IMG/VR virus record: IMGVR_UViG_3300034073_000569
Coordinates: 1 to 64,000 of that record
Source of the DNA: a virus
DNA: 64,000 bases
Reading direction: 5' to 3' (one strand)
Under the pieces are notes generated by a model that was not told where the DNA came from, searched no databases, and saw only the letters and a list, made by a program, of their open reading frames with translations. The first letter of the stretch is position 1. Each line of letters opens with the position of its first letter. Positions 1 to 64,000 of this stretch are shown here, one piece after another. The position numbers and the translations under genes are program-made.

Positions 1-3000
1 AGCATTATATCCATACTTCTGTACATATAGTTCAGATAGTCTTACAAATGCTTTGATAAGATTATCCTTCTCAATATCTGTTAAGTCACGGTTGAATACA
101 CGAATTACTTTATCTCCATAGATCTTCTTACCATTCTCCATGGTGTATTCTTGCATAACCACACGACCTGCTTGAACACCCGCCATTACAACACCACGAC
201 CAGTAGAAACTCTCAGACCAATATTTACATCTGGATTGCTTACACTTCTTAAATCAGTAAAGTCTGGATTGTTAGTAATAACACGACCTTCTACTTCTGC
301 TTTAGATAGTTGACGTTTACCGTCTTCTCCCACTGCAGACGTATACTCAATTCTTTGAATACCAGGCATAGCAGTAACTACATCTAAGTATACGTTACCA
401 CCATCTTTAGTGTTATCCAATAAAGTTTTTTGATAAGCTTTCTCAGCATCAATAGCTTCTTGGATCTCTTCATCTGTAGTTTCAGAATCTACAGTGTATT
501 CTCTTCTTACACGCTCAACTGTCCAGCTATCAATACCAGCTAGTGAACGGTAAATAATATTATCTTTAGTCTGCTCTCCTTCAGGGATAAGCTCATTGTC
601 AACATTTACATATGCATACTTAACACTACCATCTGCTTGAGGTTGTTTCTTAACAACTACAACTTTAATATCATTAGTGTTAAACTCAGTATCACGAATA
701 CCAAATGTATCATTCTCTGCAGTGATTACTTGAAGAGCATAACCTCTTCTAGCTAAGTTAAACTTAGCAGTAAACTTAAAGAATCTATCAGTACCATTCT
801 CTTCATTAGGAACAGTATCTTCTTCGTCTAAGTATTGACGACCAAATGTTTTATTAAAACCTACTTCTTCAAACTTAGGAAGCTTGTTAGTTTTACTAAA
901 TGTTGTAACTGTTTCATTATCTTCTAACTCTTCTGTTTCTTCTTGACCATCTTCATCTACATCTTTCTTAACAGCTTTTTTACGAGTCTTCTTTACAGCT
1001 TGTTTTGTCCAGCCTTCTTTATCTAAAGTAGCAGCTAGCTCTTCTGCATCAATTACAGCAGGGTCACCATCGTTAATCTTAATAGTAACGCTACTATCTT
1101 CTTCATTAACAGCCATAACTTCTAGCTTAGTAACCTCACCGCTATCAGTATCTGTAATGTTATAAATATCACCAGTTACAAACTCTGTAGTATTCTCTAC
1201 ATCATCATCTGTTTTATAAGTAACAGAAAGCTTTGATTGTGTGGGTACAATAGGAGCTGGAGGTTGAGGTTTAGATGCTTGTTCTTTAAGTTGAGCATCT
1301 ACTACAGATAACATCTCATCTGATAATGACTGTAGAAAGTTTTGCTTACCATTAATAGTATCTGCATACTTAGCCCACTCTAAACCAATACTCTTAATAT
1401 GGTTTTGTAACTCACCTTTAAGTTTGATCTTCTTGTTTAAAGTATCAGAGATACCTGGTTGGTTACGATCTTCTTTCTCATATTTATAGAAACCGTTATC
1501 ATCTTTTTCAAGAGCAGCAACAGTGGTCTCATTATCCTTTTGAAGCTTATCAAAGCTTTTCTTTAAACCATCAAGAACTTCTTGAGCTACAGTTTCAAGG
1601 TTTGTTACAAACCCTTTCTTCTGCATAGCTGCAATAACTTCTTCTTGAGATTTAATTCTGTACTGATATTCATTAAGTTGATCTACAATACCATCTGATA
1701 ACGATGAGTTCTCAGTAGATAGTAAATCATTCTTAACTTCAGTTACTTCTGTTAATAGGTCATTTAGAATAGTCTTATAAGCTGCTTGTTCAGCTGCCAT
1801 GTTAACCATCTTATTTTTACGAGCTACATCATCCTGAGTACCATCATACATGATATCAGCATTCATTAACTTGTTCTGTTTAACAATAGAAGCGACTAGT
1901 CCTTTATATCTATTGATCTGAGTATCAATATCTTCACCTAATACAAAGCCTAACTTAGCAATTTGTTCTGGATCAGATTTTCTAACAGCATCTAACTTCT
2001 GATCAATAGTACCTTCTACGCCAGCATTAATATGAGCTACAACAAACTGTGCAAATGCCGTATCTCTTAAAGCATCTTTCTTAAACTTATCATCTACTTT
2101 AGTAGATTCTTCTAATGCAGAGTTAACAGCTCTAAATGATGATGTAACTGCAGCAATTCTTTTTTCATCAAGAACTGGTTGGTTATTCTCATCATAAACT
2201 ACTTTTTCTAATTTTACAGGATTACCTTCAGCGTCAGTACCATCTACTATCTTAGTTTTGTAGATGTTACCAAACTTAAGCCAGTTCTCTTGAGCAGCAT
2301 TGTACATTTCAACTGCAGCTTGAGTTGCAGCTTGATCACGACCAAACTGTCTTACTCCACCAACACCTGCACCAATACCTCCTAAGATACCACCTATACC
2401 AATACTGATAGATGCTTCTGTATCTTTACCCATTAAAGCATCTCCAGTTTGTTTAAAGTATTGTTTAAATACTTCACTGGTGTTAGATAAGTCAGCCATA
2501 CGTCCACTTGTTCCGTATGCTTCATTAATTCTTTGAATAGCTAACTGACCGTTTTCTTCTACGTATCCTTCTGCAAGAACACCTTGACCAATACCACTTA
2601 TAAATGCACCTTTCTTAGAGTTAAGGAAACGCTCAATACCTGACGTAGCAGTTCTTACTCCCATGCTTTCTCCAAACTGAGCAGCACCTGTTACGGCACC
2701 AGCTACACCAGGAGCTTTACCAAATGCTTGACCTAACCATTTAAGTTCAATAGCATTGGTTGCAGCTAATAAAGCTGCGTTCATTAAGAAAGTATTTTGA
2801 GCAGCAGCCCCTGATATACGCTTCTTCTCTTCTTCTGTATAAGGAGTACCGTCTTCTTTATATCTTGTTCTACCAAACTCGTCATAAGATAAAGATTCCA
2901 TCACTTTATCTTTAACAGCTTTAGCTTCATACATGGACTCTGAAGAAGTAGCTAAAGCCCAAGCATTAAACTTATCTAATTTACTAAACGCATTTGCTGC

Positions 3001-3807
3001 ACTCTTTGTATAGTTTACAGCAGCACCAGCTCCTTCAATAGCAGCTTCTGCAGCTCCAACACCTACACGCATACCTGAAGCTAGTCTAGCAAGATTTGCT
3101 CCTAACTGTAACTTACTTAATGCAAGACCAGGAATCCATGCTGATGCAAGAAATGCTAAACCATCTACAGCATCTGTCATCCAGAAATCACCATCTGTAA
3201 ATGCTCTTGACCAAAAACCTTTATCTCTGTCTGCAGCTTCTTGATATGTTGGTAACCAATCATTTTTAGCTTTATCATCAATACTTCTAAATATTTCTGA
3301 AAAGCCATTATCTGAAGCTTTAGTAATAATATCTGCATCCCAGTTATCTGAGTCTAAAAGACCACCGATGTAACCAATACCTTCTCCAGTTTTAGTAAGA
3401 ATACCAAGACCAAGTCTACCTACACCTTTACCAAATGTTTCAAATCCTCCTTCTTGTTGACCATAAAAGTCATCATTATCTATACCATAAATATAACCAT
3501 ACTTTTCACCTCTATATTTTTTAGCAACTTCAGATGGTACAACTTTTGGGTCTACCCAAGATTCTTTAGCAAGAGGAAATGATCTATTAGCCTCTACATT
3601 TATAGCATTAAGAGCTTCATCATAAGACTTATATTTATTTTTTCTAGGTTCTTGATCAGTAAGAACTTGTTGTTCAGGTTGATCAATAGGACTAAGTGCC
3701 TCTACAGGAATGTCAGCTTCTGGCATTTCTTCTGTACTAGGCACGTTTTCAATTATATTCTCAGAAAGATTAGATGAGTAGTCTTGCTCAAAAAGATTTT
3801 CAGCCAT
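1..3807 (-). CDS. Giant virion cargo/ejection protein, N-terminal part (truncated by window edge; not in ORF track)
   Basis: ATG at 3807 (MAENLFEQDYSS...); the frame appears to stay open towards position 1. Gly/Ala-rich hydrophobic stretches (GLAFLASAWIPGLAL, SISIGIGGILGGIGAGVGGV) resemble the membrane-inserting N-termini of giant crAss-like ejection proteins. No RNA polymerase motif recognised in this part. Confidence 0.75.
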   Translation of the reverse strand, partial: MAENLFEQDYSSNLSENIIENVPSTEEMPEADIPVEALSPIDQPEQQVLTDQEPRKNKYKSYDEALNAINVEANRSFPLAKESWVDPKVVPSEVAKKYRGEKYGYIYGIDNDDFYGQQEGGFETFGKGVGRLGLGILTKTGEGIGYIGGLLDSDNWDADIITKASDNGFSEIFRSIDDKAKNDWLPTYQEAADRDKGFWSRAFTDGDFWMTDAVDGLAFLASAWIPGLALSKLQLGANLARLASGMRVGVGAAEAAIEGAGAAVNYTKSAANAFSKLDKFNAWALATSSESMYEAKAVKDKVMESLSYDEFGRTRYKEDGTPYTEEEKKRISGAAAQNTFLMNAALLAATNAIELKWLGQAFGKAPGVAGAVTGAAQFGESMGVRTATSGIERFLNSKKGAFISGIGQGVLAEGYVEENGQLAIQRINEAYGTSGRMADLSNTSEVFKQYFKQTGDALMGKDTEASISIGIGGILGGIGAGVGGVRQFGRDQAATQAAVEMYNAAQENWLKFGNIYKTKIVDGTDAEGNPVKLEKVVYDENNQPVLDEKRIAAVTSSFRAVNSALEESTKVDDKFKKDALRDTAFAQFVVAHINAGVEGTIDQKLDAVRKSDPEQIAKLGFVLGEDIDTQINRYKGLVASIVKQNKLMNADIMYDGTQDDVARKNKMVNMAAEQAAYKTILNDLLTEVTEVKNDLLSTENSSLSDGIVDQLNEYQYRIKSQEEVIAAMQKKGFVTNLETVAQEVLDGLKKSFDKLQKDNETTVAALEKDDNGFYKYEKEDRNQPGISDTLNKKIKLKGELQNHIKSIGLEWAKYADTINGKQNFLQSLSDEMLSVVDAQLKEQASKPQPPAPIVPTQSKLSVTYKTDDDVENTTEFVTGDIYNITDTDSGEVTKLEVMAVNEEDSSVTIKINDGDPAVIDAEELAATLDKEGWTKQAVKKTRKKAVKKDVDEDGQEETEELEDNETVTTFSKTNKLPKFEEVGFNKTFGRQYLDEEDTVPNEENGTDRFFKFTAKFNLARRGYALQVITAENDTFGIRDTEFNTNDIKVVVVKKQPQADGSVKYAYVNVDNELIPEGEQTKDNIIYRSLAGIDSWTVERVRREYTVDSETTDEEIQEAIDAEKAYQKTLLDNTKDGGNVYLDVVTAMPGIQRIEYTSAVGEDGKRQLSKAEVEGRVITNNPDFTDLRSVSNPDVNIGLRVSTGRGVVMAGVQAGRVVMQEYTMENGKKIYGDKVIRVFNRDLTDIEKDNLIKAFVRLSELYVQKYGYNA

Positions 3808-3822
3808 AAAAGTACAGGGTTA

Positions 3823-6195
3823 TTATTTTGCGTTTGATATAATACTTAATGCATCTGGATTATTAGCTAATACGGAAGCACGAGAATAAGCCTCTAAAGT
3901 TGATCCATAAGGATAATCAATAGGCTTACCATTTACATGTAAAATGTAACTATGGCTTTCAGGAGTATTACCATATAATTTTTTAATAAAGAAAGTAGGC
4001 ATACCTGCTTTACCAGAAATATTAAAATCTACACTTGTTCTATGAGATCCTGGAGTTCCATTATATACCTCAAGACCGGCCAATATATCTCTATGTAAAG
4101 GATTGATATTAGCAAATGGATCTAACTTAGAAGCAATAGTTGGTGCAATTTTACCTACTGTAAACATATCAGTTTTTTCATTATATTTAACATCTTGAGT
4201 ACCTAATCTAGCTGATAGTGATTCAACTACAGCTTTTCTATCTACTGGATTAGTAGCATTAGCATCATCAAGTTTAAACTCAATTTCATATCCATTAGCA
4301 GAAGGAAACCAAGAAATACCAGATACTTTACCTTCTAAACCTGTAAGAGCTTCAAGATAACCTTTTGTAGTTTTAAATCTAGCATCTCCAGTACTTAATG
4401 TAAAGCCTTGTTTAGTTACTGAAGTAACTGTATTACGCTCACTATTAAATTTATTTTTTAATTCAGTATACTTCTTTTCTAACGCCTCACCATTAATACC
4501 TAATTGTTTACCAGCTACAATACCAGAAGTATAGTTTAATACTCTTAAGTCATTGGTAGCACGAGAACCTCCAGTAGGAGAAGATTCATAGTAGTTTTTA
4601 CCAACATCCATTTTAATAGGTTGTCCGCCAGGAGTTAATGAAGGCATTGTTTTAACATATGTCTTCTTAATTGGGTCCCAGTCAACTTTAGTACCACCAG
4701 TAGAAACTACCTTTTGTTTTTGTTGACGATACTGTTGTAAAAGATCATACTCACTACCCATCTCTTGTTGAGCAAATCTTTCAGCATCTTTATTCCAGTT
4801 GTCTTTCCACTGCTTAGCTGCTTCTACTGCTCTAGATGCATTAACAAATGTAAGAGCTTTAGGATGATCAGGATGACTATTTATCCAAGCATCTACATCA
4901 TCTTGCGTTAAACTAGCTCCATTCTTACCAGCATATTTTTGACTTCTATCTGTAGCAACAATATAATCTTTAAGTTCTAAGAACGTAGACTTTTTTGTTT
5001 GCTCTGCAGTTTTTACTTTAGAATCTAAACTAGCATATGTAGTTTTAACTTCTTGTTCTCCTTGTCTAACAGGAAGTAAAGGAAGTTCTTCCTTAGCTGC
5101 TTTTCTAGTCTTCTCATTTTCTGCAGCATCAAAAGCCATACGAGCATACATCATAGCCACTTGGTTAAAACCAATTGTTTGTTCTACATCTGTATGTGAG
5201 AAACCATTAGCTAAACGACCAACAGTTTGACCAATATAAATATTTTCAGCTAACTTCTGAGCATTCTTTTTAAGAAATGAAACATCTCCTTGTTGAATAC
5301 TCTGAATATTACCACGTATTTCTTTAGCTCTTTCTGTATAAAAATCTCTTTCTTGTTGTAAAGCTTGACGCTTAGTTTCATCTTTCTCCCCTTTTAAGGC
5401 AGCATTAACTTGATCAAGTCTACTATCAATTAAAGGTAAATCTTCTCCAGCTTGGTTAATGTATAAACCAGCTACAGAGTTAAGATCAGGATATCTTACA
5501 GCTGCTTCAATACGCATCTGTTGTTTAGCCTTATCAGAAAGAGTAGCACTTAAGTATTTATTAATCTCTTCTTTTGTATAAGAAGCATCTTTGGTAGTAA
5601 CCATGTACATACCATTAACTTTTTCAACCTTAGTAGAACTAGGTTTGAAGTCCTTCATCTTATCTTGAACTTCTTTATTCCAATCATAGTATGGAGTAAA
5701 AGATCTTCTATTAGCATAGTAGTCATTTACAGTAGAGATATCATCTTTAGCAAAAGCTTGTCTCTGCATACGTACATAGTTGATGTTATCATCATTGTAC
5801 TCTTTGCCACCATCTTTTAATCTAAATGATTCTGCAATACCTTCTTGTGAATCCCAGTGTGCAGTTAATGCCATATCACCAAGAACACTACGGTTCTTTA
5901 CAAAAGGTTCAAACACACTAGCAGCTGTTTTAACATTCTGCTGTTGTGATAAATCTAAAGAAGATAAGTTTTTAAGATTCTCTTGAGCTTGTTTAAGAAA
6001 AGTATCTCTAACCTGAACACTATAAGGATTAGTCACGCCTCTGTTTACAAAACCATAGGCACTATTTACTTGAGCAAAACCTTGCTCATATAGTCCCTGT
6101 CTCCTTCTTAGCATTGTATCTAAAAAGGAGAAGTTGGGTGTAAACAGAGCCGGCTCTGGTATTACGTCAGTTACGTTAGGTAAGTAGGTTGCCAT
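3823..6195 (-). CDS. Virion cargo/ejection protein (790 aa)
   Basis: Helical/coiled-coil N-half; lies between the GG-motif proteins and the giant protein, as in crAss-like cargo clusters. Confidence 0.6.
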   Translation of the reverse strand: MATYLPNVTDVIPEPALFTPNFSFLDTMLRRRQGLYEQGFAQVNSAYGFVNRGVTNPYSVQVRDTFLKQAQENLKNLSSLDLSQQQNVKTAASVFEPFVKNRSVLGDMALTAHWDSQEGIAESFRLKDGGKEYNDDNINYVRMQRQAFAKDDISTVNDYYANRRSFTPYYDWNKEVQDKMKDFKPSSTKVEKVNGMYMVTTKDASYTKEEINKYLSATLSDKAKQQMRIEAAVRYPDLNSVAGLYINQAGEDLPLIDSRLDQVNAALKGEKDETKRQALQQERDFYTERAKEIRGNIQSIQQGDVSFLKKNAQKLAENIYIGQTVGRLANGFSHTDVEQTIGFNQVAMMYARMAFDAAENEKTRKAAKEELPLLPVRQGEQEVKTTYASLDSKVKTAEQTKKSTFLELKDYIVATDRSQKYAGKNGASLTQDDVDAWINSHPDHPKALTFVNASRAVEAAKQWKDNWNKDAERFAQQEMGSEYDLLQQYRQQKQKVVSTGGTKVDWDPIKKTYVKTMPSLTPGGQPIKMDVGKNYYESSPTGGSRATNDLRVLNYTSGIVAGKQLGINGEALEKKYTELKNKFNSERNTVTSVTKQGFTLSTGDARFKTTKGYLEALTGLEGKVSGISWFPSANGYEIEFKLDDANATNPVDRKAVVESLSARLGTQDVKYNEKTDMFTVGKIAPTIASKLDPFANINPLHRDILAGLEVYNGTPGSHRTSVDFNISGKAGMPTFFIKKLYGNTPESHSYILHVNGKPIDYPYGSTLEAYSRASVLANNPDALSIISNAK

Positions 6196-6198
6196 ATA

Positions 6199-6215
6199 CT
6201 ACATTATAAATATAC
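6199..6215 (-). promoter_or_regulatory. Repeated phage promoter-like motif, copy 1
   Basis: GTATATTTATAATGTAG just upstream of ATG 6195. Confidence 0.55.
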
Positions 6216-6271
6216 AAAAAAATCTTTAAAGTTTAGAACTAAACTTTTAAGGTTTACAATTATTATTAAGA

Positions 6272-9235
6272 TTATCTCCAAGGTCCAACTACTCCACCTA
6301 TGTTAAAACCAAAAGCATTTCTATACATACCTGGCATTTGTTGAGCCATTGTAGTTCTAGTAGTGTTAGGAATACCGTCATTATCTGTATCAGAATAAGT
6401 AGTTCTTCCACCTCTTAGTTGTGCAAGAGCTTCTTTTTCTGCATTAGCTTCAGTCATTCCTAAACGAAGATACTGATTTTTTAATGAAGGAAACTGAGCC
6501 ATTGGTCCAATGTTAGAAGATGCTGTTGCAAAACCTGGAGCTCCAAGCTTGCTAGCATCATATCCTTCTTTAAAGAAAGATAGTCCAGTTCTAGGATCAA
6601 CGTTATAGATAGGATTAACTTTATTAACCATATCTAAATACATTCTATTAGCAAATGCATTATTAGCTGCTTGTGTAATACCAGTTAAGTATTTTCTACG
6701 AGCATTATCTAAGTTTTGTTTAGTTGTTACAAAACCTTCCCAACGCTTATCTCTTGCTGCAGCATTGTATGCGTCATTAGCTGTCTTACGTTGTAACTCT
6801 TGAGCCATAAACTGATTAGCTCTATCTACATTACGAGAGTCTGTTTGAGCAATGTCTTGAGCTACTCCTTCACCAGTTTGTCCTGCTAAGAAAGAAAGAT
6901 TAGAAGCCATAGCTGTACCAGGCTGATATTGACCTAGTGTGTTAGCTGCTATGTTATACGTTTGCTGTCTTTGTTGAGCTTTAGATAACCAATCTTCTAA
7001 AGCTAAATCACCTTGTCTGTATGGTAATTCTGCCACAGAAGGTAAATAAGCTTGAGGAGGATTTAATCCAGCTGTTAACAATGCTAGTTTATCAGGTGTT
7101 AAGAATCCAGCTTTGCTAGGAGTAGTTTTACCAGGAGTAATCTGATTAGGTGTAATACTACCAGCACACTGCATAGCTGCAGCTTGTCTTGATCCTACAG
7201 CTCCATCAGCAGCCATAGCTTCAGCATCCATGTAAGATGACTCAATAATCATAGGATTACCAGCATCATCAATACCTGTACACTTATAACCAATAGGAGA
7301 TTTACCAGGAACCATCTTAGGCTTAGTGCGATAGCTATCATAGTGCTCAGCACCAATCATCATATCATCACCTAACTGAGTACGGTATTGATCACCTACA
7401 AACTTTTGAGCAAATTTTGGATAGAACTGTTTTTCAAAAAAGTTCTTATTAGCATAAAGACTCTTCTTGTTCTTTAATTGATCATCACTTAAGTTAGATA
7501 CATCTATACCAAGTTCTTTAAAGTATGCTTTACGAATATCTAATTCACTCATATTCTTTACAGCCTCTTCTCCTAATGTATCTTCTACTAATCTACGCTC
7601 ATACATATCAGGACTATATCCACCAAAGAATCCAGCTTTCTTACCTTTACTTCCTTTAAAAGTTAAACCAGGTGTTGAGCTTTGAATAACATTATACATT
7701 TTGCCACCCTTTGGATCTTTTCTGCTAAAGCCAAACTTACCTGATAAACGAGCAAATTCCTTAGCATCAGCTGCTGACATAGAGTTAATATTATATGAAC
7801 CTTTCACAAGCTTAGTATCATACTTCTCTAATAGTTGTTTATACTTAGCAAACTCTGGATCATTAACATCAGCTAATGATTTAGGAGATAATGTTTGATC
7901 AATGACTTCAGAAGCATCAGGAACACGTGTAGGTTTAGAAGCAGCTTGACGTCTATCTAAATCTTGTAACAATGCTTGTTGTTGAGCAAGTTGAGCAGCT
8001 TGAGGAAAAATCTGATAAGGATTTAGTGGATCTACTACTTGACCAGCTAATTGATATTCAGGAATATAACCACCATATGCAGCTATTGGCATTTGATCTT
8101 TTGCTCCTTCTACAACAGCTGGAATTCCTTGAGGAAAACCTTTCATCTCTTCTTGTACAAGAGCTAAAGCTGATAACTTCTTGCGATAGTTAGTAAGCAT
8201 CAACTGAGCTGTAGCTTTTGATATTTCATCTGCTTCAGGATCTTCTACAATAGCTTTGTATTTATTAATATCATACTTCTTAGCAATCTCTGCAGGAGTA
8301 TATCCACCAGCTTTAGGAGACTTGCCAAACATGGTTAGAATAGATGGATCTTTAATTTTCATTTTCTTAGTATCTGAGAAAATAAAACTACCTTCAGGAA
8401 CATTAAGAGGCACACCGCCTTGAGAGTGACGCTTACCGTTAATATTCATATGTTCTAAACCACCATCTCCATCTATATCACCATATACGGTTTCCCCGCC
8501 TTCTGCTTCTATATTAGCAGCATAACGTGGTACTTCAGTAATACTATTACTTACAGAGTCTGCTCTTGATTCAGGCATGTCAGTCTGTACTCTACGTTGA
8601 CCAAGATCTAATCCATATCCAGATTGACCACCGTATTTAAACTCTAAGTTTTCTGGTTTACCAGTTATTCTAATCTTTATCATATTACTTGTATTAGCAA
8701 AGTTCTCTTCTCCACCCATTTGAAACATACCTTCATTAGGTTTACGTGTTACATTCTCACGGAATCTACCAGTGTTAATTTCAGCGTTACCTCTAAACAT
8801 AGGATTAACTACTTGATTATCAAACTGGTTTTGTCTAAACGCTCTTTCATAGTCTTTAAGCTTTTTGTTCTGACCAAAGTAATCTACAGCAGCTCCTGTC
8901 ATTAACAAAGCATCAGACCAGTTAGATATGTCATTAGCAGTGTTTACAGTGTCTTCACTAAATAAAGGTTTTCTTTTATTAGGATTTACAATATCAGGAC
9001 TATCAGTAACTGGTGTTCCTTTACTATTATCTACTGCAAACTGTGTAGTAGGCTCACCAAAATCACCAACTGTAGTTTTAGATCCATCAGGATTGATAGT
9101 AGTAACTTTAGGTAATGGTGGCATAGCAGTCTGACCAGGCATTGTCCATGCATAGTTTGGTTGAGACTGATTTAATATTTGACTATTTAAATACTGAGCT
9201 TTAGGTAGTCCTTTTTTTACAATACGTATTTTCAT
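6272..9235 (-). CDS. Virion cargo protein (987 aa) with EAEGGE...HSQGG...FIFSD segment and xxGG motifs
   Basis: Segment EAEGGETV...GKRHSQGGVPL...FIFSD recalled from crAss-like cargo proteins; FQMGG, FKYGG, AAYGG, FNIGG motifs; synteny. Confidence 0.6.
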   Translation of the reverse strand: MKIRIVKKGLPKAQYLNSQILNQSQPNYAWTMPGQTAMPPLPKVTTINPDGSKTTVGDFGEPTTQFAVDNSKGTPVTDSPDIVNPNKRKPLFSEDTVNTANDISNWSDALLMTGAAVDYFGQNKKLKDYERAFRQNQFDNQVVNPMFRGNAEINTGRFRENVTRKPNEGMFQMGGEENFANTSNMIKIRITGKPENLEFKYGGQSGYGLDLGQRRVQTDMPESRADSVSNSITEVPRYAANIEAEGGETVYGDIDGDGGLEHMNINGKRHSQGGVPLNVPEGSFIFSDTKKMKIKDPSILTMFGKSPKAGGYTPAEIAKKYDINKYKAIVEDPEADEISKATAQLMLTNYRKKLSALALVQEEMKGFPQGIPAVVEGAKDQMPIAAYGGYIPEYQLAGQVVDPLNPYQIFPQAAQLAQQQALLQDLDRRQAASKPTRVPDASEVIDQTLSPKSLADVNDPEFAKYKQLLEKYDTKLVKGSYNINSMSAADAKEFARLSGKFGFSRKDPKGGKMYNVIQSSTPGLTFKGSKGKKAGFFGGYSPDMYERRLVEDTLGEEAVKNMSELDIRKAYFKELGIDVSNLSDDQLKNKKSLYANKNFFEKQFYPKFAQKFVGDQYRTQLGDDMMIGAEHYDSYRTKPKMVPGKSPIGYKCTGIDDAGNPMIIESSYMDAEAMAADGAVGSRQAAAMQCAGSITPNQITPGKTTPSKAGFLTPDKLALLTAGLNPPQAYLPSVAELPYRQGDLALEDWLSKAQQRQQTYNIAANTLGQYQPGTAMASNLSFLAGQTGEGVAQDIAQTDSRNVDRANQFMAQELQRKTANDAYNAAARDKRWEGFVTTKQNLDNARRKYLTGITQAANNAFANRMYLDMVNKVNPIYNVDPRTGLSFFKEGYDASKLGAPGFATASSNIGPMAQFPSLKNQYLRLGMTEANAEKEALAQLRGGRTTYSDTDNDGIPNTTRTTMAQQMPGMYRNAFGFNIGGVVGPWR

Positions 9236-9237
9236 AA

Positions 9238-10455
9238 TTACATTATTTCAAACTGATAACCTTGTTGACGAAGAACTTCAAGTTGTTCTGGAGATACATC
9301 TAATATTTCACCTTCTACTGGACCACCCATTTGCTTAGCAAAGTTCTTAGCAAAGTTAGCTTTTTTTCTCATAGCAGGGCTATACTTTCCTTCTGGTGCG
9401 TTAAGTATTGCTGAAGCAGCTTCTTGTACTCCCATGCCCATACGAGTAGCTTGTGCTTTAAATGTTCCTTTCTTAGATGGGTCTAAATGAATACCACCTT
9501 GTTCCATCATCTCTACTGCATAGTCTGCTGGGAATGACATATCATATTCTGGAATAAAACCACCTGCTTGATAGAATGCATTACCACTAAAAGTAGATCC
9601 ACCTTCTTTCCATGTCTTTCTAGCAAACGCTCTAAAGAAAGGATTATTCTCTAAATTCTTTTTATGACGAGCATAGAAAGCTGCTTTACGTTCTGGATCT
9701 TTAGGATGCTGACCTAACTTAGAATCACCAAAGTATTTAACAGTTCCATCAGGACCAGTTACTTTATGTGTTTTACCTTTACGATCATTACTTCTTGTAA
9801 CAACGTATCCGCCATTAGCCATCATTTCTTCTTCATCCTCTTGCTCATACTGCTCCCCCATTTCTTCTCCACCTTCTCCTTGAGCTTCAGGATTATACAT
9901 CATATAATCAGAAATGCTATTTACACTATCATCAATTACAGCAAGCTTAGAAGCAATCCATGGATCTAAGTTTTGTTCAGGAGAAACAAACTGACGTAGC
10001 TTACTCATCTTATCTGCAACAGCAGTCATTTGACCTAAAGCCATACCACCATTAGGTTCTCCACCTTCTTCCATATAATCAAATCCACCATACATCATTT
10101 CTGGAATATATCCTCCATAGGCATAACCATAATCACCCATCTTATCAAGATTACCAGCTGCAGCAAAACGTGCACGAGCAATCTCTGGTGGCATCTTTTC
10201 TCCACCTTCAGCCATATTATCCATAATCTTTTGTTGTACAGCAGGAGGTAATGCCTTAAAGCCTGGGTTATCTGGTGTACCACCATCACCCATTACTTCC
10301 ATACCGTATTCAGCTTTACGCCAAGTACCACCTTTAGACTTATACCATTTAGCAGCCCAGCCGTTAGCATAAGCACTAGGGTATACATCAAATTTAGATT
10401 TGGCCATAGACTTAGCTCTAGACCACAAGGCAGGGTTATTAGGTTTGTTTGCCAT
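9238..10455 (-). CDS. Modular (polyprotein-like) putative virion protein with about 10 xxGG motifs
   Basis: 405 aa made of short basic/acidic modules separated by MGDGG, MAEGG, YAYGG, MMYGG, MEEGG, MANGG, WKEGG, YQAGG, MEQGG, KQMGG. Confidence 0.65.
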   Translation of the reverse strand: MANKPNNPALWSRAKSMAKSKFDVYPSAYANGWAAKWYKSKGGTWRKAEYGMEVMGDGGTPDNPGFKALPPAVQQKIMDNMAEGGEKMPPEIARARFAAAGNLDKMGDYGYAYGGYIPEMMYGGFDYMEEGGEPNGGMALGQMTAVADKMSKLRQFVSPEQNLDPWIASKLAVIDDSVNSISDYMMYNPEAQGEGGEEMGEQYEQEDEEEMMANGGYVVTRSNDRKGKTHKVTGPDGTVKYFGDSKLGQHPKDPERKAAFYARHKKNLENNPFFRAFARKTWKEGGSTFSGNAFYQAGGFIPEYDMSFPADYAVEMMEQGGIHLDPSKKGTFKAQATRMGMGVQEAASAILNAPEGKYSPAMRKKANFAKNFAKQMGGPVEGEILDVSPEQLEVLRQQGYQFEIM

Positions 10456-10463
10456 TTTAAATA

Positions 10464-12833
10464 CTATTTATTTCTTTTATGATTATAATCTATACGTTGA
10501 CTGCTAGTTTTACTAGCTTTAAATTTAGCTTTTTCTGCTGGACTCATTTCAGATGATGTCTTAGGTGTCTGAGAGTTTACTCTTTTAGAAGGGCGACATG
10601 CTGGATAACCTTTACGACTTTCTCCTTCTTGTCTACCACATGCTTTACCTGTCTTTACATCAACCCACTTTTCTGCAAACCATCTATCTAATCCACCATG
10701 TTGACCACCTGATGCATTTTTTGGTAATACACCAGTTCCTTGTTTGTAATTCTGACTAAACCAAGTTGCTGCAGAATCAGTAGGAAACTTTATATAGCTT
10801 TTAGTAGAGTCAGCATAATCAAATGCATCTTTACCTAAATATTTTAAACTACCATCAGGCATCTGTACTACTGTTGGATATACACGTCCATCTCCACTTT
10901 CCATAAAGTGAGTAGATCTACCACGTTGTCCAGGTATCTGCATAGAAGGTGTATTCTTTGGATATAATCTCTTTACCCAATTAAGATTCTTATTAGCGTT
11001 TAACACAGAATCAACATACGCTGTCCCACCACCTTGCATCATAGGATATTCATCTACATAAGATGCACCACCAAAGTTATATTCTTGTCCAGGCTGCATC
11101 ATCTGCTCTTGACCATTAGAACCTACACCATATACAGGATAGTTAACACCTTGCATAGTAATATTAGATCCAGGTATACGAGTTACTTTGCCAGGGTGAG
11201 CCCATTGACCACGAGGATCTAAAATAGGTCCACCATATTGAGCCATGTCTGCATCTGATTTAGCATCAGTGTTTTGTGCAATAGTGTTGTTTAGAAGAAT
11301 GATTTTACCAGGACTATACTTCTGCTGCATTCTTTTAAATACAGGGTCATTCTGAATCTGCTTATTCTTTAAAGCTTTTTCATAAATAGTTCTATTAATG
11401 TTATCACCAAACTTCTTAGTAAGACCATTCTTGTATAACAAATGTCTAATACCTGTTAAGTCAGCATAAGACTCATTAGCAAAAACCCCATAACCTCTAT
11501 TATCATAATGCTCGTCTTGATTAGGTATAGTATAAGCAAAGTTCATAAACTTATCAACTTCTGCCTCATTTAAAGAAGTACCAAATTTAGTATTATTACC
11601 AGCCGCTAAGTTATCCCAATACTTACTATTATCATAGTCTGAATCTAAAAGTGTACTTAAAGTTTCACCTTTAAACAAAGAGTGACCAAGCTCATGAGCA
11701 ACAACACTTTCTAAATTAGAACTATTTAATACAGTTTTTCTTTTTTTAGGATCATAATAATCCTTAAACTTTCCAATATTCTTAATCTGAGCAGGTTGAT
11801 TATAAAGATCCATTAATCTATATGATCTTTTAGCAGAAGCTGTAGATTTTTGAAATACTTTAGGGTTTTCATAATAGCTAAGATTATTACCTATATATCT
11901 TTCTGGATGCATAGCCTGTCTTTGTGCATACAAAGGTGACTGAATATACCCAGCCATTTCAGACTTTATCTCATCAACTGTACCTTGATTAATAGGTTTA
12001 AAATCATATGATCCTTCCCAGAATGGATTAGTTACTGTTTGTCCACCTTTTTGTTTAAAGAAACCACCATAAGCTTTTTTATCTTTTGGATAGTAAACTC
12101 TACCATAGATTTTATACGGAACACCTTGCATTTGATTCTGAAGCTTTTCAGGAAAATCATACTGATCAGAGTAAGATAAATAATCACCTTGTTTATCAGA
12201 ACCTCTACTAACTACAAACTTACCTAAAGCTCTTGCACGACTAACCATAGGTCTACCAACTAATGGATTTTCATCATTAGGTCCAAATTTAACCATCTGC
12301 TTATCTCCTTCCCAAAATGCATTTGGGTTACCAGGAAAATAACTATTTACAAAATATTCATCAGTAGGTATTATTTGACCAGGCTTTACTTTATCTTTAA
12401 AACTATCAAATATATCTTGCTCTAACTGTTGATCTGCACTATAGTAAAAACCATTAGGATCAGCGTTTATTGTAGGTTTATACTTAGAAGGTCTAAAGTA
12501 TTCTGGCTTAGATTGTAAACCTAAATACATTTTAAAAGCTTCTTCACTACGAGCATCATCATACTCATCTCTATCATTATTAAAGACATATCTAATATAA
12601 TTCTTTAGATCAGTATAGTCAGTTGGTCGTACAGTCCTATATACTTTTTGTCTATTGGCTAATGTTTCTTGAGGAAATACTCTAGGATCTATAACAGGTT
12701 TTTTAGTTTGAACCTGTCCAGCTTTTTGAAAAGTAGGTAATGCAGTAAAACCCTTCTGAGCTTTAGCTAGATGAGGAAGAAACTTATCTGATACATTACC
12801 TGCACCAATCATATGTTGTAATAGCTTATTCAT
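10464..12833 (-). CDS. Modular putative virion protein with a zincin-like HExxH domain and xxGG motifs
   Basis: VVAHELGHSL plus downstream NESYAD; KAYGG, KQKGG, AQYGG, MQGGG, NASGG linkers; basic Cys-containing C-terminal module. Confidence 0.6.
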   Translation of the reverse strand: MNKLLQHMIGAGNVSDKFLPHLAKAQKGFTALPTFQKAGQVQTKKPVIDPRVFPQETLANRQKVYRTVRPTDYTDLKNYIRYVFNNDRDEYDDARSEEAFKMYLGLQSKPEYFRPSKYKPTINADPNGFYYSADQQLEQDIFDSFKDKVKPGQIIPTDEYFVNSYFPGNPNAFWEGDKQMVKFGPNDENPLVGRPMVSRARALGKFVVSRGSDKQGDYLSYSDQYDFPEKLQNQMQGVPYKIYGRVYYPKDKKAYGGFFKQKGGQTVTNPFWEGSYDFKPINQGTVDEIKSEMAGYIQSPLYAQRQAMHPERYIGNNLSYYENPKVFQKSTASAKRSYRLMDLYNQPAQIKNIGKFKDYYDPKKRKTVLNSSNLESVVAHELGHSLFKGETLSTLLDSDYDNSKYWDNLAAGNNTKFGTSLNEAEVDKFMNFAYTIPNQDEHYDNRGYGVFANESYADLTGIRHLLYKNGLTKKFGDNINRTIYEKALKNKQIQNDPVFKRMQQKYSPGKIILLNNTIAQNTDAKSDADMAQYGGPILDPRGQWAHPGKVTRIPGSNITMQGVNYPVYGVGSNGQEQMMQPGQEYNFGGASYVDEYPMMQGGGTAYVDSVLNANKNLNWVKRLYPKNTPSMQIPGQRGRSTHFMESGDGRVYPTVVQMPDGSLKYLGKDAFDYADSTKSYIKFPTDSAATWFSQNYKQGTGVLPKNASGGQHGGLDRWFAEKWVDVKTGKACGRQEGESRKGYPACRPSKRVNSQTPKTSSEMSPAEKAKFKASKTSSQRIDYNHKRNK

Positions 12834-15800
12834 TACCTATGTGACTGTATTAACTTTTGATTAGAAATCTTAAATAACATTTTTAGATCACCACTCTTTG
12901 ATTTTCTCAACCATACTTTATTTACATGATGTCTAAACTTCTTACGCTCTAAAGCTGCTTTACCATAGTCAACATATTGAGGATTAATCTCATACTGATA
13001 ACCATTAGCTTTTGTAACAAACATAGACTGGTTAGTAAGAGTGTTAAACTCACCACGATCCTTTGTTATATCCCAAAACTGATTGAATCTATATTTATTT
13101 TCTTCTTTAGAGAATAATATCTTTATAGAGTTAGGTTGAATCTGAGGATAAGATAAAGCTGCAACAGGGTTGTTTTTAGGTTTAACGCTTAACTCAAGTA
13201 AACCAGACACTTGTTCAGAGTTAGAAATAATAGCTTGATCAAAGTTTTGATCTAATACATGGAACTTATCTGCACAGTTGTTATGTGTCTTATACACTTC
13301 AAGTAAATATTCAATATTTCTTACTGAATTAACCTGCTGACCTGTAGCTGAGATAAACTCCACTTCAAATGGATAATCTTTACCATAGAAGTTTGCATAA
13401 GAATCACAACGTACATTATGCTTCCATATAGAGTTAGTATCTACAGTCATGAAATGAGCCTTTCCTGGAATTACAAACGTTGGATTCCAGTCATGGAATG
13501 ATAACCATGTCTGACTCTTTGGATCATAACTAATAGTCCATGATGCATTTTCAAATGCTAACGGATTATCAAAGTCATAATATGTTTTAAGACCAGCTAT
13601 TGTTCTATAAAACTTACCATCAGCATCATGAGCCATATCATTAAGCAAAGGCTTATAGTCCTTCTTAGTGATATAGATTATCTCATTGGTATTATCATAA
13701 GTCATTTGTACCCCTACACCTTTTACAGGATTATCGTATAATGGATAATTAGGATACTTAGCAAGTAATTCAGAAGGTAGGTATTTAGCAAACCACCATT
13801 TCATACCATCTCTAGATATTTCTTTAAGCTGTCCAGCATATTGGAATATCTTTCCTTGGTTTTGACTTACCCAGAATACACCATGGGTACATCCTAATGT
13901 AGCATACTTACTTTGACATGATCCATATTCAAATGACTCATCAGCATTTACTAATGCTTGAAGCTGTTGTGGACCACTAAATAAAGCTCCATCTCCAATA
14001 GTAATCTTAGCACCAGTACCATCTAGCTTAAGTTCTTCTACACCCATAAACTGCATAGGGCTCTGATAAGCCATCATGAATAAAGCACCTGTTTTATTAA
14101 CAGACTTAATTGATGTAACACGACTACCAAATGTCTTATAGTTGTTAGCTAGATAAACTCTCCAGTTATCTTTCTTACTTTCATCTTGTTGTGGAAGAGA
14201 ATAAATAACTCTATTAACATAATAACTATAACAAGTTTCTGCTTTCTTAGGATCAAAATCTCTATCAAGCATATTACCCCAAGTAATCTGTGAGTTAAAT
14301 AACTTAGATACGCTTAATGAGTAATCATATTTATAGTAGTTAGGTTCTTTAATTATATCTGATCTAAATAAACTACTTAAATCAGTTAATCCATTACTAT
14401 CATAATGGCGTTTCTCTGGACGATCTTCCCAATCTCTATATGCTATATTTACTTCAGATTCTACAAAGAAGTCACGCACGCCAGAGTTAAATAAATAAAA
14501 GTATCCTCTGCTTATATGAAATGTACTAGATTTTCTATGATCTAATACTCTAAATCCACTAGCTAGTTTAAATAAACCTCCAGATAAGTTAGTATTATTA
14601 ATCCAGAATCTAGGATAAGGCATACTAAAGTACATAGAGTAATCTAACTCTGCACCATTAGGTTCTCCGTATAACCAAGTATTAAAGAACAACATACTGT
14701 TCTTTTCTGTAAATCTGTTGATATAAATATCACCACCAAAATATACATTAGATGTAATCTTGCCAGTATTAGATGTAGTTACATCTTCTACACAGAAAGA
14801 AATAGGTATTTGCTTTAAGCTATCTAGTTGACCATACTGTGATGGTAAAGATATCTTCAATGCACCATAATGTCCAGATACAGTACTTTGGTAAGTAGAA
14901 TATAATGAACCATCTCTTTCACTAATCAAGAATCTACTATTATCTACAGTAGTAGGATTGTTTACTTCAGCGTTTGTCTTAAGTATTACAAACTTACCAC
15001 GATTAAAGTTATTAACCATGTAGTTTTGTGAGCTAGCTGTAAATGACTGAATATCAGAGTTTACATAACTAGACTCAACAATTCTTCTTCTTCTATTTCC
15101 TTCTAATGTTGTTCTAGACTTATTATAATAACCATGAGCTACATATTGTGCAGCATATTGCTTATAAGGAATAATAGCTAAAATCAACTTCATGAATTGC
15201 TCAGAAGTAATATCTATTTGTATAGTAGCCATAGCTCCTAATACAACAGCATTAGCTACTGTAATAGCAGTGTTAGCAGCTTGTCTCTTTGATGCACCAA
15301 TACCGCCAAGACCAGGAACACCAAAGTTATTAATAAAACCATTACTTGTACCAAAGAAACTACCAGCAATCATTTCAGCTCTATGTGGAGCAAGTAGGCT
15401 TTGTGTTAATGGAATATCATCTGTTCCTTGAAATTCTACTTTAGCATCTGCTCCAGCTAATGCTCCTACAAGTTTTGCAATTGTAGCAATAGCTGATAAA
15501 ACATTTGTTAAAATATCAGTAAAGTTTGTTGGAAGTTTAAACTTAGGATGTTTATATGGAGTTTCAAATCTACCATTAGCTTCACCATAAATCTCTTGAT
15601 ACAACTTTACTTCACTACTACTTAGGTAAGGACTGCTAAATGTTACATCGGGACCATGAAAAGATAATACATCTTTCTTATAGCCAGACAACTTACTTGA
15701 TTTAGGATCAGGACTACCATTATCACCTAATTGTTCTTGAGAAGTCATGTAACCATCTTCTCTTAAGTCATTAAATGGATAGTTTTGATATAAGCCTGTA

Positions 15801-17452
15801 ACATTAGTTTGATTAGGAACAGAGTATTCTCTCATGTTATTAATCAATCCTTTACTTACAACCGTCTTATGTCCTTCTCTTGATCCACGTAATACTTCAT
15901 ATCCTACAATTGATGTAATAACATTTCCATTAACATCAACAGGTTTAGTAATATTATGAAACTCTACACCTAGAATAATAATATTATTACCATCATTAGT
16001 AAAGTGATTAACTACATCACCACCGGTAATTGTAACATCAGGAAACTTATGATGTCTAATAGGCTGACCACAAAGGTTACCCCATATATCCACTCTGTTA
16101 GAAGGATACAATTCTGTAGATTCCCAATATCCCATCTTACCTTTAGCTACAACACGTCCTCCGTCTGCTAAAACAGAAGAAGTAGTTGTCTCTACAGTAG
16201 CTGTATTACTTACTTGCCATTTTTCTAACTGAACACCATCTTGAGTTTCATATGCATCTGTTCCGTTAGCTAATACCGTATCTGTTGAAATAGGTGCTCT
16301 ACCAGGAATATGATATGACTCAGAGCGTTCTCCTGTATTATACACCCATCTAATAAAGAATGCATATTGTTCATCTCTCATGTATCCAGTGTTGTTACCA
16401 CCTTTTACATAATAGTTTGCAGGATATTCAACAGCAACCCATCTAGCTTGAATACTATTGGCTTGTGGTTGATAGTTAAACTTAGTCTTACTGTATGTAC
16501 CTACACGTAACATGTAATTGTTTACAGTGTAAATAGCATCAGATTTTTCAATAGGTTCAGTTCTAACAACAATCTGAGAAATAGGTATAGTCTCAAAATC
16601 ATTACTTAGAGTATCTATATAAATAGTTCCTTGATTAGTAGAATAGTAACCAACTCTACGTGCAATAGTTTGACCATTGATTTGAGCTAACATAACTAAC
16701 TCAAACTCTTCAAAGTCTTTATCTATAGTAGTAATCTTTACTTCTAAAGAAGAACTGAGATTTTGATGGCTAAATAATGATTGTACTTCTGATAAACCAA
16801 GGTAATCAGATACCTTAACTTTATTAATAGTATAAGCAATAGCTATTTGGTATGATCCATTTGGAAGAGTACCACTAGCTTTACCTTTCTCTAGAATAAT
16901 ACAAGGATGAGTGATAAGGGATGTTAAACGAATCTCTTCACAGTTAAGATCTGTAGAATAAATTTTAGTCACACATCCATTACTAATAGATTCTGTATAT
17001 CTAAAAGGAGGATTTTCTAAGTCCATAAATCTGTCCGGATTTAATCCATCAGACCAATATACAGGACGCTCGCAGTCATAACGTCTACGACTAGTTCCTG
17101 TAATAAGATTAGAACGCTTAAAGTTTAAACAAGGAGAATTAACCTTCTTTGTATAAGAACATTGGCTCTCATCAAAGATACCAATCTCAGAGTTTACATC
17201 ATCAGTAGTAAAGATAGCCCACATATCATCTGTTAGATGTATGCAGCCAATCATAGGGTAAGGAAGAGTTACACAATGTAAATTAGATGGTTCATTACCT
17301 ATAACACCTATCTGACCATCATGTGAGTTATTTACAGCATTACGGGCATGTGTCCACAATCCCTCACCAACGAAGGTTTCATTATAATCCTTAACCATAC
17401 CCTTATTAAAAAGGTTAGTGGTAGATGTAGGGTTCTGTGTATTTTCAGCCAT
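12833..17452 (-). CDS. Tail muzzle / tail stabilization protein (crAss-like, P22 gp10-related beta-propeller)
   Basis: 1539 aa beta-rich protein; N-terminal FNKGMVKD...ARNA, C-terminal SWTISYDP...WLSFHDWNP...IWKHN; position after the ring proteins. Confidence 0.8.
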   Translation of the reverse strand: MAENTQNPTSTTNLFNKGMVKDYNETFVGEGLWTHARNAVNNSHDGQIGVIGNEPSNLHCVTLPYPMIGCIHLTDDMWAIFTTDDVNSEIGIFDESQCSYTKKVNSPCLNFKRSNLITGTSRRRYDCERPVYWSDGLNPDRFMDLENPPFRYTESISNGCVTKIYSTDLNCEEIRLTSLITHPCIILEKGKASGTLPNGSYQIAIAYTINKVKVSDYLGLSEVQSLFSHQNLSSSLEVKITTIDKDFEEFELVMLAQINGQTIARRVGYYSTNQGTIYIDTLSNDFETIPISQIVVRTEPIEKSDAIYTVNNYMLRVGTYSKTKFNYQPQANSIQARWVAVEYPANYYVKGGNNTGYMRDEQYAFFIRWVYNTGERSESYHIPGRAPISTDTVLANGTDAYETQDGVQLEKWQVSNTATVETTTSSVLADGGRVVAKGKMGYWESTELYPSNRVDIWGNLCGQPIRHHKFPDVTITGGDVVNHFTNDGNNIIILGVEFHNITKPVDVNGNVITSIVGYEVLRGSREGHKTVVSKGLINNMREYSVPNQTNVTGLYQNYPFNDLREDGYMTSQEQLGDNGSPDPKSSKLSGYKKDVLSFHGPDVTFSSPYLSSSEVKLYQEIYGEANGRFETPYKHPKFKLPTNFTDILTNVLSAIATIAKLVGALAGADAKVEFQGTDDIPLTQSLLAPHRAEMIAGSFFGTSNGFINNFGVPGLGGIGASKRQAANTAITVANAVVLGAMATIQIDITSEQFMKLILAIIPYKQYAAQYVAHGYYNKSRTTLEGNRRRRIVESSYVNSDIQSFTASSQNYMVNNFNRGKFVILKTNAEVNNPTTVDNSRFLISERDGSLYSTYQSTVSGHYGALKISLPSQYGQLDSLKQIPISFCVEDVTTSNTGKITSNVYFGGDIYINRFTEKNSMLFFNTWLYGEPNGAELDYSMYFSMPYPRFWINNTNLSGGLFKLASGFRVLDHRKSSTFHISRGYFYLFNSGVRDFFVESEVNIAYRDWEDRPEKRHYDSNGLTDLSSLFRSDIIKEPNYYKYDYSLSVSKLFNSQITWGNMLDRDFDPKKAETCYSYYVNRVIYSLPQQDESKKDNWRVYLANNYKTFGSRVTSIKSVNKTGALFMMAYQSPMQFMGVEELKLDGTGAKITIGDGALFSGPQQLQALVNADESFEYGSCQSKYATLGCTHGVFWVSQNQGKIFQYAGQLKEISRDGMKWWFAKYLPSELLAKYPNYPLYDNPVKGVGVQMTYDNTNEIIYITKKDYKPLLNDMAHDADGKFYRTIAGLKTYYDFDNPLAFENASWTISYDPKSQTWLSFHDWNPTFVIPGKAHFMTVDTNSIWKHNVRCDSYANFYGKDYPFEVEFISATGQQVNSVRNIEYLLEVYKTHNNCADKFHVLDQNFDQAIISNSEQVSGLLELSVKPKNNPVAALSYPQIQPNSIKILFSKEENKYRFNQFWDITKDRGEFNTLTNQSMFVTKANGYQYEINPQYVDYGKAALERKKFRHHVNKVWLRKSKSGDLKMLFKISNQKLIQSHR

Positions 17453-17804
17453 GTTTAATTACTAACTTCTTCTTGTCCAAAAATTTATATATTTCTCCAG
17501 TAAGATGACCAACCAACCAAGCTTGTGCCTCTTCATCTGTTATATCTCTATCTTCTGTTATTCTAACTACAGCATGATAAAGTTCATGGGCAATGGTATT
17601 ATGAGTTAAGAACTTATCACCTAGTAAAAGATAGTAGTTATCTATATCCGGCATTACTAGTGCTCCTTCAGCCTCTCCTCCAAAATCATCATTAATCTTA
17701 TACTTCTTATAAAGCTTTTCTGCTTCTACAGATACACTTTCCACCACTACTACTTTGAGTTTACAACTATACGTTGGTAATTTTATGGTGGTACTTACTT
17801 TCAT
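17445..17804 (-). CDS. Small zincin-like metallopeptidase domain protein
   Basis: TIAHELYHAV followed by DEEAQAWLVG (HExxH plus third-ligand Glu). Confidence 0.6.
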   Translation of the reverse strand: MKVSTTIKLPTYSCKLKVVVVESVSVEAEKLYKKYKINDDFGGEAEGALVMPDIDNYYLLLGDKFLTHNTIAHELYHAVVRITEDRDITDEEAQAWLVGHLTGEIYKFLDKKKLVIKHG

Positions 17805-17807
17805 AAA

Positions 17808-18680
17808 TTAAAAGCCATCTGTTGACTTAAACATATCGTAATACTTATTATACTGAGCTTTACGGTTCATCTGCCATACTTTATACATCTCTGCAAAGTC
17901 TGGAGTGTTTACAATACTTAACGCATTATTACGAGCACCTCTTAATCGTTGTTCAATAAGCTGCATTTTCTGTGCAACATCTTCACCGTTAATATATAAG
18001 TTTTCAAGAATACGTTGTTTCATTGCATACTCATAGTACTCATTAATCACAGGATGATCTAGTACTAATAAGTTTCCACCATCATCTTCAAGAGCACCTT
18101 GGTAAGAAATAAACAATTGACCCTCATCTACATTTGTATAGATGAATCCATTTTTTATATACCCAGTACGGCCACTTGCATTATCATTAAGAGCATCTAT
18201 CTTTCCTGTAGAAGTAGCAATATGCATACGTTCAAAAGTATCATAAGTACGTGTTTCATACTTACGCTTTTCTACAACCTGTACATGGATATTCTCACCT
18301 GTTTTGCACTCTACAGTGTATGTCTTTTCACAACTACATTGAGGATCAGGTTGTCCACACTTTCTACAAAGATCATGTTTTAAAATAACGTTTTCTGTTT
18401 CACGACCTGACATTACAGATTGAGTTACAGTATAACGTCCACAAAGATGTGCATAGTTTAATACATAAAAATCATCAGGAAGTTTAGTCTTCTTTTTTTC
18501 TATGTCTAATACTTTTTCTTTTGTTCCATGAATTCTAAGACCTAAGTCATAGTTAACTCTTTGTGCTACTTTAATAAGCTGAGCAGGCTCTATCATACCT
18601 TCATTGCTGTAGGTAACAAAGTCTGTTGCAACTTCATCAAGAAGTTGGTCAAAGGTTCTATATTGTAATTCAGTTTTCAT
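17808..18680 (-). CDS. Tail ring/adaptor (tail tubular-like) protein
   Basis: 290 aa; LPDDFY motif, YIKNGFIYTNVDEGQLFISYQG, Cys-rich insert; synteny upstream of muzzle. Confidence 0.65.
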   Translation of the reverse strand: MKTELQYRTFDQLLDEVATDFVTYSNEGMIEPAQLIKVAQRVNYDLGLRIHGTKEKVLDIEKKKTKLPDDFYVLNYAHLCGRYTVTQSVMSGRETENVILKHDLCRKCGQPDPQCSCEKTYTVECKTGENIHVQVVEKRKYETRTYDTFERMHIATSTGKIDALNDNASGRTGYIKNGFIYTNVDEGQLFISYQGALEDDGGNLLVLDHPVINEYYEYAMKQRILENLYINGEDVAQKMQLIEQRLRGARNNALSIVNTPDFAEMYKVWQMNRKAQYNKYYDMFKSTDGF

Positions 18681-19351
18681 CGAAGTACGTTCTGTTTATC
18701 TTGAGAAGTATCTGATGGAATCTGCATCATTCCAATTAGATCTTTAAATACATTATTTTCTATCTCACCAAATAAGTAATCTGGTACATTAAATGGTTGA
18801 TCTGTCTTTTGAATACAACTATCAGCAGCACATGTAAATACAGAGATGTCTTCCTCAAAAATACCTTCTATACGTACCGCATCCCATTCAATATTAGGAA
18901 AGTATAAGTAGTCGTTTAAATACCAATAGTATTTAGACTTATTGTACTTAAAATTTTTAGATTTAGATAGAGATAAGAATGTACTAGGATTAGTAGACTG
19001 AAGTTCTTCAGAGCCATCAATAGATGTAGTAGAACGAATAAGTGGACCATTATATCCTTGCATAAAGATTGGCATCTTTTCTTTTGTACGTTTAATAGTA
19101 CAGTCAGAAGATAATCCTGTGCAACATGCCTCCACCTTATCTACTTCTATTAGTTCTACAAAATCCATGGTTTGAACTACACCGGAATAAGCAAGAAGTT
19201 TGTTCTTACCATCTTCACGTTTCATCAACCACTTAGCATGCTTTAGAATAAATGCATAGATAGCTCTATCAGTCAAGAAAGCATCTTGTCTAACAGCTTT
19301 TATCTGTGTACGCATTCTAGAGATTACATCTCCTATAGTAGTTTTAGCCAT
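18677..19351 (-). CDS. Tail ring protein
   Basis: 224 aa; YYWYLNDYLYF...VRIEGIFEE typical of crAss-like ring proteins; synteny. Confidence 0.6.
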   Translation of the reverse strand: MAKTTIGDVISRMRTQIKAVRQDAFLTDRAIYAFILKHAKWLMKREDGKNKLLAYSGVVQTMDFVELIEVDKVEACCTGLSSDCTIKRTKEKMPIFMQGYNGPLIRSTTSIDGSEELQSTNPSTFLSLSKSKNFKYNKSKYYWYLNDYLYFPNIEWDAVRIEGIFEEDISVFTCAADSCIQKTDQPFNVPDYLFGEIENNVFKDLIGMMQIPSDTSQDKQNVLR

Positions 19352-19355
19352 AGCC

Positions 19356-19946
19356 TTAATCTAAATTAAACTCATCATATTCATTATTTTTAATGATATA
19401 CTGAGTTTCTTGTTTCTTAAAATCTTTATACTTTTCCTTTCTAAAAAGTCTGCTTACCCTTACAAGATTATCCACCATCACATACTTCTTCCACTCTTGA
19501 GGATATGTTTGACCAACAGTCCTTTTAAAGTCTCTGATACCAGTAAAGCTCCACATCTCGTTATGCTTGAATCTATACTTAGTCTCAAAGTTTGTGTAGA
19601 ATATCTTAGCAGCATATTGGTCAGATTCCCAGTTTTGATGCTGAATAACTGTACCATACTTTTTACTCTTGCTAAAGTCTACGTTACTCTTTTTACGTGG
19701 ACATGTCCCAATAAAGATATAACCTAGTTGCTCTGGTAATTCTACACCATCTCGCTCATCTATAACCTTCTGCCAAATCTCCCCATTAAAAGTATTGATG
19801 ATACTTTTAAATGTAGCTATATCCATAGAAGCATACTTTGGATTACTAGCAATAAACTTTTTGTAAAAGTCTATATTAGTAAGGTTTAGTTTCTTTGGTC
19901 TATATCTTGGAGCATTAAGATCCGGTTTTTTACATGCTTTTGCCAC
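19356..19946 (-). CDS. IHF/HU-like DNA-binding protein
   Basis: Basic protein; GVELPEQLGYIFI resembles the IHF/HU beta-arm start; IHF-like genes occupy this position in crAss-like phages. GTG start. Confidence 0.55.
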   Translation of the reverse strand: MAKACKKPDLNAPRYRPKKLNLTNIDFYKKFIASNPKYASMDIATFKSIINTFNGEIWQKVIDERDGVELPEQLGYIFIGTCPRKKSNVDFSKSKKYGTVIQHQNWESDQYAAKIFYTNFETKYRFKHNEMWSFTGIRDFKRTVGQTYPQEWKKYVMVDNLVRVSRLFRKEKYKDFKKQETQYIIKNNEYDEFNLD

Positions 19947-19952
19947 AATGAT

Positions 19953-19969
19953 CTACATTAATAATTTAC
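19953..19969 (-). promoter_or_regulatory. Repeated phage promoter-like motif, copy 2
   Basis: GTAAATTATTAATGTAG upstream of the IHF-like gene. Confidence 0.55.
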
Positions 19970-20007
19970 GAAAAATCCATGAAGTTTCCTATTTAAACTT
20001 TTATAGT

Positions 20008-21324
20008 TTAAACATTATGGGTAAATTCAGATACTTTACCTTTAGTTAAGTCATGTATTTCCATAACTGCTTGACGCTTAGAGCCTGTAAACTTGTTATG
20101 GTAATGCCAATAATCTGATTTAGATAGAGAAGGAAGATGTTTAATTGTAAAACCATGTACCTCATTATCCGTCACAAACTCAGTTATCTTCTTTGTATGG
20201 AAGTGTCCTGTATAACATGTACGATATACAGTCTGACCCCACTGATGTGGAAACTCTGTAGCATACACTAAAGCTGTCATCTTCTTAGTTACATCACCAT
20301 GCTCAAACGCAAAGAAATTATTACCCCAAGTAACAACCTTTCTTTCCGCATAAGTAGCATCAAACGTAATAGATATCTCTTGAGTAAAGCACTTAGATAA
20401 AGCATGTACCAAATGATAAGAAGATAATCGGTCATGGTTACCAGGTAGGTAAACCACTTCTAATTCTTTACAGAACTGCTTGATAAAATTAACTGACCAG
20501 AACATGGCATCAAAAGCCTCATCATAAGCATCCTGAGCTCTAAGGTCAGAGTCTACTGGTGTCCCCTTAGTAGTTAATCCACCAAAGGTATCCATGTTAA
20601 GAAGGTCTCCTCCTATCACATATATGATCTTTTCTACTTTATGAGAGTAATAAGATCTTAGTACAAGACTCTTAATGCTCTCTTTAAAGTCATCTACTAC
20701 TGATAGATTACCTTCTTTACCAAAGTGGAGATCTTGAATAGACAAGATCCCCACAGTTGGGTTATCAAATTTGTCATTAACAAATACCTCTGCAACGGGT
20801 TTATATGACGGATTAAAATTCTGTAAAGTTTCTTGTAATAAGTCTTTGGGTTCTAAGACTTTCTGAGTAACCATGGCTGAGATTAGCCAATAGTCTTTGT
20901 GTTGTTTGTTCCAGTAGGAACTAAGCTTCCACTTATCTGTATCTATTTTTAATATCCTAATTATCTCTTCTGGACTCTTAGGTTCAGTAAAGGCTATACC
21001 TTTTACTTCTGCTACACCTTCTTCAAGGTTTTCCTTCCATTCTACGACCTTTTCTTTAGTTTGGTTGATGGTATCTACCAAATGGTTTTCAAGGTCTGAA
21101 ATGTACTGATTCTTGATGGTTTCATCATCTATCAGTTCTAGCATTCTTTTACCAACTAAATCTACAAGACTAATATCTAGTTCATTTTGTAGTAGATCTT
21201 TTGTTTGTAAAATTTGTTTCTTGATCTCTTGGTATTTTTGTAGTGAAATACCTAACTTTAAAGCACAGAACTCATCAGTTTTTTTCCATCTGAGAGAGCC
21301 ATACACCTGATTGATTAACGTCAT
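20008..21324 (-). CDS. Calcineurin-like metallophosphoesterase
   Basis: Complete motif set DLHFG, GGDLLN, PGNHD, EHGD, GHFH; N-terminal HTH-like segment. Confidence 0.85.
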   Translation of the reverse strand: MTLINQVYGSLRWKKTDEFCALKLGISLQKYQEIKKQILQTKDLLQNELDISLVDLVGKRMLELIDDETIKNQYISDLENHLVDTINQTKEKVVEWKENLEEGVAEVKGIAFTEPKSPEEIIRILKIDTDKWKLSSYWNKQHKDYWLISAMVTQKVLEPKDLLQETLQNFNPSYKPVAEVFVNDKFDNPTVGILSIQDLHFGKEGNLSVVDDFKESIKSLVLRSYYSHKVEKIIYVIGGDLLNMDTFGGLTTKGTPVDSDLRAQDAYDEAFDAMFWSVNFIKQFCKELEVVYLPGNHDRLSSYHLVHALSKCFTQEISITFDATYAERKVVTWGNNFFAFEHGDVTKKMTALVYATEFPHQWGQTVYRTCYTGHFHTKKITEFVTDNEVHGFTIKHLPSLSKSDYWHYHNKFTGSKRQAVMEIHDLTKGKVSEFTHNV

Positions 21325-21410
21325 AGTTGTTTGGATTGGGTATATGGTGTATAAAGTTAGCTTACTTTATTTATAAATAATACTTTTTATACACAAAATA
21401 TCAACATTTT

Positions 21411-21447
21411 AAAAATTAGCCCCCACTATAGAAATAGCAGGGGCTTT
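21411..21447 (-). terminator. Probable intrinsic terminator
   Basis: Minus strand AGCCCCTGCTATTTCTATAGTGGGGGCT hairpin followed by AATTTTT. Confidence 0.55.
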
Positions 21448-21491
21448 GTTTGTCAGGTGGAAACCAACAAAACCACTGACTTTTTTATATC

Positions 21492-22187
21492 TTAATCACC
21501 TACATATGATGCTCCTGGACATGATCCTCCAGTACTAGAATTTCCTGCACATACACCACTAATTGTAGTTGTACCTGTTGAAGTATTACCACCTCCATTA
21601 ACTGTCATAATAGTTAATGATGCTGAAATCATACTAGATGTTGAATTATTTGTAAAGATTGACGTATTAATGTTTACTACACCACCAACCGGAATAGTAA
21701 TATTTTTATAAAGATCTAATGTTACACCTGCACTAGAACCCGGTTGAAAACATCCACTTGTTCCACTTACTAAAAAGTCAGGACTTGTTGATCCCATAGA
21801 AGCACTTAACCATGCTGTATTAGTAGGTGTAAGTAAGCCAGAAATTGCAAGTTTTACTCTAACTACATCACCAACTGTACCAGTAAGATTATAATTACCA
21901 TAACCACTACTACATGGAATACCAACTGCTAAAGTAGCAGCACCACTTGATCCGGCCACTGCTGTAAAACTAGTAGGTGTTGAATAAACTCCACCACCAC
22001 AAGATGCTTCTACAGTACCACTATATGAAGTACCATTAAGACCTGTAATCACTACAGGAGAACTATACGGATTAGGTGTGATTACAATAGCACTAGCTGG
22101 ACTACTTGTAGGCCAGTAAGTAACTCTATAACCTCCTTGAGGATCAGGAGATGTTTCCGCAAACGTTATGGTTAATGTATTAGACAT
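21492..22187 (-). CDS. FN3-like domain structural/decoration protein
   Basis: GYRVTYW...VVITGLNGTSYSGTVEASC is FN3-like; paralogous N-terminus to 22383..23522. Confidence 0.6.
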   Translation of the reverse strand: MSNTLTITFAETSPDPQGGYRVTYWPTSSPASAIVITPNPYSSPVVITGLNGTSYSGTVEASCGGGVYSTPTSFTAVAGSSGAATLAVGIPCSSGYGNYNLTGTVGDVVRVKLAISGLLTPTNTAWLSASMGSTSPDFLVSGTSGCFQPGSSAGVTLDLYKNITIPVGGVVNINTSIFTNNSTSSMISASLTIMTVNGGGNTSTGTTTISGVCAGNSSTGGSCPGASYVGD

Positions 22188-22383
22188 GGCTATTTATCCA
22201 GTTTGTTACGTCATCATTAGATATCAATACTTCACTTAATTCACTATTGTCCTTCATTACAATAAAAAAGTCTTCTTCAAACTTTTTGTATATAATAAAG
22301 TCATGACCATTTTGAACTATAGAATTTTGTTTAGTAAAGTCCGCACCTAAATTACTGACAATTATATTAATTAAATGTTTCAT
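22180..22383 (-). CDS. Hypothetical protein (67 aa)
   Basis: Translationally coupled between two FN3-like genes. Confidence 0.5.
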   Translation of the reverse strand: MKHLINIIVSNLGADFTKQNSIVQNGHDFIIYKKFEEDFFIVMKDNSELSEVLISNDDVTNWINSHV

Positions 22384-23522
22384 TATATAGCTGGAGTGGT
22401 TGTATCATTAATATCTATAGTTCCAATATTGGTACTTCTGTTATAAGTAATAACAGCAATTCTCTGTCCTCTAGAAAGATTAGCAGATACGTTTGGTACT
22501 TCTACATCTGAAGATCCTGTAGCTAAACCACCATCGTCTTTATAAGCTGTAATTACTTTGCTTGAAGAAGTTCCAGCAAATGTACCAACAGCTGTAGGAT
22601 TAGTAAAATTATAAGCAGGCGTACCAGATGACCCTTGCTTAACCATACAACCGCCTTTATAAAGTGTAAAGCCAATATTAACAGCTTGTGTTCCTATTTC
22701 TCCCCACCATAAAGCTCTACAATCAATTACTATTTCATTCTGACCTGCAGGAATTAGTGTAAAATCAATCATAGTAGCTTCAAAACCTTGTTGAAGATTA
22801 TCAGACCCCCAAATAGCTAATGGCTTAATAGCTACATTACAAACGTTACCACTTTCTATATAACTTGCTGTTTGAGGAGTTCTAGTATATTGACCAAAAC
22901 CAATGTATGTACCAGCAGGAACTTGTCCTGAAACAACAGGTAATTGATCAGCATAAGTAGTTCCTTCTATGGATACAATCCTTGTTCTTGTATCTAAATC
23001 TCTACCATCTGTAAACTGATAAGTAACAACCATATAGTCAGCATCAAATGTAAATGATGTTTGACCCACTTCAATACTTTCAGTTTTTGTACAAGTAGTT
23101 ACAGTATCGGTAACTGTTACAGTATATGTAACTCCCGCACTTAATCCTGTAGCAGTTTGTGTTGTCTGTATAGGGTTAGTGTTCCAACTATATGTATATG
23201 TTCCAGATCCGCCAGTTACTGATGTAACTGTAGCTGTACCATCTGTTCCAGCTTGGTTAGTAGGATTAGTTGTATTTAATACTAACGCTAACTCACAAAC
23301 TTGATCCTCAAAAGAAACTCTTGTAGAGTTTCCAAAGCTACATACAGATTCAATAGTACCCGTATAAGATGTAGCTGTTAGACCGGTTATTACAGCAGGA
23401 CTACCTGTAACAGTAGTTGTCAAAATAGTACCCGGAGTACTAGTTGCCCAATATCTAACTAGATATCCTCCAGATGGAGCTGGAGAAGCTTCAGTAAATT
23501 CTATAGTTAGTTGGTTAGCCAT
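22383..23522 (-). CDS. FN3-like protein containing an SprB-type repeat
   Basis: N-terminal FN3-like domain, then TNPT...[20 protein letters not shown]...[17 protein letters not shown]. Confidence 0.65.
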
Positions 23523-23530
23523 TAATTATA

Positions 23531-23980
23531 TTATTCTATACAAGCACTTAAGTAAGTAAACTGTCCACCCGTTACGCTTCCTTCTACAGCACATACTGTT
23601 TGAGGAGCACCTGAATTATTATAGATACTTATTGGTTGTAGATCAGTACAAGATGTATAACTATAATCCGCAGTATCTAATAATCTATAACTTGCACAAC
23701 TAGTATTAAGACCAGTTACTCCAAATGTTTCTAATTCAGTTAGTTCACCTGTTCCACAATCTGCTAAAATTCTTCCTTCAATACTATAACAAGTTGGTAC
23801 GTTAGGGATTGAAATTGGATTAGTAGTTTTATTAGGAACAGTTTTCCAAGTTAAACTACCTACAACTCTCCATTGAACAGTATATCCACTTGCTGGTAAA
23901 ATATTACTAGCTGATGTATAATTAACAACTAAAGTTTTAAAAGATGAGCAGGGGAAATCCGCTCTATTACTTTCTGGCAT
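23531..23980 (-). CDS. Cys-rich FN3-like structural protein
   Basis: GYTVQWRVVGSLTW motif, multiple Cys. Confidence 0.55.
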   Translation of the reverse strand: MPESNRADFPCSSFKTLVVNYTSASNILPASGYTVQWRVVGSLTWKTVPNKTTNPISIPNVPTCYSIEGRILADCGTGELTELETFGVTGLNTSCASYRLLDTADYSYTSCTDLQPISIYNNSGAPQTVCAVEGSVTGGQFTYLSACIE

Positions 23981-23992
23981 AATTTAATTAGT

Positions 23993-24649
23993 TTATACAA
24001 TAGTTCCAGTTCCAGATACTTTAACAGGAGATCCTACAAAAGCTTTAAAACTTTGTGGAGTTCCTTGTGTAACAGAAATATTAAATATTTGATGATTAGA
24101 ACCTGTAGCTTTAACTACTGTAGCACCACCTGATAATGCTGTAGTTGGTACTGCTGATGCAACAAACGTTGTTGTTGTAGGTACAGAAAGAACAGTAGAT
24201 CCTGCTGCAAACGCTCCAACACCTGCTGTTACTTCTAATGTCATACCTACAGCTAAACCAGTTGTTGAACCAACTGTAATTGTAGCACTATCACTTGTAG
24301 CTCCTGCTGTAGAAGTATATACAGGACCAAGTCCTAAATAACTTACAACCATAGGAGTAGTTGTAGTAGATGTAGCTGTATAAGTAGTTAACGGAATAGC
24401 TGTATCAATTACACTGTTAACTACTTTATGTAATTTAGTTAATACTGTAAGTAAACGATCACCATTAACAATACCTAAAGCTGGAAGATTTGGTCCAGTA
24501 AACTTTACACAATCTGTAAACAATATCTCATCACAAGGCTCTCCTCCTACACAAGGTGGAAGATTGATAGCATTTGATGGTGGGCAATCTGCACAACCAT
24601 CGTTACAGTTTGCTAAAGGTAAAGCCGTATCGTTACAACCGCATGACAT
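23993..24649 (-). CDS. Cys-rich putative structural protein
   Basis: Cys-rich N-terminus with TDCVKFTGPNLPAL (paralogous to SNCVIWQGPDLSC in 25231..26472); Thr-rich beta C-terminus. Confidence 0.55.
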   Translation of the reverse strand: MSCGCNDTALPLANCNDGCADCPPSNAINLPPCVGGEPCDEILFTDCVKFTGPNLPALGIVNGDRLLTVLTKLHKVVNSVIDTAIPLTTYTATSTTTTPMVVSYLGLGPVYTSTAGATSDSATITVGSTTGLAVGMTLEVTAGVGAFAAGSTVLSVPTTTTFVASAVPTTALSGGATVVKATGSNHQIFNISVTQGTPQSFKAFVGSPVKVSGTGTIV

Positions 24650-24674
24650 ATCTATAAATATTTAAATGTTTTAA

Positions 24675-25229
24675 TTAAGTTTCAGGTTCTAGTGTTGCTA
24701 CAACATTTGTAGGAATACTACATACTGGAGGAGCAGCTGTTGTAACATCTTCAAACAAACAATCAGTTTTTGTTAAATCACCAGCTGATGGAACAACTCT
24801 AATTTTATATGTAGTAGATGCAGTTAATCCTGTAAATGTTCCTGTACGTGTTGTTGTTCCTGTAGGAGTAGAAGATGCAACTTCTGTTGTTCCAGCTGAG
24901 TCAAACAACTTAACCACATAAGTATCTACATCACCACCAACTTCATCAAAGGTATATGCAATAGTACTATCAGTAGAAGTAGCTGTAACAGTTGGACAAA
25001 CAATATATATCTTGTTAAGAGTTACACTAGGGGCAGGAGTTCCACCTGAACAATAAGTAACTATTCTAAAGTTATATATTAAATTACTATTAAGCCCTGT
25101 TACAGTTGATGTAGTAGCACTACCACCAACTGTTTCAAATGTTATCCATGTACTAGAACTATTCAGCTTGTACTGAACATTCTGTGAGGTAGCACCAGCT
25201 CCTATTGACCAAGATAACGTTGCGTTCAT
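24675..25229 (-). CDS. Tandem fibronectin type III domain protein
   Basis: ATLSW...VQYK...TVTGLNSNLIYNFRI and FTGLTASTTYKIRV: two FN3 signatures. Confidence 0.75.
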   Translation of the reverse strand: MNATLSWSIGAGATSQNVQYKLNSSSTWITFETVGGSATTSTVTGLNSNLIYNFRIVTYCSGGTPAPSVTLNKIYIVCPTVTATSTDSTIAYTFDEVGGDVDTYVVKLFDSAGTTEVASSTPTGTTTRTGTFTGLTASTTYKIRVVPSAGDLTKTDCLFEDVTTAAPPVCSIPTNVVATLEPET

Positions 25230-25230
25230 G

Positions 25231-26472
25231 TTATTCTAATGTTGCACTTACAGATGTAATGATAGGGCATGGAAGAGGTACATCAAACGTAGCCACTTTA
25301 GAACATGTGTTACCATTTTTAGTTACACAACCTTCTACAGTAACTGTATAGTTTTGACTAGGACTTAAGGAAGCTCCAGTTACATCAAAGGTAATACCAT
25401 CAGTATCACTTTGAGCTGCTACTAAATCAACATAACCAGTATAAATATGACCAGATGTATCTTTAATTGTTACTTTAGATCCTTGAGCATTGCAGTTTGT
25501 AAAGCCTGCAGGAACTACAGTACTACCAGAGAAGAATAATGTAACTTGTGTACGAGCTTCATTAGCTGCTGCACTAAATCCAAGAAGGAATGCAGAACAA
25601 TCAGTAGTACCAGCTGTATTTTTAAGATCGTAAATAGCTGATCTCATATCACATAACACTACCCATAAGTTTTTAATAGCTCCTGCTACTGTACCGGATA
25701 AAGCATCTCCTGTTGAAGGAACCCATCCAGTTAAACCACTTACGTAGCCAGGTTGACTAAGTGCATTTTGTGTAGCTAAGCCTTGACACTGCTGTCCAAC
25801 AGCTGCAGTTAAACCTGCATTAGTTCCAAGTACACTTCTTAAATTACAATATTGTGCCTCTAATTCATCTACTACTAAATTCATAGCGGTAGGTGTTGAA
25901 GGAAGAATACAATTAGGAGTTACAGTAGGAAGAGTTACACTAGGTGCATTCTCTAATGCAGTAATTCTTGTATTATAAGTAGCTAAAGTAGTTGTATGAC
26001 CATCTACTGTAGCTTTTAGAGTACAAAATTGATTACCTAATCTTAAAGTAAATTGATTATGAACAAGTTGTGTAATAGTCTGACCTGTTGCCGGATCAGT
26101 ATATTGTAAACAAGTAGGTAGTAAAAGATTAGGTTCTTCATAACCACCATCAGCACCTGGTAAATTTTCAATAGTTGTACTTAAACAACACACTTTATCT
26201 ATAATAAAATCCAACACTGCTGACAGGGTTTTATTAGTAGGTGCAGGATTTGTAGATGCACAAAAAGAAACTAGACAAGATAAGTCTAAAGTAGATAAGT
26301 CTAAAGCTGATTGTATTGTACACAGCTGTGTTGCAAGCTTATATACTACATCAGATACAGCATCACCGTTGCAGAGGTTAATGCATGATAGATCCGGCCC
26401 TTGCCAAATTACACAATTTGAGGAAACCGGAGAACAACCCTTATCAGCAGTATTGGATTTTACAGGTAGCAT
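25231..26472 (-). CDS. Cys-rich putative fibre/spike structural protein
   Basis: CSPVSSNCVIWQGPDLSC N-terminal motif, coiled-coil TRITALE, beta-sandwich C-terminus. Confidence 0.55.
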   Translation of the reverse strand: MLPVKSNTADKGCSPVSSNCVIWQGPDLSCINLCNGDAVSDVVYKLATQLCTIQSALDLSTLDLSCLVSFCASTNPAPTNKTLSAVLDFIIDKVCCLSTTIENLPGADGGYEEPNLLLPTCLQYTDPATGQTITQLVHNQFTLRLGNQFCTLKATVDGHTTTLATYNTRITALENAPSVTLPTVTPNCILPSTPTAMNLVVDELEAQYCNLRSVLGTNAGLTAAVGQQCQGLATQNALSQPGYVSGLTGWVPSTGDALSGTVAGAIKNLWVVLCDMRSAIYDLKNTAGTTDCSAFLLGFSAAANEARTQVTLFFSGSTVVPAGFTNCNAQGSKVTIKDTSGHIYTGYVDLVAAQSDTDGITFDVTGASLSPSQNYTVTVEGCVTKNGNTCSKVATFDVPLPCPIITSVSATLE

Positions 26473-26496
26473 ATATTATTGTATATCAATGAGTTA

Positions 26497-27003
26497 TTAA
26501 CAATCAACCACATTGTCTGCACCAAACAGACCTTCTAGTTTTGTTCTTAAATGACTGTAACCAAACGCAAATACATCTACACCTTCTGCAGATGATAAAT
26601 CAGGAACAGTCTTAGTGATTGTTTCTTGTACATCTTGCTCTTGCATCTCAATACGAGTTCTAGTAACAGTAGTAGTCTCAGAATTACCATCTGCATCTGG
26701 AGAACCAGTTACTTCTTCAGTAAATTCTACTTCTACAGGTACAGTACGTCTTACAGTTATCGTTTCTTCAACTTGCTGAGTTAAAGCAACATATAGACTC
26801 TCACCAATTTGTTGGTTACGAGCTACACCACCATTCATTCCTGGATAAGATGATACAGAAGTAGCATCATCCTGACTTTGAAAAAGTTCAATTCTGAAGT
26901 TAGCAGATCCATATTTAGAGATCTGATAATCAGCTATACGTACATATGCTTCAGAAGTAATACCTTTATCGGTTCCAATCTGAGCTGTGATTTTAAGTGC
27001 CAT
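26497..27003 (-). CDS. Hypothetical protein, possibly tail-fibre associated
   Basis: Acidic 168 aa with AYVRI...FAFGYSHLR; follows a promoter-like motif. Confidence 0.5.
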   Translation of the reverse strand: MALKITAQIGTDKGITSEAYVRIADYQISKYGSANFRIELFQSQDDATSVSSYPGMNGGVARNQQIGESLYVALTQQVEETITVRRTVPVEVEFTEEVTGSPDADGNSETTTVTRTRIEMQEQDVQETITKTVPDLSSAEGVDVFAFGYSHLRTKLEGLFGADNVVDC

Positions 27004-27030
27004 ACTATTTATGTTTAGATTTTAAGTAGT

Positions 27031-27046
27031 CTACAATATAATATAC
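27031..27046 (-). promoter_or_regulatory. Repeated phage promoter-like motif, copy 3
   Basis: GTATATTATATTGTAG right after a terminator. Confidence 0.55.
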
Positions 27047-27066
27047 ATTATTTTTGTTGAAATAAC

Positions 27067-27097
27067 AAAAAAACCACCCCAGGTGGGATGGTCTTTT
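27067..27097 (-). terminator. Intrinsic terminator
   Basis: Minus strand ACCATCCC-ACCT-GGGGTGGT followed by TTTTTT. Confidence 0.7.
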
Positions 27098-27120
27098 CTA
27101 TAAATAAAGAGAGGGCAGGA

Positions 27121-27633
27121 CTAATTTAAAGGAACCACTTTAGTTTCTTCAATCTTAATAAGCTTAAAGAATGTACCATAGTTCTCAGATGTTTCTACCT
27201 TTTCAAAGTCATCTAATGTAAATGCCTTATACTCAAGCTCTTTCTCTGTTTGAAGAAGTTCATTAAACTCTCTTTCAAAATCTTGATAAGCTGGATTGAT
27301 TACCTTTTTGGTAAACCAGTTACCATCTTTGTCAATATCCTTAACTGGTTGTCCTTCAGAGTCTAACTCTTCAATAACCATAGGAATAGAGATGCCGCCC
27401 TTTTCATCTTCCTTACCATACTTCTTGATAAGGTCGTTCTTTAATTCTTCTACAGAAGCTTTTTCTGCAGCTACTTTCTTACCTAGTTCTGTTAACCAGT
27501 ACTTAGTAACTAAAGATAATTTCTCCTGAATAAGTCCAGAAGCAACTTTCTCACCAGTTTGTTGGTTTGTTAAACCGTTGAGTTCAGCATCTAGATTGTA
27601 GAACTCAAACAATTTTAAAGAAATTTTTTCCAT
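27121..27633 (-). CDS. Hypothetical phage protein (170 aa)
   Basis: Helical protein with KYWL...LIKKYGKED...F..EFNELL pattern, of a kind common next to tail-fibre clusters. Confidence 0.6.
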   Translation of the reverse strand: MEKISLKLFEFYNLDAELNGLTNQQTGEKVASGLIQEKLSLVTKYWLTELGKKVAAEKASVEELKNDLIKKYGKEDEKGGISIPMVIEELDSEGQPVKDIDKDGNWFTKKVINPAYQDFEREFNELLQTEKELEYKAFTLDDFEKVETSENYGTFFKLIKIEETKVVPLN

Positions 27634-27659
27634 TGTTTTTTAAATTTTTAGATTAATCT

Positions 27660-27700
27660 GTTACAAATATAACAAATATATACAAATCTAGTACCAAACA
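27660..27700 (-). promoter_or_regulatory. Bacteroidota-type sigma-A promoter candidate
   Basis: Minus strand ...TTTG...TATATTTG-TTATATTTGTAAC matches the TAnnTTTG -7 element with upstream TTTG. Confidence 0.5.
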
Positions 27701-27752
27701 AGTTATCCACAAATGTTAATGACTAATTGACAGATAAGTTCATACAATTTAG

Positions 27753-29924
27753 TTATTTACTTATTTTATTAAATACTGGGGTATTTGCATGAGATATAAA
27801 ATATCTATTACCAGTAACACAAGTAAAAGAATAACTACTATTACTTGATACTGCTGACCAATATGTACCATCTGAAGATACATTAACGCCTGATATTAAA
27901 GGAGGACCTAGTGGCCCAGGATATGTCCCAGTTGTGCTATAAGTATCATAACTATCCCATCTATCTGTTGTAAAATAAATTAAACTACTGTTTCCATCAT
28001 TAGCCACAACTGATACTAAACCAACTCTTCCAGAATCATCTAAAGCACAAGAAGTGGCATAACATCCAGATATTCCCCATGGAGTAACCCATGTATTTCC
28101 ATAATCAGAAGATATGTAAATTCTTGCATTGGTGGGATCTGTAGAGGCAAAAGTTCTAAATTTACCATTAGTAGACATTGCAATAGAAACATACCCTTGA
28201 CCAAAATATGAACCAACTCCAGTCCAACTTGAACCATAATTAGAAGAATTATACACAGTAACACTGGTACTATCGCCACCAGGTTCTGTTGCTATCACAG
28301 TCATATATTTTCCATCATGTGATATAGCACAATCTTGAGCCTGAAAACTAACAGTAGTCATATATTGCCAACTTACACCTGAATCAGCAGATCTATATAT
28401 ATAAGATTCATTTGATGGACCATTATATGATGAAGCTAATAAATAGTATCCATCATCAGATACTGCACAACACATCATAACTTGACCAGAAGATGATAAG
28501 TTTGTAGACCATGATGCCCCATAATTACTAGAATGATAAACACTATAGTTAGGAAATCCACCAGGATTATTATCAAGAAGTGCTACTATATATTTACCAT
28601 TATTTGAACCGCCAGATGTTGCTACTTTAGTAAAATATCCAGATAAAGGTAACATACTAAAACTAGTTCCTTGATCAATAGACTTAAATACATTACCACC
28701 AGTAGATATTCCATATATATGTGGAGTTGTATATGTTGTAGTATTTACAGAAATAGATTTAGCACCAGCTATAACACTATCTGCAAACCAAGTATTACCA
28801 TAATCAATAGATCGTCTTCCTTGCTGATATTGAAATTGACCAGAAGCATCTACAGCTTGACCAATAGCTGTACCAATGCTAACTGTCCAACTAATTCCAA
28901 AATCACTTGATGCATAAGTTCTAAGTTGACCTAGTGTAAGTGAATAAGCTGCTACAGTCATATAATCACCACTTGCTGAAACTGAGCAACCTTTAAAAAC
29001 ATCATTTGGAGATAACGGTGCCGTTACTACTGTGACAGCTGTCCAACTACTACCATAATTATTTGAAACATAAAAATAACCTAAAGAAGAACCAGTTGGT
29101 TCTGGAGGTGTTAATAATTGATATTGTCCTGATTTAGACATACCAACACATCCTGTTATTAAAGTTTTTATTCCTTGACACAAATATGTTTTAGTATAGC
29201 TTGCACCAAAAGTATTAGAAGTAAACACATAATAATTAGTCCCATCAGATCCTAATACTGTTGCATAATTTCCCGCTCCAGACATTGCGGCTCCATTAAA
29301 ATTATATCTTATCCCATCTTGATATCCTACTACCCAGTTTACTCCTGCATCATAAGACCTATATATTTTAGCTCTATCAGCATCAAAAGAACCAACTTGT
29401 CTAGTTAAAATCATTAATTCACCATTACTACTCATAGCAGTACTTGTTGCTGAATCATTGGTTGTCATTACACTATCTAATCTTGTAAATGTCTCACCAT
29501 AATCATTAGAGAACCAAGCTCCCCCTCCATCACCACCAGATGTATAAGATCTACCAGCTAATATGCATCTATTATCTATAGAGGAAGAAATAGATGCCCA
29601 TACATCTCCTGCATTATAAAATATTAAAAATATCCAATCTCTGTTAGTATTTCCTAAATAAATAGCGTTGCTGTTAACTGCATATACTTGATTGGATTGT
29701 ACAGCCATATTACTCTTAACAGGTAATTGATTAGCTGACTTAGATCTAAAAGCAGGATAAAGATCCCAAGTATAAATATAGTTTTGTATCTCTGACTTAG
29801 TTACACTTTTATTTGAACTTGTACTAGGGACAGATTCTTTCTGTACAAAAACGCCAGTATTAATAGCATCCTGTAAGTTAGCTCTAGATATTGTTTGATT
29901 ACCAGATATAGACTTCCAACTCAT
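27753..29924 (-). CDS. BNR/Asp-box repeat beta-propeller protein (putative receptor-binding spike)
   Basis: More than ten S-x-[DN]-x-G-x-[ST]-[WF] repeats (SNDYGETF, SYDAGVNW, SNNYGSSW, SSDFGISW, SADSGVSW, SSDYGNTW). Confidence 0.85.
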   Translation of the reverse strand: MSWKSISGNQTISRANLQDAINTGVFVQKESVPSTSSNKSVTKSEIQNYIYTWDLYPAFRSKSANQLPVKSNMAVQSNQVYAVNSNAIYLGNTNRDWIFLIFYNAGDVWASISSSIDNRCILAGRSYTSGGDGGGAWFSNDYGETFTRLDSVMTTNDSATSTAMSSNGELMILTRQVGSFDADRAKIYRSYDAGVNWVVGYQDGIRYNFNGAAMSGAGNYATVLGSDGTNYYVFTSNTFGASYTKTYLCQGIKTLITGCVGMSKSGQYQLLTPPEPTGSSLGYFYVSNNYGSSWTAVTVVTAPLSPNDVFKGCSVSASGDYMTVAAYSLTLGQLRTYASSDFGISWTVSIGTAIGQAVDASGQFQYQQGRRSIDYGNTWFADSVIAGAKSISVNTTTYTTPHIYGISTGGNVFKSIDQGTSFSMLPLSGYFTKVATSGGSNNGKYIVALLDNNPGGFPNYSVYHSSNYGASWSTNLSSSGQVMMCCAVSDDGYYLLASSYNGPSNESYIYRSADSGVSWQYMTTVSFQAQDCAISHDGKYMTVIATEPGGDSTSVTVYNSSNYGSSWTGVGSYFGQGYVSIAMSTNGKFRTFASTDPTNARIYISSDYGNTWVTPWGISGCYATSCALDDSGRVGLVSVVANDGNSSLIYFTTDRWDSYDTYSTTGTYPGPLGPPLISGVNVSSDGTYWSAVSSNSSYSFTCVTGNRYFISHANTPVFNKISK

Positions 29925-32068
29925 TATTTTAATTTAGCTTCTAGTTCTGCAATACGTTTTTCTAATGCTGCAATCTTAAGAGTATGCACATCTGAATAGT
30001 TAACAGTAAGATCATCTTTAGTACCACCTACTAAGTCTTCTGATAAAGATCTAACTTGTTGAGCTGAATAACCATATCTAACAATTTTATTTCCTTTTCT
30101 TGTAAACTTAATAACATCAAGCCCATCAAGAGTTATGTTTGGATTAGTCTCAATTACATCTTTATATCTAATATCTGAAGATTCAAAGAATGCATTAGCT
30201 GTAAGATTACCATTATAATCAAGAGTCATGTAAAGAACATTAGCAAGATTATTGTACCATCTATAGTTTAATGATTGCATAGACATACCAACATTAGCCA
30301 TGTCTATAATTTCAACAGTTCCATTACCTGATAAAGTAGTATTACCATTAAATCTATATTTAGCTACTCGTAAACTATTACTATTAATATAAACAGATTC
30401 TGTATTTCCAGCTACAAGAACCAATTCACCAGAAGAAAAGTTACCAACTAACGCATTAAATCCACCTGTTGGATACATTCTAAAACTTGTAGAATTACTC
30501 CCTCCTGTTGCTTCTAATTGTATATATGGCTCTACTGCAAGAACATGTAATGGTAAGTTATTATTAATATTTCTTGTGTCAATAGTAAGTCTACCGCTCA
30601 TAGAATCACCAGTTCTTACAACCCAACCACCATAATTACCTAAGTTATTTGTAAATTCAGATAAAGCTGTTGGTCTTCCTGATATATTAGTCCAATAAGA
30701 TGTACCACTAAAACTAGATGCAGTTACTGAACCAGGAAATGTAGTATTTCCAGAGCCATCTAAAAGTGTAGCTGTTCTTGTGACTGAACTAAATACACCT
30801 GTATATTGTCTTACATATATAGGTTCACTACCATCATCTGCTGTAGCTATTTCAGCCCATCCTCCATTAGATGCCCCACCAACTCTTATTCTAAAGAAGT
30901 CATTATCAGCCATTTGAGCATAGACTAAATTACCTTCTGAATCAGCAGCTATAGTTTGACTTACAGCTGCAGCTGTTCCAGAAGATGTAATCCATCCTCC
31001 GTAGTTGCCTAGGTCATTTGTAAACTGTGATAATGCAGTTGGTCTACCTGTTATGCTAGTCCATGCTAATGACGTAGTAATAGTATCTGCATCATCTCTC
31101 CATGCAGGATTACCTGATCCGTCTGTCTTCCATACTTTATTAGCTACAGCTCCAGGAGCAGCTACATAACCAGCAACGTTTAGTGAGTTAGCAACCCATG
31201 TATTTGTATCTGTAGATGATAAAACACCATTAACATCTATACTAAGATTAGTTCCTACTTTAATTCCTCCTAATACTGTAGCTGAAGCTATTGGTAGTAC
31301 ATAACTATTACCAGCAGAAAGAACCCCATTAGCATCTATAGATAAGTTTGATCCCACTTTAATACCACCAAGAACTGTTGGACTAGCAATAGGTAAACTA
31401 TAGGTAGGTAATGTCTGCCAAGTTTTATCACCACGCCAGTATTGAGATGTACTACCTGATGCAATAGTTGGTTCTTTACCATCTAATGCTGTTTGTAAAC
31501 CAGTAACATTAGCTATAGTATGGGTATGATTAACCAATGCAAAAGTAGCATCAGATTCCACTTTAGTATAATACAATACTTTCTGTGCTCCCCATACCGG
31601 ATCTGTCTCTATATCTACTGGTGTGTAAGTAAGAGCTGTAGTTACATCAAGTGCTGTAAGTGTTACAGCTCCTGTGCGTGTATTAAAACTACTTACACCA
31701 TTAAACTCATTCTGATACTGTGGAATATTTATTACACCAGTAAGTGCATTATAAGTTGCTGGTCCAGTACTACCTGTAGTAGTAACAGATAAAGCAGCTC
31801 TAGCTCTAGCATTACTAAAGTAAAGGTTTGTCTTTTCCTTTACCATGTCAGTATCATAATCTCCAGGTAAAGCTGTAATAGCACCTTGTCTACCAAATAC
31901 AGAAGTAACATCTGTATTGCTAATAAGTTGACTAGTAGCTACTCTAGATATAATGCCTCCTAACCCTGCTACTAATACATGTGTAGGTGTATTAAGAGTA
32001 ATAGGATAATTACCTGCAGATATACCTGCAGGAAAATATGTATTGCCGTATGAGTCAGTACTAAACAA
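29924..32068 (-). CDS. Tail fibre protein with C-terminal peptidase S74-like intramolecular chaperone
   Basis: Repeated LPIAS..VLGGIKVG.NLSID.NGVLS units; C-terminal SSDIRYKD...GYSAQQV...VNY plus coiled coil. TTG start. Confidence 0.8.
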   Translation of the reverse strand: MFSTDSYGNTYFPAGISAGNYPITLNTPTHVLVAGLGGIISRVATSQLISNTDVTSVFGRQGAITALPGDYDTDMVKEKTNLYFSNARARAALSVTTTGSTGPATYNALTGVINIPQYQNEFNGVSSFNTRTGAVTLTALDVTTALTYTPVDIETDPVWGAQKVLYYTKVESDATFALVNHTHTIANVTGLQTALDGKEPTIASGSTSQYWRGDKTWQTLPTYSLPIASPTVLGGIKVGSNLSIDANGVLSAGNSYVLPIASATVLGGIKVGTNLSIDVNGVLSSTDTNTWVANSLNVAGYVAAPGAVANKVWKTDGSGNPAWRDDADTITTSLAWTSITGRPTALSQFTNDLGNYGGWITSSGTAAAVSQTIAADSEGNLVYAQMADNDFFRIRVGGASNGGWAEIATADDGSEPIYVRQYTGVFSSVTRTATLLDGSGNTTFPGSVTASSFSGTSYWTNISGRPTALSEFTNNLGNYGGWVVRTGDSMSGRLTIDTRNINNNLPLHVLAVEPYIQLEATGGSNSTSFRMYPTGGFNALVGNFSSGELVLVAGNTESVYINSNSLRVAKYRFNGNTTLSGNGTVEIIDMANVGMSMQSLNYRWYNNLANVLYMTLDYNGNLTANAFFESSDIRYKDVIETNPNITLDGLDVIKFTRKGNKIVRYGYSAQQVRSLSEDLVGGTKDDLTVNYSDVHTLKIAALEKRIAELEAKLK

Positions 32069-32076
32069 AGCTTATA

Positions 32077-34641
32077 TTATTTATTCTGTATTAATAAGTC
32101 TAATTTATTCTTAAGATCTTCTATCTGAGCTTGTTGTTCCTTTATGGCTTCTACTAATACTGCTGATACACCATTGTAGTTCATTGCATATCCTTTTTCT
32201 TCATCATATCTAATGAGTTCTGGAATTACAGGTAGCACTTCTTGAGCAATAAATCCTAATTCAAGTCCTTTGTTTTTAGTTCCATCCTCTCCTTTATCTA
32301 TATATTCATATGAAACACCTCTTAACGCTTTTACTTTGTCTAATGAACTTGTTAATGGTTTAATGTCTTTTTTCATACGAGCATCAGAAGCATTATATAA
32401 TCCAACAGTATATAAACCATAAATAAGATATAAGGTATATCCGGCTACAGGAGAGTCACTTCCAATTGCATAAGACGCTGTACTGTTACCGTAATAGAAT
32501 GCCCATTTACCAATACTTTGTCCATAAAGACCAAAATTTCCACTTTGTGACATAAAAAAAGTACGATAACCAGAGTTATCATGTATTCCATATCCGCTCC
32601 AATTGTTTTGCCCAGTTCCATAAGTATGCACATTACCATATGAACCATATGTATCAGCAGATGTTAAACCCCTTCCACCACTACCAAAATAAGCATGATT
32701 TGTATTTAACGTACCTATTGAAATATCTCCATTACCATCTCTTAGCACAATTTGATTTCCTGCATTACCTGATGTAGCATTTATAGTTGCAGAGTTTGCT
32801 TGTCCTGATATAGAAGCCGCTTGTCCTGATATATTAAAATGACCAGTACCGCTTGTAAATCTAGCTGACCATCCAATACCTTCTCTATGAAATCCAAACT
32901 CTGTTTCATTCATCATTAGAGTCATGCCATTACCACCTCCAAAATGAATACCAGTCCATCCATTTTTTGAGCCTTCTACTCTCCAAACTCCATAAGATAA
33001 GTTCTGAGGATAAAAATGAGCATTATTTACAGAAGGACAGTATAGTCCATGTGTACCTGTTAACTGCAACCATGTAGCTACTTGATAATAAGAATTACCA
33101 TTTTTACCAGGAAAATTATCATAGTGATAACCATCTACAGTATCTGCGTTACTTGCTGAAGAAGCAGAACCTGCAGAGTTTGCGTAAGCTACTTGTACAC
33201 CAGATCCATGATTTGTTGTTAACTGCCAGTAAGACCCTGTCCAGTTATTCACAATATAATAATCATTAGGGTGTGAGGTAGCCCACAGTTTAAAAGCTCC
33301 ATCAGCTTTACCACTAATATTAGTCTGGTCTCCCGTATTTGTACCAGAAGATGATCCACTAAAGTTTGCAGCATTCCAATTACCACTATCATCACACCAA
33401 GCTCCCCATGAGCCTGCTTGTGTTAAGAAACCAATACGGTTAGAGTTACAATGAATTTCACGCTGTCCTTCATCACTATCAGACATATAAATGGAACTAG
33501 ATGAACCAGCTCCAGTTACTGTAAGGTATCCGCCAACATTTAAACTACCTGGTGTACTTGTGTTACCAGATCCATCTAATAATGTAAGAGTTCTTGTAAG
33601 AGAACTAAATACACCCGTATACTGTCTAACATATATAGGTTCTGTTCCGTCATCAGCTGTTGCAATTTCAGCAAAACCAGCATTAGATGCTCCTCCTACT
33701 CTAATTCTAAAAAAATCATTATCTCCTATAGTTGCATATACGAGATTTGCCTCTGAACCACCGGCAACTGTTTGACTAATTGCTGCAGCTGTACCAGATG
33801 ATGTTATATATCCACTAGGGTTAGTTGAATTATATGGTGTATATCCAAGAGCCGTTGTTACATTAGCTGATGTAATACCGGTAATATACCCAGATGGGTT
33901 AGTAGAGTTGTACGGAGTATAACCAAGTGCAGTAGTAACCATATTACTTGTAATACCAGTAATGTATCCACTAGGATTAGTAGCATTGTAAGGTGTAAAC
34001 CCTAAAGCTGTTGTTACTTGGCTAGATGTAATACCTGTTAGGTAAGTATTACCATCAACAGATCCGTCTGCTTTAAGGAACTGAGCTGCTGTACCGCCAC
34101 TCTTTATAAAAGAAGCTGCGGTTAGGTTATTAGTAAACTCAGCATTACCAGTAGTATAAATCTTAAATCTTCCTGCTGAGTTAGTAACGTCATATACTGT
34201 AAAGGTACCGTCCGTGTTACTGATAAAGTAATCAGGGTTGTTGTCTGTATCTGTAAAGTAAAGACGCGGATTAACACCAGATAAAGTCAGATCTCCTGTT
34301 AGGGTACCTCCTGTTAAAGCAAGCTTTCCTCCTATAGAAGTAGCAACTGTTGTAGCAAAGTTAGGATCATCTCCCAGGGCTGCTGCCAGTTCATTAAGGG
34401 TATCTAACGTACTCGGAGCTGCATCTACCAGAGCTGCTATAGCTGACGTTACAGAAGCAGAAGTAGCATAAGACAGGCCAGATACATATGTACGCACCCA
34501 TGCTGTAGTAGGTACTTTAGAATTATTATCTCCTGTTCCCGGAGCTATACTCAAAGTAAGACTTGCTGGTAGAACAACGTGTCCATCAGCATCATACTGA
34601 AATACATTAAGTATATGGGAGGTCTTCCTTTGTTTGTTCAT
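32077..34641 (-). CDS. Tail fibre protein with C-terminal peptidase S74 chaperone
   Basis: AAPSTLDTLNELAAALGDD motif; SDARMKKDIKPL...GFIAQEV...AIKEQQAQIEDLK. Confidence 0.85.
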   Translation of the reverse strand: MNKQRKTSHILNVFQYDADGHVVLPASLTLSIAPGTGDNNSKVPTTAWVRTYVSGLSYATSASVTSAIAALVDAAPSTLDTLNELAAALGDDPNFATTVATSIGGKLALTGGTLTGDLTLSGVNPRLYFTDTDNNPDYFISNTDGTFTVYDVTNSAGRFKIYTTGNAEFTNNLTAASFIKSGGTAAQFLKADGSVDGNTYLTGITSSQVTTALGFTPYNATNPSGYITGITSNMVTTALGYTPYNSTNPSGYITGITSANVTTALGYTPYNSTNPSGYITSSGTAAAISQTVAGGSEANLVYATIGDNDFFRIRVGGASNAGFAEIATADDGTEPIYVRQYTGVFSSLTRTLTLLDGSGNTSTPGSLNVGGYLTVTGAGSSSSIYMSDSDEGQREIHCNSNRIGFLTQAGSWGAWCDDSGNWNAANFSGSSSGTNTGDQTNISGKADGAFKLWATSHPNDYYIVNNWTGSYWQLTTNHGSGVQVAYANSAGSASSASNADTVDGYHYDNFPGKNGNSYYQVATWLQLTGTHGLYCPSVNNAHFYPQNLSYGVWRVEGSKNGWTGIHFGGGNGMTLMMNETEFGFHREGIGWSARFTSGTGHFNISGQAASISGQANSATINATSGNAGNQIVLRDGNGDISIGTLNTNHAYFGSGGRGLTSADTYGSYGNVHTYGTGQNNWSGYGIHDNSGYRTFFMSQSGNFGLYGQSIGKWAFYYGNSTASYAIGSDSPVAGYTLYLIYGLYTVGLYNASDARMKKDIKPLTSSLDKVKALRGVSYEYIDKGEDGTKNKGLELGFIAQEVLPVIPELIRYDEEKGYAMNYNGVSAVLVEAIKEQQAQIEDLKNKLDLLIQNK
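33800..34040 (-). repeat. Three tandem 78-bp (26-aa) in-frame repeats
   Basis: GITSxxVTTALG[FY]TPYNxTNPSGYIT repeated three times. Confidence 0.8.
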
Positions 34642-34669
34642 TATCTTTAATTATTATTATTCTATTTTT

Positions 34670-36661
34670 TTAATATGTAGCATATGTTGAATTTATAGAT
34701 ACACTACTATCAGGAACAACAATTGCACTACCATCAGCATTTAACATATGATTTACTCTATAACCAATCCACATTCCGTTTACTTCTGGATTACTTGTAT
34801 AACCTATTGCAATATATCTTCCACCAGCATAGTTTAAATCTACAATATTCATATCACAACCTCCACCTTTATACATACCTGTGATACCAGCAGATCCATT
34901 TGTTGATGAGTAATTTTTCATAATCCAAAAAGAAGACATGTTCCAACATGTATAAGAAGCTGCATTCATATGACCGCTAAGAGAAAATCCAGCTGCATCA
35001 TTTAGATTACAAACAAGCAAATAGTTTCTACTATAAGCAGTATTAAGGTTAGGAGAAAGATTACCTATATATGAGTTACCACTAAATACCCTTGTATTGT
35101 GTTTTATATATCCGTAGAATACAGATGACTGATCTCCTCTAAAATCAACAACATTTACAGGAGCTGCGTTTCCACTTCCACCACCATAAGCTCTAATTCT
35201 TAATGTATTAGTAACTGCGGCTCCAGCTGTTACAGTTGCATCTATACCAATCCATCTATTTATTGAACTAGTTCCACTCTGTAAATCTCCAAAATATCCA
35301 TACTTTATTAAGTTTTCAAAATTTCCATCAACACCAGATGTTGTACAGTATTTAGCTATTTCTCCTTGTACAGATAGCGTAGATGCTGGATTTGTAGTAC
35401 CAACACCAGCATTGCCATAATAAGCATTTAAGTAAGAGTTGCCATTACCAGCTAAGTGTACGTTTGTAGTTCCAGTTGCATATCTTAGTTGAATAAATGC
35501 TCCTACCCCAGAACCACCACCTATTAATACTATATCACCTCCACCTTGAGCACCAACACCTAAATAACTAGCTACCGATAAATTATAAGTAGGACTTGTA
35601 GTACCAATACCTACATTTCCCCCGCTAGCATTAATTATTAAATTGCCATTATTAGGAACTCTTATCATTCCAGCCGTAGCAGAACTTCCGTTTGCATAAT
35701 ATCCTAAAATAACCCCTCTTTTAGCTGAAGTACCTATTTGGTCTACGTGTTCAGAAACGGTAATTTCTCCACTTGTATAAGTTCCATCTCCAAGAACTGA
35801 AAGCCTAGCTCCCGGAGTAGTAGTTCCGATTCCAACGTTACCAGCATTAGTAATTACTAACCTGTCGGCAGTCCCTAAAAGTTCTGGTCCAATTTTAAAT
35901 GTATCTGAATCACTATTATCAATTCCTACATACCAGCTAGCACCAGGTACTCTATATTCAGTAACTGAATCCCCAGTTCCAACGTTTTCAAATTTTATAA
36001 TAGGAGTTGTAGTAGAAGTATTTGCGTAAACTTGAAATAGTCTATTTGTAGGAGTAGTTCCGATTGCTACTGCAGCGTTAAAAGTAGTATCTCCCGAAAA
36101 TATAGTAGCACCAGTAGAAGCTATTGTAAGTCTTGTACTTGTAATACCATTATCTCCATATTGTATTGTTAAATCTCCACCACTGTTTCTAAATCTATAA
36201 TCACCATATCCATCTGCACCCCAAGTTGTATTAGTACCACGCATTAATTCAATATCAGCTATTGGAGTGGTATTTGTAGATGCTTGTACTCTTAATAAAG
36301 CATTACCACTTTCTACAATAAATAAATCACCACTAAACGTAGCACTTGTACCACTTAAAGACCCAGTTAACGTACCTCCACTAAGAGCTAGTTTAGTTGC
36401 AATACTATTAGTTACAGTGGTTGAGAAGTTAGCATCATTACCTAATGCAGCAGCAAGCTCATTTAGAGTATCTAATGCCCCAGGAGCTGCGTTAACCAAG
36501 TTACTTATCTGTGTAGTAACATAGGACTGTGTAGCATAGGTTGCTCCACCACTAGTTAATAAACTACCAGTCACAGTAAGATTAGCTGGTAATACAATAT
36601 TACCACTAGCATCATAACTGATGAGATTTCTTAAAAAGCCTGTATCTTTCGTATTACCCAT
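34670..36661 (-). CDS. Tail fibre protein
   Basis: AAPGALDTLNELAAALGND motif; repeated GNVGIGTTxP units. Confidence 0.8.
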   Translation of the reverse strand: MGNTKDTGFLRNLISYDASGNIVLPANLTVTGSLLTSGGATYATQSYVTTQISNLVNAAPGALDTLNELAAALGNDANFSTTVTNSIATKLALSGGTLTGSLSGTSATFSGDLFIVESGNALLRVQASTNTTPIADIELMRGTNTTWGADGYGDYRFRNSGGDLTIQYGDNGITSTRLTIASTGATIFSGDTTFNAAVAIGTTPTNRLFQVYANTSTTTPIIKFENVGTGDSVTEYRVPGASWYVGIDNSDSDTFKIGPELLGTADRLVITNAGNVGIGTTTPGARLSVLGDGTYTSGEITVSEHVDQIGTSAKRGVILGYYANGSSATAGMIRVPNNGNLIINASGGNVGIGTTSPTYNLSVASYLGVGAQGGGDIVLIGGGSGVGAFIQLRYATGTTNVHLAGNGNSYLNAYYGNAGVGTTNPASTLSVQGEIAKYCTTSGVDGNFENLIKYGYFGDLQSGTSSINRWIGIDATVTAGAAVTNTLRIRAYGGGSGNAAPVNVVDFRGDQSSVFYGYIKHNTRVFSGNSYIGNLSPNLNTAYSRNYLLVCNLNDAAGFSLSGHMNAASYTCWNMSSFWIMKNYSSTNGSAGITGMYKGGGCDMNIVDLNYAGGRYIAIGYTSNPEVNGMWIGYRVNHMLNADGSAIVVPDSSVSINSTYATY

Positions 36662-36696
36662 AATTAGTTATTTTCTACTATCCAAGTTCCGTTTAT

Positions 36697-37056
36697 TTAT
36701 TTATTACTATTAGGTTTTGGATATTTAGCTTTTATTTCTTGACACTTACTAATATAAGCATCTATTTGAGCTTGATTCCCTTTTACAACACCATCAATGT
36801 ATTCTGTAATAGGAGGATACTCAAATTTACGTCTTCTCTGATAATTAGTAGCGTTATACTCTGAAATCAACTCACTTCTTTTTTCTTCAATATCAGCTGG
36901 TAAATCTCCAAAAGGAGTACCATCTAAATTTAAAAGAACATTGTTAACTAAAGCTGCTTTAATTCCGTACTTCTCATTTAGTACAGTTAAGTCATCAATA
37001 TAATCTACATCTAATATTTGATTTTTCTCTATCATGTTGTATATTTTTAAATCCAA
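36697..37056 (-). CDS. Tail-fibre assembly/chaperone-like protein
   Basis: YQRRRKFEYPPITEYIDG...EIKAKYPK C-terminus, typical of small proteins that follow fibre genes. Confidence 0.55.
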   Translation of the reverse strand: MDLKIYNMIEKNQILDVDYIDDLTVLNEKYGIKAALVNNVLLNLDGTPFGDLPADIEEKRSELISEYNATNYQRRRKFEYPPITEYIDGVVKGNQAQIDAYISKCQEIKAKYPKPNSNK

Positions 37057-39374
37057 TACCCTTGAATATATAATGCAAAATAGTGTGTGCCTCCTGAATA
37101 ACCAGATCCTAAATTACAATAAATAGTACCGTTAGCATTTACGTTTATAATACCATTGTGCCAACTACCATAATAATGTGGTCCACCTGATGAACCTGTT
37201 TCAATAGAAGCATCTCCATCATGTTCCATTACAAATGATCCATAGTCAGCTCTGGTAAACGTGTTACTATCATATGGATAGCCACCATTTGTACCTGCCC
37301 AAGGATAAGGAGTTTGATCATTACTAATACCAAACCAAGCCGTAGCATGATCACCTTGACCTTGAGCAGCACCATAGTTTCTAACATGATACCATCCTAC
37401 TACTGAAATGGCTTTTACTCCAGAAGGTAATCCAAGACCAGTTGTTGATATAGTAGTTTGAGTGTTACCGGTGATAGATGTATTCCATCCTATACAAGAT
37501 GTTAATTGAACAAAGGTTAATCCTTTATAGTTTTGACCATGTCTTACATCAAAACCAAAATACACAGTACCATCTTGCTTTATATTCATGGCGTTACCTC
37601 CCCATCCTGGTATTCCTCCACCTGTTAAACCTTTTCTAGCAAAGCCAAAGCCATTTGGGAAGTTACCATCTGTAGAAGTGATTCTACCAGTAAACCACAT
37701 ACCATCAGCTTGACTATCTGCTGCAATTGGATAATATATACCAGCATAACCATTGGCAGTTGAAGGATTTATATAAATACCTTCACTCCAAGAATTACCT
37801 CCTGATGTAAAAGATGCTACTGGAGTTGTACCACTACCTCCAACTACATCTAAACGGTGTGTAGGATCATTTGTACCAAATCCTACATTAGAAAGAAAAT
37901 AAGAAGATGTTCCAGCATAACCTGATAGTCTTGTAACAATATTATCAGCTCCAGTTCTTAATTCTAAATATCCATCTGCTCCAGATTGATACACTCTAAA
38001 TAATTTTGCAGAGCCTCCACTATATCTACCTACAAATAAATCATTACCATCAGCAGCTGCTTTAACTTCAGAATATGAGCTAAAAATACTACCATAAGTT
38101 GTCGCACTACCATTTTTAGTCATAGCAAATGAACTAGATGGTGATGATAGTCCTGATGAAATATAACCACTTAAAGGTGACCATTGTAATCCATTATGAC
38201 CATATGACTCACAATATACTGCTATAGATTGTTCACCGCCTACCCAAAACCCACTCACATAACCTTCAAGATAAGTATAATCACTATCTGTTGTAACTCT
38301 ATAACTACTAAAAGGTGTACTTAAATAGCTTTCAACTTTACTAACATGTATTGTGTTAACCCAATCTTTATATCCAAATATAACATCTTGAGCTGGACTT
38401 AAGTAATTACCTGTTGCTGCTATAGTAATTTTAAAAGCACCTCTTGGTCCATAACCACCAGCATTTTGATTACTTCTTGCTAATTTATACCAACCAGTAT
38501 AAGTAGTACTACCTTGAAAAGAAGGTCCGCCAGAGTTAATTTGAGCATAGTCGCCACCATTTCTTCCATCTAATAAATCAGCATCTAAACCACTTCCACT
38601 ACCATCATTATTATCTCTCCAAATAGTACCACCTGCATATGTTAAAGTATTAGTATCTATAACAAGATTATTTCCACCACTTCTGCCTATTGATATTGCA
38701 CCACCATATGAAACCATATATAATGGCCTACCTCCTGATTCTATTCTACAATTTGATCCATCCCAAAGACCAATTGTCATTCCATTACTACCACCATCGT
38801 TAATAGCTATTCTTGCTCCTGAATACGTTAATGTTAACTGACCAGTAAGAGTACCACCAGTTAATGGTAAAGCATAAGAACCAATATTAGCTTCAGTTAA
38901 TACAATCTTATACGCAGAACCATTATATAGAGCCAATGAACCGATTCCAATTGTAGCATCTGATGTTATAGCTGTAGCATAAATTCTTAACTGATTTGCT
39001 GGTTGATTATAGTATATTCTAGCTGAGCCAGAAGATGCTGCTCCATGATATAATGCTAAATCTACACTATCAGTATTTAATAAATTAAGTCTACCAGTAA
39101 GACTACCCCCAGATAAAGCTAACTTAGATGCTATACTATTTGTAACTGTAGTAGCAAATGAAGCATCATTATTAAGAGCAGTAGATAACTCAGCTAGAGT
39201 ATCCAGAGCAGTCGGTGCTGCATTGACTAGATTAGATATAGCAGTATTTACATATGTTTGAGTAGCTGCTTGTGCACCACCAGGCATAATAAGATTACCG
39301 GTCATGACAATATCACCACTTCCATTAACGGAAATGTAGTTTATTAACTCAGCTATCTGTGTATTTTTTCCCAT
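37047..39374 (-). CDS. Tail fibre protein
   Basis: AAPTALDTLAELSTALNND, NDGSGSGLDADLLDG and GWYKLA motifs. Confidence 0.8.
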   Translation of the reverse strand: MGKNTQIAELINYISVNGSGDIVMTGNLIMPGGAQAATQTYVNTAISNLVNAAPTALDTLAELSTALNNDASFATTVTNSIASKLALSGGSLTGRLNLLNTDSVDLALYHGAASSGSARIYYNQPANQLRIYATAITSDATIGIGSLALYNGSAYKIVLTEANIGSYALPLTGGTLTGQLTLTYSGARIAINDGGSNGMTIGLWDGSNCRIESGGRPLYMVSYGGAISIGRSGGNNLVIDTNTLTYAGGTIWRDNNDGSGSGLDADLLDGRNGGDYAQINSGGPSFQGSTTYTGWYKLARSNQNAGGYGPRGAFKITIAATGNYLSPAQDVIFGYKDWVNTIHVSKVESYLSTPFSSYRVTTDSDYTYLEGYVSGFWVGGEQSIAVYCESYGHNGLQWSPLSGYISSGLSSPSSSFAMTKNGSATTYGSIFSSYSEVKAAADGNDLFVGRYSGGSAKLFRVYQSGADGYLELRTGADNIVTRLSGYAGTSSYFLSNVGFGTNDPTHRLDVVGGSGTTPVASFTSGGNSWSEGIYINPSTANGYAGIYYPIAADSQADGMWFTGRITSTDGNFPNGFGFARKGLTGGGIPGWGGNAMNIKQDGTVYFGFDVRHGQNYKGLTFVQLTSCIGWNTSITGNTQTTISTTGLGLPSGVKAISVVGWYHVRNYGAAQGQGDHATAWFGISNDQTPYPWAGTNGGYPYDSNTFTRADYGSFVMEHDGDASIETGSSGGPHYYGSWHNGIINVNANGTIYCNLGSGYSGGTHYFALYIQGYWI

Positions 39375-39400
39375 TTGCTATATTAATCTTAATGTTTTAT

Positions 39401-39763
39401 TTACGGTACTACAATATCAAGACTACCATTCCAAGGATCTGGAGACTCTTGATTAGACCAAGCTCTAACTGCATTTATAAAGTTACTCATCTTTAATAAC
39501 TCTTGCTCATTTCCTTCTCTTAATACATTAGACTGTTTCCAAGACGGGTAGTACTTATAGATATGTTCTTGTGCAAAGTTATTAATTTCAGACTGTTCCC
39601 ATATAATATAAAGCTCTTCATCTGTTTTTGTATGAACTAATACCGGAGGATCTTGTGTAAAGTCATACACCTGTTTAAGTTTTAAGAAGTCTTCTTTACA
39701 AGAAATTCCCTTGTTTTCTTTTGGTCCATCCCAAACACAGTTTCCGTATTCTATAATTTTCAT
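39401..39763 (-). CDS. Tail-fibre assembly-like small protein
   Basis: AQEHIYKYYPSWKQSN...FINAVRAWSN; lies within the fibre cluster. Confidence 0.45.
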   Translation of the reverse strand: MKIIEYGNCVWDGPKENKGISCKEDFLKLKQVYDFTQDPPVLVHTKTDEELYIIWEQSEINNFAQEHIYKYYPSWKQSNVLREGNEQELLKMSNFINAVRAWSNQESPDPWNGSLDIVVP

Positions 39764-39774
39764 ATCTATATGTT

Positions 39775-40488
39775 TTAAACTCCTGATGTACCTAATTTAC
39801 CATGAAGAATATATACCATATCTACAATTCTTACTCTGCTACGTGCATCAGTATCACCTCCCCAATTTATTATACGTAATGTATCTGAACTACCAAAAAG
39901 TCCAGGTGAATAGTTTGCTAAACAATACCATCCACCATATGATCCACCACCATAATATTGCCCACTTATTTTTAAATTTGCAAAACTATTTAAACTATTA
40001 TTGCCATCTAATGTTCTTGGCTCAGTATAATTAGGAGTTGGAGCACCAGTTCTTATGTACGCATGATATGCACCAGCTTGATTATGTAACATAGCAATAT
40101 GAGCATATGAATAATCTTCACCAGGATGTGGACTATCACCAACACCTATTTGTGCCCATAGGGAAACTCTACCTATATCACTAATGGCCGTACCGTTACC
40201 TGTTCTTCTTCCATAATTTGAATCATGAACTTTATTATACCAACTATCATGATGTGGAAACATTGGTAAACTTATATCAACATAAGCATTTCCCCCTGAA
40301 GCTGCTCCAGGAGCATAATCATCTGATGAATCAAATAAAGCAGTATGAGCTGTTGAATCATTATACCTTGGATTTATAGTAATAGTACCAATATTAGTTG
40401 CACTATGTTGTACAATAGGTATTGGTATTTGCATAAAACCATGAGGTAAACCTGATGCAGTTAATACGGCTGATGTTCTTATTGGCAT
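39775..40488 (-). CDS. Hypothetical protein, possible fibre tip/receptor-binding domain
   Basis: 237 aa Gly/Tyr/His-rich beta protein directly after the long fibre gene. Confidence 0.45.
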   Translation of the reverse strand: MPIRTSAVLTASGLPHGFMQIPIPIVQHSATNIGTITINPRYNDSTAHTALFDSSDDYAPGAASGGNAYVDISLPMFPHHDSWYNKVHDSNYGRRTGNGTAISDIGRVSLWAQIGVGDSPHPGEDYSYAHIAMLHNQAGAYHAYIRTGAPTPNYTEPRTLDGNNSLNSFANLKISGQYYGGGSYGGWYCLANYSPGLFGSSDTLRIINWGGDTDARSRVRIVDMVYILHGKLGTSGV

Positions 40489-40489
40489 G

Positions 40490-43400
40490 TTATATAATTT
40501 CTTCTAGTTTAATTTTAAATTTCTTTCCACTTCTGTTATTTAACATAAAGATTTCAGTCTCACCTTCTTGTAATGTCCAGTCCCCCCATGTACCATCAAC
40601 ATCGTTTTGCTTACCTTTATTAGACAAATGTAAGTCAGTTGTGTAAACATTGGCCCATCTAGCTGTAGTTGAGCCTAGATTCATTGATGCATCTACACCT
40701 GGTAAAAGATTACCACTAGCATCCCAATATCCTTTATATCCACTACTTCCTTCAAAATAATGTATTCCAGGAACTCTCCAATAAGTATCATTAACATAGT
40801 AAGCTAAATACTTGTAATCTGTATAATCGTGAAAATATAAGTATGAGGCTCCAGTGCCTCCAGTAGTTAATCTTATATTACCAATTACATCTAATTTATA
40901 TGATGGAACTCCTGTACCAATACCAACATTTCCATTTGTATTTATAAATAATTTATCAACATCATTAGTAAAAAAAGCAAGATTATGATTACTCCTAGTT
41001 CCAAAACTAGCCCCACCATCACCTAAATACGCTGCTAAATATGTGGCATTAGATGCTCCACCATTTATACCAAAAGCATAACCATTTGCAGCATTAATTA
41101 TTTGCAGTTTATATCCTGGTGTAGTAGTTCCAATGCCTACGTTGCCAGCTGCGGTTATCGTTAAAGCAGGAGATGCAGTAAATGAATTTCCAATAGTTAA
41201 TCCAGTATTAGAATAAAAAACGTGAGTCCCTACTGTTTGTTGATATATAGATGAAGTAGTTGCAGTTGCAATACTTGCTGTACCATTAAAATATGAACCG
41301 CTGCTAATTAAATTATTATTACCATTATTACTTGTGCTTGTTCCAGCAAATTGTAAACCCCCAATGTTAGCTACAGTACCATTTTTTGCAGCTACTAATA
41401 AGTTAGGTGAACTTGAAGAACTTGCACCACTTCCAACAATTACGCTACCGCTAAACGTAGCACTTGTACCATTCAAAGCTCCTGTAAGTGTGCCACCACT
41501 TAAAGGTAAATAAGTAGAAGCTGCACTAGATGTAGTTAAGTATGTACTATTATCATAACTTACTGTAGTACCACTTACTTTTACAAAGCCTGTACCATTA
41601 AGTTGTGCTTGTCCTGTAAATGCACCTACAGAGTATGCATATGCAACTACTTCAATAATATCATTAAGAGCAGCTCCACTAGATAACACTATACTTGTGC
41701 CATTGCTAGCTGTATATTCAGAAGAAGCTAACTTAGATCCATTGTAAAATATATCTACTAAACCAGGAGTGTAACTAACTGTAAATGAAGTCTGTCCAGC
41801 AGTAGCTGTAAAGTAACTTACTTGTCTTAGTGCACTACTAGCTGTAAATGCTGATGTATATTTAATTACATCTACAATGTTACCAGCACCAGTTCCTGTA
41901 GCTAATACTACTGTAGAACCGTCAGTTGCTGTAAAGTCAGCAGAAGTTAATCTAACACCGTTAATAAAGACATCTACTAAACCAACCACATACCCACCTG
42001 TTACAGTGAAAGTAGTTTGAGAAGCTGTAGCTGTATATGTTTGAATAGTTCTAGCAGAAGGATTAACACCAACTGTCCATGAACGATCTGTTGTTAAGTC
42101 GTATGCTGTTCCATTGATAGTCAATGTTCTAGCATTAGTTACAGGAGTATAACCAAGAGCAGTTGTAACATCACTTGATGTAAGAGTAATATCTCCTGTA
42201 CGTGTGTTAAATGATGTAAGACCTGCAGCTATTGACCATGTTCTATTTGCACTTAAATCATAAGTTGTACCGTTGATTGTTAATGTACGAGCATTAGTAA
42301 CTGGAGTGTAAGTTAATGCTGTAGTTACATCTGTATCAGATAATGTAATAGCACCTGTTCTAGTATTAAAACTAGTAACACCACCTTGATATTGAGGTAT
42401 GTTAAGTACACCTGTTACACTATCATATGTAGCTGCACCAGATGTACCAGTAGTTGTTAAACTAATTGATAGTCTAGCTCTAGCATCAGTATAATATAGG
42501 TTACCAGATTCAGTAACCTGTGCAGTGGTATAGTCTCCAGAAGCAGGAGTAATTGCCCCAGTTCTTGTATTGAAAGATGTTACACCTGCTGCAATATTCC
42601 ATGTTCTATCAGCTGATAAATCATAGGATGTACCATTGATAGTTATGGTCCTAGTTAAAGGAACTTTTGTTCCTATAGAAGTAGCAACTGTTGTAGCAAA
42701 GTTAGGATCATCACCTAATGCTGCTGCTAATTCATTTAATGTATCTAAAGTTGTAGGAGCACTATCTACTAAATTAGAAATAGCTGTGCTAACATAAGAC
42801 TGTGTAGCATAGTTATTAGTAGTTAGATAGGTGTTTACTCTAGCATCAGTATAGTAAAGATTAGTTCCCTCTACAATATTTGTAGTTGATGCAGCAATCT
42901 TAGTCCATAAACCAGTTGATGCTACATATTTAATCATATCACCATCTGATGCGTTAGCTACAGATAGATTATGAAGTTCGTCTAGTTCAAAACCATTTTG
43001 TACTTTAACAAAAATCTCACCGTTATTTGATTGTACACGTGTAACAACACCAATAAATACTAAATGAGCTGGTGCTGTAGGTTTATTAGCTAAACCAAAG
43101 ATTAAACCACCATTAGTACCTAACCAAACTGGATCACCTGCCGTAGCAGTAGATGTATCTAAGCCTGCAAGTAAACCTTCTGTTACAACAAACACTTCAT
43201 CATTTGTAACACCGTCAGTCTTAAGAAGACCTAGTGTTTTAGAAGATGTTGCTTCTGAACTATTAGAAGCTTTAGATACAATCATATTTGTACCTGAATC
43301 TCCTGTAGATCCAGATACATAAACGGCAGTACCTGCAGTCATTGTGGCACTAAGTTTTACATAATGCTGTACTTGACTTGTGTAGTTATCTATCCAAGTA

Positions 43401-44104
43401 GTATCATAACTAGTAGCACTTGCTTTTGCAAGAATCTGACCAGCTAAACCATTTGCAGGAACAAGACCTTGGTAGTTTGGAATATTTAAAACACCTGTAG
43501 AAGAGTTATAACTAGCTGCACCACTTACACCATTAGTTGTTAGACTAATAGCTAATCTAGCACGAGCATTTGTATAATATAAATTAATTGTTCCTTCTGG
43601 TACTTGATCAGTAGAAGATATAAATCCATTGTATATTGGGTTATATACAAAAACATCTAACAAGTCCCCACTTATGGATGCATCTGCTAACGTAAAAGTA
43701 TTACCATTAGTTGCATCAATAGCTGTTGGTGTAAGCAATACACCATTTAAGAATACATCAATAAGACCAGGTGTATAACCACCTGACACTGTAAATACTG
43801 TTTGACCCGCTGTAGCAGTAATCTGTTGTAAAGCTCTAATAGCTCCTACACCAGATGCAGCTACAGATACGATACCAGTTCCATCTATAGATAGGCCACT
43901 ACCTATCTTAATACCACCAAGAGTAGTACCAGATGCTATTGGTAAAGTGTATGGCGTAACAAATCCTCTAACCCAAGCGGTTGTAGCCAACTTGGTAGAG
44001 TTATCATTAGCATCAGGCGTCTGACCAGTAGCAGTATTGTTAAGTGTAACTACACCATCTACTGTCAGACCAGCTTTAGCTAGTATGTCAGATAGAAATT
44101 TCAT
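40490..44104 (-). CDS. Long multi-repeat tail fibre protein (1204 aa)
   Basis: Three TATAGQTxFTV..YxxGLxDVFxNG units, three GxTSFNTRTG units, three RTLTINGTxYDLxxxRxW units, SAPTTLDTLNELAAAL, C-terminal WANVYTTDLHLSN...WGDWTLQEG. Confidence 0.85.
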   Translation of the reverse strand: MKFLSDILAKAGLTVDGVVTLNNTATGQTPDANDNSTKLATTAWVRGFVTPYTLPIASGTTLGGIKIGSGLSIDGTGIVSVAASGVGAIRALQQITATAGQTVFTVSGGYTPGLIDVFLNGVLLTPTAIDATNGNTFTLADASISGDLLDVFVYNPIYNGFISSTDQVPEGTINLYYTNARARLAISLTTNGVSGAASYNSSTGVLNIPNYQGLVPANGLAGQILAKASATSYDTTWIDNYTSQVQHYVKLSATMTAGTAVYVSGSTGDSGTNMIVSKASNSSEATSSKTLGLLKTDGVTNDEVFVVTEGLLAGLDTSTATAGDPVWLGTNGGLIFGLANKPTAPAHLVFIGVVTRVQSNNGEIFVKVQNGFELDELHNLSVANASDGDMIKYVASTGLWTKIAASTTNIVEGTNLYYTDARVNTYLTTNNYATQSYVSTAISNLVDSAPTTLDTLNELAAALGDDPNFATTVATSIGTKVPLTRTITINGTSYDLSADRTWNIAAGVTSFNTRTGAITPASGDYTTAQVTESGNLYYTDARARLSISLTTTGTSGAATYDSVTGVLNIPQYQGGVTSFNTRTGAITLSDTDVTTALTYTPVTNARTLTINGTTYDLSANRTWSIAAGLTSFNTRTGDITLTSSDVTTALGYTPVTNARTLTINGTAYDLTTDRSWTVGVNPSARTIQTYTATASQTTFTVTGGYVVGLVDVFINGVRLTSADFTATDGSTVVLATGTGAGNIVDVIKYTSAFTASSALRQVSYFTATAGQTSFTVSYTPGLVDIFYNGSKLASSEYTASNGTSIVLSSGAALNDIIEVVAYAYSVGAFTGQAQLNGTGFVKVSGTTVSYDNSTYLTTSSAASTYLPLSGGTLTGALNGTSATFSGSVIVGSGASSSSSPNLLVAAKNGTVANIGGLQFAGTSTSNNGNNNLISSGSYFNGTASIATATTSSIYQQTVGTHVFYSNTGLTIGNSFTASPALTITAAGNVGIGTTTPGYKLQIINAANGYAFGINGGASNATYLAAYLGDGGASFGTRSNHNLAFFTNDVDKLFINTNGNVGIGTGVPSYKLDVIGNIRLTTGGTGASYLYFHDYTDYKYLAYYVNDTYWRVPGIHYFEGSSGYKGYWDASGNLLPGVDASMNLGSTTARWANVYTTDLHLSNKGKQNDVDGTWGDWTLQEGETEIFMLNNRSGKKFKIKLEEII

Positions 44105-44113
44105 TCAGTGTTA

Positions 44114-45325
44114 TTATTTCTTGATGATTACACGATATGCATTAGCTGAAGGAGCTACTGCAAAACTTACAGTTACGGTATTAACATCTGTAATTACTAC
44201 ATCTGTAATAACCTCTTCTAGTGTAGTATTATCTTTTATCATCACAATAACATCAACAGTGTTTAAACCATGAGATAAAGCATATGAAGTACCTGCTCCA
44301 CCAATATTTGCGGCATAACCACCAGTTCTGTTATCTAATAAAGTTTTTAACTTTAAAGGAGTAACAATTCTAGCATCATCAGTACCTGTATCAGTCTCAG
44401 CTTGTGTTGCAATCTCAGCAATACCAGTACGAGTCTCAGTAGCTGTACGAGAAGATAATGCCGCAGGAGTTACTGCTTTATTAGAATCTGTACCAGTTTG
44501 TGTCTCTGCGTTTGTAGCAAGATATACTAAACCTAATACTGTTGTTGTAGCTTGATCTCTGTTAACTTCTAATCTAATCCAATCAACTTTAGAACTTGTA
44601 GAAGCTGCATTGTTTTTAGCAACAATTACATCACCAACATTAAATGGTTCACTATCTACAGTGCCAGCAACTGTTACATACCAGTAATCACCAGCTTTAG
44701 TACCAGCAACTGGAGCTGATCCTACAGGAAAAGATCCTGAAGAAGCATCCCATCCACCTTCTAAATTACCTAAGTTTCCTACATTAGTATCAATATAAGA
44801 TTTAATAGATTGTGATGTAGCAAGAGTTGTACTAGATGCACTAGCTAAATCAGTAACAATTGTTACTTCAGCTGGATTAGCTGTAGCACCAGATACGTTA
44901 CCAATAACAGTTAGATTAGCAACTTGTTGTAACTTATCAAAAGTTACAGCATTAGCATTAATCTTTACAGTAGTAACTGCAGAGTTAGCTAGCTTACCAG
45001 TAGTAATACCTAAATCTTTAACTCTTAAACTATCTGAGTCAATCTCAATAGTTGCGTTATCTACATTAATATCTAATGTAATTACATCTCCATTAGCAGA
45101 TGTAGATGCTGTAAGACCAGCACCACCAAGAACATCTTGGATATCTCCTGACATGTCCACCCATGCGGTACCATCCCAAAAAAACATTCTTAAAACTGAA
45201 GGCGTAGTGTCAAAATAGATTTGACCAACTACTGGACTAGACGGTGCACCAGCTTTATTGTGAACCGCTACATTTAAAATCTGGTTTTGATTGAGGTCCA
45301 GATTGGTTAAAAACTTTTTAGACAT
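44114..45325 (-). CDS. Tail fibre/hub-associated structural protein
   Basis: ATxxxxGxxxxATxAETxTGTDxxxxVTP repeats; C-terminal HGLNTVDVIV...TVTVSF beta domain. Confidence 0.7.
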   Translation of the reverse strand: MSKKFLTNLDLNQNQILNVAVHNKAGAPSSPVVGQIYFDTTPSVLRMFFWDGTAWVDMSGDIQDVLGGAGLTASTSANGDVITLDINVDNATIEIDSDSLRVKDLGITTGKLANSAVTTVKINANAVTFDKLQQVANLTVIGNVSGATANPAEVTIVTDLASASSTTLATSQSIKSYIDTNVGNLGNLEGGWDASSGSFPVGSAPVAGTKAGDYWYVTVAGTVDSEPFNVGDVIVAKNNAASTSSKVDWIRLEVNRDQATTTVLGLVYLATNAETQTGTDSNKAVTPAALSSRTATETRTGIAEIATQAETDTGTDDARIVTPLKLKTLLDNRTGGYAANIGGAGTSYALSHGLNTVDVIVMIKDNTTLEEVITDVVITDVNTVTVSFAVAPSANAYRVIIKK

Positions 45326-45341
45326 AGTATTTGTATTATAA

Positions 45342-45869
45342 TTAGTTTAAAAATGCTTTCCCACTAAATGGTGCAGAAAATTTAACTGTTAATGAATTAG
45401 AATTAGTATGTTGTACTTCTCCAATAACTTCTTCATTACTTGAATCTACTACAGAAACAGATGGGTACTTGTTCAAGTTATGAGTTATAGACCATACACT
45501 TGATGATACTGTTTGATTATGAATATGCGAAAACTTATATGTCTCTTGTATAGAGAGTGTATCTCTATACGTAAGAATAATAGTTCTATTTTCATTATCA
45601 GCAGTTACAGTGATATCAACCACTGTTTTGTTAAAAGCTTCAGCTATTTGAGCAAGTTGACTATCTGATAAACTTACTTGATCCCACTGGTTACCGTCCC
45701 ATGAATACACCATTTTTAATGTAGTATCATAGACAATAATACCAGAGTCATTAGAATTATATCCAGACGCTAAAGCATTTCTTTCTGCAGTGGTTACAGG
45801 TTGTAACTTAGCATTAAGAATACTATTCTTATTAAAATCGTAGTCTACATATATTTTCTGTACTGCCAT
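45342..45869 (-). CDS. Small structural protein with C-terminal HNLxxYP beta domain
   Basis: WSITHNLNKYPSVSVVD...FSAPFSGKAFLN; paralogous to the C-terminus of 45869..46465. Confidence 0.6.
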   Translation of the reverse strand: MAVQKIYVDYDFNKNSILNAKLQPVTTAERNALASGYNSNDSGIIVYDTTLKMVYSWDGNQWDQVSLSDSQLAQIAEAFNKTVVDITVTADNENRTIILTYRDTLSIQETYKFSHIHNQTVSSSVWSITHNLNKYPSVSVVDSSNEEVIGEVQHTNSNSLTVKFSAPFSGKAFLN

Positions 45870-46465
45870 TATGATAAGTATGCTCTGCCGGCTACGGGTT
45901 GATTAAAGTAAATCTTAAGTCTATTATTATCAATATAGTCTATCACTCCTTGTATATCTGCACCTGTTAAATCTTCTGTTCTAACATTAGGACTTAAGTT
46001 CATACCATGAACAACATCCCACATTGTAGAAGCTGTTTGTTGTGTAAATACAAAAGAACTATTTTGATTAATAGTAATGGCTGGGTTTAAATTAATTCTA
46101 GTAATACATCCACCAGAGTTAATCTCTATAATATTTTGACCAGACTGTTGTGTACCCATGTAGTCTAATCCTACAGATGGACCTTTACCATCTTCAGACA
46201 TAAAGAAACCTGTGCCTCCTTTAGAATATAACACATCATCGTACTTTATACCGAGCCAAGTTTTAAGTTGAACTTTAGTTTCAGATAAAGCTCCTTCATC
46301 TTCATTAGCTTCCCATTCAACTAACTCTTTTCTCATAGAAATGAGTTGGCTATCTTGTTCTGGCTTACAAGAGTCAACACCATAACGCATCTGTTTGTAT
46401 AAACGATGCATTACATCAGCAAACTGCTTATTGTATTTTTCTCTATTCTGTAGATAAGTTCTCAT
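45869..46465 (-). CDS. Structural protein (tail hub-like) with C-terminal beta domain
   Basis: RYGVDSC motif; WDVVHGMNLSPNV...FNQPVAGRAYLS. Confidence 0.55.
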   Translation of the reverse strand: MRTYLQNREKYNKQFADVMHRLYKQMRYGVDSCKPEQDSQLISMRKELVEWEANEDEGALSETKVQLKTWLGIKYDDVLYSKGGTGFFMSEDGKGPSVGLDYMGTQQSGQNIIEINSGGCITRINLNPAITINQNSSFVFTQQTASTMWDVVHGMNLSPNVRTEDLTGADIQGVIDYIDNNRLKIYFNQPVAGRAYLS

Positions 46466-46619
46466 TCTGTGTATTACTTGTTTGAGCTATTAAAGCTTCT
46501 AATTTAATTTGAGCTTCATAAGATGTGATACAATTAGCACAAACTCTTTTACCATCTGAAGCTATCCTATCTTGACATCCACATGTTATGGATGAATTGC
46601 AATTTGAACACTGTCTCAT
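46443..46619 (-). CDS. Small Cys-rich zinc-binding protein (58 aa, below ORF-track cutoff)
   Basis: Hand translation MRQCSNCNSSITCGCQDRIASDGKRVCANCITSYEAQ...; preceded by the AAACCAAAC leader seen before other genes. Confidence 0.65.
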   Translation of the reverse strand: MRQCSNCNSSITCGCQDRIASDGKRVCANCITSYEAQIKLEALIAQTSNTQNENLSTE

Positions 46620-46641
46620 TATGTTTGGTTTTTAGTGAGCT

Positions 46642-47199
46642 TTAACAGTTTGTTCCACAAAGACCGTTAGTAATTTTATCTAATCTTTTTTTTGCGTATA
46701 ATAAAAGTTCCATACCAGCTTCAGGGCTATGACAATACTCCACCTTAGCTTTAGCTGCATCTATAAAACTTTTTATTAGTCTTAATTCTACAAGTTTTTC
46801 TTTTATGTCTGCATCTGGTTCACACGCACTCATCTCTAATTCACACAAAAGATTGTAATATCTGTTTACAGTTTGTGTAACACGAAGATGATTATACTCT
46901 ACCTGAACAATACTATTTGGAGACATAGAGTAGTTAATAACATAAATACCATCTGGAAGTGGTTGTGCTGCTTCACTACATCCTGTCTTTTGTAATCCTA
47001 AAGTACAGGCTGTTAGTGTTGTGTTAAACCCAGGTAACATTTCAATATTTACAGGAAGATTAAATCCTGGAGAAGTGATACTTAGAACACCGCAGTCTTG
47101 TCCAACTCCGTCAGCATAAATGCTGGTATCAAATATACGTAAAACCTTAATATTATTAGTATCAGGCAGCTCTAAACTTAGCTGATGTTTGCTTGCCAT
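46642..47199 (-). CDS. Structural protein (tail hub/fibre-docking candidate)
   Basis: 185 aa; DTSIY...LSITSPG...LPDGIYVINYS then helical C-terminus; synteny after auxiliary capsid gene. Confidence 0.55.
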   Translation of the reverse strand: MASKHQLSLELPDTNNIKVLRIFDTSIYADGVGQDCGVLSITSPGFNLPVNIEMLPGFNTTLTACTLGLQKTGCSEAAQPLPDGIYVINYSMSPNSIVQVEYNHLRVTQTVNRYYNLLCELEMSACEPDADIKEKLVELRLIKSFIDAAKAKVEYCHSPEAGMELLLYAKKRLDKITNGLCGTNC

Positions 47200-47243
47200 T
47201 AGTGTAAACTTTAATAGTTTATATAAATTTAAAGACGAAGGTC

Positions 47244-47259
47244 CTCAATAATAATATAC
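47244..47259 (-). promoter_or_regulatory. Repeated phage promoter-like motif, copy 4
   Basis: GTATATTATTATTGAG right after a terminator. Confidence 0.5.
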
Positions 47260-47280
47260 CAAATTTTTGGGAATTATCCA

Positions 47281-47315
47281 AAAACAAAAAGGGAGGGACA
47301 TTTGTCCTCTCCCTT
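47281..47315 (-). terminator. Intrinsic terminator after the auxiliary capsid gene
   Basis: Minus strand AAGGGAGAGGAC-AAAT-GTCCCTCCCTT followed by TTTGTTTT. Confidence 0.75.
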
Positions 47316-47338
47316 AATGTTTAGATATTCTTAATATC

Positions 47339-48694
47339 TTATACAGTCTCTAAAGTTACTGCATTACCAGCCGCACTTGCACTAGATGCAATGAAGTTAG
47401 TAATTGAAGTAGTAGAAGTACCAGCAGGTACGTGAACTACGATCAAATACTGATCATTATCAAATGTGCTTGTTGGGTTGTTGAAACGAGGTACATTGTG
47501 TAAGATCAATACTTGATCATACAAACCAGCCTTGTTTACAGTTGCCAAAGCTGGATCAGCTTCGATCTCACGCATACGTAAGCTATCTACACGAGAGCTA
47601 TCAGGATATGCATTTTGTAAGTAACGACCATCTAAGATCAACTCACGTAATACAGTCTCACCTAAACCAGATGCTTGCTTAGGAGCTTGGATCTCTGCAG
47701 ATACAAATCCGTTTACAGCACAAGGATCACCAGACTCATCTACAAATGAAGTGTAGATAAATAATGGCTCTAATTCATAGAAATCAGTTGGAGTAAAAGT
47801 ACAAGCACCAAACTTAGTTTCAACGTAAGCAGCAGTGATCTCTAAGTGAGAATCTACAGCAGCTACATCATTAGCAGCAGTTACAGGAGAGTAAGTACCA
47901 GTTGCTACTTCAGAGTAGATCTTAGCATTACCATCTGTAGAAGCTACAGCATTTTTAGTAAGAACTACATTTGCATAGCCAGAACCAGCTGAATCAGCAG
48001 CACCAACAGAAACTACTTGAGAACCACCAGCTAAAGAAGCATGAACCACTTTTTCACCTGCTTGGAAAGCAGCTGCATCAGCGTTAGCTACAACGATAGT
48101 TGCAGAACCAGCTGTTGGGTTAATAGCTACTGAAGCAGTAGTTAAATTCCACACCTTAGCTTGAACAAAGTCTTTCAACAATGGAGCCTCGTTAATTTGA
48201 TCTTTCCACTTAAGTAAGATCACGTTTTGGTCTACTGTGTTAGTAGTACCTGCAACAGCATCACAACCACTGTGAGCGTCTAATGTCTTGTACAACTGGT
48301 GGTTTAAAAAACGCAACGCAGGTGAACCTTTAACATCTAAACGTAGACGGTAAGTAGTGTCACTGTTAATTGTAGCTGCAGAAGGATCTACAGATACGAT
48401 TTGATTTTGAGCAACATCAGATGTTACTTTGATCAAACGGCTGATGTACTTAGGGTTGATCACTTTAGACTTAACTGACTCTTTGTAACCACCGTGAACA
48501 GGGCCAATTTTGTCAGCAGCAAAGTAAGAACCTTGAGCCAAAATAAAAGGAGCAGCTTGAGCAGTAACAGCTTGGTACGTCTTAGCATCAAAGAAGCCAA
48601 TTTGACCAGCAGTTAAAGCATCAGTACCACCAGAGCTAGCTAAAGTTGTGCTAGCAGGCAAGAATGACTTGCGGAATGCATTAGGAAAATACAT
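47339..48694 (-). CDS. Putative auxiliary capsid/abundant structural protein
   Basis: 451 aa, Ala/Thr-rich; shares its translation leader with the MCP gene; codon usage similar to MCP (C-ending codons). Confidence 0.6.
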   Translation of the reverse strand: MYFPNAFRKSFLPASTTLASSGGTDALTAGQIGFFDAKTYQAVTAQAAPFILAQGSYFAADKIGPVHGGYKESVKSKVINPKYISRLIKVTSDVAQNQIVSVDPSAATINSDTTYRLRLDVKGSPALRFLNHQLYKTLDAHSGCDAVAGTTNTVDQNVILLKWKDQINEAPLLKDFVQAKVWNLTTASVAINPTAGSATIVVANADAAAFQAGEKVVHASLAGGSQVVSVGAADSAGSGYANVVLTKNAVASTDGNAKIYSEVATGTYSPVTAANDVAAVDSHLEITAAYVETKFGACTFTPTDFYELEPLFIYTSFVDESGDPCAVNGFVSAEIQAPKQASGLGETVLRELILDGRYLQNAYPDSSRVDSLRMREIEADPALATVNKAGLYDQVLILHNVPRFNNPTSTFDNDQYLIVVHVPAGTSTTSITNFIASSASAAGNAVTLETV

Positions 48695-48733
48695 AGGGCT
48701 TTAATTTAAGGGTTATAAATAAAAAAAATAAAT

Positions 48734-49147
48734 TTAACTTAAAAACATTAACTTATACTTAGTTGAAGATATTAAACTTTTTACCTCATCAAGTTGGTTT
48801 GTAACTTCTGAAAAAGGCATAAGCTTTTGTAACTCAGTAACTTCTGTATATAGTTCTTTTATATGCGAAAGAGCTTCTTGTACAGATCCACATTTGTATG
48901 GTGTCACTGTAGGATACTCTAACAACTTCTCACGAGCACCTTGATATTGTTCTGCAACAGAATCAAGTAGTCCTGGCATACCTTCATAAAACTCACCTAG
49001 AGCTTTATGTATTGATAATGAACCTGGTCCTGTAATCTTTAGATGTAACTGATGCATACTCACTGTAAAAGATTGTGCATGAGCGATCATAGCTGCTGTT
49101 TCAGTACATGGGCCCATTGGTCCTGGTCTTTGTAACTTCTGTATCAT
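48734..49147 (-). CDS. Dps/ferritin-like four-helix protein (DUF5856-like)
   Basis: HQLHLKITGPGSLSIHKALGEFYE...LDSVAEQYQG resembles the Dps signature H-W-N-V-x-G...H...D-x-x-A-E. Confidence 0.65.
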   Translation of the reverse strand: MIQKLQRPGPMGPCTETAAMIAHAQSFTVSMHQLHLKITGPGSLSIHKALGEFYEGMPGLLDSVAEQYQGAREKLLEYPTVTPYKCGSVQEALSHIKELYTEVTELQKLMPFSEVTNQLDEVKSLISSTKYKLMFLS

Positions 49148-49851
49148 TAACTATTTCTTTGTGCGTTTTGTACTTCTCTCTGATACTGATTCATAGACTC
49201 TATATCACCAGCTAAGATTGCAGCAGCTTCATCAGCTATAATCTCACAGATATCATCTTTTAACTCACACTCTACAGCAGTAGTAAAGGTTTGTCCAGTT
49301 GCAATATTAGTACAACCTAAAATCTGAATATCTTTTGGTTTTCTATAATATACTAATTTAGAATCATGTACAGTAAATAAACCATTTGTATAGATTCTAA
49401 TCTTATCTCCAAGTATTGTACAAAAAGTCTCAGCCCATTCAAAGGAAGGTGACTTAAAACTATCTGCTAAAAGAATATCTACGTTTGCTTCTTCTGCTTG
49501 ATAGATAGTACTTAAAGCTCTTTTTGGACAACAATCATTCTTTACATTAGCACTAACTCTTACAAAGTGTAAGTAGTTAGCTGGAATAGCATCAGTTTCA
49601 AAGTACTTTGGCTTTTCTAAACCACGTAATTCTATTTCACTAAGTAGTATCTGAAGATCATCAACCACTGTAACACTCTGTTCAGAAGATTCTTTAAGGG
49701 CATTTAATCCGTGTAAACGTCTACGTACCCACTCAATTTGAGCCTTATTGAAAGCCTCTTGGATCATCCAACACTCAATGTTGTCATAATCAAAAGAGCC
49801 AAGCTTATTAAGCCTCTGCTTGATTTTTATCTGTAACAGGTTGTTGTTCAT
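49147..49851 (-). CDS. Head-tail ring/adaptor protein (crAssphage gp74-like position)
   Basis: FNKAQIEW...IPANYLHF...YYRKPKDI; conserved position two genes after MCP. Confidence 0.7.
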   Translation of the reverse strand: MNNNLLQIKIKQRLNKLGSFDYDNIECWMIQEAFNKAQIEWVRRRLHGLNALKESSEQSVTVVDDLQILLSEIELRGLEKPKYFETDAIPANYLHFVRVSANVKNDCCPKRALSTIYQAEEANVDILLADSFKSPSFEWAETFCTILGDKIRIYTNGLFTVHDSKLVYYRKPKDIQILGCTNIATGQTFTTAVECELKDDICEIIADEAAAILAGDIESMNQYQREVQNAQRNS

Positions 49852-49861
49852 ATTTTATAAA

Positions 49862-49898
49862 GACCTGGGTGCTGTTCTCACGGGAAGCAACCCAGGTA
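49862..49898 (-). other. Intergenic RNA hairpin
   Basis: ACCTGGGT...ACCCAGGT inverted repeat with inner GCT/AGC pairs; no strong U-tract. Confidence 0.5.
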
Positions 49899-49905
49899 CT
49901 GTTTT

Positions 49906-50922
49906 TTACTGGTTCCAGTATTTCTCAACTTTCTTAGTTAAGTCTACCAAGATCTCTTCATTTAGAGGGTTCTTTAGGTATTCTGCACAATCGGAAGGAG
50001 TACGTCCTAACATTGTTGTAGTTTCCATGTGGTAGATAAATCCATCAGCTTTAGTTGCAATAAACTTGTAATATGTACAGTCTTTTACAATAGCTCTGAT
50101 TTTTAATGTTTCCATATCTAAAGTGGCAACATCTAAGAATCTTTCAGCTGTTTTACGCTTATCTTTTTCTACAAGATCACCGTTAATATATTTATCCATG
50201 TTGTCATAGACAATATCATTTGGTGTAGATTTCTTATACTGAGCACTGTTAGCATCTAACACTTTTGCTACATATAGAAGTTTATTCTGATTCTTGTTAA
50301 ATAACTTTTCAAGTTCAGCCAATGCCTTATTACGCATTTTCTTAACTTCAGTATTTACAGATGCAGTTTCTTCTAACTTATCTAAGTAAAATTTAGGAGG
50401 AACTGGCATTCTACGAGCTTCTTCTAAACTTTTAGCAACGATTGAGAAACCACCTGCTTCAATTGCATATAATCTAATTAAATCATATGGATCTTTATCA
50501 GGCTCTAAGTAACTTGGTTCGTTACCACATCTAATTTTGATCTTATCCCAGAAAGCTGAATTATCAGGTTTCAGTAATTTAATCTTATTCCAGAACTGCT
50601 CATCTGTAGGTTCTACTACGTTTGCTGCTAATTCTTTCTCTAACTGAGCTACAACTACACGAATCTGCTTAATCTTAGCTTCTTGTTCTTCTGCAGGTAG
50701 CCCTTTAACATCTGGAGAAAACTCATTTAATCCAGTAATGTATCTTACAATACCGTTAATCTCTAGACAAGCTAATTGTTCCTCGTGGAACGCTCCGTCA
50801 AAAAGACTTAACCCATACTTCTGTAATCCCATATTGTCTACATTAGCATCAAAGAATGGTCTAATGGCAATAGTAGATTTCTTGTTTTGTGGATACTTTT
50901 CCACGATTGTTACTCCGCTCAT
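49906..50922 (-). CDS. Conserved crAss-like protein following MCP (gp75-like position)
   Basis: 338 aa; FWDKIKI...DPYDLI...LG......EYLKNPLNEEIL pattern; synteny. Confidence 0.65.
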   Translation of the reverse strand: MSGVTIVEKYPQNKKSTIAIRPFFDANVDNMGLQKYGLSLFDGAFHEEQLACLEINGIVRYITGLNEFSPDVKGLPAEEQEAKIKQIRVVVAQLEKELAANVVEPTDEQFWNKIKLLKPDNSAFWDKIKIRCGNEPSYLEPDKDPYDLIRLYAIEAGGFSIVAKSLEEARRMPVPPKFYLDKLEETASVNTEVKKMRNKALAELEKLFNKNQNKLLYVAKVLDANSAQYKKSTPNDIVYDNMDKYINGDLVEKDKRKTAERFLDVATLDMETLKIRAIVKDCTYYKFIATKADGFIYHMETTTMLGRTPSDCAEYLKNPLNEEILVDLTKKVEKYWNQ

Positions 50923-50980
50923 GTTTGGTTTGTTTGGTTTTTACTATAACTGGTCACAATATATGACCTTTTATATTTAG

Positions 50981-51038
50981 AACCTATTAGAAGTTGCGAA
51001 CTTCCCATGTGATCAGTCATGGTACGCGTACAATAGGT
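50981..51038 (-). ncRNA. Minimal tRNA-like cloverleaf
   Basis: ACCTATT/AATAGGT closing stem; CCATG-ACTGATCA-CATGG arm; GAAG-TTCGCAA-CTTC T-like arm. Confidence 0.55.
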
Positions 51039-51162
51039 GACCTGGGGATACTATCCACAGGGTGGTAAAATGACTCAGACTAGTGAGGGTGTTTTAGCCA
51101 GTTAGACTGGTGTCCGCTATCCTTTCTGAGTACTGTTACTTTTATATCTTTTGGCAGGGGAT

Positions 51163-51176
51163 TTTAACCCCCTGCC
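51163..51176 (-). other. 5' arm region of a GC-rich hairpin (approx. 51153-51176) immediately after the MCP stop
   Basis: Minus strand GGCAGGGG-GTTAAAAT-CCCCTGCC; followed by A's rather than a U-tract, so more likely an mRNA-stabilising hairpin than a terminator. Confidence 0.5.
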
Positions 51177-51189
51177 TCAGATACTATTT

Positions 51190-52809
51190 TTAGAATGATC
51201 CTCCAGTAACTGGGTTTCTCATAACAATCTTCAACACCTTAGTTGGGTCTTTTACCCAGATTGCTGGCATTGTTTGTGTCATGAATACACGGTAACCGTT
51301 GAACTGTCCAGAAGACTGGAAGCCTTGAGTACGACCCATGTAGTCCATTGTACCGTTTTGGTAGAACCACTTCAATTGATTATCCCAAGATAACTTCAAC
51401 AAGAAGATGTTGTCGTTAGTGTTCTCAGTAATATCAAAGATAATGAAATTGTAAGAAGATAATGGGAAACCATCAATGATTGGGTTCTCAATATCATTAG
51501 TGTGGATGTTATCAAACGCTGGGTTCAATACAAACTTAACGTTAGCCAAGAAAGGAATAACGTATTGAGTGTATGCAAAACCAAAGTTTAAGTCCATACC
51601 TTTACCAGTGATAGCTCCTACCTCTGATGCATTAATTACTAAGCCAGAGTTGATAGCTTCACGCTTGATAGCTTCGTTAACAAGCTTCATACCACCAAGG
51701 CCAGTTTGTACAACTAACTCACGCTTAGGATCTGGACCTTGGAATTCAACCTTACCATTAAAGAAGTTGAAGATCTCAGATTTAAACAAGTCTAAGTTGA
51801 ATGAACCTTTGTTGTAAATACGCTTGTAAGAGTTATCTAACTGCTTCCAAAGACCTACAGATAAACGAATATCATCTGGACCATCTTGCTTAACCTTACC
51901 ACCTTGACCCCACATTAAGTAAGTTTCAATGTCGTTAGCAATCTTAGTCAAATGAGCTGCTTCCATAGAAGTTAAGAATGTACGAGTAAGCTGTCCTGAT
52001 TCGTAAGCTTTCTTTACATAATCTTTACCCATTTTAGAAGCCATAGTTTCTAAAGAAGATACAGAAGGATCAACGTTCTTATCGAAGTTTCTCCACATTT
52101 CAATTACAGGAACTGTACCGTCTGCTTTCATTCCACCTTTCATCATTAAGTCAGCACGAGAGCTAACAGAATAGTGAACGTGAGCTTCAGCACCACCTAC
52201 ATAGTTGTAGAATTCACGGAAACCTGCATTGATGTTACCGATATCAGAGAAACGCTCACCGTATTCACCACGAGCAGATCCTTTACGGAACACCTTAGTA
52301 CCCACCTTTAAGTACTTGTTATCCAAATACTTAGCATTGTCGTTGTTTACCAACTGAACAGTATAGATGAAACCGTCACCTGCTGGGATAATATCGTCAG
52401 CTGTGATGTACATCTCAACACCGTTGTACTTGTCATAAGTGATGATATCACCATGACCAAAAGAACGCTTATTCAATTTAATCTTGAAAGACTGACCATC
52501 AATACCTTTAGTGGCATTTGCTGATTCAATATCTTCTGTAATGTATGGAAGATCCTGCGTTACTGGAATCTGCCACTTGTACTCACCACGTGCGTTATCT
52601 ACTGAGATAACGTTCTTACCGCCAAAGCTAGACATCTGGTACAAAGGCATTTCTACCTTTTGAGCCATAGCCCATAAATCTACAGGACCTAAGTCTGTAG
52701 GTTCTGCTGACTTTAGCAAGTTTGAAAGGTGGTAGCTGTCTACGTGCGAGCTAGTCTGATAGCTGGTATCTCGTAGAAATATACCATTGTTCAAAACTGG
52801 AGTTGCCAT
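51190..52809 (-). CDS. Major capsid protein (crAss-like, HK97 fold)
   Basis: 539 aa; EYGE...GLWKQL...TGLGGM...PAFD...IWVKDPTK motifs; order TerL-portal-scaffold-MCP. Confidence 0.9.
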   Translation of the reverse strand: MATPVLNNGIFLRDTSYQTSSHVDSYHLSNLLKSAEPTDLGPVDLWAMAQKVEMPLYQMSSFGGKNVISVDNARGEYKWQIPVTQDLPYITEDIESANATKGIDGQSFKIKLNKRSFGHGDIITYDKYNGVEMYITADDIIPAGDGFIYTVQLVNNDNAKYLDNKYLKVGTKVFRKGSARGEYGERFSDIGNINAGFREFYNYVGGAEAHVHYSVSSRADLMMKGGMKADGTVPVIEMWRNFDKNVDPSVSSLETMASKMGKDYVKKAYESGQLTRTFLTSMEAAHLTKIANDIETYLMWGQGGKVKQDGPDDIRLSVGLWKQLDNSYKRIYNKGSFNLDLFKSEIFNFFNGKVEFQGPDPKRELVVQTGLGGMKLVNEAIKREAINSGLVINASEVGAITGKGMDLNFGFAYTQYVIPFLANVKFVLNPAFDNIHTNDIENPIIDGFPLSSYNFIIFDITENTNDNIFLLKLSWDNQLKWFYQNGTMDYMGRTQGFQSSGQFNGYRVFMTQTMPAIWVKDPTKVLKIVMRNPVTGGSF

Positions 52810-52851
52810 GAGGCTTTTAAATTTAAGGGTTAATAAATAATTTAAGTAAAA

Positions 52852-54138
52852 TTAGCGTTTAAATATGTTTGTAGGTCTAGCAATCTTTCTAGTCCTAGTT
52901 TCATCTTCATCCTGATAAGTAGAGACGTTTTTACGAGCTTGCTCTGTCTTTAACTGTCTCACTGTTTGTTCTACCGCTTGGTTCTTTCCTTGTTTTACCA
53001 AGTTCTGACGGTATTCTTCAGGATTAGATAATAACCATAATGCTTCAGCAATCAATGGGTAGTTAGGTTCTACAAACTGATACTTCTCTAAAAGATGACC
53101 CAACTGGTTAGTTGGTCGTCCACTAATAGAAGGATAGTTAGGTTGAACTAATCCACTATATAACTGAGCCTGAGTCTTTTTATCCAACTTAAGTCCGTTA
53201 ATCTCTGCTGGTCTCAAAGCTTCAAATACATTTTTCATGTATGCTTCAGCAGCTTGTTCTTGTTGCTGCTTTCTGCTTTCTTGCTCTGCAATCTGAGATT
53301 GTACAATCTCTTCTTGCATCTGATCCAACTTTGGTTTAAACTGCTTGGCTTTCTTTTCTAGTACACCTAGATCTTTCCAAGTAGTAAGTTCTTCTTCAAT
53401 CTCCTCTTCTGTACCAAAACCAGTAGCTTGTAAATAAGACTTTACAATACCTTCTTGGTCGTTCTCATTAGTAGGATCTAACTGACGAACCTGTTCAACC
53501 TGAGCTAGAGCTTGGAAAAGACCTTTTAAATCTTGTCCTCCATCTGCTACGTACTTAGCTGCATATTGCAACTCTTCTGGTAATGACTCAAAAAACTCTT
53601 GAGGAGTCTTTGCAGCAACTTCTTGTTTTAAGTTATCAATGTTGGCTTGCCATAGCTCCTCAACATCTTTCTCTCCAAGACCACCTAAGTAATCTTCTAA
53701 AGACTGCTTACTCTCATCATAATCATCAAAGGCAAACATTTCCTTTGACTCAATACGTTTTTTAAGAAACTCTACTAAGCCAGACTTTTCTGTCTTAGGT
53801 CTTCCACCTTTAGATTTAGCAGATTGATCATCATCATCATCTTGATCACCATCATCATCCACATTCACAAGGTTGTCAATAAAGTCTTTAGCTGCAGCTG
53901 GATCTTTATCCTTTTTATCATCTGCACCATCTGGATCTTTATCATCCGTGTCATTATCATCCTCATCTAAAAAGCTTGTGTCAAACTTTCCTTGACTAAA
54001 GATGTTGGGTTTTGGATCTTTTTTATCTTCAGTTGTAGGAGTTACAATGCTATCTGCACCGGGTGCTCCTAACCAACTATCAATATCAAGATCTACTTGC
54101 TGCACAGAAGTCTGTACATTGTTTTGATTATCAGTCAT
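52852..54138 (-). CDS. Scaffold-like protein between portal and MCP
   Basis: Very acidic N-terminus (DDDGDQDDDDD), helical body; conserved position in crAss-like phages. Confidence 0.7.
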   Translation of the reverse strand: MTDNQNNVQTSVQQVDLDIDSWLGAPGADSIVTPTTEDKKDPKPNIFSQGKFDTSFLDEDDNDTDDKDPDGADDKKDKDPAAAKDFIDNLVNVDDDGDQDDDDDQSAKSKGGRPKTEKSGLVEFLKKRIESKEMFAFDDYDESKQSLEDYLGGLGEKDVEELWQANIDNLKQEVAAKTPQEFFESLPEELQYAAKYVADGGQDLKGLFQALAQVEQVRQLDPTNENDQEGIVKSYLQATGFGTEEEIEEELTTWKDLGVLEKKAKQFKPKLDQMQEEIVQSQIAEQESRKQQQEQAAEAYMKNVFEALRPAEINGLKLDKKTQAQLYSGLVQPNYPSISGRPTNQLGHLLEKYQFVEPNYPLIAEALWLLSNPEEYRQNLVKQGKNQAVEQTVRQLKTEQARKNVSTYQDEDETRTRKIARPTNIFKR

Positions 54139-54162
54139 TTTGTTTGGTTTTTATGTGTATCT

Positions 54163-54179
54163 CTACATAATCAATATAC
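54163..54179 (-). promoter_or_regulatory. Repeated phage promoter-like motif, copy 5
   Basis: GTATATTGATTATGTAG upstream of the scaffold-MCP operon. Confidence 0.55.
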
Positions 54180-54253
54180 AACTTAAATCTTAAAAATTTA
54201 CTTTTCCTGTAATTTTTTTATCTAAGGTGTGGATAATAGAGCTATAATTATTC

Positions 54254-57001
54254 CTACTTTTTTGTAGAAGTTTTACCTCCGACATCATACTTGTTCTTAT
54301 TCTCTCTAGCAATCTGTAATTGTTTGTCTGCAATCTCTCTCTGAGTCTGAATTTTCTCACGCTCAATGTTTAACTTTTGAGCACCTTGTTCTTTTCTAGT
54401 CATCTCAGATTCACGTTTCAAGTTCATTTGATCTTGATAACGTTGTTCTTGACGAATACCTTCTAAAGCATCTTGATAGTCAGATTGTTGATTTTGGTTA
54501 ATATCTACACCAGCACCATATCCTGCAGCTCTAATTTCTGCTACAGTAAGCTGAGTTTGTCTATCAAGATCAGCCTGCTCAGCTCTAAATTGTAAGTCCA
54601 TCTGCTTCTGACGCTCTTGAGACTCAATCATTTGCTGCTGCATTTCTTGTTGCTGCTGTAACTCAGATTGTTTAGCTGCTTGAGTCTTTTGCTCAGCATC
54701 TTTAAGAACACCTGTAAGTTCAGCAATAGACTCAGATTTAATAACATTACCTAAATCATAGATAGAAGCACCAGTAGTATTGTTATTAAGAGCAAGTTGT
54801 TTAAGCTGCTCCATTACATTTCTAGCATTAGTCTTAGTAGTACAGAAGATATTTAAGTCTCTCATTAATAACTCAGTACCATTCATCTCAAAGTTAACCT
54901 TCTCATCTTTACCAGTAATGTACTGAAGACGTACGCTAGGTTTCTTAGAGTGATAATATTGAGCTAAGTCTGTACGCATTTGGTGAACTCTTGGCATTAA
55001 ATTATCAGAGTGTTGGATAAAATACTGCTCTGTTTGTGCATAAGAAGCGTTCATAGCTTGTTCTATACCAGTAGCAGTTTCTTGACCAATCATCTGACCC
55101 ATACGCTGAGGGTTCAAACCAATCACCTCAAAAGCTTGATTCTTAAAGTAACTAGCTAAGTTTACACGAGATAGTAAACGATTAGTTTGTTCTAAGTTTA
55201 ATACTTGGTAGTGTTGGAAGTTAAGAGCATTCTCAGTGTTAGTAATAGACGTATCTAAAGGTAACATCTGGAAGTTCTTCATGGCTACATAAGCCTTAGC
55301 CATATTATTCTTACCCCAATCTTCACCCATAGAGTGACGTGGTAAAGAGTTCTGGTCTAACATGATAACTGTTCCTAGCTCATCTACTAAGATGTCAGCA
55401 ATCTGGTTATTTACAATATTATAACCTATCTGATATGGCTTCATAAGATCTACCAATGAAATACTGCGGGTGTTTCTATCACCAAACACAGAACCTTCAA
55501 CTGGAAGTTTACATCCATAAAGTGTTGCATCTCCTTTAAACTGGAATGGAATACGTCCTGGTTTACCACCATTAAGACCTAAATAAATAGGATTGATACC
55601 TCCAGGGTTATTCATACCCCAGAACGCAGGACGGTTAGGTCCAATCTTAACGCCACCCCAAGTTTCGTTAATCCAAATCCAGTCAATATGTTCTCCAAAG
55701 ATTAAGTTATCTTTAGACTTTTGCTTGTATATAGAAGTATTATACAGAGGTTTATCTGTAACTTTATAGCTTTCACCAATGATATCTTGGATAATTTCTC
55801 CTTCTTCTGTAATCTTAGTCAAGTGACCAATCTTACGTTGAGACTTCCAATAGATTGTAGATACACGTAGTAAATGAGACTTGCCAAAATCCACTGTATC
55901 CTCAGAATCCGCTAAAATCCACTCTACAATATCTCCTGTACCAAACTGTGTGTCGTATAAAGAAGCATATTGTCTATAACCTAATGATGGCATTTCTGTA
56001 TTCCAATCATGAGATTTAGTAGGATCATAGTATGTACCGTCATTCTGGTATCCTTGTACAGCATACCCAGCTGAACGTACAGGATAGATGGCTTCTAAGG
56101 ACTCCAATTGATCTTGGGTCATCATCCATCCATACTTGTCAATAACGTCTGATACAGACATCATATCCATCTTTCCTACCCAGTTTCCTTGAGAGATGTA
56201 ACGTACATCTGGAGACTTGTGATAGAAAGTAAGTAATGGGTTCCAAAGCTCTACATCATAGTCGTCCTCATTCATCTTAAAATGCCAGAACTCCCTATCT
56301 GTAATAAGCATATCTCTAAATGCACGCTCTTCAAGCTCTTGCATTTTAAAGCGTTCTTCATCTACTGACATCTGGTGGGTAGCCCACTCTTCAATCATAG
56401 ATCTGTAATCTTTACGGAAAAATCCTTCAATCTCAGGAAGCTGTTGTAGATTTTCTGGGGCTAAAGCTTTCTGCATTTCTTCAGAATCTAGCTCAATACC
56501 CATATTCATCATCTCAATCATCATCTTTCTCTCAGCATCCTCTAGTAAAACTTTCTCTACCATGGAACGCTTTTCCTCCATCATTTCATTATATGAGATG
56601 TCGTCAATAGCCTTAAACATGATACGTGAGCTTCTCTTAGAGAACTCATTACATAACACGTTGATTACGTTAGGAATAATAGGATAGAACTTAAGCTCTA
56701 ATGCAGACTCATCCTCTTTTGTTAATGTGTCAATAAGATCAGCCATCTCATTGTCTTCTTCTACAATGTAGTCAGCCTTATCAATAATACCCTTAGCCAG
56801 CTTGTAGTTCTTCATAAGTCTACGAGCATTACGTCTAAGTTGTTTCATACCTTGGAATTCTAGCCAATCTAGGTTCCATGCTCTCCATTCCTCATCCTTC
56901 TCTTTTTCAGATATAAACTGGATAGGCTGGGTAAGTGTACCCATTTTGTTATAATCCGCCTTTTTTCCAGATTTAAGATCTAGAGCATTGTATATCTGCA
57001 T
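54254..57001 (-). CDS. Portal protein
   Basis: 915 aa; FYPIIPNVINVLCNEF, SLVDLMKPYQIGYNIVNNQI, IGLNPQRMG, Gln-rich coiled-coil C-terminal barrel. Confidence 0.9.
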   Translation of the reverse strand: MQIYNALDLKSGKKADYNKMGTLTQPIQFISEKEKDEEWRAWNLDWLEFQGMKQLRRNARRLMKNYKLAKGIIDKADYIVEEDNEMADLIDTLTKEDESALELKFYPIIPNVINVLCNEFSKRSSRIMFKAIDDISYNEMMEEKRSMVEKVLLEDAERKMMIEMMNMGIELDSEEMQKALAPENLQQLPEIEGFFRKDYRSMIEEWATHQMSVDEERFKMQELEERAFRDMLITDREFWHFKMNEDDYDVELWNPLLTFYHKSPDVRYISQGNWVGKMDMMSVSDVIDKYGWMMTQDQLESLEAIYPVRSAGYAVQGYQNDGTYYDPTKSHDWNTEMPSLGYRQYASLYDTQFGTGDIVEWILADSEDTVDFGKSHLLRVSTIYWKSQRKIGHLTKITEEGEIIQDIIGESYKVTDKPLYNTSIYKQKSKDNLIFGEHIDWIWINETWGGVKIGPNRPAFWGMNNPGGINPIYLGLNGGKPGRIPFQFKGDATLYGCKLPVEGSVFGDRNTRSISLVDLMKPYQIGYNIVNNQIADILVDELGTVIMLDQNSLPRHSMGEDWGKNNMAKAYVAMKNFQMLPLDTSITNTENALNFQHYQVLNLEQTNRLLSRVNLASYFKNQAFEVIGLNPQRMGQMIGQETATGIEQAMNASYAQTEQYFIQHSDNLMPRVHQMRTDLAQYYHSKKPSVRLQYITGKDEKVNFEMNGTELLMRDLNIFCTTKTNARNVMEQLKQLALNNNTTGASIYDLGNVIKSESIAELTGVLKDAEQKTQAAKQSELQQQQEMQQQMIESQERQKQMDLQFRAEQADLDRQTQLTVAEIRAAGYGAGVDINQNQQSDYQDALEGIRQEQRYQDQMNLKRESEMTRKEQGAQKLNIEREKIQTQREIADKQLQIARENKNKYDVGGKTSTKK

Positions 57002-57006
57002 GATAT

Positions 57007-57309
57007 TTAATTATTTAAGTCTGCTGGTTCTTCAGCAATTGAATTAGTAAACGAAGAAGTTGTTGTTAAAATACTAGATGGATTACTTGTACCCATACTA
57101 ACATTACCAGAACTACTGATAAACATTGGCATAGTATAGTTTGGAGTAGTACTAGTATGCCAAGTACCTGTTGATGTAGAAGGAATATGCACAAGTTCTT
57201 TTTCCTCTTCCTTTAAAAGAAGTAAAGCCTCTTCGAGTGTAATATAGTTTTCTTTAACTAGTCTAGATAAGATCTTTACCTTTTCTGTGTGGAGCTCATT
57301 GTTTTCCAT
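57007..57309 (-). CDS. Hypothetical protein
   Basis: 100 aa; ENYITLEEALLLL short helical motif then Ser/Thr-rich tail. Confidence 0.6.
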   Translation of the reverse strand: MENNELHTEKVKILSRLVKENYITLEEALLLLKEEEKELVHIPSTSTGTWHTSTTPNYTMPMFISSSGNVSMGTSNPSSILTTTSSFTNSIAEEPADLNN

Positions 57310-57310
57310 A

Positions 57311-59503
57311 TTATTTCATATTTTTAAAGGGATTACGAGGGGCTCTTGACATACCTCCACCACCTTTAGAACCACCAATATGTCTAAAGGGGCTCCAATT
57401 TAATTTACTAAATTTCTGGGAGTTATCCAAGTTTTCTTTTGTAACTTCTACACGTTTAGTTAGTCCTCTATTACTCTGTTGTACCTTAGCAAACGCTATA
57501 AGGGCACAAAATGCTACTAAACGGTCAACGTTTAAGCCATCTCTATAAGCTTGCATCTCACGTAAAAGCATGATGTCAGGGATACGTTCTACACCATAAA
57601 CAGTTTTTACGATGTCACCGTTTTCTTTAGTCTCATGATCCAGCTCTTCTTTTAGGAATTCAATACCATAAGATAGTACGTTTCCTTTAAAGAGTGTACC
57701 AACGTTTTTCCATCCATACTCTTGGAATACGTTACGGTTGGCACCAATATCTTTTAAGAACAAAATCATGTCTTTTGGTACTAAGTATCGTTGCTTTCTT
57801 TTAGAGATCATATACTGAATGAATAAAGCTACGTTATTTTCCACAACTGTCCAAGCATTATACCACTCTATAAGAAGCTCAAGTCTTTCATGAGTTTTAT
57901 TAAGATCGTCAAAACGTCCACACCATGATGCTACAATCATGTCACGTTCTATCTCATTTTTAACCATTCCGTTACCATCATCTTTGATCACCTCTACTGG
58001 ATTCTTATATACGTATATAGAACATAGTGATTCTGAAGTAGTTGTCTTTCCTTCTCCAACAGGGTCCACAGAAGCATAGTACATCCCAAAAGGAGGATCT
58101 TTATGTGGTCTCTCGTAAATACACAACACTCCTTCTTTATCTTCAGTCTTTTTAGATATAGGAAACTCCATGATAGGAATCTTTCTAGATGGTTTATCTA
58201 TAATCTTTCCTTCAGCGTTACGAGAAAGCTCTAAATATTCTACAGGATATTCTTTATCTTGAATACGTTGCATCTGTTTAGCTACCAAGTGTGGTGGGAA
58301 TACACTCACCTTACGTGTAGCAAAAGCTTCTTCAATACAACGTGGTTGCTGTGAGACTGTCAACTGATAAGCTGCCGGATCTAAATCCTTCTTCATCTTA
58401 TCAAATTCTTTCTCTAGAGCCTCTAAAGCTTCCTCAACCTTAGAATTACCCCACTGATCAATATACGGAGGCATAGACCACTGTTCTGGGATAAATAGAC
58501 CGGTAATTCCTATTGTCCCATCTTTGTCTACAAGATTAGACTCTACACCATAGAATCCATTTTCTTCTGGATGCATGATATATTCTTTCATAGGTTCACA
58601 TTGATCCAAGTCACCGACAGATCCTGCTGCTATAAACTGACCAGTAATCATATGACCAGACTTTAATGCTGGCTTCATGAAACCATATGTGTCATCCATT
58701 TTAGGAGCAATACCAGCCTCCTCGTGAAAGAAGTATGTTACGGGTCCACCGACACCATGGGTAGGATCTTTCTCAAAAGAGTATAGGTTGATCGTGGATT
58801 TCAAACCTTTATAAGTATCACGACCACCTATCCTCACTTTAATCTGTTGCTGCCACGCCCCGACTTTGTCAGGCTCAGCTGGACGATACCAGGCTGTATG
58901 TTCATTTAAGAAGTTCTTATATTCATTAAGAAACTTCCATGAGCCTTTCTCGTTTATATAATCCTTTAGAGAAGCACCAATCTTTAACACAGCTCCTTCT
59001 TCAAACCAATACTGGTTAATTAGTTTAGCCATGTGGAAATAAGAAGATGCTATCTGACGCTTTTTTAGAATGATGGCATGCTTCCAATGCATTTCAGCAA
59101 GATGTTCATATAATGCCATGTGATATTGGGCATCTCTCACCTTAGCAAAGTCAAACCTCTTTTCTTCTTTATCATAGATAGGTAAGAAGTTTAACCACAT
59201 GTAATAATCTCTACTAACATACCAAGCTTTTCCGGCATCTTTTATGATTATACCATTACGGCATTTTGCTTTCTGATCATTCCAGTAAGCAATAAAGTCT
59301 TTAGTCTTTACAGGTGCTGCACAATAGTATCCTTGTTTCTGAAACTTACGACCTTCTTCATTGAAGATCTTACTAGTTTCATTAAACTCATACTTACCGG
59401 GTTCTTTGAATATAGATAATAAGAAGTCTCTAAACTCTTCTCTTGTATAGAAGGTAGTTACATCCCATGCTCCATTTTCATATGTAGGTATTTCTTTAAA
59501 CAT
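57311..59503 (-). CDS. terL: Terminase large subunit
   Basis: KKRQIASSY (Walker A-like), FFHEEAG (Walker B), YYASVDPV nuclease motif, VVENN, NVDRLVA. Confidence 0.93.
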   Translation of the reverse strand: MFKEIPTYENGAWDVTTFYTREEFRDFLLSIFKEPGKYEFNETSKIFNEEGRKFQKQGYYCAAPVKTKDFIAYWNDQKAKCRNGIIIKDAGKAWYVSRDYYMWLNFLPIYDKEEKRFDFAKVRDAQYHMALYEHLAEMHWKHAIILKKRQIASSYFHMAKLINQYWFEEGAVLKIGASLKDYINEKGSWKFLNEYKNFLNEHTAWYRPAEPDKVGAWQQQIKVRIGGRDTYKGLKSTINLYSFEKDPTHGVGGPVTYFFHEEAGIAPKMDDTYGFMKPALKSGHMITGQFIAAGSVGDLDQCEPMKEYIMHPEENGFYGVESNLVDKDGTIGITGLFIPEQWSMPPYIDQWGNSKVEEALEALEKEFDKMKKDLDPAAYQLTVSQQPRCIEEAFATRKVSVFPPHLVAKQMQRIQDKEYPVEYLELSRNAEGKIIDKPSRKIPIMEFPISKKTEDKEGVLCIYERPHKDPPFGMYYASVDPVGEGKTTTSESLCSIYVYKNPVEVIKDDGNGMVKNEIERDMIVASWCGRFDDLNKTHERLELLIEWYNAWTVVENNVALFIQYMISKRKQRYLVPKDMILFLKDIGANRNVFQEYGWKNVGTLFKGNVLSYGIEFLKEELDHETKENGDIVKTVYGVERIPDIMLLREMQAYRDGLNVDRLVAFCALIAFAKVQQSNRGLTKRVEVTKENLDNSQKFSKLNWSPFRHIGGSKGGGGMSRAPRNPFKNMK

Positions 59504-59783
59504 TATTATTAAACTCAGTGTCAGTTAACTTATGTACAGCATTAATGTCACCTTTTCCTCTATGCAATAAATATAAAAGAGTATTGATATCTTTACTACG
59601 TAGTATACCTTTTATTTCATAGTTACTCCAATAAGCTGTATATAAACTTCTTGGAATAGCATTCCATAATCCTGTATAAGGATTAAAATGAAATGTCCAA
59701 TCATGCATGAATTCATCTTTTACATCTGATACAGCTGCAAACTCTTTGATGTTCTCATAGTCTGTGTAAACTTCCTGTTTCAT
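59496..59783 (-). CDS. Hypothetical protein
   Basis: 95 aa, overlaps the terL start; WTFHFNPYTGLWNAIPR. Confidence 0.6.
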   Translation of the reverse strand: MKQEVYTDYENIKEFAAVSDVKDEFMHDWTFHFNPYTGLWNAIPRSLYTAYWSNYEIKGILRSKDINTLLYLLHRGKGDINAVHKLTDTEFNNNV

Positions 59784-59810
59784 ATTTTTAACATTTAATA
59801 TTTAATATTT

Positions 59811-59892
59811 TAGGAAAGCAGAAGATGGGTGCGTGGACATCTGCTTTTACGATTGGCTTTTCTAACCGGTTTGGCCCCTATGAGCAAATTCC
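59811..59892 (-). ncRNA. Candidate structured ncRNA (three-way junction)
   Basis: TAGG/CCTA closing; GATTGG...CCAATC stem; AAAGCAGA-TG...CA-TCT-TCTGCTTT stem; GC-richer than its intergenic surroundings. Confidence 0.45.
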
Positions 59893-59907
59893 AATCAACC
59901 TAAGTTT

Positions 59908-60315
59908 TTACTTATTGAATATTCTTTCTAAAAGACTTCTAGATTTTAAATACTCAATTTCTTCTTCTGCTTCAGATAAAGAACAAGATAATGACATCAT
60001 TTCTACTCTTAACATACGAACTGCTTCTTGTAGCTCATCTATAGCTTTTGAAGCTTTCATACCTTCAAAATTTACATGAAATAGTTCTGAACAATCTCTC
60101 TTTCTAGCATATGCATAGCCATATACAGAGTTTTTGCTCTTCATTTCTTTAAGTTTTTTTAACTCATCTTGTAACTCATGATACTCATCATAAGATACAG
60201 TTACGGTTGGTCTGTGTGTCATATCTTCTGTTTCTTGGTTTGTTTTATTTACTACATAGTCACTATAACTAGATGACATATGGTTAAGTAATAAAGGAAA
60301 TAACATTGGTCCCAT
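59908..60315 (-). CDS. Hypothetical coiled-coil protein (start uncertain: 60315, 60306 or 60222)
   Basis: Coiled-coil ending SRSLLERIFNK; the longer start in the track overlaps the tRNA-like RNA. Confidence 0.55.
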   Translation of the reverse strand: MGPMLFPLLLNHMSSSYSDYVVNKTNQETEDMTHRPTVTVSYDEYHELQDELKKLKEMKSKNSVYGYAYARKRDCSELFHVNFEGMKASKAIDELQEAVRMLRVEMMSLSCSLSEAEEEIEYLKSRSLLERIFNK

Positions 60316-60329
60316 GTTTATAAAATTAG

Positions 60330-60498
60330 CTGTAGAGGGTGGACTCGAACCACCAAGGTGAGATTCAATTGATAACACAACGCTTGCAAGCTGGTGGTCT
60401 ACCCCATATTATCAATCTATTTCTGTATCACCGCCCACGAGACAGGTGGGTACGTTTGCCGTGGCCATACTGAGACAGCCATATTTCGTCACTCTACA
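60330..60498 (-). ncRNA. Expanded tRNA-like RNA (169 nt), nominal anticodon GTC
   Basis: Acceptor TGTAGAG/CTCTACA plus G discriminator; T arm GGTGG-TTCGAGT-CCACC; D stem ACG/CGT with GGCAAA; anticodon arm CCCAC-CTGTCTC-GTGGG; insertions in D loop and variable arm. Confidence 0.75.
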
Positions 60499-60505
60499 AT
60501 TTTAC

Positions 60506-61180
60506 TTATTTATTATACTCGTAGTTTAATATCTGTCCTACTAAGTCACTACGGTGGTTCTCTTTTAGTTTAATCCATTTAATGCCATCAATCTTTTTAG
60601 ATAGTTCAATAGCATAAGTTAATCCAGTGGTAGCATCTTTTGTATCTTGCTGCTCATTATCACCGTTCACAATAATCTTACCAGTCTTACCAAGTCTAGT
60701 TAAAATAGCAAGCATCTCAGCTTTACTCAAGTTTTGTGCTTCTTCTACAACAAGAATATCGTCAATGGTTTTACCACGGATAAACTGTACGGGATAAGCT
60801 ACGATCTTCTCGTCTTTTACCATAGCTTGAATCTTAACTTTATCTGCACACTTAACCAAGTTTTCTTGGAATGCTTCTAAATAAGGGTTAAACTTGTCTT
60901 CTAAACTACCCGGTAAATACCCTAATGAATTACCCACTTCTATAGTAGCACGTGTGATATAAATATGATCACATTGTTTCTTGTTTAAGAAATCTAGTGC
61001 ACTTAATGCACATACTAGCGATTTACCAGATCCAGCTCTACCAGTTACTATGACAATCTGATTTTCTATAATCAAACGTCTAGCTTCTTTCTGCTCATCA
61101 TTAAGATTAACATGATACTTGATCTCTTGTTTACGTTCTCTGTTTGGTTCTTTCATAGTTTTCTTATTGGTCATATGCAA
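60506..61180 (-). CDS. phoH: PhoH-family ATPase
   Basis: GRAGSGKS Walker A, LGYLPGSLEDKFNPY, FIRGKT, EEAQN, LTRLG, NGDxxQ, HRS. Confidence 0.92.
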   Translation of the reverse strand: MHMTNKKTMKEPNRERKQEIKYHVNLNDEQKEARRLIIENQIVIVTGRAGSGKSLVCALSALDFLNKKQCDHIYITRATIEVGNSLGYLPGSLEDKFNPYLEAFQENLVKCADKVKIQAMVKDEKIVAYPVQFIRGKTIDDILVVEEAQNLSKAEMLAILTRLGKTGKIIVNGDNEQQDTKDATTGLTYAIELSKKIDGIKWIKLKENHRSDLVGQILNYEYNK

Positions 61181-61676
61181 GGTTTTGTCCGCCTCTAACT
61201 TGTGATTGTTGTTCTTCCATTAAATCTCTGTACACACCTTTAAAGCTTTGTCTAACAGAGTCAAATCTTTCTGCAATTCTAAGAATAGCTGTAGCAGATC
61301 CATCTCTACCAGAGGTTACCTTTTCTGTGGCCATAAAACCTGCCATATTATCTAGGGCAATCTTTATACCTTGGTATGCTCTATATGTAGGAGTCTCATA
61401 CATTTTCTTACACATTCTTAATGCATTCACTACAAGATCATCTTCTGTAGAAAAGTCTCCATCCACCTCACCAAGAATTATTTCTTCTTTGTCCGTTTCT
61501 GGTACATCAAAGAAAGGATTTAAATCTGGGTTAGGACAAGTCATGTAGAATAGATATGAATAAACCTTTGTAGATTCATCACCATATTCTTCCATAATGT
61601 CTTTTAAAAATTTCAATGTGTAACAGTGTTCACTAGGAACCACTTTACCATTAGCTATATCAAATAGTCTTACCAT
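61164..61676 (-). CDS. Conserved helical protein, possible terminase small subunit
   Basis: 170 aa ending VRGGQNLAYDQ; lies upstream of terL. Function is inference only. Confidence 0.4.
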   Translation of the reverse strand: MVRLFDIANGKVVPSEHCYTLKFLKDIMEEYGDESTKVYSYLFYMTCPNPDLNPFFDVPETDKEEIILGEVDGDFSTEDDLVVNALRMCKKMYETPTYRAYQGIKIALDNMAGFMATEKVTSGRDGSATAILRIAERFDSVRQSFKGVYRDLMEEQQSQVRGGQNLAYDQ

Positions 61677-61824
61677 TATTTTTCATTTTACGTCTGTTCT
61701 TTTTCTTCTTAATACTCCATTTATTAGTATTAAGATCTCTAACTAACTCATCCCACCTATTTCTTTGTTTTAAGCTGTATATTCTCAACATTTCTACAAG
61801 CTTATCACTTATTTGTTCTTTCAT
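61660..61824 (-). CDS. Small basic hypothetical protein (54 aa, not in track)
   Basis: ATGA overlap with the upstream stop; MKEQISDKLVEMLRIYSLKQRNRWDELVRDLNTNKWSIKKKKNRRK...; fills the intergenic gap. Confidence 0.4.
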   Translation of the reverse strand: MKEQISDKLVEMLRIYSLKQRNRWDELVRDLNTNKWSIKKKKNRRKMKNNGKTI

Positions 61825-62336
61825 GACCAATGTTTATTTTCTCTTTCAAAATAAAATGTGAGATCTTCTTCATCATCATTGTAATACTTTCCAACTACAT
61901 CACTCTTAAATCTACTACCTATATTCTCATACAAAGAACTAGTAATCACTTCTCCTGTCACTTTATTTCTAAATAACTTAGTAAGCCATGTATAAGTGCC
62001 TCCACGAATAACACCTGCTTCTACTAAAAGATAATACTTATATTCTGTATCAGAGAACTTAAACCATGAGTCTATGTCACTATCCGCTTTTCTAACATAC
62101 TTGTGTACTTCTTCATCTGGATAAGCTACATGTATAGGAAGAATATCACACATCTCCCCATCCTTACTTAGATTGTGAGCTATATGCATTGCCACTGTAG
62201 CAGAATAGTCAGGACTCACCATAACCACTAATGTATTAGCTGGAGAAATATCTGGATAGGTTTCTAATATCTTTTGAGAAAGATTATAAATCATATCTTT
62301 CTCTTGAATTCTAGAAATAAAAAGCGGTTCTCTCAT
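61821..62336 (-). CDS. Type I phosphoribosyltransferase-like protein
   Basis: YYLLVEAGVIRGGTY resembles the PRPP-binding loop hhhhDDhhxTGGT; overall layout like HPRT/PyrR. Confidence 0.55.
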   Translation of the reverse strand: MREPLFISRIQEKDMIYNLSQKILETYPDISPANTLVVMVSPDYSATVAMHIAHNLSKDGEMCDILPIHVAYPDEEVHKYVRKADSDIDSWFKFSDTEYKYYLLVEAGVIRGGTYTWLTKLFRNKVTGEVITSSLYENIGSRFKSDVVGKYYNDDEEDLTFYFERENKHWS

Positions 62337-63175
62337 TAGTGTTTAGCTTTAAGGTTATCTCGGTTGTCTTCTAACCAATGCAATATACTGATAACTTCTG
62401 ACTTTAAGTATGGAAGATCATATTGAATAATATCTTTTACTATAGGATCACCATTTGTATCAAGAGCAGTGATTGGATTACCGAACTTATCTTTACCCAC
62501 TTCTTCAAATAATATATGATGTATAGTCAGCACACCTGGCTTTAATTTTGGATTGTGCTTAAGAATGATATACATATATAAGCTAAGCTGTAAAGCATAG
62601 TGGTTTACATTGCAATCATCTAGATGAGCCACTGGTGAGTTCATCTTAGTAGTCACACCTTCCCAGTTAGTAAAGCCTTCTGTCTTGATTTCTTTGTTAG
62701 TCTTGTAATCTGTAATATGCACTTCTCCATTAATTACTTCTACTAAGTCAGACTGACCACATAGTCCTGCAGATTTTAAGTAAACCATGTGCTCAGGATA
62801 TACACCATCTGTGAGCTTCTGATTTGGAGAAAATTTAGTACCGTCAATCTCAATCGGTTTAAAAATAGGCACAGTGTTACCATGTCTTTCTATTGTCTCT
62901 AATGAACATATATCTGATTCTCTGCAGTTGTGGTACCACGTACCAAGTGTTGTAGCACGTAGAGCTTCATTAGCCCATGCTTGTTTGATTTCTTCTGGCG
63001 TCATGCCATACCATTTTGACTTCTTAGACTTAGATGTTTTTAAAGCAATCTTATCTGCGTCAAATGGTTGTTTGAAGTTACTTATAAAGGATGTAACTGA
63101 TATCCATTTAATATCCTCTTCAGGATTAATACTTTTGTAACTGTGGTCTTGTGGGGTGAATCTCAAAATGCTCAT
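62336..63175 (-). CDS. PD-(D/E)XK superfamily nuclease
   Basis: SVTSFI, GTWYH, E...GQSDLV...ITDYKTN, YALQLSLY. Confidence 0.85.
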   Translation of the reverse strand: MSILRFTPQDHSYKSINPEEDIKWISVTSFISNFKQPFDADKIALKTSKSKKSKWYGMTPEEIKQAWANEALRATTLGTWYHNCRESDICSLETIERHGNTVPIFKPIEIDGTKFSPNQKLTDGVYPEHMVYLKSAGLCGQSDLVEVINGEVHITDYKTNKEIKTEGFTNWEGVTTKMNSPVAHLDDCNVNHYALQLSLYMYIILKHNPKLKPGVLTIHHILFEEVGKDKFGNPITALDTNGDPIVKDIIQYDLPYLKSEVISILHWLEDNRDNLKAKH

Positions 63176-63186
63176 ATGTTTATTGT

Positions 63187-63516
63187 TTATATTCCTAACT
63201 TCTGATTAATCATGTCCTCCTCTTCCTGACTCACTTCAGCTTGCCAATGTCCCTTTGGACATTCTGAAGATAAAGATCTAGTCTTAAATCCTAAGCTACA
63301 TCCACAACCTCCTAACTCTTGATTACAACATGGTGTAGTACCAGCTACCATACATCCCTCATTATGCACTGTATAAAGTGCACAATCTTTACAAATCTGC
63401 ATTCTGTATAGTGCAATTTCTTCTACGTCATCTCTTTTAAAGATAGAATTAGTCACTCCCTCCAGGATCTGACCCTTTGCTTTCCATATCTTGATTATGT
63501 TCTCTTTTAGACTCAT
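63187..63516 (-). CDS. Cys-rich zinc-binding protein
   Basis: RMQICKDC...C...CC...GCGC..GFKTRSLSSECPKGHW; likely start MSLKENII at 63516. Confidence 0.65.
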   Translation of the reverse strand: MSLKENIIKIWKAKGQILEGVTNSIFKRDDVEEIALYRMQICKDCALYTVHNEGCMVAGTTPCCNQELGGCGCSLGFKTRSLSSECPKGHWQAEVSQEEEDMINQKLGI

Positions 63517-63880
63517 CACTTTTATTTTTATGAAGCTTAATAAAATCTTTTCTTTGTTTCTCTTCATCCATTAAAACCTTGATGGCTTTTAAATCAAAGA
63601 GAGTTTCATCTGTTCTAAATCTAGTGACAATTTCTTGTAAGCCTCTTTGTCTAAAGTTCTCTTTAAAGTTTTCTAGCTTATCTATTTTGTCATCTAGTTT
63701 CCAATGTTTGATTGTAAAATCTCCTAAGTTAGTAACATGTATTCTACTATGTTTCAAACTTGACAAACTCTTTCTTATTTCTTGCCAATAAAAGGATGTC
63801 ACATCTGACACCATTTGTTGTGACAAGTTTAGCTCTTCTGCTACAATAGGGATTAGATCTTTAGACTTTCTAGGCTTCAA
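63449..63880 (-). CDS. HU/IHF-like DNA-binding protein
   Basis: KSKDLIPIVAEELNLSQQMVSDV...IHVTNLGDF matches the HU/IHF N-terminal pattern. Confidence 0.7.
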   Translation of the reverse strand: MKPRKSKDLIPIVAEELNLSQQMVSDVTSFYWQEIRKSLSSLKHSRIHVTNLGDFTIKHWKLDDKIDKLENFKENFRQRGLQEIVTRFRTDETLFDLKAIKVLMDEEKQRKDFIKLHKNKSDESKREHNQDMESKGSDPGGSD

Positions 63881-64000
63881 CGCTTAAAAATTTATAGTCT
63901 AACAAAATATTTCCATTAGCGTGTAACTTAAGATCAGGATTAATAAAGATCTTCTTCTTATTCTTTCCTTCCTTTTTAATAAGTCCTTTCTTCTCTGCCT
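63870..64000 (-). CDS. C-terminus of a probable winged-HTH protein (truncated)
   Basis: ...AEKKGLIKKEGKNKKKIFINPDLKLHANGNILLDYKFLSVEA*. Confidence 0.45.
   Translation of the reverse strand, partial: AEKKGLIKKEGKNKKKIFINPDLKLHANGNILLDYKFLSVEA

Follow-up and report, generated by a model that had tools for sequence, protein, structure and literature searches.

Three presumed cargo proteins of a crAss-like phage are built from small interchangeable modules joined by a hydrophobic-x-x-Gly-Gly junction

We found that three cargo proteins encoded by adjacent viral genes are assembled from small interchangeable modules, which are joined by a conserved hydrophobic-x-x-Gly-Gly junction. The DNA analyzed here (the window, 64,000 nt) comprises positions 1 to 64,000 of the viral IMG/VR record IMGVR_UViG_3300034073_000569, and the whole genome measures 127.6 kb. 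An earlier note on this DNA had described three adjacent genes following a muzzle gene and these genes are present on the minus strand, as are all other features located below: gene A (10464-12833, 789 aa), gene B (9238-10455, 405 aa), and gene C (6272-9235, 987 aa).

The best reading of A, B, and C is that they encode internal cargo or ejection proteins of a crAss-like podophage. Their assignment to the virion, already made in the earlier note, was corroborated by Pfam matches to CrAss_Ring_1, CrAss_Ring_2, and Crass_capsid in the window, by the muzzle-like neighbor, and by a module of B that matches cargo protein 1 (gp45) of crAss001. The muzzle-like virion protein (12833..17452, 1539 aa; PHROG category virion structural proteins), which served as anchor for collecting related loci, gave a weak BLAST match to the crAss001 muzzle gp44 (E 4.5e-4). 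It is a homologue of gp042 of Cellulophaga phage phi4:1, which according to its record was detected in the virion by MS/MS, and the phi4:1 counterparts gp039-041 are also annotated as virion proteins identified by MS/MS. Upstream of the muzzle gene, overlapping its start, lies the ORF of a 119-aa mini-zincin (17445-17804), next to the pair of tail ring proteins 1 and 2 (17808-18680, CrAss_Ring_1, E 9.6e-14; 18677-19351, CrAss_Ring_2, E 1.7e-23). The gene order CrAss_Ring_2, CrAss_Ring_1, mini-zincin, muzzle-like protein, A, B, C matches the gp43-gp46 order of crAss001, and A-C lie immediately behind the crAss-type ring and muzzle genes, which is the gene position of cargo protein 1. By gene order, a 790-aa protein (3823..6195) takes the place of crAss001 gp46 (cargo protein 2); it contains four Gly-Gly (3.2 expected) and no strict junction motif.

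All 22 motif strings listed in the earlier note, including the variants FQKAG, YQLAG, and AEYGM, were found in A-C. When bare Gly-Gly pairs were compared with shuffles of the same protein, the excess was significant in B only (13 observed vs. 5.6 expected, p=0.002), since A (8 vs. 5.5, p=0.17) and C (11 vs. 7.4, p=0.11) did not reach significance. An aromatic residue or Met at −3 precedes 15 of the 32 Gly-Gly in A-C versus 15 of 148 in the other 44 ORFs of the window, and A-C (2,181 aa) contain 10 copies of the strict motif [MYFWH][QAKE]xGG, compared with four in the 36,444 aa of the remaining genome. In related phages (177 non-redundant syntenic proteins, 76 loci), we counted 570 copies of [MYF][QAKE]xGG versus 44±6 in shuffled sequences, and the control ORFs of these loci contained 39 copies versus 28±5. 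A distant set of 145 representatives with at most 50% mutual identity yielded 930 copies versus 48±8. Compared with shuffles, the motif is 13- to 19-fold in excess in both of these independent sets.

The junction consensus is roughly [L/M]-P-x-[M/Y/F]-[Q/A/K]-x-G-G. The hydrophobic residue is located at −3 from the first Gly, which corresponds to P5 (Φ-x-x-G-G), and M, Y, or F occupies this position in 51-67% of the sites. Positions −3, −2, and −1 carry 0.57, 0.37, and 0.40 bits of information versus 0.14-0.16 bits after Gly-Gly, and these residue preferences are missing at the Gly-Gly sites of control proteins. Pro prevails at −5 and hydrophobic residues at −6, −3, +2, and +3, and the first residue after Gly-Gly is Y, I, or M 1.7-3 times above background. 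The motif also forms tandem clusters with a spacing of 5-9 aa. Family-wide, helix propensity is elevated only at −4 to −1 and Pro/Gly are enriched at −5 and −7, which indicates a compact specific motif and not merely the ends of long helices. The idea of a plain helix C-cap is half supported, with 7 of 13 sites in B following a predicted helix and a family-wide rise over four residues only. A recombination signal at the DNA level was rejected: the Gly codons read GGT-GG[T/A] in 26 of 31 sites, but the shared 5-6 nt are too short. Modules of B are common to 3,329 representative clusters with protein lengths of 125-2293 aa and the motif pattern extends to thousands of other phage proteins. A literature search on phage ejection proteins and polyproteins retrieved no report of such a Gly-Gly motif.

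The motifs had been proposed to fall at segment boundaries. This holds for A, for B, and across the family; the exception is C, in which 5 of the 11 Gly-Gly lie inside one conserved block. In the AlphaFold model of A, seven of the eight Gly-Gly are in low-pLDDT linkers at domain borders and one is in a beta-turn; in the model of B, all 13 are in coil, seven of them directly behind a predicted helix. Internal BLAST HSPs end within ±3 aa of a Gly-Gly in 39.7% of cases (9.8% for random positions) and start there in 27.9% (9.9% for random positions), and the ends peak exactly at the last Gly of the motif. From the BLAST coverage map and these HSP ends, it can be seen that the proteins have the proposed beads-on-a-string build with motif-marked module borders. 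Across relatives, the same units recur in different genes, orders, and positions, and some modules also exist as free-standing small phage proteins. The pool of units includes DUF5872 halves, pieces of DUF6321 and DUF5754 type, a gp45-like module, a small beta module, and a zinc peptidase. Such modules tend toward the head and packaging gene clusters of unrelated phages (cr10_1, S-BM3, C72C1).

According to BLAST coverage and the AlphaFold model, A is composed of aa 1-30, about 100-255, a gluzincin (275-518), a beta-module (535-603), about 610-700, and DUF5872 (684-776). The gluzincin metallopeptidase domain (about aa 265-530; 11244..12041) carries HELGH at 380-384 and Glu454 in NESYAD, and was modeled with pLDDT values of 65-95. 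Its best fold matches were the M13 peptidases PepO, Zmp1, neprilysin, and ECE-1 (Z 8.0-8.7, VIA-align), followed by lethal factor, PPEP, and thermolysin, and all of the top 11 structural matches were zinc peptidases (Z 5.1-8.7). HExxH and [ND]E[SQ]Y are conserved throughout the 13 alignment rows with the domain, A of the window included. With HExxH and a downstream Glu on a zincin fold, aa 275-518 have the hallmarks of a gluzincin and are predicted to form a peptidase. For the A zincin, we detected no Pfam family at E<=0.1, MPTase-PolyVal included, and the isolated domain gave Zn_peptidase_2 at E 0.091 only; a Foldseek search with the whole A model returned nothing at E<=0.001. An HMM of the domain recovered it in two related loci only (L003, L005), plus a weak match (E 0.001) in L071 and L072. 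The small beta module a4 (aa 535-603; 11025..11231), flanked by AQYGG and MQGGG, is the most widely shared module and is covered in the 76 loci by as many as 49 overlapping BLAST HSPs (E<=1e-4). In relatives, it often makes up residues 24-100 of the first cargo protein, and its pLDDT in the A model is 54-78. The C-terminal DUF5872 (aa 684-776; 10506..10784) matched Pfam PF19197 with 50.1 bits (cut-off 27.5), and this region is 72% identical to a protein of Prochlorococcus phage P-SCSP2.

B is the motif-densest of the three proteins, with its 13 Gly-Gly in a chain of short helical or otherwise small modules; the helices are tentative because AlphaFold confidence was low (mean pLDDT 44.5). It starts with the N-terminal half of DUF5872 (aa 5-50; 10306..10443; PF19197 positions 1-45), which ends in YKSKGG, scored 18.8 bits (under the 27.5 cut-off), and also matched phrog_27331. 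Phage C72C1 naturally encodes DUF5872 in two separate ORFs, with the break just past the Gly-Gly and the first half as a 57-aa ORF. Module b5 (aa 316-378; 9322..9510) is related to residues 374-436 of gp45 (hhalign probability 91%, E 1e-6; hmmsearch 34.7 bits) and to standalone phage proteins. Its free-standing homologues measure 72-89 aa; they include a 75-aa gene product of crassvirus cr10_1, and P0096 and P0120 are further short homologues. In these standalone proteins, an 18-35-residue leader ends in [MY]K-x-GG directly ahead of the conserved domain.

C seems to have arisen by fusion of two units, an N-terminal one (aa 1-184) and one starting at Met185, which many relatives encode as a protein of its own. 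The BLAST match to C of at least 15 relatives starts at their own residues 1-5 and at aa 185-187 of C, and both C units open with M-(I)-K-I-R-I. The conserved, domain-like block c2 (aa 186-395; 8051..8680; about 42 overlapping HSPs) contains EAEGGE and H-S-x-G-G as nearly invariant internal elements. It may be the counterpart of the gp45 portal-binding domain, as suggested by a weak hhalign match to gp45 462-509 (E 0.013) and by ESM Atlas leads to crAss_CARG1 clusters (score 0.91); none of 18 c2 homologues matched PF25725 at E<=1. For C as a whole, tblastn gave no match among 50,697 phage records and phmmer gave no match to PDB sequences.

A-C share with gp45 the gene position behind the muzzle gene and the punctuation, since gp45 contains 20 Gly-Gly including FDTGG, SAYGG, FAEGGG, KAFGG, NAFGG, and FAYGG. 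They differ in that the content is distributed over three genes (2,181 aa) and includes a zinc peptidase and DUF5872. By sequence, the relation is confined to the one B module; pairwise BLAST gave E 0.014 for B and no match for A or C, and Pfam crAss_CARG1 (PF25725, cut-off 27 bits) had no match at E<=10 in the whole genome. According to the gp45 passages of the cryo-EM study (Bayfield et al., 2023; PMC10172136), the stored protein is an extended chain, of which short structured stretches bind to the portal and the tail barrel. In these passages, residues 425-552 are modeled as one compact portal-bound domain and residues 214-245 as a tail-bound segment. The portal-bound domain begins at NAFGG, crosses Gly-Gly at 427/428, 434/435, and 447/448, and stops before FAYGG, and the tail-bound segment begins four residues past SAYGG. 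None of the published gp45 peptides 79-101, 181-190, 275-300, and 307-320 spans a Gly-Gly site. The main text of that study does not mention cleavage or a protease, and its passages on gp45 do not mention the Gly-Gly motif. The 2018 crAss001 paper reports gel bands from 15 to >300 kDa in its text, and the identity of a gp45 band is absent from this text and the searched supplements.

We tentatively favor the reading that the junction is an uncleaved hinge holding the units together, although the odds on intactness and a hinge role fall a little short of even. A-C would occupy the place of gp45, expanded and split into three genes, and each protein would be strung together from small units of a large common pool. 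At each junction, a hydrophobic turn would close the preceding unit and Gly-Gly would then rotate freely. Such a hinged chain could be stored in extended form in the capsid and the tail channel, single units could attach to surfaces of the portal, ring, or muzzle in the way resolved for gp45, and the protein could pass the narrow tail one unit at a time. If every unit ends alike, recombinants joined at junctions would stay functional, which would explain the rampant shuffling. In line with a hinge, other virion proteins show no depletion of the motif (39 vs. 28±5), the gp45 domain is continuous across three Gly-Gly, DUF5872 is split after Gly-Gly, and disorder surrounds the junctions. What counts against it is that the motif is compact and specific, that a plain hinge needs no M/Y/F at −3, that the standalone 72-89-aa homologues keep leader and motif without a preceding unit, that conservation lies N-terminal of Gly-Gly as at protease sites, and that two zincins are located in or beside the block.

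These two predicted HExxH zinc metallopeptidases (A aa 275-518 and ORF 17445-17804) were absent from the earlier note. The mini-zincin was found by HMM in 47 of 71 related loci at a fixed place, and H73, E74, H77, E92, and W96 are invariant in a 27-sequence alignment. It matched phrog_1365 (E 1.3e-10) but no Pfam family at E<=10 and no phage collection sequence by tblastn; a PDB profile search yielded a chance-level match only, and Atlas leads were unnamed viral clusters plus Peptidase_M78 (0.89). These enzymes give weight to a different reading, which we consider somewhat unlikely: A-C would be polyproteins, and the mini-zincin, the A gluzincin, or both would cut them at or behind some of the junctions, in the capsid or after ejection, freeing small proteins and peptides. 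It would fit the one-sided conservation (0.57/0.37/0.40 bits upstream vs. 0.14-0.16 downstream of Gly-Gly), the excess of Y/I/M after Gly-Gly (1.7-3 times background), as these residues would fit the S1′ pocket of a zincin, and the [MY]K-x-GG leader end directly ahead of the standalone b5 domain. The confident gluzincin fold of A with its intact HExxH...E and the invariant HExxH...E of the mini-zincin also speak for it. In cr10_1, the b5-type gene adjoins, between portal and capsid genes, the gene of a 432-aa HEISH protein annotated as peptidase, which weakly resembles the cargo zincin modules (E 0.002). Moreover, zincin processing of injected polyvalent proteins is inferred by Iyer et al. (2017; PMC5512222). 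However, gp45 425-552 is modeled unbroken across three Gly-Gly sites, sites 5-9 aa apart would yield tiny, useless fragments, and the motif is not avoided in other virion proteins. Motif density follows neither zincin: its mean was similar, at 4.2 versus 3.8 per 1000 aa, in loci with and without a mini-zincin (±10 kb), with the highest values (8.5) in loci without one. Among cargo ORFs, HExxH was confined to 30 of the 74 loci and to 16 of the 145 representatives, and neither zincin family was found in the examined stretches of phi4:1, Lbo-JY46, cr10_1, and crAss001. A complex prediction of the mini-zincin with B aa 95-230 scored 0.00 versus a mark of 0.32 in a run without controls and weighs neither for nor against this reading.

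The resemblance to Gly-Gly-cleaved polyproteins (adenovirus protease, ASFV pS273R) and to C39 leaders consists in a hydrophobic residue before Gly-Gly and in upstream conservation. In adenain, PLpro, and C39 substrates, the hydrophobic residue is at P4 (Φ-x-G-G), and the C39 leader consensus has it at −4. Here, it is one position further from Gly-Gly (−3 from the first Gly, P5), which argues against cleavage of that type. In agreement with the earlier note, Pfam scans detected no SUMO/Ulp-like protease, and no clan CE cysteine protease family was found at E<=0.001-0.05 among 115 ORFs (>=80 aa) of the 127.6-kb genome, where a very divergent enzyme is possible. C5, C63, C48, and C39 peptidases were not found by Pfam in the scanned ORFs (>=80 aa) genome-wide, and no prohead protease was detected here. 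A broader version of the cleavage idea, in which small zinc peptidases associated with the virion, the 119-aa protein for example, would recognize Φ-x-x-G-G, is unlikely in our view. Polyproteins packed by crAss-like and many marine phages would then be processed at some of their junctions into dozens of small proteins and peptides, and the tail and portal pieces of gp45 could be separate products.

It is quite improbable that the motif serves docking or packaging, as a short linear motif that binds scaffold, capsid interior, portal, or ring and loads by avidity of its many copies. Its compactness and specificity (Pro at −5, hydrophobics at −6/−3/+2/+3) are unlike a generic linker, its tandem clustering is typical of multivalent motifs, single-unit standalone proteins retain the motif, and the modules tend toward the head and packaging clusters named above. 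On the other hand, the other presumed cargo proteins of this phage, with 790, 1805, and 3031 aa, contain 0, 0, and 2 motifs, so the motif is no general loading tag, and the portal- and tail-bound parts of gp45 described in the passages cited above are segments between motifs and not the motifs themselves. A compositional accident, in which Gly-rich low-complexity sequence yields Gly-Gly by chance and the pattern is imposed by the reader, could draw on the nonsignificant bare counts in A and C but is refuted by the 13- to 19-fold excess, the specific −3/−2/−1 residues, and the coinciding block ends, and is thus extremely improbable.

The internal cargo proteins of crAss-like and marine phages are large, evolve fast, and mostly lack annotation. 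With the junction, there is a simple rule by which they can be divided into units for separate search, folding, and comparison. The rule links small proteins of DUF5872, DUF6321, and DUF5754 type with gp45 into one pool of parts, and the pattern spans at least 3,329 protein clusters. For crAss001 and phi4:1, it raises the question of whether the chains stay whole or are cut at junctions during storage and ejection. If the junction is indeed a hinge or a loading signal, it would offer a natural linker for foreign proteins inside phage heads.

Polyvalent proteins, as described by Iyer et al. (2017; PMC5512222), are injected, multi-domain, and mosaic, and zincins are inferred to process them. A-C resemble them in unrelated domains within one chain, extensive mosaicism, and zincin peptidase domains, and differ in that many of their units (10-80 aa) are far below enzyme-domain size. 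The junction motif is not described in that article because its main text contains neither "glycine" nor "linker". A neighboring 1805-aa protein, which is not one of A-C, matched ART-PolyVal with 31.3 bits (cut-off 31.2). The ejection proteins gp14-16 of T7 and gp7/16/20 of P22, as cited in PMC10172136, are similar in that they are stored in the phage head and exit ahead of the DNA. We found no sequence relation of A-C to the internal proteins of T7, P22, or T4. T4 internal proteins carry an N-terminal capsid-targeting sequence that is removed by the prohead protease, and we know of no repeated junction motif in any of these three groups. Relatives appear to carry cell-wall enzymes in this group of proteins: the homologue P0012 has LysM and YkuD, and phi4:1 gp041 and Lbo-JY46 386 resemble, by eye, lysozyme/transglycosylase domains.

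The three cargo genes A (10464-12833), B (9238-10455) and C (6272-9235) lie on the minus strand, as do nearly all genes of the window, which covers half of the 127,624 bp record (rated 98% complete). The large terminase, the portal, a scaffold-like acidic protein and the capsid protein (Pfam Crass_capsid match) come first in transcription order. They are followed by a run of tail-fibre genes, by CrAss_Ring_2 and then CrAss_Ring_1, by a 119-aa ORF (17445-17804, minus strand), by a 1539-aa virion protein, by A, B and C and, finally, by a protein of 790 aa and a giant ORF extending beyond the window. The 1539-aa protein is homologous to gp042 of Cellulophaga phage phi4:1 and weakly matches the crAss001 muzzle protein gp44 (E 4.5e-4), and MS/MS is the basis of the virion-protein annotation of phi4:1 gp039-gp041, which are syntenic with the cargo genes. 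Thus, the earlier note was right that A-C are flanked by the muzzle on one side and the ejection proteins on the other. In crAss001, the position of A-C is held by its cargo protein 1 (gp45), and that of the giant ORF and of an 1805-aa neighbour gene, which matches ART-PolyVal with 31.3 bits (cut-off 31.2), by its virion RNA polymerase proteins. The giant ORF (1-3807, minus strand, 1269 aa) leaves the window at its start, and its continuation may be an ORF of 3031 aa at the opposite end of the record (genome positions 113107-127622, L083); in a circularly permuted genome, the two together would amount to about 4300 aa. A DNA-repair-exonuclease-like gene (20008-21324, minus strand; phrog_704, E 5e-49) is located amid the tail and structural block, with the ring genes on one side and fn3-bearing proteins on the other.

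All motif strings listed in the earlier note were found in A-C. When GG dipeptides were compared with shuffles of the same proteins, we counted 8 in A (5.5 expected), 13 in B (5.6) and 11 in C (7.4), but the excess was significant in B only (p=0.002). In the other 44 ORFs of the window, the number of GG (148) did not exceed expectation (142) appreciably. At position -3, counted upstream of GG, F/Y/W/M preceded 15 of 32 dipeptides in A-C vs 15 of 148 elsewhere in the window. Taken by itself, the window provides modest evidence for a hydrophobic-x-x-Gly-Gly (Φ-x-x-G-G) motif. At the DNA level, the first Gly codon of the GG sites in A-C is GGT in 27 of 31 cases vs 64% over all Gly codons of these genes. 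The DNA for C aa 309-311 reads GCTGGTGG, which we take to be the E. coli Chi octamer; this is probably meaningless.

For a larger sample, the muzzle protein was used as anchor to draw 77 related loci from viral contigs. The cargo set consisted of the three ORFs that follow downstream of the muzzle gene (177 non-redundant proteins, 166,285 aa), and the upstream ORFs together with the muzzle protein itself served as controls (658 ORFs, 280,987 aa). Here, the density of GG sites per 1000 aa was 11.3 for cargo proteins and 5.1 for the controls. Position-specific residues were seen in the cargo set only: M (5.8x), H, Y and F at -3, Q, A and K at -2, and Y, H and E at -1. The strict form [MYF][QAKE]xGG occurred 570 times in the cargo set (44±6 in shuffles) and 39 times in the controls (28±5). 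An exhaustive HMMER search with B yielded 3,329 representative clusters at E<=0.001; the best 145 of these carried the motif 930 times (48±8 when shuffled), with a median GG-to-GG distance of 26 aa. The motif is a non-chance pattern and is not confined to this phage.

BLAST comparison with syntenic proteins indicated that blocks of A, B and C move independently of one another, with limits at the GG sites A 256, 534, 601 and 709/713, B 58, 84, 195, 215, 285, 298, 320 and 377, and C 174 and 388. When all proteins of the cargo set were compared with one another, 39.7% of 8,707 internal HSP ends were no more than 3 aa away from a GG end (9.8% at random), with a sharp peak at the last Gly, as did 27.9% of 8,485 HSP starts (9.9% at random), although these HSPs are mutually non-independent because the relatives have a shared history. 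The AlphaFold model of A (mean pLDDT 51.7) contains a confident domain (275-518) and a moderately confident one (545-598), and seven of its eight GG dipeptides fall into low-confidence linkers at domain edges, the eighth into a beta-turn. The model of B (mean pLDDT 44.5) is a chain of short predicted helices plus two small folded regions; each of its 13 GG falls into coil, and a helix directly precedes seven of these dipeptides. Thus, the earlier proposal that the motifs mark segment boundaries holds for A and B, but not for block 186-395 of C, which moves as a single piece in about 42 overlapping matches although it holds five GG, two of them in the nearly invariant internal motifs E243-A-E-G-G-E248 and H270-S-x-G-G. 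Among 43 aligned sequences of this block (8051-8680, minus strand), E243, E245, E248, H270 and G274 are invariant and G273 is 95% conserved, a pattern of the kind expected of a putative metal or active site.

The units differ in gene, order and position among related phages (BLAST). A aa 684-776 is DUF5872 (50.1 bits), and the N-terminus of B corresponds to positions 1-45 of this family; in phage C72C1 (L087, 5995-6401), DUF5872 is present as two adjacent ORFs of 57 and 77 aa, with the break just past a YKRRGG-TW junction. The small beta module A 535-603 lies close to the N-terminal end of one of the first two cargo proteins in many relatives and in phi4:1 gp040, which carries 14 GG, and Lbo-JY46 386. 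B 208-288 follows this module in the first cargo protein of three loci (L059, L060, L063). B 1-300 recurs at 1594-1888 within a 2135-aa protein, and B 316-378 (module b5) matches crAss001 gp45 374-436 (hhalign 91%, E 1e-6). Module b5 also occurs as a free-standing protein of 72-89 aa. In the crassvirus cr10_1 (L084, 7667-9198), such a protein, 75 aa long and with a YKNGG leader, is encoded next to a scaffold-like gene on one side and, on the other, a HEISH protein of 432 aa with a peptidase annotation; the 75-aa protein and the HEISH protein are flanked by the portal on one side and the scaffold-like and capsid genes on the other. The HEISH protein weakly resembles zincin modules in the cargo proteins of L029, L071 and L072 (E 0.002-0.007). 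In total, 1,947 short proteins (30-221 aa) have units in common with B; some carry DUF6321, DUF5754 or DUF5872, and x-x-G-G punctuates these short proteins as well. C starts with MKIRIVKKGLPKAQ (aa 1-15), and a second copy, MIKIRITGKP, is found at Met185 (aa 185-200), which is the position of the protein start in at least 15 relatives. This string opens a separate protein in many relatives and in Lbo-JY46 (protein 384), which suggests that C arose by gene fusion and that the string is a putative conserved N-terminal signature.

The closest described systems are crAss001 gp45, the polyvalent proteins of Iyer et al. and classical ejection proteins; Gly-Gly-cleaved viral polyproteins are similar by motif only. 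Each of the two gp45 pieces resolved in crAss001 (PMC10172136) starts at or just after Φ-x-x-G-G (214, four residues past SAYGG; 425, inside NAFGG), and the second one ends ahead of FAYGG at 562. The authors of that study describe the chain as bridging capsid and tail. These limits would fit junction-bounded units in such a bridging chain. A non-exhaustive literature survey and a full-text search gave no description of the junction; the words 'glycine' and 'linker' are absent from the main text of PMC5512222, as are 'cleav' and 'protease' from that of PMC10172136. Proteins of this kind are already known, but the junction grammar that they share, and the pool of parts defined by it, appear to be undescribed.

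The earlier note saw no SUMO/Ulp-like protease. Pfam scans of 115 genome ORFs (at least 80 aa) and PHROG scans of the window agreed and detected no further protease families, but two zincins had gone unnoticed. A 256-526 is a predicted gluzincin by fold and motif. Its best 11 structural matches are all zinc peptidases, led by the M13 enzymes PepO (Z 8.7, rmsd 4.1 Å, 181 aligned residues), Zmp1 (8.4), neprilysin (8.3) and ECE-1 (8.0), but no family is claimed because these Z values are within the common-fold range. HELGH and the Glu of NESYAD are conserved in all 13 alignment rows with the domain, A included. The muzzle gene begins inside the 119-aa ORF (17445-17804), which resembles a minimal zinc peptidase: H73, E74, H77, E92 and W96 are invariant in 27 aligned sequences, giving HExxH and a Glu 15 residues on. 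The 119-aa protein matches phrog_1365 (unknown function) and no Pfam or PDB entry. Among the 71 loci whose cargo amounted to 1,500 aa or more, an HMM detected it within ±10 kb in 47. Lysozyme- or transglycosylase-like sequence is apparent by eye in phi4:1 gp041 (L001) and Lbo-JY46 386 (L002), the first cargo proteins of these distant relatives, and gp041 has two HExxH motifs, HEFTH and HELNH. Several junctions (A aa 253-259 and sites in B and C) read Y-G-G-F/Y. Neprilysin cleaves the Gly-Phe bond of enkephalin (YGGF...), and we regard the resemblance of these junctions to a substrate of the enzymes structurally nearest to the A domain as a probable coincidence.

As to its role, we tentatively favor a putative uncleaved junction, which would terminate one unit and act as a hinge toward the following one. 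Partial processing of the junctions by the phage zincins ranks second and appears rather unlikely. In its favor, zincins are present within and beside the A-C block, conservation lies on the N-terminal side of GG, standalone b5 proteins retain an 18-35-aa leader ending in the motif, and the 1805-aa neighbour matches ART-PolyVal just above the cut-off; moreover, Iyer et al. inferred zincin processing of injected polyvalent proteins (PMC5512222). However, gp45 425-552, resolved by cryo-EM and described as one compact domain in PMC10172136, spans GG at 427/428, 434/435 and 447/448, and clusters like YAYGG-YIPEMMYGG-FDYMEEGG-EPNGG would give pieces of 5-9 aa. Cargo ORFs contain HExxH in just 30 of 74 loci, the motif is not avoided in control proteins, and its mean density per 1000 aa is 4.2 with a nearby mini-zincin (the 119-aa ORF) vs 3.8 without, the highest values occurring without. 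A docking motif comes third and is improbable; a general loading tag is at odds with the 0, 0 and 2 strict motifs in the 790-, 1805- and 3031-aa proteins. A mere helix cap does not agree with helix propensity being raised at -4 to -1 only and Pro/Gly being enriched at -5 and -7.
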